Source: Nemertoderma westbladi (taxonomy: Eukaryota > Animalia > Xenacoelomorpha). From it: a DNA stretch of 41,737 bases. Position numbers and translations under genes: made by a program. The stretch is from positions 1 to 41,737 of the forward strand of contig JAUCBJ010001101.1 in assembly GCA_032718475.1 (NCBI GenBank), in the 5' to 3' direction. Of this stretch, positions 1 through 41,737 are shown one piece after another (within the stretch, counting starts at the first letter, position 1; every line of letters begins with the position of its first letter). Below the pieces are notes generated by a model that saw nothing but the letters and a program-made list of their open reading frames with translations, was not told the DNA's origin and did not search any database.

Positions 1-1
1 C

Positions 2-1423
2 GACCGCAGAAGCGGGAGTCGCCAACGTTGTAGCGGGCGGACGAGGGACAACGGGCGACAAATCATGAATATTTCGCTCGGGGTCCAGGACCTGAACTGT
101 CTCCTGGGCAGTTCTACTGGGCACAGGTAGCTTAGTGCTGTGCAGAGGGAATTTAGAGGTAGCTTCATGGAGCACAGGTGTGTCTATCACCGAAGGGGTG
201 ATTTCAAGAACAGGCCTAATTATTTCAGGCTCATCTGCTATAGTAGGGAGTCTTTCTATTTTAATTATTTGGTCTGTGGGCTCTGTACTACCTAAGTTGG
301 TGTTATTTAGTTGCCGTCTAACAGCTGGAGGCAAATCAGGCAATTTCTGACGGTGGAATGTTCTTTTACGTCTGCTTAGACGAGATCTATTTCCTTTGCC
401 TTCAGTATCGGTGGTATCGCCTTCCTCAGATGATGTATATCCCTGTCTTTTGGGAGTAGATCGATTCATCATCTGCATATTACTAGCTGTTAACTGTTTA
501 CTGAAGTCGTCTTGCTTCTCTTGAAGATTTTCCAACTCCAGTTGGGCGATCTCTTCAGCCGCTCTCCGTTCTGCTTCCGCCACCGCTGCCGCTTTTGCCT
601 CTGCCGCTGCCGCTTTTGCCTCTGCCGCTGCTTCTGCTGCTGCCGCTTTTGCCTCTGCCTCTGCTTCTGCTGCTGCCGCTTTTGCCTCTGCCGCTGCTTC
701 TGCCAAGGTCGCTTTTCTTTCTGCCTCTGCCTCTGCCACTGCTGCTATCTTTCTGTCTTCTATACGTTTTTTCCTTACTTGTTCTTCTTGGTCTCTAGCG
801 ATGCGGAGTTGTTCATCGAATTTAGCTTGGTTCGCCGCTAACCTATCCACATCAATTGCATCCAACACACACTGGGCTCCTTCACTATTAGGGCTAAGTC
901 CATCTAGCTTTCTCCTCAACTCTTCATCTCCCAAAAAACGTTGATAGTCTGACAGATAGATGTCAATGGCATCCCTCTTATGCGGTTTCTCTGCTGTCGC
1001 TTCGCTTTCTTCTTGAGAAAAAGTGGCGTCGGTTGATTCTTCATATGTTGGCCGTTCATCATAAACCGTATCCGCCATCTTCGCTCTGCGTTCGGGCGTC
1101 CGCTCAACAGTATCCGAACTACTGGAGCTGTCGGACCGCTGAGAAATAAGTTCTTGGCTCGCGGGTTGTTGCTGTTCCGCTGCTTCTTGGTCTCGCTTGA
1201 CCTGAGCTCGAGTGCCTATGATAGACCTACGATGTTGGACCAGCCTCGGTTCTGTTATTACTACTGTAGGGATGACCTTGCTTACAGTAGGAGGGGACTT
1301 GGACTTTGGTCTTAGACGCTCTATACTCTTAGCTGAGTCCCAGATCTTTTTAAGACCCTGTCTAACACTCATTCTAGCACTTTCTAAGAGGCTATCTGAC
1401 AATGTTTGTTTTGTGTCAGACAT
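2..1423 (-). CDS. Gag-position ORF (N-terminal part, >=474 aa) of an LTR retrotransposon; continues beyond the window start
   Basis: Manual translation from ATG at 1423 (MSDTKQTLSDSLLESARMSV...) stays open to the window edge, so it has no stop and is missing from the ORF track. It contains an Ala/Glu/Lys repeat (AEAAAEAKAAAEAEAEAKAA) and a Pro/Thr-rich segment. It lies downstream of a 5' LTR on the same strand. No diagnostic Gag motif is visible, so the call rests on position. Confidence 0.7.
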   Translation of the reverse strand, partial: MSDTKQTLSDSLLESARMSVRQGLKKIWDSAKSIERLRPKSKSPPTVSKVIPTVVITEPRLVQHRRSIIGTRAQVKRDQEAAEQQQPASQELISQRSDSSSSSDTVERTPERRAKMADTVYDERPTYEESTDATFSQEESEATAEKPHKRDAIDIYLSDYQRFLGDEELRRKLDGLSPNSEGAQCVLDAIDVDRLAANQAKFDEQLRIARDQEEQVRKKRIEDRKIAAVAEAEAERKATLAEAAAEAKAAAAEAEAEAKAAAAEAAAEAKAAAAEAKAAAVAEAERRAAEEIAQLELENLQEKQDDFSKQLTASNMQMMNRSTPKRQGYTSSEEGDTTDTEGKGNRSRLSRRKRTFHRQKLPDLPPAVRRQLNNTNLGSTEPTDQIIKIERLPTIADEPEIIRPVLEITPSVIDTPVLHEATSKFPLHSTKLPVPSRTAQETVQVLDPERNIHDLSPVVPRPPATTLATPASAV

Positions 1424-1554
1424 GTTTGTTTGATTGTACAGTTGAATGCCTACTGCTATATTACAGTCTAAGCAAGTCTAGTAATTCAGCATTAACTGCT
1501 AGCCTAGTAATTAATTACCGATACTGCTACTCAGTGTAGCGTGATATATATATA

Positions 1555-1820
1555 ATATATTAGAATACCGGTATGCTTATGGTATATAGAAGTATTATTA
1601 CAGACTAGGTTTTTCACAAAATACCGGTATATAATTTTAGCACAAAAATATATATAAATATATAATAGGCCTATCGTGGATACCGGTATGCAGTTTACAC
1701 TTATAGTATATATAAGTATAATTATTAACTAAAATTAATTACAGAATACCGGTATGATTTCAACCTAAAATTTATAGAAATAAATATAATAAGCCTATTG
1801 TAAATACCGGTATGTCAATT
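1555..1820. repeat. Degenerate ~60-bp tandem repeats with an ATACCGGTAT core in the leader
   Basis: ataccggtat recurs at about 1566, 1621, 1680, 1747 and 1805. Confidence 0.7.
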
Positions 1821-2754
1821 ATTTTAGAATAATTGAATTTCTGAATTTTAAGGGTTACTTGGTTACTTTAACTTACTTTATTACCGTTATTTAAGCAGTA
1901 GTCCAACTGATATTGAGACCTAATTGTTGTATGGCAGGCCTACTATTTATAAATCGTTTGAGTTGATTTATAATATATATACCCGTTTTAATGGGTTTTG
2001 TCAATGTTTGAAATAAATGTTATTATTTCTGGGGAGTAATCACTACACAAAGCGGTGCGCTTTCAGTGAAGTGTTACTTATAGGACACTAAAACAAATAA
2101 TTCTAATTTACCTAAGTTACTTAATACTACAAATTACGTACGATTCGGGTTGAGATTACAATCTCTAAATAAACACAAAAATTTACAAAAAACACAAAAT
2201 TCGAAATTTTAGGGTAATTTTACAAGAAGTCTACAAACCAGCCTAACAAAGGGTTAGAAATCTGGTTATTACAACGGACAGGGTACTGCGGTATTTGAAA
2301 ATTATACGTAGTAGTAAATACACTGCGTTGTCCAGATAGGAAAATACCACCGCCTGACGACCTATAGCCGTATCGCTATAGGTACTACGTTATGTATCAC
2401 GGAGTGTCCCTACCTAGAAGTTAATAGAGCTAATCGAACGTGCCTATCAACCACTTTACAACACAAATATAATGCCTACACTAATTACTTTCGGAAAGTA
2501 CTGTACACTAAACCCTAAATTAGGTACAAGTACTTGTATAACAAATAATCAGTAGTTAAAAATACTTGAACAGCTAAAAGAACCACGGTATCTGCTGGAG
2601 TGACCGGTGCACAAAATCACCAGTCTTTACCTTCGCCGAGCAGCCCGTATAGTACCGGGGTTAGTTTAACTATAACGGTATGTATAACAAACACAATTAC
2701 TGTAGGAACAAACTTGGGGAATATGAATGTTGCGAATAATCGCATAAACTCTGA

Positions 2755-3330
2755 ATAATAAATATTACGCTACGCGTACAAACCACTCAAACAAAGTGCA
2801 GACCAAATACTGACAGACTACTATCAAGCCTAAATAAACTACAGGACATGCAGACTCCGAAATGATTAGGTAGTATGCGTTCTAACCCAGTAGTACGACT
2901 TATTCTTTAGATGGGGGTTTACCTTAGCAGCTTTGGCTGCCCCTACTTCCTAACCGTTCTTTATCGGACAGAGGCTCTACACACACTGCAATCCGTTCAG
3001 ACCTAATAACAGCCAGACAACTATCCAGCCCACAAATTATCTAAATAAATATTATACGCTACCTGTACAGACTACACAAACAAAGTACAGACTAAACGAT
3101 GGCAGACTACTCTCAAGCCTAAATAAACTACAGGACATGCAGACTCCGAAATGGTTAGGTAGTATGCGTTCTAACCCAGTAGTACGACTTATTCTTTAGA
3201 TGGGGGTTTACCTTACAGCTTTGGCTGCCCCTACTTCCTAACCGTTCTTTATCGGACAGATGATCTACACACACTGCAATCCGTTCAGACTTAACAACAA
3301 TCAGACAACAGCTCAGCCTACAAATTGTCT
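2755..3330. repeat. ~289-bp tandem duplication in the retrotransposon leader
   Basis: aagcctaaataaactacaggacatgcagactccgaaatg... occurs at 2826 and 3115, with a near-identical core of ~180 bp. Confidence 0.9.
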
Positions 3331-3600
3331 GTACAATCTGATCAGGCTTACACGCCTTCTGTTCAATACTGGCCTACAAACAAATAAAACCGACAGAAAC
3401 AAGTAAAATCTCAATAAAAAACCAGGGCGGCCGTTCCCTGATTAAGTACTAAGACCTACCGGTATATAACTATCAAATTCGAATAATACTAATGCACCTG
3501 TACTGGTGTAGGTACCGGTCCGGATGATCAGGCAGTCAGGCCTACTGGTTACCGGTCGACCGGTACTTTCGACTTTATTGCTTACTGCAATAAAGAAGCA

Positions 3601-3611
3601 ATATCCGTTAT
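3601..3611 (-). promoter_or_regulatory. Primer-binding-site position: ATAACGGATAT (non-TGG), complementary to LTR 4328-4338
   Basis: Immediately 3' of the LTR terminal CA on the minus strand. Exact 11-nt reverse complement of minus-strand ATATCCGTTAT at 4338-4328. Confidence 0.6.
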
Positions 3612-4801
3612 TGTTCGCGCTTTCAGACCTTTGGCAGTTTAACCCGCCAAATTAGGATGTCTTCTAGATAATAAATCGCTTTAGCCTCTAACAAGTATTT
3701 GATTCACTACACTAGTTGAAACCAATCTGTGCGCGATCATTCACCCGTTGGATATACCCGGGAGATTGACTTCGACGGCTTAATCTTATTGCTATGTAAG
3801 CCTAATGTATTATTCGACTGACAGTATTATATAATCTCTGACAATATTATTCACCTTCGGGGAATATTAACAGTTCCTTTAGGACGTGGCGCTCTATCTA
3901 TATAAACAGAGTTATGACTTAAACTACTCACAACGATATGGCTTAGTTACAATTCACATATATGGCGCATTCTTTAGGAAATGCTTCGTTATCAGTCTCA
4001 CTCATACACAATGCTGCACAATACTGCACACTAATCTGCCGATCTTCATTGATTTTAGTCACATATAAAAGGAACACAGACCGACTCATGTAGGGTCTAT
4101 CAAGTAACATTAGATTCACTTCAAACCACTTTAACATAAGTCACAATCGTTATATGTAACCTGTCTCTCTTACCTTCTGTATATCAAGAATATTGGGTTT
4201 TCGGGGTTATTTATCGTTATTCCAAATATAATAATTCATCAACCATATTATGAAGAACCGACAGTAAATAGCAGTATAACAATATAAAAGTATGCACAGG
4301 TTGTTTGATTAGGTATGGTATGTTATGATAACGGATATATGTCCTTATAATTAAGCCTACTAGTGTAAGGCTAAAGCAGAAAAGCACAAAATACTCCAAA
4401 GCCGTTCTTCCTTGGCTCAGGACTGAATGATAACACTGCCCATAATGCATTACGTGATTTCTCGGAAATTTCTGTACAAGAGCCATAAAAACGCTCTGAT
4501 TGGTTGACTGAACTGAGAGATGCCGTAGAACAAAGAAAATCGACACGTATGAATATCAGCTGTTAACCGTCGTCATAGTAACTACTGTTCAAGAGTATCT
4601 CGCTTCTTTTGCGTCACGGAATTGCCATAGAATCATCAACTATGCCTTCCACAGTACACATACGGAAGAAATAGCTCTTAGATCCTCTAAAAACACCGAT
4701 ACAGCAATAATACGGCCTCTTACGCCTATTAAACCAACTACAGAGTATTTTACGGGAAAAATAAGGAAAAATAACCGGGCAATTCAGCAAAAGCTTTTAC
4801 A
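3612..4801 (-). repeat. 5' LTR of element 1 (1190 bp)
   Basis: On the + strand it begins tgttcgcgc and ends caaaagcttttaca. Both termini are shared with 38573-39771. Colinear similarity covers ~3612-4355, and the remainder (putative U3) is diverged. Right flank is aggat (candidate TSD). Confidence 0.85.
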
Positions 4802-5125
4802 AGGATCAGGTAGCAGTGGCGGGAGTTTGTAACCAAAACAGTACAACTCAAGTACACTGGTTACAGGTATTAAGAGACCTGCTCCAGGACGTTGTTGTCT
4901 AAACGCGTGTTGTCTGTCTGTATCCCATGTGCCCATCCGCAAAACGAACGGACTTAAAGGTTTAATAATTAATTGTACGTCTACTCTACCGGTAGAGCCA
5001 GTATAAATTTTCTTGCGTGCTGATGACCGACTATTTGGTTGTTACAATTTTCGTTGGGTGGGTTCAGCTTACCAAACAAACCCTGCAAATGCTGACCTCT
5101 ACGGTAGCTCTACCCTCTACAGTAC

Positions 5126-5220
5126 GCCGGATGGTAGAGGTCACCTCTACCATCCGGCTCAAGGTCTACGCCTTATCGGCGCTCTGACCACCGATAGCGC
5201 CTCTGATAAAATGTAGACCT
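5126..5220. other. Two adjacent inverted repeats (hairpins)
   Basis: gccggatggtagagg-tca-cctctaccatccggc (5126-5158, perfect 15-bp arms) is followed by an imperfect hairpin aggtctac..ttatc.ggcgct...agcgcc..gataa..gtagacct (5162-5220). Confidence 0.85.
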
Positions 5221-5936
5221 GGAAATACTAACTGATATCTTGTTAGCCTACTTACAGTACAGTACTGAACTTTACAGTATGTCCGCAATTTACTTCCTCA
5301 TATGGCCATACCAATCATCTGCAGCCACTGTACTCAAACCCTACCCCTACATTACTTGGCTATCTTTATCCACTCGCTACAATGAAACTCATGAAAGGTT
5401 AGTGTAAGCATGAGCCATCACTGCCACTACTACTGTATGTCCAGTATGATTAATTATGCACTCTACAGTATCTACAACTTTTGTCAGGGCAATTTTGACA
5501 CCCATTCAGTAGAGAAATGGACCGGTATTTTTGTAATTAAAATTATCTGGTATTTAGGGTGATTGAGTGGCTTCATATTATTATACTTTTTGTTGGTCAC
5601 AGCTTAATCCATCGTATCCGGTATTTCCTCCATTTCTTCAATACAGTAGCTTAACAGGCTTTGCAAATTAACGTATACTGTATCTCATGTAATTATAAAA
5701 ACTTATCAAACTTACAGTACTTCACCGGGATATGTAAATATATAGTACCCGTTATGTGTGCGTGCACGCACATACTATACAGTATGAAAGCTTAGGGGTA
5801 TCGGGCCATAATTGAGTGTAACCGTATCGGCCACTGTACGTACGTAGCGTACATATACGTAGGTGCACATGTGAATTAAATTTAATTAAAAACTCAACAT
5901 TTTTTCTATTGTACATACTGTATGTGACTCTTGCAG

Positions 5937-7319
5937 ATAAGAGAGATGCTTTTGGCGTTGGTTTAGAAGAGGCAAATGAGATTTCCATGGATACTGGTTA
6001 TGCTCAGGTAGCATCACACAGAAACGAGCAGCTGCAGCGTCAATTTTCGGAATCGGTCAGGAAGGTGGAGTCCACATCATCAGCATGCAGTCCAAATCAA
6101 TCATCTACAGCAGCAGACAGTCTAAAGCGATCATCTACAGCAGCAGACAGCCCAAATCAATCATCTACAGCAGCAGACAGTCTAAAGCGATCATCTACAG
6201 CAGACAGTCCAAAGGGATCATCTACAGCAGCAGACAGTCTAAAGCGATTGTCTACAGTAGCAGTCAGTCCAAAGGGATCATCTGCAGCAGCAGTCAGTCT
6301 AAAGCGATCGTCAACAACAGCCGCAGTCAGTCCAAAAAGATCCTCAACAACAGCAATCAGTCTAAAGGGATCTTCTACAACAGCTGTCAGTCCAAAGCGA
6401 TCGTCTACAGTAGCAGTCAGCCCAAAGGGATCGTCTACAGCAGCAGTCTGCCCAAAGGGATCATCTACAACAGCAGTCAGTCCAAAGGGATCATCTACAG
6501 CAGCAGTCAGTCCAAAGCGATCATCTACAGCAGCAGTCAGTCCAAAGGGATCGTCTACAGCAGCAGTCAATCCACAGGGATCGTCTACAGCAGCAATCAA
6601 TCCAAAGGGATCGTCTCCAGCAGCAGTCTGCCCAAAGGGATCATCTACAACAGCAGTCAGTCCAAAGGGGTCGTCTACAGCAGCAGTCAGTCCAAAGGGA
6701 TCGTCTACAGCAGCAATCAGTACAAAGGGATCGTCTACAGCAGCAGTCTGTCCATATCAATCATCTACAACAGCAGTCAGTCCAAAGGGATCATCTACAG
6801 CAGCAGTCAGTCCAAAGCGATCATCTACAGCAGCAGTCAGTCCAAAGGGATCGTCTACAGCAGCAATCAGTACAAAGGGATCGTCTACAGCAGCAGTCAG
6901 TCCAAAAGGATCATCTACAGCAGCAGTCTGCCCAAAGGGATCATCTACAACAGCTGTCAGTCCAAAGCGATTGTCTACAGCAGCAGTCAGTCCAAAGGGA
7001 TCGTCTACAACAGCAGTCTGCCCAAGGGGATCATCTACAGCAGCAGTCAGTCCAAAGCGATCATCTACAGCAGCAATCAGTACAAAGGGATCGTCTACAG
7101 CAGCAGTCAGTCCAAAAGGATCATATACAGCAGCAGTCTGCCCAAAGCGATCATCTACAGCAGCAGTCAGTCCAAAGGGATCGTCTACAGCAGCAGTCAG
7201 TCCAAAGGGGTCGTCTACAGCAGCAATCAATCCAAAGGGATCGTCCAGCATTAGATTGTCAATGGGCAGTGCAGTGAAGTCCTTTACATCGGTAACTGAA
7301 AGTCAGGAGCCTAGTGAAG
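5937..7319 (+). CDS. Putative internal coding exon: Ser/Ala/Thr-rich decapeptide repeat (SSTAAVSPKG/R)
   Basis: Lies within ORF 5909-7324. It has an acceptor-like cttgcag|A at 5936/5937 and a donor-like GAAG|GTTAGA at 7319/7320. Length is 1383 nt (divisible by 3, phase 1-1). Non-repetitive flanks are also open. An alternative is a single-exon ORF from the ATG near 5987. Confidence 0.45.
6088..7250. repeat. 30-bp minisatellite (~38 copies), consensus tccaaagggatcgtctacagcagcagtcag
   Basis: Direct 30-bp periodicity; the few length variants (27 and 33 bp) keep the frame. Confidence 0.97.
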
Positions 7320-8799
7320 GTTAGATTCAGGAATAGGATATAACCATGAATAATGTGTTTCATCTTTAATATCTGTGTAAACCATAAATTATAGTAATAC
7401 CATCAAGTCAACCATCTTTCACGCAAATTATTTACTATATTATATTGGCCTATGTACAGTAGCTATTGAAATGATGTTGTTATTAATGTTGTTATGTTAC
7501 ATACAGTATATCTCAAATCGCAATAAAATATAAGTAAATTATTTTACTCTAACATTTTGCATTTGCTTTACATATAAATTCTGTCCATTACAAAAAAATA
7601 TATAATGCAATTAAAGACTTCCGTATGATTTTGGGGGGTAAATGAGAGCCTTCCAGATGATATGGATACCGAAAAAGAATCGTCGACGTTGACTTAGCTA
7701 CTCAAGATTCAGAACTTCGTATACCTGTAGCTGGTCCTATAAATCTGGTCCTACATCCTTCCATATTTTTTTCCTCTGCTTAACACTTTTCACTCATTAC
7801 TTGTGTGAAGAATGATTCATAGAAGGAATCTGAAAAGTTTTTTACAAGACGTAATTATTATTTTTGGTGCATTTAATTCGTTTATTTAGTTATTCTACCA
7901 AAACAGTAAACTTAACGATGGTTTATAGGAAACTGTTAACATTTTATATATGTACAGAAACAGCAAGATCTCTTTTTCTTCTCGAGATATGAATGTCTGT
8001 CTGTCCGTCAAAAAAAATAGGAAAACACGTTATCTGCCTACAAATTCCCAACAGGGATTTTCCTTATCGGTAATAACATAATACATACAGTACTAGGAGC
8101 CCTTAAGAAAACTATAATCATTATTTCCTGATTGATAATAAACTGGGTACCTAGCAACGCCATCAGCTGGTTTCAAAATGCCATATGTACATAATTGTAC
8201 ATATCAACATCATTGTCAAACATCATCAATATCAACATTGTCAAATGTACTTAATTAGCGCAGATAGGGACTATTACTCATGATTGATTTTAAAGGAGTT
8301 ATAAGGATGCAGTAAACCCTCTACAGTACTCAAACACCGGTCAGCCGGGGGTGTAATCGCTACGCTGACAACCGACAACCAACGCCGACAACCATTATTA
8401 AAGCAAATTAATGTTAATTGTCGATTGAGGGAGGAAATGGAACAGGACACGGTGGAAAGTTATCGGCGTAGCGTTTACACCGGTCAGCCGGTACATTGCA
8501 TTTGTATAACGCTCAGATTGGAATCCGCTTTCATTTTATTAATACAGAACCTATATCTACAACCCTACAGCAACCATTTCCTCTTGGTTCGCTTTCATTG
8601 TACTAAAACGATGCCTAATCGTCTGTACTTGTGTACAGTTGTATATTGTATTGTGAATTGGAAATTAAAGTGACCTTTCTCTGCAACTCTCCACTACAGA
8701 GGATGCGTAATTGTTGTTTGTATATAAACAAATAGCGAACTGGTTTGTTAATTTTTTGGACCGGTTCTTTGGCCTATGAAGTGGTTAAATAAGTTACTA

Positions 8800-9080
8800 A
8801 GAATTCCTACGAATTACTACGAATTTATATTTAGCGCCTCCTAGCGGAGGACCATGTAAATGCACGACGCCAAAATTCTGAAAACTTTATAAACTTTTGA
8901 CATACAGTACTACTTGTGTACCACGTTTGGTATAATTTCATCAACGATTCGTAGTTAGTGTACTATTTACTGTAATAGCATTCAAAGATTAGACGGACCA
9001 ACCGACCAACGACAGGCAGACCGACAGGTAGAGATTGGTACCCGTATTCTAATCTCGCTCACTTTCGTGGCTCGCCCCAC
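8800..9080 (+). mobile_element. Possible non-autonomous Helitron/Helentron-like fragment
   Basis: Has gac(a/g)gac-type microsatellite-like tracts. It ends in ttcgtggctcgcccca, whose reverse complement recurs at ~28302-28318. Confidence 0.3.
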
Positions 9081-11179
9081 AGTGTTAGTCAATTTAACGG
9101 CTGCTTGTCAGTTCTGTCACTGGCCCTGTGTTACCGAATAGTGACTCTACAGTAGTTAGTTGTTTTAAGGGCAACCACTATTTAATCCAGCTGTTGGTTG
9201 GTGGTTGGCGTGTAAGGTACCCTGTTTAAAACCAATCAGGAAATAGTGATGATTCTAGCTTTTTTAAGGGCTCCTATATTATTATTAATTGATAAGAAGC
9301 GGGGTATATAACATTACAGTATACATAATCCAAATTCAAATAATACAACAATTATTGTCCAAGAAAATATCAGAATATCACCTGAGAAAAACCTCATTTC
9401 AAAACAGATTATCATGTATATACTGTAAACCTAGGAAAAACTGTCCAACATAACTGTCCAAAATAACATCTAACCAAAGTAAAATTGTAAAACCTACGAT
9501 AAATATTAACCGATAATACTTTCCAACGTTCGTATCGCAATCCAACTTTCGTAATCCGAAATATAAATCAAAAGTACGAAGCACTTCCTTCACCATCAAT
9601 AACGACTAAAAGCAGTTCATTGACTAGTAATATAGTGCTGTGAGAAAAGTTATGGTTCTGCTAATTTTAAAATATCGAATGCCGCTTCTGCTACTGCGCT
9701 CTGTTGCGAAGAAGACAGAAACTGAGTAAGAAAGGAAAAGTTTAGCATGGCGAACTTTGGCGATTGACGAACACTAGTAATTAACTCACACGAGGCTATT
9801 ACGTGATCTTCTGTAAACTCGATAAAGACAGACAGAAATCAATTTTATTTTAAAATATAAAAGACAGACAGACAAACAGACGGGTCTTTATTATTGCCAT
9901 TAAAACCACCTAATTCAATCGCCTTCTTATTGGTTGAAAATTCAAATATTTCAATCGTCCAATCAGAGACTGCTTGAAATTAGGATGTTCTAACGCCTCC
10001 TACCGGTCGGTAGCTGCTGAGCAAACTAATCAGCTGAGGTGTATTTTCTAATGTGGTGAATCATGGCCTACTAAACTGTACTACGTGTAGTAGGCAATGT
10101 GGTGAATCGATTAATAGTACATAGTACTGCTGTACTGCAGTAGGCCTAATTACTGAATTATAAGCATCTAAGGTGTATATAACTCTAAATTCTAGAATTT
10201 AAGGATTTGAACTCAAATACTGGGCCTCTTTAGCATAAACACTGCCGCTACTCCAGTACAGCAGTAGGCCTACTCCGTGTACCGGGATGCCGTGTACTGC
10301 AGTTCTGCAGTAGGCCTACTGCATGCACTGATCAGCTGGTCAGCTCGTACCTGCGTACTGCTGTACCGGTGCACGTACAGCAGTACACTGGCTGACTGGT
10401 ACAGGCCCTATTGAAAAGTTTTACATGTACGCCGAACACGTTCGGCGCAGCACTAGAACTTGCGCTGGGAGCTGGCGCAGAAATGTGCTACGCCGGGCAA
10501 TGAGCCGGAAGGGTCGGCGCAGAGATGTGCTACGCCGGCGTAGCCGGCAGAGAACTGATAATGATAGAGATGCTGCGCTCGGCGCAGCAGGCGTCGAAAT
10601 ATTCCCGGCGTCGTCACTGCAGAAATTGACCCGGCGCCGGAGCAGGAATCAGCCCAGCACACCCGGTGTACATAGGCCTATTTGCCTGGCGCAGAAATCA
10701 TCCGAACCTAGCACCAGGCAGACAGTGTGACTGAGACAGCACGACAGCAGATATGCGTTCATCAGACCAACACTGCAACAGCACAGCAACACAATAACAA
10801 CTGGCCATGGCTGCATGCAGGAGGCAGAATGGGAATTCACGCTAGCTGATTGAAACTGGTCATTTATTTACGTATTTAACCTTATGCTGTTATGAAGTAG
10901 GCATGTAGGCTATCACAGTTCCAGCTATCAGCTGATCAATCAGTTTATTTATTTACATATTGCTGTATTGTACTGTATAAGATATATTTATAATATATTA
11001 TATTATTTGGATGGAGACACCGCTGTCATAGAAGCGTATAAATAAAACTGCACATAATAAAACAGGATAAAGTTGAACAGTGAATAAAACAAAAACGACT
11101 TATACACTATTGGCAATTATACACTACCGGCAATGGCACTATTGATAATGAAACAATTTATTACTGACACATAGGCCTT

Positions 11180-12065
11180 ACAGGCTGATCTAGACGCTAG
11201 TGGAATGTTGTAACCATTGGAAATTGCAGTTTAATGACTCTAAGTGCAAGGTCATTCCCCAAGCAACTTTTTACACAAATGAATGGACAGACACTTTTAT
11301 CGGCAACCGAGGAACGCCATTTTGGAATTACATTTACACCAGACTTGTCCTTCACAGCTCACTGCACAAAGACTGCTGCCCGTGCCATGCGAGTCGTCCA
11401 TATAATACGAATAACTTTTACATATTTGGAAGCTCCGATGTTTACCCTCTGACCCTGTTATACAAATCCCTTGTTCGGCCTCTCCTTGAATACGACACAG
11501 TTGTTTGGTCGCCATACCTCCAACATGACACAGTATATGGATCGTCTTAAAGAAGTACAACAGCGTGTCACTCGCCTTGTCCTATCTCTGGCTGAGTTGT
11601 CATATGAAAACCGACTACTTGCACTCAAACTACCAACATTAATATATAGTAACAATGTGTTGGCAAGCTGTATTTTTCGAGGTGTTTGTTATTATACATT
11701 TATTATAGGAAGGGATTATAGGAAGGGAAGGGAACATTAATATATCGCCGTGTACTAGCCGACCTTATAACAACATACAAGTTTATCAACAGATCAACGG
11801 GATTGACAAAATTGAGCGAAGTAATTCTTTCAGTTTCGTTCCGAACTCCTCCAATACTCACAACGATGCTTTCCCTTGGTGCTGTACAAAGGATCGAACT
11901 GTAGGACTCAAAGGAGATGCAACAACTTTACAGACAGCGTTGTAAACATTTGGAATCCTTTACCATTACCGGAAAGTGTTGTTAATGCACGTAATACCCT
12001 TGGTACTCCATGGTTGAACACATTCAAAAATAGACTAGACTGCGAAATGTCCCTTAAAATGAATA
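11180..12065 (+). pseudogene. Decayed CR1/L2-group LINE, 3' part of the RT ORF (5'-truncated, frameshifted)
   Basis: Motifs across shifting frames: WKLQFNDSKCKVI, FGITFTPDLSFTAHC, LYKSLVRPLLEYDTVVWSPY, VQQRVTRLV, LSYENRLLALKLPTL, YRRVLADLITTYK, FTDSVVNIWNPLP, LNTFKNRLD. Confidence 0.85.
11648..11732 (+). mobile_element. 85-bp insertion with a 13-bp target-site duplication inside the LINE; probable truncated retroposon tail
   Basis: aacattaatatat occurs at 11635-11647 and 11733-11745. The insert ends in ttataggaaggg/gaaggg repeats. Removing it restores ...LPTLIYRRVLADLITTYK. Confidence 0.75.
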
Positions 12066-13959
12066 GTGATACTCCTCTCCTGTGCGCCAAGTAGCAGTAG
12101 CGAAAGCGAAATCTTTCGGATACAACGATAGCTTTATTAAAATCTAGCTACAGTACCTATTATTTTCATTTTTTCAATCCCAAATTTTTTTGTGTTAAAT
12201 TTTATAAGTGTTTTTTTTTATGTTTAATTGTTATCCTCTTTTGAAGTTGCTTTACTTTGCACGTTTTATTTCAGCAGTAATATTTTACTTATGCGACATA
12301 CCTACGGCATACGCTACCAAATTTATGTTCCGTATAACTACTGTACGTATTTTTGTGCTGTATCCTATATATACAGTATTGTAAACGTGCCCCTTATTAA
12401 TATGTTTGCTTTTAGTACTGTATGTTGTTGAAGCCCTTGAACCTACTGTAAGTATGCTTTGCCGGTTTTTAATTTAATTTTACTGTAATTTCATTTTTTT
12501 AATAATTAATATGCACCAACTGTAAGTACCGGTACTGTAAATAAACTATAATTTTAATTATTTTACTAATTTCACCTGAATACCATTATCCGCATTTTTC
12601 TTACAATAGTACATACATACGCTTATTAGAGTACCGGTACTTTGCCAGATATGTGTTCATTTTATTTTAATCTACTGTACGTGTACGTACATATGTGCAA
12701 AAATTAATATTTTATTGTTATTCTGGCGATATTAATAAACATAACATAACATACAGCTAGTTATTATTCATTCAGACATACTGTAGCATAGAAGTATACC
12801 GGACCATAGTACGTAGTATGTAGTAAAGTAGAACGTAATTACATAAATACAAGGACTAGGCCTACTGAAGTAGTATTTAATATTCTTTCTATAATTAATA
12901 TTGTAACATTTGAGTATTTCAAAAAATGTACACTTTACTTGACAACAAAAATTTACATGCAGTGTTTCTTAAGTCAGTAAGTAGTTGTTTCGTAATGTTA
13001 CACTTTTGGAATAAAACAACAGACAAAGAAAAACAATTTGTCTTTAAGGTTTTCCGTCTCTGTATCCTTATTTTCATTTCACCCACCCACTACTTTCGTT
13101 CGTTTAAGTAACAACTTGGATTAGCACAATTTTCAAAAGTGCTACTTTACAAACAAATGCCAATACCATGAATACTTATTATTGTTATTAATGGCACGCT
13201 GTACCTGATGATTTAGTTTAACATGCAATAAATAATAACTATTAAAACCATATAGAGTGTAATATAATTAAAATATCCAAATCCTTCCCCATACTTTTAT
13301 TTTGGTATCTTATTATGACATTCTATGGAAATAAGTTTGTCGAATTTGAATACGATATCATGCAGTATTTAAATGAATACATCTCTCTTGTAGGTACCAT
13401 CAACTCAAGACAGGGGGAGGGGGGGGGGGGGTCATGGGGGATATGTTTCATTACATACATATTTCATTCATTACATACAGTATATTATATGCAGCTGCAG
13501 TATTATAGATAACAGAATAAACTACAGGTACTGTATTACAGTATTTACAGTAGAATCGTACTGTCAGTCGGGCACTTTGTCAATATTGATCATGTTGTCA
13601 ATATTGACATGTTCCATGTCAAAATTGACATGATGTCAATATTGACATGTTTTGATCATAAATTTTTTAAATATTGTGATTTGAAAAGTAGAAAATGTTT
13701 TTTTGTAAAGAGAATATCTATTTTAATTAAAATATTGTTGAATCCAACCAATGTATATTGTTGTTTGTAATAATTTTAATGATATGTTTTATTGCATGTC
13801 AATATTGACATCTAATGTCAATATTGACATGAACGCTGGGTTCTTATGTTCATTTCAACCCCACCAAATCTATTTAGAGGCCTTCAAGCAGTCAAGTAGC
13901 ATCACAAATACTGAAACGAGCTGTCAAAACGCTTTAGTTAGAGACATTCTTGCTGCATT

Positions 13960-14700
13960 TTAAATACTGTTAAAAGAGCTTTTGAAACTATTCAGGCCTT
14001 CGCGCAGCATGTTGAATACTAAAAAAGAGCTACTAAAACTGTTCAGAGTCCTTTGTGCAGCATGATAAATGCTGAAAAGTGCAGTTGAAATTGTTCAGAG
14101 GGTATCACGTATATATCATGAGAAAAACTGAAAAGAACTGATAAAACTGCCCAGGGGCCTTCGCACAGTTTGAAAAATACATAAAAGATCTCTCAAAGCT
14201 GCTCAGAGACCTTTGTGCAGCATGATAAACGCTGAAAAAAGATTTTGAAATGAAACTATTCAGAGCTTTGTGCAGCATGATAAATGCTCAAAAGAGCTGT
14301 TGAAACTGTTCAGAGGTCTTCGAGCAGCTTGAGAAAGACTGAAAATAAGTTTTGAAACTTTCAGGCCTTCGCACAGAATGTGAAATACTGAAAAGAGTTG
14401 ATATAACTGTTCACAGAGTTCTTCATGCAGCATGATAAATGCTGAAAATAACAGTTGAAATTGTTCAGATGGCTTCGTGCAACATGAGAAAAGCTGAAAA
14501 TTGCTGTTGAAAGTTATAAAACTGTTCAAAGTCCTTCATGCAGCATAAATGCTAAAAAATAACATTTGAAGTTGTTCAGAGGGCTTTGTGCAATATGAGA
14601 ATGCTGAAAATAGCTGTTGAATCTGTTCAGATGCCTTCGTGCAGCATGATAAATGCTGAAAAGGGCTGTTGAAACTGCTAAAAGGCCTTCATGCAGCATG
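13960..14700. repeat. Degenerate ~52-bp tandem repeat
   Basis: Recurring gcagcatgataaatgctgaaaagagctgttgaaactgttcagaggccttcgt-like units. Confidence 0.85.
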
Positions 14701-14707
14701 ATGTATG

Positions 14708-14890
14708 TGTCTGCACCACTGTCTGCACCACTGTCTGCACCAGGTGTCTGCACCACTGTCTGCACCAGTGTCCGCACCACTGTCTACACCACTGTCTGCA
14801 CCAGTGTCGGCACCACTGTCTGCACCAGGCTGCCAGGTGTCTGCATCACTGTCTGCTCTGCACCACTGTCTGCTCTGCACCAGTGTCTGC
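14708..14890. repeat. 12-bp minisatellite (tgtctgcaccac)
   Basis: Direct periodicity. Confidence 0.9.
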
Positions 14891-15102
14891 TTAACGTTTA
14901 CACCCCAAAATTAATTTGTACGACGATGGACAGATTGATTAGTCTTACTGTCTTCTGGTCTTAGCTCAATCAGTCAATGTAATACTTGGAATATTTAGCA
15001 AAGTTTGCTCCAGGCTTCTGCAGTATCAATTGCAGAAGCCGAACCGAACCGAAATTGCCAAACTTCGGCCCGAACCGAAGCCGAAGCTTCTGTTGAGCCC
15101 TA

Positions 15103-15286
15103 GTTATAGTATAGTCTACAGGGTGGCGTGGCCTACAGCCTAACCCCACACTTATGTTCTCATCATTACATGTCAATTTTGACATGTATGTCAAGTTATA
15201 GTATAGTCTACAGGGTGGCGTGGCCTACAGCCTAACCCCACACTTATGTTCTCATCATTACATGTCAATTTTGACATGTATGTCAG
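15103..15286. repeat. Perfect ~92-bp tandem duplication just upstream of PHF12
   Basis: gttatagtatagtctacagggtggcgtggcc...ttgacatgtatgtca occurs twice in tandem. Confidence 0.9.
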
Positions 15287-15393
15287 ACTGTAATAAAGTA
15301 GTTTTTGACTAGGCCTATATAGGCTGTTGGATATATATATATGTAAAAAGGGTCATTCAAGTCACCCTGTTTTACAGTTGGCCTACCGGTATA

Positions 15394-18300
15394 ATGGATG
15401 AGGTTGGAAACGATGTAATGAAGAGGATTCGTGAAATGACAGCACCGCCTATAGACCCACAGGCAAATGAAGTTCGTAATAGGAGACCCAGTCAGACTGT
15501 TGGAGCTAAAGTTATATACAAGAACTCCAAAGACAGAAAAGCTGTATGTAACGGCTGTAACGAGGGAGGGGAGTTATTGTGCTGCACACGGTGTCCGGTT
15601 GCGTACCATTTTGGTTGTTGTGACCCGCCAATCACGGAACAGGACGCCCCGTCTCTAGGGGAATGGCTTTGTAAGAAGTGCACCAGCTCTCTCCCACCCT
15701 CCGCTCGACGTCAGATGCCGGTATTTAAAGTGAAGCTGTTGGAGCCGTCGGTGGCGAAGAAACTGAAAAAAAGACCTGTTCCACCGCGGCACAGTAGGCC
15801 GACTAGGCCTATATCAAATAAAACGAAATCAAAGAGAGTTACAATGAAAGTTAAACCGACTAAAGACGATTCAAATTCTAAGAAAAAGACAACCCACAAT
15901 AAATCACCTTTGACAAATCGCGAAGGTTCTGTAAAAAAAGTTTCTAAGACATCCCCTATTTTGAATAAAAAATGTCTATCTTCCTCGGGGAAGTCCACCA
16001 GACCTCTAAGTGACAAAGGTAGCACGTCCAAGAAGGCTACATTGGTCAGCAAACATAACAAGCTGAATAAGTCCCTTTCCAGAGCGCATAGTGGTAAAAA
16101 ATCAACTAAGAGTATAAAATGTCCCTCAGTTCGCGCTTCCGTTCAGTTGAAGCGGGCTATAAAGGAGTCCGCAAAACGGCGCTCGGAGAAAAATCGCGCT
16201 ATTGTTAAAGAAAAAACTGAAAGGAAAACAAAGAAGGTAAAACCGCCCTCCACCATTCCTAATGTTTCTGTCAAGAAGTCGAATACCGGTAATACGGATT
16301 CCCTTATATCGAGTAACAGAAGTACCGGTACCGGTAGCTCTAAAACACCCAAAACTAAACGTACCGATATTGAATCGGGAGGAAAGTTTTTGAAAGAGTT
16401 GAAAGTAAATATTTTTAATGAGAAACCTGAAAATAAAAGTGATTCAGTTCCTGTCGCTATGGATTTAATATCCAATCACTCATCGTCGTCGAAGGGTCAG
16501 TCCAAGGTATCCCCTGCGTCGGTGGACAAGAATGTGATAGTCGGGGAGCGGTTGTCGATGAGGATGGCCCTGAAACAGTCGCTGAAGGAGACCAAGGAAG
16601 ATCACTGGAAGTCCGTTAGAACGAAAGTTAAAGATCCTCTATTCGGTAGGAAGATACCGCTGTTCGAGGCGGAGCCGTTGATAGATCCGCAGCTGTTAGC
16701 GAAACTCGTGTTGGAGAAACGGGCGGAAACAGGGGACCACATCGATGACGTCGAGATCGCGGATAAATTAGTTCCCAGAAGGAACAAGCGGTTGAGTTCG
16801 GATGTGGGCGCGGCCTCGTCGGATGTTCCTGCAAAACGTCGTGTTCAAAGCGAAAGCAACTTGTTCAAGGCCGATCTCGATTCCATTGTTAAAGACGTAG
16901 ATAGCGTTGTAGAGGCTGATGAAGTAAAGATGATCTCTATCAGGGAGCGTAAGTTTACTAAAGCTGCTAAGAAATCCTTTATGGGTTACCATGATAGTGA
17001 GTTAGATGCGGACAGGAAGTCGGACAGCGACGAGAGCGGGGCCACGCTGGTTCTGTCGCCGGACACGCATGTGTTGAAACCGGTGTCGGAACTGCGGCAG
17101 GAGACGCCGGTGGTTGAGTGGTTGGACGCCGAGGTTGAGGTGGATGGGTCGGTGACGGATGAGTTGGACGAGGATGTGGTGGACGAGGTTGAGGAGACCG
17201 TTGACGAGGTCATTGTGGAGGATACATCAGATCTGTTGGCGGGCGGCTGCTACTACCTACCCAGTCCACCGCCCGCGGCCTCGGAGACTACCGAAGTTGC
17301 GGAACCTTCTCCTTCCCGGATTCAGTCGACGATGGACGTTCTATTGAGAGCCGCGAGTCTGACCAACCCAACCGAGTACTCCCTGCCCGCTGGCGCGCTC
17401 TCATTGGTCAACCTTCCGTCCACGTCGATCGGCACTAAACAACCGGAGCCGCGCCGCACCATCGAACCAATCAACGGCGTCGTCCCTCAGCCGCCGCGGT
17501 TCTGCTTCGTCTGCAGCGCCACCTGCCGTCTCGCTGCGCTCATTGAGTGCGACTTCTGCCCGCTGGTCTACCACCTGGACTGCCTGACCCCCCCGCTGAC
17601 CGTGCCGCCGGTGGGCCAGTGGCTGTGCCCCGCCCATCCCGACCACGGGGTTCCTGAGGCCACCTCGATCCGCTACTCCGAGCGGCTCAAGGCCCATTCC
17701 AGTCTGCGGGAACCCGTCGACCAACACGCCGTCAAACTCAGTTTCATTAAGCAGGCGGCGCGCGCCGCGCAGCACTGGCCCCCTCACGGCGCCACCCAGT
17801 TCGTGGCGCGCCGGCGCACCTCGGTGCCCCCCGCAGTGGCGGCCATGTACGAGCGCCCCCTGCCCCCCACGACGGCCCCCTCGGGGGGGTCGGAGCCTTC
17901 CGCGTATCGCAACGCGCTACTCACGGACGACGAGACGTCCTGGTTGCGATCCGTTATACAGATACAGTCGGAGTTCGTCCGCTCGGAATCCCGGGAGGCG
18001 TTGCAGCGGGTCCTACCGGGTGCGAGTCGGGCCAGCGAGTGCGAGGAGACTCGAGATGATCCGGACGGCAAGAAGTACCCGACGAGGAAGAAAGTGATGA
18101 CGGCCAAGATGTTGGAGCATCGAGCGACGTTGAAACAACGATCCGCAGTGGCGCAGTCGCCGCCGAGGAAGGCGGTTAACGTAGTGGCGCCGTTGCCGCA
18201 GTCGGCAAGCCGCGCCACCCCGACCGACAGACAACGTCGGGTCACCCTGGACGAGGCCCGGAGGTTTCTCGAGGAACTCAACCTACAGATGGACACGACT

Positions 18301-18936
18301 CGTCTTCCCGATATTTATTCATTAGACCCGGGGATTCGGGATTTATTGGCGATGCAGCGACTGCGACAGATGTTCCCGTTAGCGGCGAGACCTGCCAGCG
18401 CCGAGGAACCACTCCAGCCACCAGATACCCCGCTCGGTAGGGCGGTACTCGTTCACACCGACGGCACTCGCTTCTCTATGACGTCATCCACGCTGGCTAT
18501 CGGGAACTCGGATGAGTCGGATGTTAACCTGTCCGGAATCTCCGGTTGCAACCGAGTCTCCCCGGAACACGCCGTTATTGTCTACGATAAACACTCCAAC
18601 TCATTCGAGTTGATCAACTACAGTGAGTTCGGTACCGTGGTAGACAGTGTCGCCTACGCGTGCGGTCTGCCGTCCCGTTGCGGTCCCGTCTTGGGTGACA
18701 CCACTAGCGGGGGCTACTGGAAACCAATAGTAAACCCGCAGGGCGTTGCTTGTGGTTGCGGAGACTCAGATATTCCAGGGATGGGTTGGGAGGGGCCCGC
18801 GAATCTACGCAACGGGAGTCGCATTCTTATTGGCTGCCACAGTCTGCAGTTCGTACCCTCCGTGGGTGGGAGCAGTGTGAGCGGTAGCCAATCACATACA
18901 GTTGTGTCAAACAATACGATTGGAAATAGTAATTGA
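15394..18936 (+). CDS. PHF12: PHD finger protein 12 (Pf1) homologue, Sin3/HDAC complex subunit, 1180 aa, single coding exon
   Basis: N-terminal MKRIREMTAPP; PHD1 CNGCNEGGELLCCTRCPVAYHFGCCDPP...GEWLCKKC; MRG-binding-like LLRAASLTNPTEYSLP; PHD2 CFVC...CDFCPLVYHLDCLTPP...WLCPAH; LLAMQRLRQMFP helix; C-terminal FHA-like domain (LAIGNS...CNRVSPEHAVIVYD...LINYSEFGTVVD...GWEGPANLRNGS). Confidence 0.92.
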   Translation: MDEVGNDVMKRIREMTAPPIDPQANEVRNRRPSQTVGAKVIYKNSKDRKAVCNGCNEGGELLCCTRCPVAYHFGCCDPPITEQDAPSLGEWLCKKCTSSLPPSARRQMPVFKVKLLEPSVAKKLKKRPVPPRHSRPTRPISNKTKSKRVTMKVKPTKDDSNSKKKTTHNKSPLTNREGSVKKVSKTSPILNKKCLSSSGKSTRPLSDKGSTSKKATLVSKHNKLNKSLSRAHSGKKSTKSIKCPSVRASVQLKRAIKESAKRRSEKNRAIVKEKTERKTKKVKPPSTIPNVSVKKSNTGNTDSLISSNRSTGTGSSKTPKTKRTDIESGGKFLKELKVNIFNEKPENKSDSVPVAMDLISNHSSSSKGQSKVSPASVDKNVIVGERLSMRMALKQSLKETKEDHWKSVRTKVKDPLFGRKIPLFEAEPLIDPQLLAKLVLEKRAETGDHIDDVEIADKLVPRRNKRLSSDVGAASSDVPAKRRVQSESNLFKADLDSIVKDVDSVVEADEVKMISIRERKFTKAAKKSFMGYHDSELDADRKSDSDESGATLVLSPDTHVLKPVSELRQETPVVEWLDAEVEVDGSVTDELDEDVVDEVEETVDEVIVEDTSDLLAGGCYYLPSPPPAASETTEVAEPSPSRIQSTMDVLLRAASLTNPTEYSLPAGALSLVNLPSTSIGTKQPEPRRTIEPINGVVPQPPRFCFVCSATCRLAALIECDFCPLVYHLDCLTPPLTVPPVGQWLCPAHPDHGVPEATSIRYSERLKAHSSLREPVDQHAVKLSFIKQAARAAQHWPPHGATQFVARRRTSVPPAVAAMYERPLPPTTAPSGGSEPSAYRNALLTDDETSWLRSVIQIQSEFVRSESREALQRVLPGASRASECEETRDDPDGKKYPTRKKVMTAKMLEHRATLKQRSAVAQSPPRKAVNVVAPLPQSASRATPTDRQRRVTLDEARRFLEELNLQMDTTRLPDIYSLDPGIRDLLAMQRLRQMFPLAARPASAEEPLQPPDTPLGRAVLVHTDGTRFSMTSSTLAIGNSDESDVNLSGISGCNRVSPEHAVIVYDKHSNSFELINYSEFGTVVDSVAYACGLPSRCGPVLGDTTSGGYWKPIVNPQGVACGCGDSDIPGMGWEGPANLRNGSRILIGCHSLQFVPSVGGSSVSGSQSHTVVSNNTIGNSN

Positions 18937-19548
18937 GGGTCTTATATGATAAACCATTTATTAGGTGAATTGTTATTTAATTGAACTTCTATGACGTTGA
19001 ATTGATTGCCTTCTGGAGGGTTCCTTCGCCTTGGCGTTTGCTCCGCCGAGTTTGGGAAAAAAAGTAAATAATAGGGCTGGTTGTCCGAAGTTGAACTTAA
19101 TAATCAATTGAAACAAACGAACATTATTAAGTCATATCTATTGTATTTCAATTAGTTATTACTTACTTATTTATCGGTTATATTGTTTACCTCCTTCTGT
19201 TATCGTTTTGTTGTTATTAGATTTAAATGCAATATTATTATCTATTGTTATTATTATTATACGAGTTAGGTTTGATTTTTTAGTGCGATGAAGCGACCTA
19301 CGCCAAGCTTATTATTATATAATACCAAAAGTACTTTTGTATTAAAGATTTAAGTATTTTAAGTGTTTTAATAAATTAATGTGTTTAGAATTTAGTTATA
19401 TTATTGTTTTTATTACATCAACGGCCATACAACTTCTGATGTCAAACCAACGGAGTAATTTGTACGTATTTTATTCTTAAAATAAAGTTTGGCAGCCTTC
19501 CAACTAACTGAGAGTAATCCTATGATTGGTTTATTCATTTCATTGGCT

Positions 19549-21431
19549 TGAAACATTCAGTTACGTTCTGTAACATTCTGTTACATTCAGTTGCGTTCTG
19601 TAATATTATGTTACATTCAGTTGCGTTATGTAACATTATGTTACATTCAGTTGCGTTCTGTAACATTATGTTACATTCTGTTGCGTTCTGTAACATTATG
19701 TTACATTCTGTTGCGTTCTGTAACATTATGTTACATTCAGTTGCGTTCTGTAACATTATGTTACATTCAGTTGCGTTCTGTATCATTATGTTACGTTCTG
19801 TAACATTATGTTACATTCTGTTGCGTTCTGAAACATTATGTTACATTCTGTTGCGTTCTGTAACATTCTGTTTCATTCAGTTGCGTTCTGTAACATTATG
19901 TTACATTCTGTTGCGTTCTGTAACATTATGTTACATTCAGTTACGTTCTGTAACATTCTGTTACATTCAGTTGCGTTCTGTAATATTATGTTACATTCAG
20001 TTGCGTTATGTAACATTATGTTACATTCAGTTGCGTTCTGTAACATTATGTTACATTCAGTTACGTTCTGTTACATTCTGTTGCGTTCTGAAACATTATG
20101 TTACATTCTGTTGCGTTCTGTAACATTCTGTTACATTCAGTTGCGTTCTGTAATATTATGTTACATTCAGTTGCGTTATGTAACATTATGTTACATTCAG
20201 TTGCGTTCTGTAACATTATGTTACATTCAGTTGCGTTCTGTAACATTATGTTACATTCAGTTGCGTTCTGTATCATTATGTTACGTTCTGTAACATTATG
20301 TTACATTCTGTTGCGTTCTGAAACATTGTTACATTCTGTTGCGTTCTGTAACATTCTGTTTCATTCAGTTGCGTTCTGTAACATTATGTTACATTCTGTT
20401 GCGTTCTGTAACATTATGTTACATTCTGTTGCGTTCTGTAACATTATGTTACATTATGTTGCGTTCTGTAACATTCTGTTACATTCAGTTGCGTTCTGTA
20501 ACATTATGTTACATTCAGTTGCGTTCTGTAACATTATGTTACATTCAGTTGCGTTCTGTAACATTATGTTACATTCAGTTGCGTTCTGTATCATTATGTT
20601 ACATTCTGTTGCGTTCTGTAACATTATGTTACATTCTGTTGCGTTCTGTAACATTCTGTTGCGTTCTGTAACATTATGTTACATTATGTTGCGTTCTGTA
20701 ACATTCTGTTACATTCAGTTGCGTTCTGTAACATTCTGTTACATTCAGTTGCGTTCTGTAACATTATGTTACATTCAGTTGCGTTCTGTGACATTATGTT
20801 ACATTCAGTTGCGTTCTGTATCATTATGTTACATTCTGTTGCGTTCTGTAACATTATGTTACATTCTGTTGCGTTCTGTAACATTATGTTACATTCTGTT
20901 GCGTTCTGTAACATTATGTTACATTCTGTTGCGTTCTGTAATATTCAGTTGCGTTCTGTAACATTCAGTTGCGTTCTGTAACATTATGTTACATTCTGTT
21001 GCGTTCTGTAACATTATGTTGCGTTCTGTAACATTCTGTTACATTCAGTTGCGTTCTGTAACATTATGTTACATTCAGTTGCGTTCTGTAACATTATGTT
21101 ACATTCAGTTGCGTTCTGTAACATTATGTTACATTCAGTTGCGTTCTGTAACATTATGTTACATTCTGTTGCGTTCTGTAACATTATGTTACATTCTGTT
21201 GCGTTCTGTAACATTCTGTTACATTCAGTTGCGTTCTGGAACATTATGTTACATTCAGTTGCGTTCTGGAACATTATGTTACATTCAGTTGCGTTCTGTA
21301 ACATTATGTTACATTCAGTTGCGTTCTGTAACATTATATTACATTCAGTTGCGTTCTGTAACATTATGTTACATTCAGTTGCGTTATGTAACATTATGTT
21401 ACATTCAGTTGCGTTCTGTAACATTCTGTTT
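19549..21431. repeat. 30-bp satellite of three related 10-bp subunits (ttacattcag-ttgcgttctg-taacattatg)
   Basis: Direct periodicity; subunits are occasionally dropped or duplicated. Confidence 0.97.
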
Positions 21432-21493
21432 TTTAGTGTTCCTATATTTTAACATAATATAAATTTATAAAACTTCAATAGTTCCTCTGTCTG

Positions 21494-21735
21494 CCGCTAG
21501 GGGGCGAATAGAAAGAAACTTAAAAGAAGCTCTAATTAGAGAACCAACCATCAGATTCATCTGAAATTTGGTAGTAGTAACCTACGAGCATTGCTTAATT
21601 AAAAATTATACACACAGACAGACTTTTATAGTTCTTCTGATTGCCGCTAGGGGGCGAATTGAAAGAAACTTAAAAGTAACTGTAATTATAGAACCAACAG
21701 ACCTGTACAATTCCTCTGTCTGCCGCTAGGGAGCG
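21494..21735 (+). promoter_or_regulatory. Three CTCF-consensus-like motifs (CCGCTAGGGGGCG x2, CCGCTAGGGAGCG)
   Basis: At 21494, 21644 and 21723; they resemble the CTCF core CC(A/G)(C/G)(C/T)AG(A/G)(G/T)GGC(G/A). Binding is not demonstrated. Confidence 0.4.
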
Positions 21736-24004
21736 AATTGTCAGAGATCCATTTCATCGTGCTTAGCACGGTTTAATTAATTAAATTTTAAGTAAAATAA
21801 AAATCAATTTGCCAACAATGGGAGTTATTTTTAAACAATCTGACAAATCTTTTAAAATAACTTATAATTTAAGCTCGGAATCGCTCGGACAACTCGGACA
21901 GTTGGAATGTTATTTACCTTCGCCGATGCGGCAATCGCCACAAAATCAAACTTAGAATTATTATGCCAATTTAAAAGTGTAGAATACATTTTAACGCTTA
22001 AAAAGGAGAACATTCCAAATTTAAAAAGTGAGAAAGCACCCCGTTTTTGTAGTGAAGACAGCTTGATGGGTATGAAACACATTTCCGAAATCAATTTTCG
22101 CCTAGTTTTTACTAATATTAATAACCTCCCTTGACTAAGAAACAAACTGGAATGGGCCCACCAGGTGTTAGTATGCGTATATTAATCCCACCCGTTTTAA
22201 TCTACTTCATCATTGTCATCATTTTGAAATGCATACTGCTCCATAGAGCGAATAAGTAGGAAAAAGTGTAAGATACATTTTAGGTGGACTATATTGAATT
22301 GTAATATTTTTTTTTTAATTAGTATTGTTACCGGTATGCTTCATTTTCAGAAGTTGTAACCTGTTTTTTGGAATCAGCATGGTCTATTAAACGTGAAGAA
22401 ATTCGATCAGAATTTTTATTTCGTACTTTTCAGAAAAATACCACTATTTTTCAAAATAATTTTCGAAAAATGCACTGTTTTTTTCGTAAAAAATGTTATA
22501 ACAGATGAACAATTATTGCAAAACTAAAAAACTGCTCGAATGTTATTATTGTGCACAATACTAGCTTTCATTTGATACCAAAAACTTACAAATTGGTTGA
22601 AAAATGGCTGAGGAGTAGTGATTTGAAAATGAAAAATGCCATTCCGAGGTAATTGCCTTTAAAGTTTGAACCTTCCTGTGCAAATACTGTCTGTTAATAT
22701 GTGAGAATGTCTGTCAATATATATCTAGCAACAAGAAAGCACAAAACCATGTTAAAATTTATGCTACAGTACTGGTCGCTGAATTCATTTCTGAGGTCAG
22801 TTATCACTTGTAATGAAATCTAGTTAGTCTGTCTGTCTGTCTGTCTTTCTGACTATCCGACAATCTGTCCGTCAAATATAAGAAAATGGAACACTATCTA
22901 GCTAAAAGTTTAGCTATAGGGGTTTTCCTGGTCTCAGATTTCATTTCGTGTGTCATTTTCAACATTGGGATGGCCTCCAAATTGTCTGTTTGGCTGACGG
23001 TTATATTTTTGACGGACAGAAACGACGAGGCCAAATTTTAATACTGACATCATTGTCAATCATTTTTTCTCCCAGACCCTTTTTGGCTATGATACATGAT
23101 ACAGAACAAAAAAGTTGTATCATATGATACAACTTTTTTTATTGTTCCAGCTACAACTGCAAAACCTTATTCCCCAGTATAAGCCACATCCTTAGCATGG
23201 TTGTGTGGGTTTGAATGTCAGGGTATTATAAATTTAGAGTTTAAACTGTTTTAAATGTTTGCTTAAAATGAAAGAAGATCTAATCTAATTTATTGAATGG
23301 CATAATCTTTTTTATGAGAGAATGGAGAATCTAATTTATTTACACGTAAGAAGGTTAAAACTACGGAGGCCCTAGAGCTAGAAGGGACATTTGAAAAGTA
23401 CAAAAAATCCAAGAAGGGGGATGCAGCAACAAATAATCAAGGGGGAATGAGAGGGAGAGTGTGAAAAAGAAAATTGAAATATAAAGTAAAAATAACAATT
23501 CAACACATTACTAATTTATTTAAAGATAATGTTGTTTCTGCAGTAGAAACCAGAATCACATTAGTCACTGACACTGTACATGATTCATGATACTAGAGTA
23601 TAAGACAGGACAAGATAATATACAAGTATCCTGGAATATTTACAAAAAAAAACTTTTAAGTTAGGCAATGCTGGCGCCTGGTTGTTGGCAGCACATAAAA
23701 CAGGCACCAACATAATTAATGGTGTTTACCCAAACTGCAACAAATACATAACGCGTTCCCTAAGTCCAGATGAGTCTTTGCGTAGAGGTACAATTAATGG
23801 ACCAAGACACTCGCCCCCTTACGGTCGACAGGTGAAGTACAGAAGTCTGTCTGCGTGTACAATTTTTTAACTTTTTATGTATACTGTAGGCCTACCAAGT
23901 TAGTTCCATTTCCCTAAATATTGATCGACTTATTAGCGTTCAAAGATATCCATCGACGACGACAGGCGTGTCAACTAATTGTACCCCTACGCTAAGGCTG
24001 ACCT

Positions 24005-25423
24005 GGCTTCCTGGAAAAGATGCAACAGCTCTATAACCAATCGTCACCATTGGCGCAACAGCTCTATAACCAATCGTCACCATTGGCGCAACAACCTAGG
24101 ATTGGTTTATTCATTCCACTCTAATTCCATTTGCTCGTACATTCTTTTGCGTTCTATAAGATTATATTTCTGTAACGCTGATGGCGCGACGAACACAGAA
24201 CAAAAGCAAAAAAATACCGGATGTAGTCTGACAGCACCAAAGGCAGCCCAGAAGACAGGTCGTTCAGCCGATTGCTTTGCTACCCACTGCTAGCCCTAAA
24301 ACTTATGATATGAGCCGACTTTTTTTAATAGTTCTTCTGCTACTGAACTTTGTTGTAACGGAATACAGAGATTAGGCCTACTAATGGATATTCTTTCACT
24401 ATCACTATCTGCACTATAGATAGAGCCTTATTGGACTATTAGGTGTACCGGCTGACCGGTAATCGACGATGTAGAATCTGTTTCTGGCATTAATTTGTAT
24501 ACAATCAGACAGTATTGATAGATACTGGAGATACTGTATGTGCCTATTACAATAAACGAAAGTCAATATAAAAACCGGTTAGACTTTTGCGAGTAATCAT
24601 TCTTTTTTTTTTTTTGCGTCGACTTTCCCTGGAAGCCTTTTGATTCCGTCTTGCGTCGAAAGACCACCCCCCCCCTCCTTTTTTTGCTGTACCGGTACTT
24701 TACAATGTAAAGTAAACTTATCTGTGTTGAAACAGTAGACACAAACGTGGTGGAACCATCGTACAGTGATCCGTGATCGGATTGCTGCAATAATTTCCTC
24801 GGGAATCCCATATGCTGCAAGTATATGCCGAATAATACGTGGTCGTGGTCGGGAGACTGAAAAAAATCGAAGGCCTTGAAGAAGTCAACAAAGATAATAC
24901 CAAGACGTTATGTCTTTTTTGTTTATAACTCTTCGATTTATCCTTCTAAGCGCCAGAATAGCTAGGCATGCATATACTGTAGTAGCAGTATAGGCTAGCC
25001 TACAGTATATGCATTAGCGCTGCCTGGCATTATTAGCACGGTAGGCCCTATAGATCGTAACAGCTCTTTTGTATTGTTATTGGCAGGTTTTAGCTCGGTT
25101 TACCACTGTGTACGTACCACTGGATTGTTATACCTCGCACCTCGGTATAGTTTGGTATCTCTTTTAGAAAGTACCTTGCTTTATTACATACAGTAGTTTA
25201 GACAGCAGGATTAATATTCTGTTATAATACCTTGCACTGTCAGACTGTAGTTTTGGCTATTCATTGCTTAGTTGCGCCATCGGCGCTACAGAAATATAAT
25301 GTTATAGAATGTACAAGCCAATGTAATTAGAGTGGAATGAATAAACCAATCCTAGGTTGTTGCGCTGTTGCGCCAATGCTAACGATTGGTTATAGAGAGC
25401 TGTTGCGTGTTTTCCAGGAAGCC
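24005..25423. mobile_element. Non-autonomous TIR element (~120-bp TIRs) just upstream of BROX
   Basis: ggcttcctggaaaa..gcaacagctctataaccaatcgt...aacctaggattggtttattcattccactctaatt at ~24005-24126 is inverted at ~25326-25423. No ORF, and the TSD is unclear. Confidence 0.8.
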
Positions 25424-25720
25424 CAGGGAATGTAGAGTAGAGATACCGAAAATACTCGCCTATGATTGGCTCAGGCTAACCCTCTTACAGGAAACGGGCC
25501 AAAATGAAGTAGTTGTATATTTCTGCTGAGCCATCTAACATACGTTTGCAGTTTTCATATACCGGAGATACCAGGTTCCGGATACTGCTGTACTGTTCAC
25601 AGTTCACAGCTACCGATACTGTCAGGTCAGGGTGTAGGTAGTGGCAGTGGGTAGACCTGTAGACCAAGGCTTAGTACTTCAGTACAGCAGTAGTTGGCTT
25701 CAATACAGCAACATAAGAAC

Positions 25721-27007
25721 ATGGCTCATTGGTACCACCGAAACCCAATCAAAGCGACCTGCCAAGAAAACTTCGCCCTTCCCACGATCGCCTCTATCGG
25801 GGGAAACGCCCGTAAACTGATTTCCGATATCCGAGCTGCCCGTGCCAAACTTCTTGTACTATTTGGTGACGCTAACAACACTGTACCTGTGCTGGAATCC
25901 GCGCTTAACGACTACCTCTCGCTACTCCGTGGACTCATAGAAGCGTCTGACGATAAGGGAGGAGAAAGTAAACTGCGATACTCGCTCCGCTTCAAGTGGA
26001 CAAACTCGTTACTAGGTAACGGGGTAAACACGCAACAGGACGCCGTGTACGAGCTGTGCGGCGTCCTCATAAACGCGGCGTTATGGTACACGAAACGAGC
26101 GGCGTTGCTAGCGGCGGCCGACGTTGTGTCTCCGGATCAGGCCAAGGAGGTTCACACGTGTTTGCGAACCGCAGCCGGCGTGTTCGGCTATGTACGTGAC
26201 GCACAAGCATCGTCGCTCGCGGACAGCGGCCCTGCCTGCGGCGACTGCGACACCAACATGTTATCGGCGTACGCGATGCAGTGCACCGCGGAAGCCCAAG
26301 AGATAACGATGGCGCGCGCCGTAGAACTCAAACACAACTCCTCGTTAATTTCGGCGTTGGCGTTGGAAACTTCGCGGATATTCAAACAATCCTCAGACTA
26401 TCTACTGACTCTAACCAAGGATTCAGAAGATAAACAAAGTAAAGTCGCTAAATGGCGTCGTTATCTAGACTTTAAGGAGTCTGTTTATCTATCGTACGCG
26501 CATTGCTACCACGGACAGGTGTTACTGGACCAGGACCGATGCGGCGACGGTATCCGCTCATTGCGAGAAGCCAAATCGTTGGAGGAGCGAGCCGTGAAAC
26601 TAGGCGAGGATTACGCTAGAACCAAAGGAGCAGGGGCCACCGCGAAGCCATGGAAACATCCATTCTTCCTTAAACTCGGGCCCAAAGTCGAGGCCATCAA
26701 GACCAAGGTGGAGCACGAGAATGGCTTTATTTACTTCCAGAAGGTCCCAGAGGAACTCCCCGAGATGGAGGTGAAGGCAACCCACGGCCTGGTGGAACCC
26801 CTTCCGTTCTCTCTACCCAATATAAGTCCATTGTGGAACCCTCAATCCTACCTCGCCTTCGAGATACAGATGCAGCCGTCCGAAACAGATCGCGCCAAGG
26901 AACGGGAGGCCAACGCTAAAAGTAAGGAGGAACTCCCTCCAGTAGCGGAACGCGAGATCCCCGGAACACAGAACGCTAAATCCGAATCTGGGTGTGTCAT
27001 CCAGTGA
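25721..27007 (+). CDS. BROX: BRO1 domain-containing protein BROX (428 aa), ESCRT-III adaptor, single coding exon
   Basis: Starts MAHWYHRNPIKAT, the typical BROX N-terminus. Other motifs are SKLRYSLRFKWTNSLL, QCTAEAQEITMARAVELKH and EHENGFIYFQKVP. It ends in a CaaX box, CVIQ. The start is taken as the ATG at 25721 rather than the TTG at 25694. Confidence 0.95.
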   Translation: MAHWYHRNPIKATCQENFALPTIASIGGNARKLISDIRAARAKLLVLFGDANNTVPVLESALNDYLSLLRGLIEASDDKGGESKLRYSLRFKWTNSLLGNGVNTQQDAVYELCGVLINAALWYTKRAALLAAADVVSPDQAKEVHTCLRTAAGVFGYVRDAQASSLADSGPACGDCDTNMLSAYAMQCTAEAQEITMARAVELKHNSSLISALALETSRIFKQSSDYLLTLTKDSEDKQSKVAKWRRYLDFKESVYLSYAHCYHGQVLLDQDRCGDGIRSLREAKSLEERAVKLGEDYARTKGAGATAKPWKHPFFLKLGPKVEAIKTKVEHENGFIYFQKVPEELPEMEVKATHGLVEPLPFSLPNISPLWNPQSYLAFEIQMQPSETDRAKEREANAKSKEELPPVAEREIPGTQNAKSESGCVIQ

Positions 27008-27980
27008 GCTGGTAACTTTATAGACTGGGGCATTATCTACCCTAATAATGTATTCGCATTAATTTATTTATATCCCTATTGTGCTCCTTTATTTTTAATG
27101 TATAATAATGAGGGTTTATCGGAACAGCGATTAATATTCTATACGCGAAATATTGAAACTTTTGTAGTTTCCGTTTTAATATTTAATTAATTACACAATT
27201 ATTATTATTCTTCACCCAATTAACTCCCTTCTGGATTCACTGTGTTTCGTAAATTAATAGAAAATTCCCGAATTTTCTGAGGAGATTGGGGTTTTAGGTT
27301 GGGTTTCTAACTACAACATTGTATCGGTTACCCTGTATTGTCCGGCACCGGCCCACATAGTCGGAGTATGTGAGGAGTTCTATGCGAGGTGACTTTCTCA
27401 CAGTTCATTGGAAATACATTCTTATTATGTAAAACGTGAGTTTCTACCGCGTTAGCCGTGTAAACAAAATATATGTGTCAAACAATGGTAGACTAAGTAG
27501 AATATCTCCGAATTACTACATATAATAACGATTAGGTTGGGTATGTATAATTACGATACAACTCGATGTTGCGTTGGTTGATTGTTAAAAACTTATACAT
27601 ACAAACTGCATGTTATATAATACTTTATTTAATATTTAAATACGCGTATTATTAACCGTAATACTAATTAAAGCTAATTAATAACTTTACCCACATGTAT
27701 CACTAATGATTTTAAAACTGCACATCTAATATAAACAAATAGTGAACTCAATAAAGCCAATAATGGTGTTACGTAATTTATTCTAAAATTGAATTAATTT
27801 AATTGATTTTATTTGTGGAGATAAAAAATATTTGATTAAGATTTTTCATAAAATTTGGTATCATCGTTCAAAATAAATTTAGAAAATTATTCACGCGTTT
27901 AGAAGTTATAAACTTGTTGTTCCCCAACAACGTCATAAACAAAAGGGGTTTATTGAAATATCAGTTAACCACTAGAAATA

Positions 27981-29183
27981 GGGGTGTTTGAAAAAGGTGG
28001 ACTGGACACAGAAAACATGGACAACGGACAGACCAATCACGGGCGATTTGCGTCACACAGCTTGTCCACCTTTTTCAGCTTTGTTGTCCACCTTTTTCAA
28101 ATTTGAATAAGGTGGACTGGGTTGAGAAAGAACAGGCAATGAATTGACCAATCAGATTGATTTGCGCATTAGAGCAGCTCTGTCCACGTTTTTCAAAAAA
28201 TTTCAGAAGGTTTTTATGTATTCTGGGATTATTATTGTTATTATTATCCCATACTTACTGTGACAAACCGAAGTTGTCGAAATAGGCCTAGTTCAATAAT
28301 ATGGGGCGAGCCACGAAGTCTGAGAGCTGAGCCTTACAGCCTTAGCATCAATATTGGAACGTCAATATTCTAACTCATTCATTACAGTATAAAGTTAATT
28401 ATAATAACTACCTATTGTATTGTGAGGGAAATATAATATGCTTTATTTACCGTTCATCCCGAGATCTGTTATTAAACGACCGAGCGCACCGAGGGAGGTA
28501 AATAAGTCCCCATATTTTGGGAGTTGAGGTCCGAAACCCTAATTCAAAGTGGAAATGGAGGCCCAAAGCCTTAATTATAAAACAGTCATGTGACCCCAAC
28601 CTTAAATATTTTGGCTCCTAAATTCCACAAAATTTCTTAGATTAGAGCATCAGGACTTTAGGGCTACTAATGACAGTTTTAATTAGGGTTTGGACCTGAC
28701 CAACTAACCCAACCACAAAAATAAACCAATAAATCCAAGTTAAAGTGCTGTACGGTACGCTAGACCTACTATTAATATACTGTAAGTCTATAGGAGAGCA
28801 ATCCGCAGGGGGGGGGGGGGTGCTATGGGGGTAGATACGCCTAGGACACCGGCAGCATTCTTAATGCAACTGCTTCCAGCATGCCCATTATAGATAGATA
28901 ATTGAAACCTGAAAAGGTGGACAGTCCAATCACTAATAAATACAGTAGTAGCATTGCTTTAATACGTTTCTGATTGGTCAGACTATAATGTGTGTTTTTT
29001 GTGCATGTGTCCAGTCCACCTTTTTCAAACACACATCTTATTCCCAATTATGTAACTAAGAAAGCGGAAACTTGAAAAAGGTGGACAGACCAATTGCTAC
29101 AAACTGCTTTGCTTAATACGTTTCTGATTGGTCTGTCCGTTGTCCATGTTTTCTGTGTCCAGTCCACCTTTTTCAAACACCCC
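27981..29183. mobile_element. Young non-autonomous DNA transposon (MITE-like) with perfect ~59-bp TIRs and a TSD
   Basis: GGGGTGTTTGAAAAAGGTGGACTGGACACAGAAAACATGGACAACGGACAGACCAATCA is inverted at the other end. Flanks are tagaaata (8 bp), or ctagaaatag (10 bp) if the termini are GGG/CCC. Subterminal aaaaggtggac repeats are present. Superfamily is uncertain (MULE or Merlin-like). Confidence 0.9.
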
Positions 29184-29340
29184 TAGAAATAGCTATATAA
29201 AGAGAGAATATGCTAAATTAAGTTCTTAGCAGTTCTATAATAATCATATAGTAGTAACACTATGATAAATAAAATGAAATTGAATTGCAATGTTGTTGTG
29301 TGACAACATCATAAAATAGCATAATTACTCATCTTTGCGG

Positions 29341-32300
29341 ATTCATAGGAAATCATTTACAGTGTACATCTGCAATCAATAAGGAAATCATTTACAGTGT
29401 ACATCTGTAATCATAAGGAAATCATTTACAGTGTACATCTGTAATCATAAGGAAATCATTTACAGTGTACATATGTAATCATAAGGAAATCATTTACAGT
29501 GTACATCTGTAATCATAAGGAAATCATTTACAGTGTACATCTGTAATCAATAAGGAAATCATTTACAGTGTACATCTGCAATCAATAAGGAAATCATTTA
29601 CAGTGTACATCTGTAATCATAAGGAAATCATTTACAGTGTACATCTGCAATCAATAAGGAAATCATTTACAGTGTACATCTGTAATCATAAGGAAATCAT
29701 TTACAGTGTACATCTGTAATCAATAAGGAAATCATTTACAGTGTACATCTGTAATCAATAAGGAAATCATTTACAGTGTACATCTGTAATCATAAGGAAA
29801 TCATTTACAGTGTACATCTGTAATCATAAGGAAATCATTTACAGTGTACATCTGTAATCAATAAGGAAATCATTTACAGTGTACATCTGCAATCAATAAG
29901 GAAATCATTTACAGTGTACATCTGCAATCAATAAGGAAATCATTTACAGTGTACATCTGTAATCAATAAGGAAATCATTTACAGTGTACATCTGTAATCA
30001 ATAAGGAAATCATTTACAGTGTACATCTGTAATCATAAGGAAATCATTTACAGTGTACATCTGTAATCAATAAGGAAATCATTTACAGTGTACATCTGTA
30101 ATCAATAAGGAAATCATTTACAGTGTACATCAGTAATCAATAAGGAAATCATTTACAGTGTACATCTGTAATCAATAAGGAAATCATTTACAGTGTACAT
30201 CTGTAATCAATAAGGAAATCATTTACAGTGTACATCTGTAATCAATAAGGAAATCATTTACAGTGTACATCAGTAATCAATAAGGAAATCATTTACAGTG
30301 TACATCTGTAATCAATAAGGAAATCATTTACAGTGTACATCAGTAATCAATAAGGAAATCATTTACAGTGTACATCTGTAATCAATAAGGAAATCATTTA
30401 CAGTGTACATCTGTAATCAATAAGGAAATCATTTACAGTGTACATCTGTAATCAATAAGGAAATCATTTACAGTGTACATCTGTAATCAATAAGGAAATC
30501 ATTTACAGTGTACATCAGTAATCAATAAGGAAATCATTTACAGTGTACATCTGTAATCAATAAGGAAATCATTTACAGTGTACATCAGTAATCAATAAGG
30601 AAATCATTTACAGTGTACATCAGTAATCAATAAGGAAATCATTTACAGTGTACATCAGTAATCAATAAGGAAATCATTTACAGTGTACATCTGTAATCAA
30701 TAAGGAAATCATTTACAGTGTACATCAGTAATCAATAAGGAAATCATTTACAGTGTACATATGTAATCATAAGGAAATCATTTACAGTGTACATCTGTAA
30801 TCAATAAGGAAATCATTTACAGTGTACATTTGTAATCAATAAGGAAATCATTTACAGTGTACATCTGTAATCATAAGGAAATCATTTACAGTGTACATCA
30901 GTAATCAATAAGGAAATCATTTACAGTGTACATCAGTAATCAATAAGGAAATCATTTACAGTGTACATCTGTAATCAATAAGGAAATCATTTACAGTGTA
31001 CATCTGTAATCAATAAGGAAATCATTTACAGTGTACATCAGTAATCAATAAGGAAATCATTTACAGTGTACATCTGTAATCAATAAGGAAATCATTTACA
31101 GTGTACATCTGTAATCATAAGGAAATCATTTACAGTGTACATCAGTAATCAATAAGGAAATCATTTACAGTGTACATCTGTAATCATAAGGAAATCATTT
31201 ACAGTGTACATCTGTAATCATAAGGAAATCATTTACAGTGTACATCTGTAATCATAAGGAAATCATTTACAGTGTACATCAGTAATCAATAAGGAAATCA
31301 TTTACAGTGTACATCAGTAATCAATAAGGAAATCATTTACAGTGTACATCTGTAATCAATAAGGAAATCATTTACAGTGTACATCTGTAATCATAAGGAA
31401 ATCATTTACAGTGTACATCAGTAATCAATAAGGAAATCATTTACAGTGTACATCTGTAATCATAAGGAAATCATTTACAGTGTACATCTGTAATCAATAA
31501 GGAAATCATTTACAGTGTACATCTGTAATCAATAAGGAAATCATTTACAGTGTACATCAGTAATCAATAAGGAAATCATTTACAGTGTACATCTGTAATC
31601 ATAAGGAAATCATTTACAGTGTACATCAGTAATCAATAAGGAAATCATTTACAGTGTACATCTGTAATCATAAGGAAATCATTTACAGTGTACATCAGTA
31701 ATCAATAAGGAAATCATTTACAGTGTACATCTGTAATCAATAAGGAAATCATTTACAGTGTACATCTGTAATCATAAGGAAATCATTTACAGTGTACATC
31801 TGTAATCAATAAGGAAATCATTTACAGTGTACATCTGTAATCAATAAGGAAATCATTTACAGTGTACATCTGTAATCAATAAGGAAATCATTTACAGTGT
31901 ACATCTGCAATCAATAAGGAAATCATTTACAGTGTACATCTGTAATCAATAAGGAAATCATTTACAGTGTACATCTGCAATCAATAAGGAAATCATTTAC
32001 AGTGTACATCTGTAATCAATAAGGAAATCATTTACAGTGTACATCTGTAATCAATAAGGAAATCATTTACAGTGTACATCTGTAATCAATAAGGAAATCA
32101 TTTACAGTGTACATCTGCAATCAATAAGGAAATCATTTACAGTGTACATCTGTAATCAATAAGGAAATCATTTACAGTGTACATCTGCAATCAATAAGGA
32201 AATCATTTACAGTGTACATCAGTAATCATAAGGAAATCATTTACAGTGTACATCTGTAATCATAAGGAAATCATTTACAGTGTACATCTGTAATCATAAG

Positions 32301-33818
32301 GAAATCATTTACAGTGTACATCTGTAATCATAAGGAAATCATTTACAGTGTACATCAGTAATCAATAAGGAAATCATTTACAGTGTACATCAGTAATCAA
32401 TAAGGAAATCATTTACAGTGTACATCTGTAATCAATAAGGAAATCATTTACAGTGTACATCTGTAATCATAAGGAAATCATTTACAGTGTACATCAGTAA
32501 TCAATAAGGAAATCATTTACAGTGTACATCTGTAATCATAAGGAAATCATTTACAGTGTACATCTGTAATCAATAAGGAAATCATTTACAGTGTACATCT
32601 GTAATCAATAAGGAAATCATTTACAGTGTACATCAGTAATCAATAAGGAAATCATTTACAGTGTACATCTGTAATCATAAGGAAATCATTTACAGTGTAC
32701 ATCAGTAATCAATAAGGAAATCATTTACAGTGTACATCTGTAATCATAAGGAAATCATTTACAGTGTACATCAGTAATCAATAAGGAAATCATTTACAGT
32801 GTACATCTGTAATCAATAAGGAAATCATTTACAGTGTACATCAGTAATCATAAGGAAATCATTTACAGTGTACATCTGTAATCAATAAGGAAATCATTTA
32901 CAGTGTACATCTGCAATCAATAAGGAAATCATTTACAGTGTACATCTGTAATCAATAAGGAAATCATTTACAGTGTACATCTGCAATCAATAAGGAAATC
33001 ATTTACAGTGTACATCAGTAATCATAAGGAAATCATTTACAGTGTACATCAGTAATCAATAAGGAAATCATTTACAGTGTACATCTGTAATCATAAGGAA
33101 ATCATTTACAGTGTACATCAGTAATCAATAAGGAAATCATTTACAGTGTACATCAGTAATCAATAAGGAAATCATTTACAGTGTACATCAGTAATCAATA
33201 AGGAAATCATTTACAGTGTACATCTGTAATCATAAGGAAATCATTTACAGTGTACATCAGTAATCAATAAGGAAATCATTTACAGTGTACATCTGTAATC
33301 AATAAGGAAATCATTTACAGTGTACATCTGCAATCAATAAGGAAATCATTTACAGTGTACATCTGTAATCATAAGGAAATCATTTACAGTGTACATCTGT
33401 AATCAATAAGGAAATCATTTACAGTGTACATCTGTAATCAATAAGGAAATCATTTACAGTGTACATCTGTAATCAATAAGGAAATCATTTACAGTGTACA
33501 TCTGTAATCAATAAGGAAATCATTTACAGTGTACATCTGTAATCATAAGGAAATCATTTACAGTGTACATCTGTAATCAATAAGGAAATCATTTACAGTG
33601 TACATCTGTAATCATAAGGAAATCATTTACAGTGTACATCTGTAATCAATAAGGAAATCATTTACAGTGTACATCTGTAATCATAAGGAAATCATTTACA
33701 GTGTACATCAGTAATCAATAAGGAAATCATTTACAGTGTACATCAGTAATCAATAAGGAAATCATTTACAGTGTACATTTGTAATCAATAAGGAAATCAT
33801 TTACAGTGTACATCTGTA
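29341..33818. repeat. Homogeneous 34/35-bp satellite (~130 copies): taaggaaatcatttacagtgtacatctgtaatca(a)
   Basis: Direct periodicity; variation is confined to a few positions. Confidence 0.98.
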
Positions 33819-34382
33819 TAAAATAAATAACACGTTCCAGAATATTGTGTATTTATTAAATAGAATAAATGGCCTGCAGCGATTAATAATTCTTGCAATC
33901 TTTGAACGCCTATCTCAGCTGTTTCTCAATGAAGTTCAGATACTGTTACACATTTGGAATCCTTGCAACGCAAGCTTTCTATTGATATGACAAAATTACG
34001 ACTAATGCGAAGAATGGCCACGATACGGGGGGTGCGATTTCGCAAAAGACACTTTTTTAAAACGCCTATAAAAAAGTTCGTGAAATCGAAAATTCCGGCT
34101 TCATGGGGTCATCGAAGGTGAGTGGAACTAGTTGTGTTTCAAATTCCAAGCAATATGATAAAGATTTATAAAAAAACTGGGGGGGGGGGGTTCCGGGTCA
34201 TCAGAAAATGACACTATATTACGGTTCATGGAGTAGGCCTACTTAGTGTAGAGCCTACAGTATTTTTGTCAATGATTTGAGGTTCATAAACTATTCAAAT
34301 TAGCATGACAGCTAGTTATTTTTCATTAGCTTGTTTAAAAATATACAAAATGCAAGTTTTTGCTACATTTTTATGAAACTTG

Positions 34383-37300
34383 TGTTCTTATAGTTCCGCC
34401 CGAGGCTACATTTTGTTCTCATCGTTCCGCCCATGGCTACATTTTGTTCTCATAGTTCCGCCCGTGGCTACATTTTGTTATCGTAGTTCCGCCTGTGGCT
34501 ACGTTTTCTTCTTATAGTTCCGCCAGTGGCTACATTTTGTTCTTATAGTTCCGCCCGTGGCTACATTTTGTTCTTATAGTTCCGCCCGTGGCTACATTTT
34601 GTTCTCATCGTTCCGCCCATGGCTACATTTTGTTCTCATAGTTCCGCCCGTGGCTACATTTTGTTATCGTAGTTCCGCCCGTGGCTACGTTTTCTTCTTA
34701 TAGTTCCGCCCATGGCTAAATTTTGTTCATATAGTTCCGCCAGTGGCTACATTTTGTTCATATAGTTCCGCCAGTGGCTACATTTTGTTCTTATAGTTCC
34801 GCCCGTGGCTACATTTTGTTCTTATAGTTCCGCCCGTGGCTACATTTTGTTCATATAGTTCCGCCCGTGGCTACATTTTGTTCATATAGTTCCGCCCGTG
34901 GCTACATTTTGTTCATATAGCTCTGCCCGTGACTACATTTTGTTCTTATAGTTCCGCCCGTGGCTACATTTTGTTATCGTAGTTCCGCCCGTGGCTATGT
35001 TTCTTCTTATAGTTCCGCCCGTGGCTACATTTTGTTTTTCTAGCTCCGCCCGTGGCTACATTTTGTTCATATAGTTCCGCCCGTGGCTACATTTTGTTCT
35101 TCTAGTTCCGCCAGTGGCTACATTTTGTTCATATAGTTCCGCCCGTGGCTACATTTTGTTCATATAGTTCCGCCCGTGGCTACATTTTGTTCTTGTAGTT
35201 CCGCCCATGGCTACATTTTGTTCATATAGTTCTGCCCGTGTCTACATGTTGTTCATATAGTTCCCCCCGTGGCTACATTTTGTTCTTGTAGTTCCGCCCA
35301 TGGCTACATTTTGTTCATATAGTTCCGCCCGTGGCTAAATTTTGTTCTTCTAGTTCCGCCCGTGGCTACATTTTGTTCTTATAGGTCCGCCCGTGGCTAC
35401 ATTTTATTTATATAGTTCCGCCCGTGTCTACATTTTGTTATAGTTCCTCCCGTGGCTACATGTTGTTCATATAGCTCTGCCCGTGACTACATGTTGTTCA
35501 TATAGTTTCGCCCGTGGCTACATTTTGTTCATATAGTTCCTCCCGTGGCTACATTTTGTTCATATAGTTCCGCCCGTGTCTACATTTTGTTCATATAGTT
35601 CCGCCCGTGGCTACATTTTGTTCATATAGTTCCGCCCGTGTCTACATTTTGTTCTTATAGTTCCGCCCATGGCTAGATTTTGTTCTTATAGTTCCGCCCA
35701 TGGCTACATTTTGTTCATATAGTTCCGCCCGCGGCTACATGTTGTTCATATAGTTCCGCCCGTGGCTACATTTTGTTCATATAGTTCCGCCCGTGGCTAC
35801 ATTTTGTTCATATAGTTCCGCCCGTGGCTACATTTTGTTCATATAGTTCCTCCCGTGGCTACATTTTGTTCATATAGTTCCGCCCATGGCTACATGTTGT
35901 TCATATAGTTCCGCCCGTGGCTACATTTTGTTCATATAGTTCCGCCCGTGGCTACATTTTGTTCATATAGTTCCGCCCGTGTCTACATTTTGTTCTTATA
36001 GTTCCGCCCATGGCTAGATTTTGTTCTTATAGTTCCGCCCATGGCTACATTTTGTTCATATAGTTCCACCCGCGGCTACATGTTGTTCATATAGTTCCGC
36101 CCGTGGCTACATTTTGTTCATATAGTTCCGCCCGTGGCTACATTTTGTTCATATAGTACCGCCCGTGGCTACATTTTGTTCATATAGTTCCTCCCGTGGC
36201 TACATGTTGTTCATATAGTTCCGCCCGCGGCTACATTTTGTTCATATAGTTCCGCCCGTGGCTACATTTTGTTCATATAGTTCCTCCCGTGGCTACATGT
36301 TGTTCATATAGTTCCGCCCGTGGCTACATTTTGTTCATATAGTTCCGCCCGTGGCTACATTTTGTTCATATAGTTCCGCCCGTGGCTACATTTTGTTCAT
36401 ATAGTTCCTCCCGTGGATACATTTTGTTCATATAGTTCCGCCCGCGGCTACATGTTGTTCATATAGTTCCGCCCGTGGCTACATTTTGTTTATATAGTTC
36501 CGCCCGTGTCTACATTTTGTTCTTATAGTTCCGCCCGTGGCTACATTTTGTTCATATAGTACCGCCCGTGGCTACATTTTGTTCATATAGTTCCGCCCGT
36601 GTCTACATTTTGTTCTTCTAGTTCCGTCCGTGGCTACATTTTGTTCTTATAGGTCCGCCCGTGGCTAAATTTTGTTCTTCTAGTTCCGCCCGTGGCTACA
36701 TTTTGTTCTTATAGGTCCGCCCGTGGCTACATTTTATTTATATAGTTCCGCCCGTGTCTACATTTTGTTATAGTTCCTCCCGTGGCTACATGTTGTTCAT
36801 ATAGCTCTGCCCGTGACTACATGTTGTTCATATAGTTTCGCCCGTGGCTACATTTTGTTCATATAGTTCCTCCCGTGGCTACATTTTGTTCATATAGTTC
36901 CGCCCGTGTCTACATTTTGTTCATATAGTTCCGCCCGTGGCTACATTTTGTTCATATAGTTCCGCCCGTGTCTACATTTTGTTCTTATAGTTCCGCCCAT
37001 GGCTAGATTTTGTTCTTATAGTTCCGCCCATGGCTACATTTTGTTCATATAGTTCCGCCCGCGGCTACATGTTGTTCATATAGTTCCGCCCGTGGCTACA
37101 TTTTGTTCATATAGTTCCGCCCGTGGCTACATTTTGTTCATATAGTTCCGCCCGTGGCTACATTTTGTTCATATAGTTCCTCCCGTGGCTACATTTTGTT
37201 CATATAGTTCCGCCCATGGCTACATGTTGTTCATATAGTTCCGCCCGTGGCTACATTTTGTTCATATAGTTCCGCCCGTGGCTACATTTTGTTCATATAG

Positions 37301-38572
37301 TTCCGCCCATGTCTACATTTTGTTCTTATAGTTCCGCCCATGGCTAGATTTTGTTCTTATAGTTCCGCCCATGGCTACATTTTGTTCATATAGTTCCACC
37401 CGCGGCTACATGTTGTTCATATAGTTCCGCCCGTGGCTACATTTTGTTCATATAGTTCCGCCCGTGGCTACATTTTGTTCATATAGTTCCGCCCGTGGCT
37501 ACATTTTGTTCATATAGTTCCTCCCGTGGCTACATGTTGTTCATATAGTTCCGCCCGCGGCTACATTTTGTTCATATAGTTCCGCCCGTGGCTACATTTT
37601 GTTCATATAGTTCCTCCCGTGGCTACATGTTGTTCATATAGTTCCGCCCGTGGCTACATTTTGTTCATATAGTTCCGCCCGTGGCTACATTTTGTTCATA
37701 TAGTTCCGCCCGTGGCTACATTTTGTTCATATAGTTCCTCCCGTGGCTACATTTTGTTCATATAGTTCCGCCCGCGGCTACATGTTGTTCATATAGTTCC
37801 GCCCGTGGCTACATTTTGTTTATATAGTTCCGCCCGTGTCTACATTTTGTTCTTATAGTTCCGCCCGTGGCTACATTTTGCTCATATAGTACCGCCCGTG
37901 GCTACATTTTGTTCATATAGTTCCGCCCGTGTCTACATTTTGTTCTTCTAGTTCCGTCCGTGGCTACATTTTGTTCTTATAGGTCCGCCCGTAGCTACAT
38001 TTTGTTCATATAGTTCCGCCCGTGGCTACATTTTGTTCTTCTAGTTCCGCCCGTGGCTACATTTTGTTCATATAGTTCCGCCCATGGCTACATTTTGTTC
38101 ATATAGCTCTGCCCGTGACTACATGTTGTTCATATAGTTTCGCCCGTGGCTACATTTTGTTCATATAGTTCCGCCCGTGGCTACATTTTGTTCATATAGT
38201 TCCGCCCGTGGCTACATTTTGTTCATATAGTTCCGCCCGTGTCTACATTTTGTTATAGTTCCTCCCGTGGCTACATGATGTTTATATAGTTCCGCCAGTA
38301 GCTACATTTTGTTCTTATAGTTCCGCCAGTAGGTACATTTTGTTCATATAGTTCCGCCCGTGGCTACATTTTGTTCATATAGTTCCGCCCGTGGCTACAT
38401 TTTGTTCATATAGTTCCGCCCGTGGCTACATTTTGTTCATATAGTTCCGCCCGTGGCTACATTTTGTTCATATAGTTCCTCCCGTGGCTACATTTTGTTC
38501 ATATAGTTCAGCCCGCGGCTACACTTTGTTCATATAGTTCCGCCCGTGTCTACATTTTGTTATAGTTCCTCC
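34383..38572. repeat. 31-bp satellite (~135 copies): tagttccgcccgtggctacattttgttcata
   Basis: Direct periodicity; interrupted mid-unit by an LTR at 38573. Confidence 0.98.
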
Positions 38573-39771
38573 TGTTCGCGCTTTTGAAGACCTTTAGCAG
38601 TTTAACCTGCCAAAATTTATATGTCTTTTAGTTAATTAAAACACCTTTAGCATACGACAATATTTTATGCTAATACACAAAACATTAGCCGAAGTCAGCC
38701 CATGCGCGATCATTCACCCGATGGATCTACACCCGGGAGGCTGAATTCGGCTGCTTAAATTGTATTATTGCAGTGTAAGGTTGCAGTGTATACTTACTGT
38801 ATTATTCGATAGATCGTTAATAATTAATCTCTGACAGATATTATTGGCTTTCGGGAAATATTAACAGTTCCTTTAGGACGTGGCGCTTTATCTATTTAAA
38901 CAGAACTAAGACTTATACTAAAACGCAACGATACCGCTTATGATTAAAGTATAAAGCGTATTCTTTAGGAAATACTTTGTTACCAATCACAATCATACAC
39001 ACTATTCTGCCGACCGTCAGTATATTTGATCACACATAAAGAGAGCAGTAATTGACTCATGTAGTGTCTGCTAAATAACATTAGATTCAATACACACCAC
39101 ATTGATATAAATCGCAATTGTTATGTATAGCCGGTCTCTCTAACCTGTAGTGTATCAAGAAAATTGGGAAATTTGGGTGATTTATCCGTATTATCCAAAG
39201 AGCAATATTTCCATCAACAAATAGGTACAATTAATAACTGACAGTAAATAACAGTACAAACAATATGATTAATAGTAGTTAAGATTGATTAGTTAAGTAT
39301 GAGTAGGTTTGTTAGGTAACAGTTTATACTTTCGATAATTTAAGCAGTTTTACTAGAGTTCTTCCCAAAAAGCCGGTGTTATGGCGAAAATGGGAACACA
39401 ACAACAGAATCATATAAAATCATATGACTACTACCACTATACGAGTATACCAAAAACTCTTATTCCACGAAGCCCCGTTCAACACAGAGGATGAGCATAG
39501 AGATAGGAAATTCAGTTCAGTAGCGCTGGGATAGGTCGAAATCAACGCCTACGCAAATTCTATTGGCCGACACGAACAGCAAGGCTAAGGCAACCTCTCT
39601 AAGCTAGTTGGCCGATTAAACTGAGCCCAGATATCTCCGTACAGCACATCAGCCAATAAGCTGGTAGCTTGCACTATTTTAGTTATAAATCCCTTTGAGA
39701 GTATTCTAGCGACTGGGGGGGAACTGGCCAGCAAAGGCAAACGTATCAGTTATCCCACAAAAGCTTTTACA
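38573..39771 (-). repeat. 3' LTR of element 2 (1199 bp)
   Basis: Same termini as 3612-4801. It is preceded on the minus strand by purine-rich GGGAGCGG (PPT position, 39772-39779). Left flank cctcc is satellite sequence (candidate 5-bp TSD). Confidence 0.88.
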
Positions 39772-39849
39772 CCGCTCCCAGAAAATGGGATTTAAGTCTA
39801 TAAAATATACAAAATCACAGTTTCTAAAATATAAAAATACTCTAAACAG

Positions 39850-40350
39850 TTAGTCTTTCTTGCGCGGACGGCGTTTACGCAGTTTTTTAAAGCTAGCAAG
39901 AGTCCTTTTCTCTTTGGGGCGAGCCACTTTACGAGGAGGGCTATAACTCCTGGGTGAAGGGTGCAATATGATTGCATCAGAAGGTATGGGATTGCGATCG
40001 GTATATCCGCCGGTCGAAGTACCGGGTTGATTGACCTCAACGTCCGGGGAGAGGGGTCTAACGGCTTTGAGAGCTCGTTTCAAGACAGCCGCTCTTACGG
40101 GTCCTGTACGAGTGGTCTGCACGAGGGCCGTGGGTGGACCATAGGTAGTTAGAAACTTCCTTGGTTTAATGGTTCTTTCCAACTCGCGTTCGCGGGCTCG
40201 ATACTCGTAAGGCCGTCGATATACTTCCTGTAACTCGGGGTGTGAGTTGACAAATAAGTCTCCATAGGCAGGGTCTTGACGGATAAAGTTTATTAAGTTG
40301 TAATGTAAGTTACAGCGAAACGACGGGATAGCAACTGCATAAGCTGCCAA
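39850..40350 (-). CDS. Uncharacterised basic ORF or ORF fragment between integrase and PPT
   Basis: 166 open codons with coding-like GC content, ending ...KKLRKRRPRKKD about 80 nt before the LTR. The true start is unclear and it overlaps the integrase end in another frame. Confidence 0.45.
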   Translation of the reverse strand: MAAYAVAIPSFRCNLHYNLINFIRQDPAYGDLFVNSHPELQEVYRRPYEYRARERELERTIKPRKFLTTYGPPTALVQTTRTGPVRAAVLKRALKAVRPLSPDVEVNQPGTSTGGYTDRNPIPSDAIILHPSPRSYSPPRKVARPKEKRTLASFKKLRKRRPRKKD

Positions 40351-41195
40351 GTTCGACGACAGTATTCATCTCCATCGGCAATCTCGGATTGTGGGAGCAT
40401 GGCTACAGGTTTCTTAAGTAGGAAGTGCGCGGGTGTTAGCGCTTCCAGGGAGTCGATACTCGATGAGACTGGCATAAGCGGTCTCTCGTTAAGATAGGCA
40501 GCGATTTCTTCCATTAACGTCCGTAGAAGTTCGTCGGTGAGATATGCGCGGCACGGCACTATAAAGTGAAATGCGGTCTTGACACTTCGAATTAATCTCT
40601 CCCAACTTCCTCCCCACCAAGGGGCGTCGGCGGCGTTAAAGGTCCAGCTAGACGCCGTTATCCGTAGCTGGTCATCCACCTGTCTTTGATTCCAGTCCTT
40701 TACGTAAGCCTGGATTTCGTTGTTGGCACCAATGAAGTTCGTTCCCTTATCGGATCTCATCGTATTGCTAGTGCCGAAACGAGCGATCTGTCGTCGTAGA
40801 CATAAGACGAAGCTGTTAGTAGATAGATCGTTCACCATATCGAGATGGATAGCTCTACAAGTCATGCAGACAAAGATTACACACCATCTCTTGATTATAG
40901 TTCTAGCACGATATACTTCAATAGGGCCAAATAAATCCACACCAGTATTAGTAAAGGGTGGTTCATAAAAGCTTACTCGTTCCCTAGGTAATTCTGCCTC
41001 TCGCTGTGTTAAAGGCCTACTGAATACTTTCCTACAAGGTATGCAGTTCCTAAGAACTTGATTCAGAGCTCTACGTGGTTTATGAAAATAATAGCGGGTT
41101 CGAATCTCGCTAAGAACTCGTTCTCTCACTTGCGTCCTTCTGGGCTCCTCTGATAACTCCGAGGCGCACCCATGAGGCGGACGCTGTCCCACCAC
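40293..41195 (-). CDS. BEL/Pao-type DDE integrase (truncated at both ends)
   Basis: CIPCRK, LPRERV..PFTNTGVDLFGP (D), CMTCRAIHLD, RSDKGTNFIGA (D), APWWGGSWERLIRSVK (E), LNERPL, LTPAHFL. The His pair of the HHCC finger and the usual C-terminal domain are absent. Confidence 0.9.
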   Translation of the reverse strand: MVGQRPPHGCASELSEEPRRTQVRERVLSEIRTRYYFHKPRRALNQVLRNCIPCRKVFSRPLTQREAELPRERVSFYEPPFTNTGVDLFGPIEVYRARTIIKRWCVIFVCMTCRAIHLDMVNDLSTNSFVLCLRRQIARFGTSNTMRSDKGTNFIGANNEIQAYVKDWNQRQVDDQLRITASSWTFNAADAPWWGGSWERLIRSVKTAFHFIVPCRAYLTDELLRTLMEEIAAYLNERPLMPVSSSIDSLEALTPAHFLLKKPVAMLPQSEIADGDEYCRRTWQLMQLLSRRFAVTYITT

Positions 41196-41737
41196 CCCTG
41201 GGGCCAGTCCGACTCCGTTTTTATCAGACTGGGCCGGAGGGTAGCCCGATGCTTCCCGGGTTCACTTTTCAATCCCCCGATCACACCGGCACAGCTCGTC
41301 GTGTAGCCGACTAGGCTTACGTTGAATCGCCTACCTTTGACTTACTGTGGCCTGACTGTACATTGAGCCAACTCAGAGAGTCAACCGGCGGGTGGACCAG
41401 TCGATAGCGATCGAGCATCAAGGTCGCCCTTGAGCCAAACCGACGGTCTTGTCCCAAGTGGGCTTGCGCTACCCAACATGGAATATTGACCGTTTTCACC
41501 CGCCTCGCCGGCAGTATTTGAAAACGCAATACTGTCTGTAGCTAAAAAGCTACTGAACAAGTCACCACTTACCAGTCACTGTACACGTGTACTCAACAGA
41601 TGTTCGATAATCAAGTACTCAAAAGGTAAACACAAATCGGACACATACCATGCACACACAGAAGACATAATCGGGAAAGACAAAATCGGTGACAAAATCA
41701 GAGGGGACAAAATTGTATCGACTAATAAAGAGTCGAG

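Follow-up and report, generated by a model that had tools for sequence, protein, structure and literature searches.

What primes reverse transcription of an LTR retrotransposon whose 5' LTR is followed by no tRNA-type primer-binding site (PBS)? This question was raised by a 41,737-nt stretch of Nemertoderma westbladi DNA (contig JAUCBJ010001101.1; the whole stretch is called the window below), in which the 5' LTR of element 1 (LTR1, 3612 to 4801, minus strand, 1190 bp, TGT...ACA) is joined without a spacer to a primer-binding position that carries no TGG (PBS1, 3601 to 3611, minus strand).

A precedent exists in Tf1 of fission yeast. According to the accessible text of PMC7175516 and PMC4600332, which describe self-priming for Tf1 and Tj1, the Tf1 RNA pairs with the PBS through its first 11 bases, and RNase H cleaves between bases 11 and 12. 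In the general LTR scheme, as far as PMC7175516 was available, plus-strand synthesis copies the primer into the PBS. The available portion of PMC6317226 defines a self-primer by at least 10 bp of complementarity starting 0-5 bp after the LTR, and predicts self-priming from sequence alone for the Tcn1 clade and the TAR lineage.

We found that the letters directly after LTR1 (3611-3601) are the exact reverse complement of 4338-4328, with a match of exactly 11 nt at offset 0. The latter segment, candidate self-primer site 1 (4328 to 4338, minus strand), occupies nt 464-474 of LTR1, 716 nt before the LTR end. The 11-mer and its reverse complement each occur once in the window. Among 20,000 dinucleotide shuffles of LTR1, 15 gave a match of at least 11 nt at offset 0, and 31 of 20,000 reached the same level at offsets 0-3. 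Of the 3,581 internal 11-mers, two find a complement in LTR1, and PBS1 is one of them. The preliminary description of this locus had pointed to an 11-nt complement of PBS1 inside LTR1, and it proved to be exact, single-copy and rare in shuffled sequence. A variant seen in sequencing runs X1 and X3, among 40 of the 683 variant rows, has 66 nt around site 1 replaced. It keeps 10 of the 11 site letters, and the changed letter still pairs as G-U.

The lack of a TGG-starting tRNA PBS after LTR1, also stated in that description, was borne out, the first TGG standing at offset 187. Because this TGG is 187 nt away, a mature tRNA 3' end is excluded as the match of PBS1. The 18-nt PBS complementary to a tRNA 3' end, given by ICTV for BEL/Pao, was likewise not found within these 187 nt. 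A search of 1400-4900 against Rfam returned one match only, with an E value of 1.5, which is the chance level.

A second LTR in the window allowed a comparison. LTR2 (family 2; 38573 to 39771, minus strand, 1199 bp) adjoins a 31-bp satellite on one side and a polypurine tract (PPT, 39772 to 39779, minus strand) on the other. Because the purine tract precedes it and no target-site duplication lies around it, LTR2 reads as the 3' LTR of an element 2. Upstream of the PPT is a BEL/Pao integrase remnant (39850 to 41141, minus strand), whose 3' end is broken, which is truncated inside the zinc-binding domain, and whose frames stop about 80 nt before the PPT. Further upstream of the zinc-binding motif, 41141-41737 is interrupted by stops in each of the three frames, shows no likeness to pol by eye, and probably marks a nested insertion or deletion in element 2. 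The window contains no reverse transcriptase (RT) or RNase H from either element, and the pol of element 1 lies beyond its end.

The integrase of element 2 had 930 relatives among 4,087 candidates, with top identities of 35-43%. Because these relatives mostly bear the Pao peptidase A17 (PF05380) and PF18701, with PF03564 also carried, we assigned element 2 to BEL/Pao. As in BEL/Pao, the integrase is the last domain of pol, just upstream of the PPT and 3' LTR. Membership in the Tf1/sushi group, which has a Ty3/gypsy chromovirus pol, was rejected, as the integrase is of BEL/Pao type. A quick tree was built from 95 integrase rows, without named superfamily references; in it the window integrase formed a long branch outside every supported set, so distant relatives inform by analogy only. 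An integrase alignment search of viral contigs gave no relative, and a 22-nt motif common to LTR1 and LTR2 was absent from the viral and metagenome contigs searched.

LTR1 and LTR2 begin with the same 14 bases and end with the same 12, and an alignment of 763 columns from their 3' part gives 71% identity. The preliminary description had located a change in LTR similarity near the site, at about 4355. We found it at about 4351, 13 nt upstream of site 1: of every 100 columns, 45-55 match before this point and 62-76 in the 3' 740 nt downstream. Element 1 was said to be assigned to BEL/Pao via LTR homology only, and this appears to hold: its gag-position ORF (2 to 1423, minus strand, 474 aa in view, continuing beyond the window) matched 0 Pfam families, gave no atlas match, and had 0 matches among 1.84 billion protein representatives (50% level), leaving LTR homology as the single apparent tie.

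Between this ORF and PBS1 lies a long non-coding leader of about 2.2 kb (1424 to 3600, minus strand), with a 288-bp tandem duplication (2757-3330) and, just upstream of the ORF start, short repeats on a palindromic 10-mer (1544-1814). At the outer border of LTR1, one X1 contig matched the flank up to 4801 and then continued with 136 unlike letters, which we read as a probable empty-site allele. At the 4801/4802 junction, the X1 contig has the flank without the LTR, and an X3 contig has the junction. The insertion of element 1 therefore looks polymorphic, and hence recent. In X1, summed contig depth over 800-4900 reached 10^5 to 10^6, while the unique flank has about 29; this depth is not a copy number. 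The element 1 family is very abundant in contigs, and its ORF is without a known homologue.

Elsewhere in the window, four satellite arrays occupy 6100-7242, 19553-21430, 29347-33818 and 34383-38561, with units of 30, 10/30, 35 and 31 bp, respectively. Three segments of 1.1-1.4 kb with long terminal inverted repeats (8114-9253, 24005-25423 and 27977-29185) resemble non-autonomous DNA transposons. Two plus-strand genes, PHF12-like (15313-18936, 1207 aa) and BROX-like (25694-27007, 437 aa), are each a single unbroken ORF; PHF12 and BROX genes in animals usually bear introns. The identity of the BROX-like protein to known proteins of full length does not exceed 49%, and its best match is from a hemichordate.

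If the LTR of each family supplies its own primer, the PBS of family 2 should follow site 2 of its own LTR and not PBS1. The preliminary description had predicted exactly this, that the LTR end of family 2 is followed by the complement of its own site. Candidate primer site 2 (39316 to 39328, minus strand) aligns with site 1. We read the family-2 PBS from public contigs of four runs that run out of the 3' end of LTR2; among the 41 loose-end rows, the 21 listed included 8 at the LTR end. Four rows diverge at 38572, the position where a PBS starting with G would diverge. The predicted 12-mer follows the LTR2 end in X1 (18 contigs, agreement 0.74), which may be the sample from which the window derives, and in X5 (1 contig), a possibly RNA-derived run with another study and organism label. 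In both runs the letters agree 12/12, and pairing with LTR2 39328-39316 extends to 13 nt. X4 (3 contigs, agreement 0.63) has 9 of 11 predicted letters and X3 (6 contigs, agreement 0.54) has 7 of 11, each row mixing several continuations. The prediction therefore came true in two of the four runs, with the other two mixed.

A third PBS type, diverging at 38573, was seen in X5 (3 contigs, agreement 0.84) and X1 (13 contigs, agreement 0.58). Positions 6 and 8 set it apart from PBS1, and its partner site was not seen in the contigs. The two remaining X4 rows at the LTR2 end have no PBS-like letters and may be flanks.

Families 1 and 2 differ at 5 of 11 positions, and the changes are matched on the PBS and site sides. 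Within a family all pairs are Watson-Crick (11/11 in family 1, and 13/13 in family 2, where site and PBS were taken from different copies). When PBS1 is set against site 2, 6 Watson-Crick pairs, 1 G-U pair and 4 mismatches result, and the longest complement of PBS1 anywhere in LTR2 is 5 nt. At the level of sequence, covariation of PBS and site is confirmed by a prediction made in advance.

We then modeled the RNA around the pairing. When the RNA from 4345 to 3560 is folded, the site-PBS helix is the closing helix of the MFE structure and also of the centroid, with z = -2.6 relative to 20 shuffles. Over 20 constructs of differing ends, one of them run twice, the helix had a mean pair probability of 0.76-0.97 in six (starts at 4338, 4351 and 4370; ends at 3500-3590) and of at most 0.18 in the other 14. 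It was lost when the RNA started at 4360, or at 4380 and further upstream, or ended at 3450 or beyond; the predicted fold is fragile and sensitive to the chosen ends. The end of U5 carries a predicted structure of its own (3612 to 3739, minus strand), in which 3739-3731 forms a helix with the LTR terminus, together with a hairpin at 3651-3630. RNAalifold kept 34 of 34 U5-end pairs between LTR1 and LTR2, 2 with changes on both sides, a weak comparison of two sequences. Self-priming of Tf1 reportedly requires a stem structure in U5, adjacent to the PBS duplex.

Directly behind PBS1, a 9-bp hairpin (3573 to 3595, minus strand) is present in the MFE and centroid folds. Within it, a pyrimidine tract and a CAG ending at 3585 form a candidate splice acceptor, and this pyrimidine/CAG motif recurs behind the other PBS types in contigs. 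A candidate donor (4166 to 4176, minus strand) has its GT at 4173 and a counterpart GT at 39144 in LTR2, the donor motif being kept in both LTRs. Donor-like GT 4173 and acceptor-like CAG 3585 bracket PBS1; no 4173-3585 spliced joint was present among the contig rows listed.

There is no TATA word 30 nt upstream of 4338, and a transcription start exactly at 4338 is unsupported. LTR1 has a TATAA at 4349, and TATAAA occurs inside site 2 only. The caveat of the preliminary description that site 2 could be a TATA box is weakened by this, as the site follows its PBS rather than a TATA consensus; TATAAA not being kept between families, we judged a TATA-box role of the site unlikely. AATAAA and ATTAAA are absent from LTR1 and LTR2.

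An integrase alignment was run against metagenome contigs, and of the 530 BEL/Pao stretches, distant loci of other animals, we took the best 80 (34-43% identical) and restricted the self-primer count to the 45 of these with an ORF block of at least 4 kb. A contiguous match was an LTR-region complement of at least 11 nt starting 0-5 nt after an ACA, with the expectation taken from 12 shuffles each. Contiguous self-complements were found in 11 of the 45 loci (1.67 expected), and splice-junction matches in 2 of 45 (0.08 expected). A TGG-type PBS was present in 3 of 45; a tRNA-type PBS is usual in BEL/Pao, not universal. The other 29 of the 45 gave no match of any kind, many having the leader cut off. 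A stricter pass left 6 of 30, against 1.1 expected. The LTR ends are putative in 5 of the 11 contiguous loci (L043, L044, L062, L064 and L079), and in L006 and the splice-type L072 the end was fixed independently through a second LTR copy.

In the splice type, the PBS pairs across a predicted GT-AG junction inside the LTR, as seen in L072 (1141-1240, 1293-1311), L022 (2120-2243) and L057 (917-982), with pairing lengths of 10+5, 8+5 and 7+8 nt, respectively. For element 1, a splice-type match of at least 11 nt was looked for and was absent, site 1 being contiguous, and a splice-built primer was rejected.

In 7 of the 9 distant loci examined, an AATAAA or ATTAAA follows the site at a distance of 45-128 nt, which places the site early in R. 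TATATA stands 49 and 64 nt upstream of the site in two loci. By analogy, these relatives suggest that the cap does not fall on the first base of the site but roughly 20-35 nt upstream. In the 95-row integrase tree, seven contiguous-type loci (L006, L008, L012, L016, L018, L029 and L030) fall in one 19-row clade with an SH-aLRT of 99, fish proteins included, and the two TGG-labelled rows fall outside the large clade that contains these seven. In the seven contiguous-type loci the PBS follows a spacer of 3-5 nt, whereas the window elements have a 0-nt spacer.

Taken together, we consider it probable that both families prime like Tf1, with a 5' fragment of their own RNA in place of a tRNA. That this lineage primes from its own RNA was the central proposal of the preliminary description, and the exact 11-mer, the fulfilled family-2 prediction and the absence of TGG for 187 nt argue for it. 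In both families the paired segment of 11-13 bp has its 3' end adjoining the LTR end without a spacer, which is the geometry of a primer. Transcription would start at or shortly upstream of the site, putting it in the 5' part of R. The 716-nt R-U5 stretch is predicted to fold, joining site and PBS beside the conserved U5-end helix. By analogy with Tf1, the RNase H of the element would cut just 3' of the site and free a 3'-OH, which reverse transcriptase would extend into U5. Plus-strand synthesis would then copy the primer into the next PBS, and such copying would explain the strict Watson-Crick pairing despite drifting letters. More speculatively, splicing from 4173 to the acceptor behind the PBS might yield an mRNA without the PBS.

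Other explanations of the pairing need to be weighed. It could be structural, serving RNA circularisation or dimerisation via the 3' LTR copy, or a splicing or packaging switch, while another primer is used. A 5'-3' circularisation pairing is known in Ty1, the TATAA at 4349 could put the start downstream of the site, the candidate acceptor lies 16 nt behind PBS1, and the site-PBS helix is unstable in longer folds. However, both families have their paired segment starting right at the LTR end, the only place for a minus-strand start, its pairs are all Watson-Crick, and no other PBS is present; we regard a structural role as unlikely. The site might otherwise be the end of R, in which case the RNA 3' terminus, either trimmed or lacking poly(A), would fold back onto the PBS. 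In favour of this, both LTRs have CA and then a T/GT-rich stretch after the site, and neither has a canonical poly(A) word downstream of it. Yet no AATAAA or ATTAAA stands 10-30 nt upstream of the site, though the host genes of the window have such words behind them; U5 would measure 716 nt; and in 7 of 9 relatives a poly(A) word lies downstream of the site. Priming from the 3' end is improbable on these grounds.

A host RNA (a tRNA half, tRNA fragment or other small RNA) would be a very improbable primer, with the LTR match then secondary. Half-tRNA priming is known in Ty1/copia lineages, as the available text of PMC6317226 describes, but among the three PBS types up to 5 of the 11 positions vary, which a fixed host RNA primer would not allow, and neither a TGG nor a meaningful Rfam match in 1400-4900 points to one. 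Chance complementarity in an AT-rich LTR is hardly credible. One other internal 11-mer of the 3,581 does have a complement in LTR1, but the chance level is about 1 in 1,300 for family 1 alone, and the independent family-2 prediction came true at the homologous position, by which chance is largely refuted.

Self-priming can be compared with known systems. The window elements resemble Tf1/Tf2 (Schizosaccharomyces pombe), Tj1 and the Tf1/sushi elements (Ty3/gypsy) in that a PBS right after the 5' LTR pairs with about 11 nt inside the LTR, and in having no tRNA match. They differ from this group in superfamily (BEL/Pao integrase), in their 1.2-kb LTR and 716-743 nt loop, and in the candidate intron spanning the PBS. 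In Tf1 the primer is established as the first bases of the RNA, whereas here the site is known from sequence alone. On every sequence criterion that can be tested, the window elements appear to fit Tf1-type priming, outside the Tf1/sushi group. For Cer7 of Caenorhabditis elegans, a BEL-like element, a self-encoded complement of the PBS is said to have been proposed; our literature search found nothing relevant to it. This complement is reportedly part of the internal region, close to the 3' LTR, in contrast to the position inside the LTR here.

By the self-primer definition of PMC6317226, families 1 and 2 qualify with 11 nt and 13 nt at offset 0. The same definition underlies the predictions for the TAR lineage (Houba, Osr-1; Ty1/copia) and the Tcn1 clade, plant elements of other superfamilies. 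These cases show that the trait arose more than once, which lowers the surprise of the present finding and not its novelty for BEL/Pao.

The Belpaoviridae (BEL, Pao, Tas, Suzu, Sinbad, Dan, Flow) share with the window elements an integrase that ends pol, with PF18701-type relatives, a short PPT adjoining the 3' LTR, and an LTR length within 0.2-1.2 kb (PMC8742986). ICTV gives them an 18-nt PBS complementary to tRNA-Arg or tRNA-Gly, with the host tRNA as primer, and calls their replication poorly understood (PMC8742986). Such a tRNA-Arg/tRNA-Gly PBS was not found in the window elements, which, judged by their sequence, depart from this textbook picture of host tRNA priming (PMC8742986). The main BEL/Pao survey, in its accessible portion, has no occurrence of primer, PBS or tRNA (PMC3118150), and the parts available of PMC3601003, PMC13524379, PMC8220671, PMC3286476, PMC6934838 and PMC2864245 contain no BEL/Pao self-priming. 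A literature search, run without most subscription journals and supplements, found no published case. This agrees with the earlier statement that BEL/Pao elements are usually tRNA-primed and that no self-priming member is known.

A wider reading can be offered tentatively, with somewhat more doubt than belief: tRNA-free self-priming may be a widespread, undescribed replication mode in BEL/Pao of aquatic animals. The primer would be a capped 5' fragment whose length varies and whose pairing spans as much as 740 nt, and it would be contiguous or splice-built by lineage; in both window families, an intron from R to behind the PBS would switch the RNA between message and self-priming genome. The natural compensatory variants make self-priming directly testable, and PBS-based annotation tools would miss such elements. 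If true, self-priming in a BEL/Pao lineage would carry the Tf1 mechanism over to the third LTR superfamily, and its elements may be untouched by the host's tRNA supply and by silencing through tRNA fragments at the PBS.

Follow-up and report, generated by a model that had tools for sequence, protein, structure and literature searches.

The window analysed here is a 41,737-nucleotide stretch of Nemertoderma westbladi DNA (contig JAUCBJ010001101.1), and two retroelement ends, A and B, lie on its minus strand (Table 1), each element being cut by an end of the window so that its other end falls outside. Both long terminal repeats (LTRs) have the TG...CA termini and conserved att ends of LTR retroelements, the two LTRs being identical over 14 nt at their starts and over 12 nt at their ends, and their boundaries are well established. 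Read on the minus strand, element A runs from its LTR (4801-3612) through a 2177-nt leader into an open reading frame (ORF) that starts at 1423, and element B runs from an integrase block (41129-40317) through a second open frame (40365-39850) and a purine-rich tract into its LTR. The gag-like ORF of A includes an EAKAAA-rich coiled-coil stretch and has no homolog in any database searched. No reverse transcriptase or RNase H gene, and no tRNA gene, was found within the window.

The remainder of the window holds repeats and two host-like genes. LTR B ends directly on a satellite array with a 31-bp unit (34383-38561), and further arrays occupy 29347-33818 (35 bp) and 19553-21430 (30 bp). Three MITE-like elements, 1.2-1.4 kb long and bounded by terminal inverted repeats, lie at 24005-25423, 27979-29185 and 8094-9276, and open frames at 5822-7324 (+) cross a coding-like 30-bp tandem repeat (6081-7242). 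A BROX ORF (25721-27004, +) is intronless, its best listed matches, in diverse animals, being at most 49% identical over the full length, and a PHF12-like gene (15313-18936, +) lies in one uninterrupted ORF; uninterrupted ORFs for these two genes are unusual for animals and may reflect either an intron-poor lineage or retrocopies.

Table 1. Retroelement features of the window and predicted elements of the conserved R/U5 RNA (A and B, the two elements)
Feature	Position	Strand	Remarks or basis
gag-like ORF of A	2..1423	-	474 aa, leaves the window; gag identity by position only
Leader of A, between PBS and gag-like ORF	1424..3600	-	2177 nt, almost AUG-free
Primer-binding site (PBS) of A	3601..3611	-	Flush with LTR end, no TGG start
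LTR of A	3612..4801	-	1190 bp, TG...CA, 5' of internal region
Conserved R/U5 RNA region of A	3612..4327	-	Identity to B; contig-piece recruitment
3' structured domain adjoining PBS	3612..3790	-	RNAalifold z -4.7, 0/100 shuffles
Hairpin (c)	3630..3651	-	8 bp
Helix (a), enclosing CCCG/CGGG hairpin and invariant 14-nt loop	3714..3777	-	Compensatory changes
Invariant loop segment, predicted partner of the LTR's last 9 nt (3620-3612)	3731..3739	-	8/9 pairs
Identical 31-nt block	3863..3893 (= 38857-38887)	-	Permutation test; contig-depth peak
Hairpin (b)	3967..3984	-	One pair changed on both sides
Long irregular stem, 5' part 4317-4243 with ~4052-3993	3993..4317	-	Shuffle test
Long interrupted helix, 4158-4136 with 4089-4060	4060..4158	-	Alternative to stem (d)
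Predicted self-primer of A, putative R start	4328..4338	-	Exact complement of 3611-3601
Conserved R/U5 RNA region of B	38573..39315	-	Alignment to A
Predicted self-primer segment of B	39316..39328	-	Complement in loose ends of X1, X5
LTR of B	38573..39771	-	1199 bp, 3' LTR, abutting 31-bp satellite
Purine-rich tract, PPT-like, short	39772..39779	-	Directly before LTR B
Bel/Pao-type integrase block	40317..41129	-	Protein matches and profile

The region of interest is the 3' 60% of both ~1.2-kb LTRs (3612-4338 in A; 38573-39328, minus strand, in B), and these are the only copies that blastn detects in the window. Their proposed homology is real, since the two R/U5 regions align at 71.5% identity over 719 nt (E 4e-98), and the region ends at 4338, with the predicted primer segment and putative start of R, rather than at 4355 as the initial annotation had it. 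Global identity between A and B is 73.5% in R/U5 and 54% in U3, which is unalignable (shuffled sequences give 51%). A nearly invariant block had also been pointed out, and it is borne out by 31 identical nucleotides, a run as long as this being found in 52 of 5000 permutations; the best 50-column identity window was reached by 95 of 5000, and the count of identical runs of at least 10 nt is ordinary (816 of 5000). Neither AAUAAA nor AUUAAA occurs in the R/U5 of either copy, and no stop-free stretch longer than 65 aa was found there.

The A region was compared at 80% likeness with four public sequencing runs, one of them labelled as a different organism, and recruited 12,372, 2,682, 155 and 69 contig pieces from them. 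In runs X1 and X3 the R/U5 of A draws more contig pieces than U3. Summed contig depth in X1, which is not a copy number, amounts to 0.72-2.7 million over 3588-4292, compared with 0.06-0.59 million for U3 and only 0.16-0.24 million over 3400-3540; the profile of X3 is like that of X1, and X4 is without a clear drop. The peak of summed depth coincides with the invariant block (bin 3870-3916) in X1, X3 and X5. This depth pattern is read as the trace of many related families that have more in common in R/U5 than in U3. Outside the sequencing runs compared, no homolog of the R/U5 region was found: a 20-nt core pattern gave 0 matches in viral contigs and 0 in metagenome contigs, and the 120 + 3 loci returned by a 17-nt pattern were rejected as chance because in all 123 the match stopped at 28 nt or less and the other core block was absent.

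The region had been described as a conserved structured RNA of some 730 nt, a description that holds in full for conservation and, because only one segment of four is significant, for structure only in the 3' ~190 nt. Folding of the whole region (20 shuffles each) gave z scores of -2.3 and -1.6 on the minus strand and of +0.6 and +0.5 on the plus strand. RNAalifold, applied to a two-sequence alignment that trims 3 nt of B's primer segment and is poor at its 5' end, gave -1.5, -0.3, -1.3 and -4.7 for consecutive segments of the minus strand read 5' to 3', with no significant folding signal in the three segments other than the 3' ~190 nt, a domain that scores -2.4 on the plus strand. Among single-sequence windows of 120 nt on the minus strand, only 2 of 21 reached z -2. 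Shared helices that contain double changes were counted four times, giving 5, 1, 3 and 3 where the null means are 2.1, 0.2, 0.7 and 0.4; 3, 12, 0 and 0 of 60 shuffles reached these values. The 3' ~190 nt can be regarded as a well-supported predicted fold and the remainder as conserved with suggestive folding, and it is likely that these other ~500 conserved nucleotides fold too.

Individual helices, scored pair by pair in the alignment of A against B (two sequences), fared differently. Compensatory changes in the 3' domain are established for helix (a), where both partners differ in 3 of the 15 aligned pairs, one partner differs in 2, 7 are identical and 3 are unpaired in one copy (one of these positions is private to copy A). 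Its 3' arm could also pair with an invariant GGUCU near the LTR end (each copy preserves 5 of 6 pairs), and this predicted alternative hints at a switch. Hairpin (c) behaves as had been proposed, with two one-sided changes that remain paired, as G-U, only on the minus strand, and in hairpin (b) the claimed compensatory change is present, although it concerns a single pair in a 6-bp stem. Stem (d) is doubtful, since the stem of A keeps 2 of 5 pairs in B (the version of B keeps 4 of 5 in A, including two wobbles), and it was set aside as first proposed for a better-kept pairing within 4158-4060. Here 4148-4136 with 4089-4079 gives 11/11 pairs in both copies, and the long interrupted helix as a whole gives 20/20 pairs in both, 2 of them changed on both sides and 4 on one. 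Two variants that are common, at 4154-4155, disrupt this helix unless a partner change exists among the 153 rows beyond those listed, and under the same proviso the 11 listed variant sites in the region comprise 4 that keep or gain pairing, 2 that break the helix at 4158-4150 and 5 that lie outside the modelled helices. The best partner of the 5' part of the region falls at a homologous place in A and B (3/100 and 0/100 shuffles), and the registers of this long irregular stem differ between the two. An invariant 5-bp pairing, GUGGU/GCCAC, was also seen and is too short to weigh.

The 5' edge of the region is tied to its 3' edge by a short complementarity. Segment 4338-4328 of A is an exact 11-nt complement of 3611-3601, as in 1 of 2000 shuffles; the predicted pair probability is 0.94 and the duplex stops precisely at the edge of the LTR. 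The aligned segment of B differs from that of A at 5 of 11 positions, and, B's 5' LTR lying outside the window, it was predicted that the complement of 39328-39316 should follow B-type LTR ends. Among the 22 of 44 loose-end rows listed, 8 lie at the B-type LTR end, and 2 of these 8 complement B's own segment at 13/13 positions (including the aligned base at 38572), one from X1 with 18 contigs and an agreement of 0.74, the other from X5 with one contig and another organism. The chance of such a match is ~6e-8 at one place; the B primer and the loose ends are unphased with respect to each other. Two more of the 8 listed rows (X1, X5) have a related but different PBS-like sequence whose matching primer was not seen among them, and the other 4 are unrelated or mixed, as expected for the flanks of 3' or solo LTRs. 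A 5' segment complementary to the PBS, as in Tf1, is established in A and for B-type ends, each in its family's own sequence. The PBS of an LTR element is copied afresh from the primer in every cycle, so that a PBS which tracks the 5' segment of each family points to that segment as the primer.

The reading we favour, with a probability of roughly 0.62, is that the RNA of this region is a Tf1-like self-priming scaffold, much enlarged; confidence in the predicted primer/PBS pairing itself is higher than in the full mechanism. A self-priming scaffold on the minus strand had been suggested in the initial annotation, and what stands of this is the 3' domain and the family-specific match of primer and PBS, not the whole 730 nt. 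In this mechanism, transcription would begin at or near 4338, and the first 11-13 bases of the element would pair with the PBS and then be cut off to prime reverse transcription. The primer/PBS duplex would stack on a second duplex, formed by 3739-3731 with the last 9 nt of the LTR, which would bring the bond after the primer to a helix junction, where the RNase H of the element could cut, so that the 3'-OH left behind would be flush with the end of the LTR. The 3' domain would then serve as an enlarged 'pretzel' scaffold, and the remaining ~500 conserved nucleotides would likely serve a second purpose, in translation entry or packaging.

For the second, inner duplex, the closest complement to the final 9 nt of the LTR is loop segment 3739-3731, which lies inside helix (a), and in two tests that are not independent this was equalled in 43 and 54 of 2000 shuffles (about 2-3%). 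Since it is invariant, it gains no support from covariation, and since it crosses helix (a), it would have to be a pseudoknot or an alternative second state; the free fold of A prefers it and that of B is without it. If formed, it would extend the primer/PBS helix on the side of the PBS strand. A candidate third duplex, of the leader with 3802-3778 and at the homologous position in B, does not stand out from shuffles (29/100 do as well) and is beaten by a local hairpin in A.

The Tf1 structure is less than 100 nt long, unlike the present one, where ~720 nt separate primer and PBS. Tf1 requires three duplexes for self-priming, a central one that contains the PBS and one on either side of it that involves LTR sequence (10.1101/2022.12.06.519325), and its RNase H cut falls between nucleotides 11 and 12 (PMC7175516); self-priming is reported for Tf1/sushi and, as predictions, for the gypsy element Tcn1 and for TAR copia (PMC6317226). 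Like Tf1/sushi, the element has 11 nt in its 5' part that complement a PBS directly behind the CA of the LTR, and this PBS is not of the tRNA type; a flanking duplex of the LTR end with an internal LTR segment may form as well. In contrast to Tf1, its predicted inner duplex crosses a covarying helix and its outer duplex is unsupported, and, unlike in the Tf1/sushi group (chromoviruses of the Metaviridae), the linked integrase is of the Bel/Pao and not the chromoviral type, the integrase search having given no match to the chromodomain that marks Ty3/gypsy chromodomain integrases. On balance, the element probably works like a Tf1 self-priming leader, yet is not a member of Tf1/sushi.

The link to Bel/Pao comes from element B only. 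Its integrase gave 173 matches, the top ones 42-46% identical, and nearly all of those listed carry the Bel/Pao Pfam domains PF05380/PF18701. A profile built from 73 of these proteins matched with E 4e-108, and matched only 41129-40317; there was no match to it in 41130-41737, 39772-40316 or 1-3600, the gag-like ORF of A included, and no relative of the integrase was found in viral contigs. The LTRs can be called Bel/Pao-linked because the integrase block matches Bel/Pao, though its flanks and the ORF of A do not. The frame that holds the integrase (39850-41261, -) is without a recognisable first zinc-finger half and without most of DUF5641, and the second open frame after it encodes 171 aa with a basic tail and has no match found. 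True Bel/Pao ancestry of the element is reasonably likely, a captured integrase block accounting for what likelihood is left.

According to the ICTV profile, members of the Belpaoviridae use an 18-nt PBS for host tRNA-Arg or tRNA-Gly (PMC8742986). The element resembles them in the placement of the integrase block before a PPT-like tract and LTR, in LTRs whose length of 1.19-1.20 kb reaches the upper limit of the 0.2-1.2 kb range, and in its animal host; it differs from them in the integrase flanks and gag-like ORF just described and in its PBS, which lacks a TGG start and, in a comparison that covered the element itself, complements the element's own segment. In C. elegans, Cer7 has arrived at a different solution, encoding its own tRNA-like primer. 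No case of Bel/Pao self-priming was found in the literature searched; subscription papers and Repbase entries, which lie beyond it, may hold a precedent. Primers go unmentioned in the accessible part of PMC3118150.

What the conserved nucleotides beyond the scaffold would do is addressed by two further readings, the first of which concerns translation. The leader of A has 4 ATGs where 34 are expected (0 of 300 shuffles), ATG being its most depleted trinucleotide, and the ratio of observed to expected ATG in 22 control windows is 0.60-1.09, which points to a very long leader that would be scanned by ribosomes. R/U5, whereas the leader is nearly devoid of them, keeps 11 ATGs in A, with upstream ORFs in R/U5 of up to 64 codons. 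An AUG-poor leader next to an AUG-bearing R/U5 means that ribosomes probably scan the leader and not the whole of R/U5, which they could bypass by internal entry, shunting or splicing, or by a downstream transcription start as in Tf2 (PMC5341516). Much of the region might accordingly be a translation device (an IRES, a shunt or a spliced-out segment) leading past upstream AUGs, a proposal compatible with self-priming at the ends of the region. Donor-like AG|GT sites stand at homologous places (4173 and 39144, -), and an acceptor-like site at 3585 (-) lies just after the PBS of A; however, none of the 8 listed joints corresponds to an intron with its donor at 4173, ATGs are mildly depleted in R/U5 as well (11 where 20 are expected, and 10 where 16 are), and a Tf2-like downstream start would explain the leader without any RNA device. 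A translation device is put forward only tentatively.

Slightly less likely, and still doubtful, is that the additional domains act as signals for packaging, dimerisation or export, to be recognised by element proteins common to the families. Retroviral 5' leaders carry signals of this type and are tRNA-primed and shorter, and the region here offers single-stranded blocks that are invariant, a CCUAAA loop that recurs, and predicted loops with GC palindromes. In its conserved structured R/U5 beside a fast-evolving U3 it is like these leaders, with their R/U5 stem-loops, U5-IR and U5-leader stems, and long R regions are described as keeping stem-loop conservation (PMC3601003); unlike them, it matches no Rfam retroviral family. 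An equally good candidate lies elsewhere, in the leader of A, where a 290-nt unit is tandemly duplicated (2757-3042 and 3044-3330, 90% identical) and the first unit forms a long predicted hairpin on the minus strand (z -3.0, 2/200 shuffles). This hairpin may be regarded as a packaging-signal candidate; the leader, duplication included, has no Rfam match.

It is improbable that no large functional RNA exists at all, in which case U3 would have been swapped by recombination, R/U5 would merely be younger, and the conserved blocks would be DNA motifs such as the att site or an internal promoter. Such an account fits the two-sequence comparison with three of its four segments insignificant, the ordinary number of identical runs of at least 10 nt, and the double use of the last 12 nt as an integrase att end, but it is at odds with the strand-asymmetric folding, with the G-U-compatible and double changes in the 3' domain, and with a longest run and best window that beat permutation.

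The initial suggestion that the RNA matches no recognised ribozyme agrees with an Rfam 15 search, which gave three chance-level hits in all, none in the region of A and one, a weak CRISPR-repeat hit, in that of B. Likenesses to group I R/S motifs, HDV J4/2 and rRNA, judged by eye, were discarded as not kept between the copies or out of order. Cleavage by small ribozymes yields a cyclic phosphate end, which is unable to prime. Least likely of all, and a long shot, is that a Bel/Pao-linked lineage swapped its host tRNA for a self-primer whose ~730-nt RNA is a new large ribozyme cutting after nucleotide 11-13, which would replace the RNase H step of Tf1 and leave a 3'-OH primer already annealed at the LTR end: a size far above what a pretzel needs, invariant unpaired blocks with a predicted pseudoknot directly at the scissile junction, and a C after the predicted cut in both A and B would suit it, but the catalytic RNA that had been proposed found no support, Rfam giving no match at E up to 10 beyond chance snoRNA/CRISPR hits, no group I, group II, RNase P or HDV core being recognisable by eye, and a protein cut sufficing in Tf1.

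If the Bel/Pao integrase link holds, the self-priming scaffold would bring tRNA-free priming to a third superfamily of LTR elements, on a scaffold several times the size of that of Tf1. As the region is common to many diverged families of one genome, deep covariation analysis and tests of cleavage and translation are within easy reach, and a 700-nt structured RNA that is absent from Rfam would be worth solving whatever its function.
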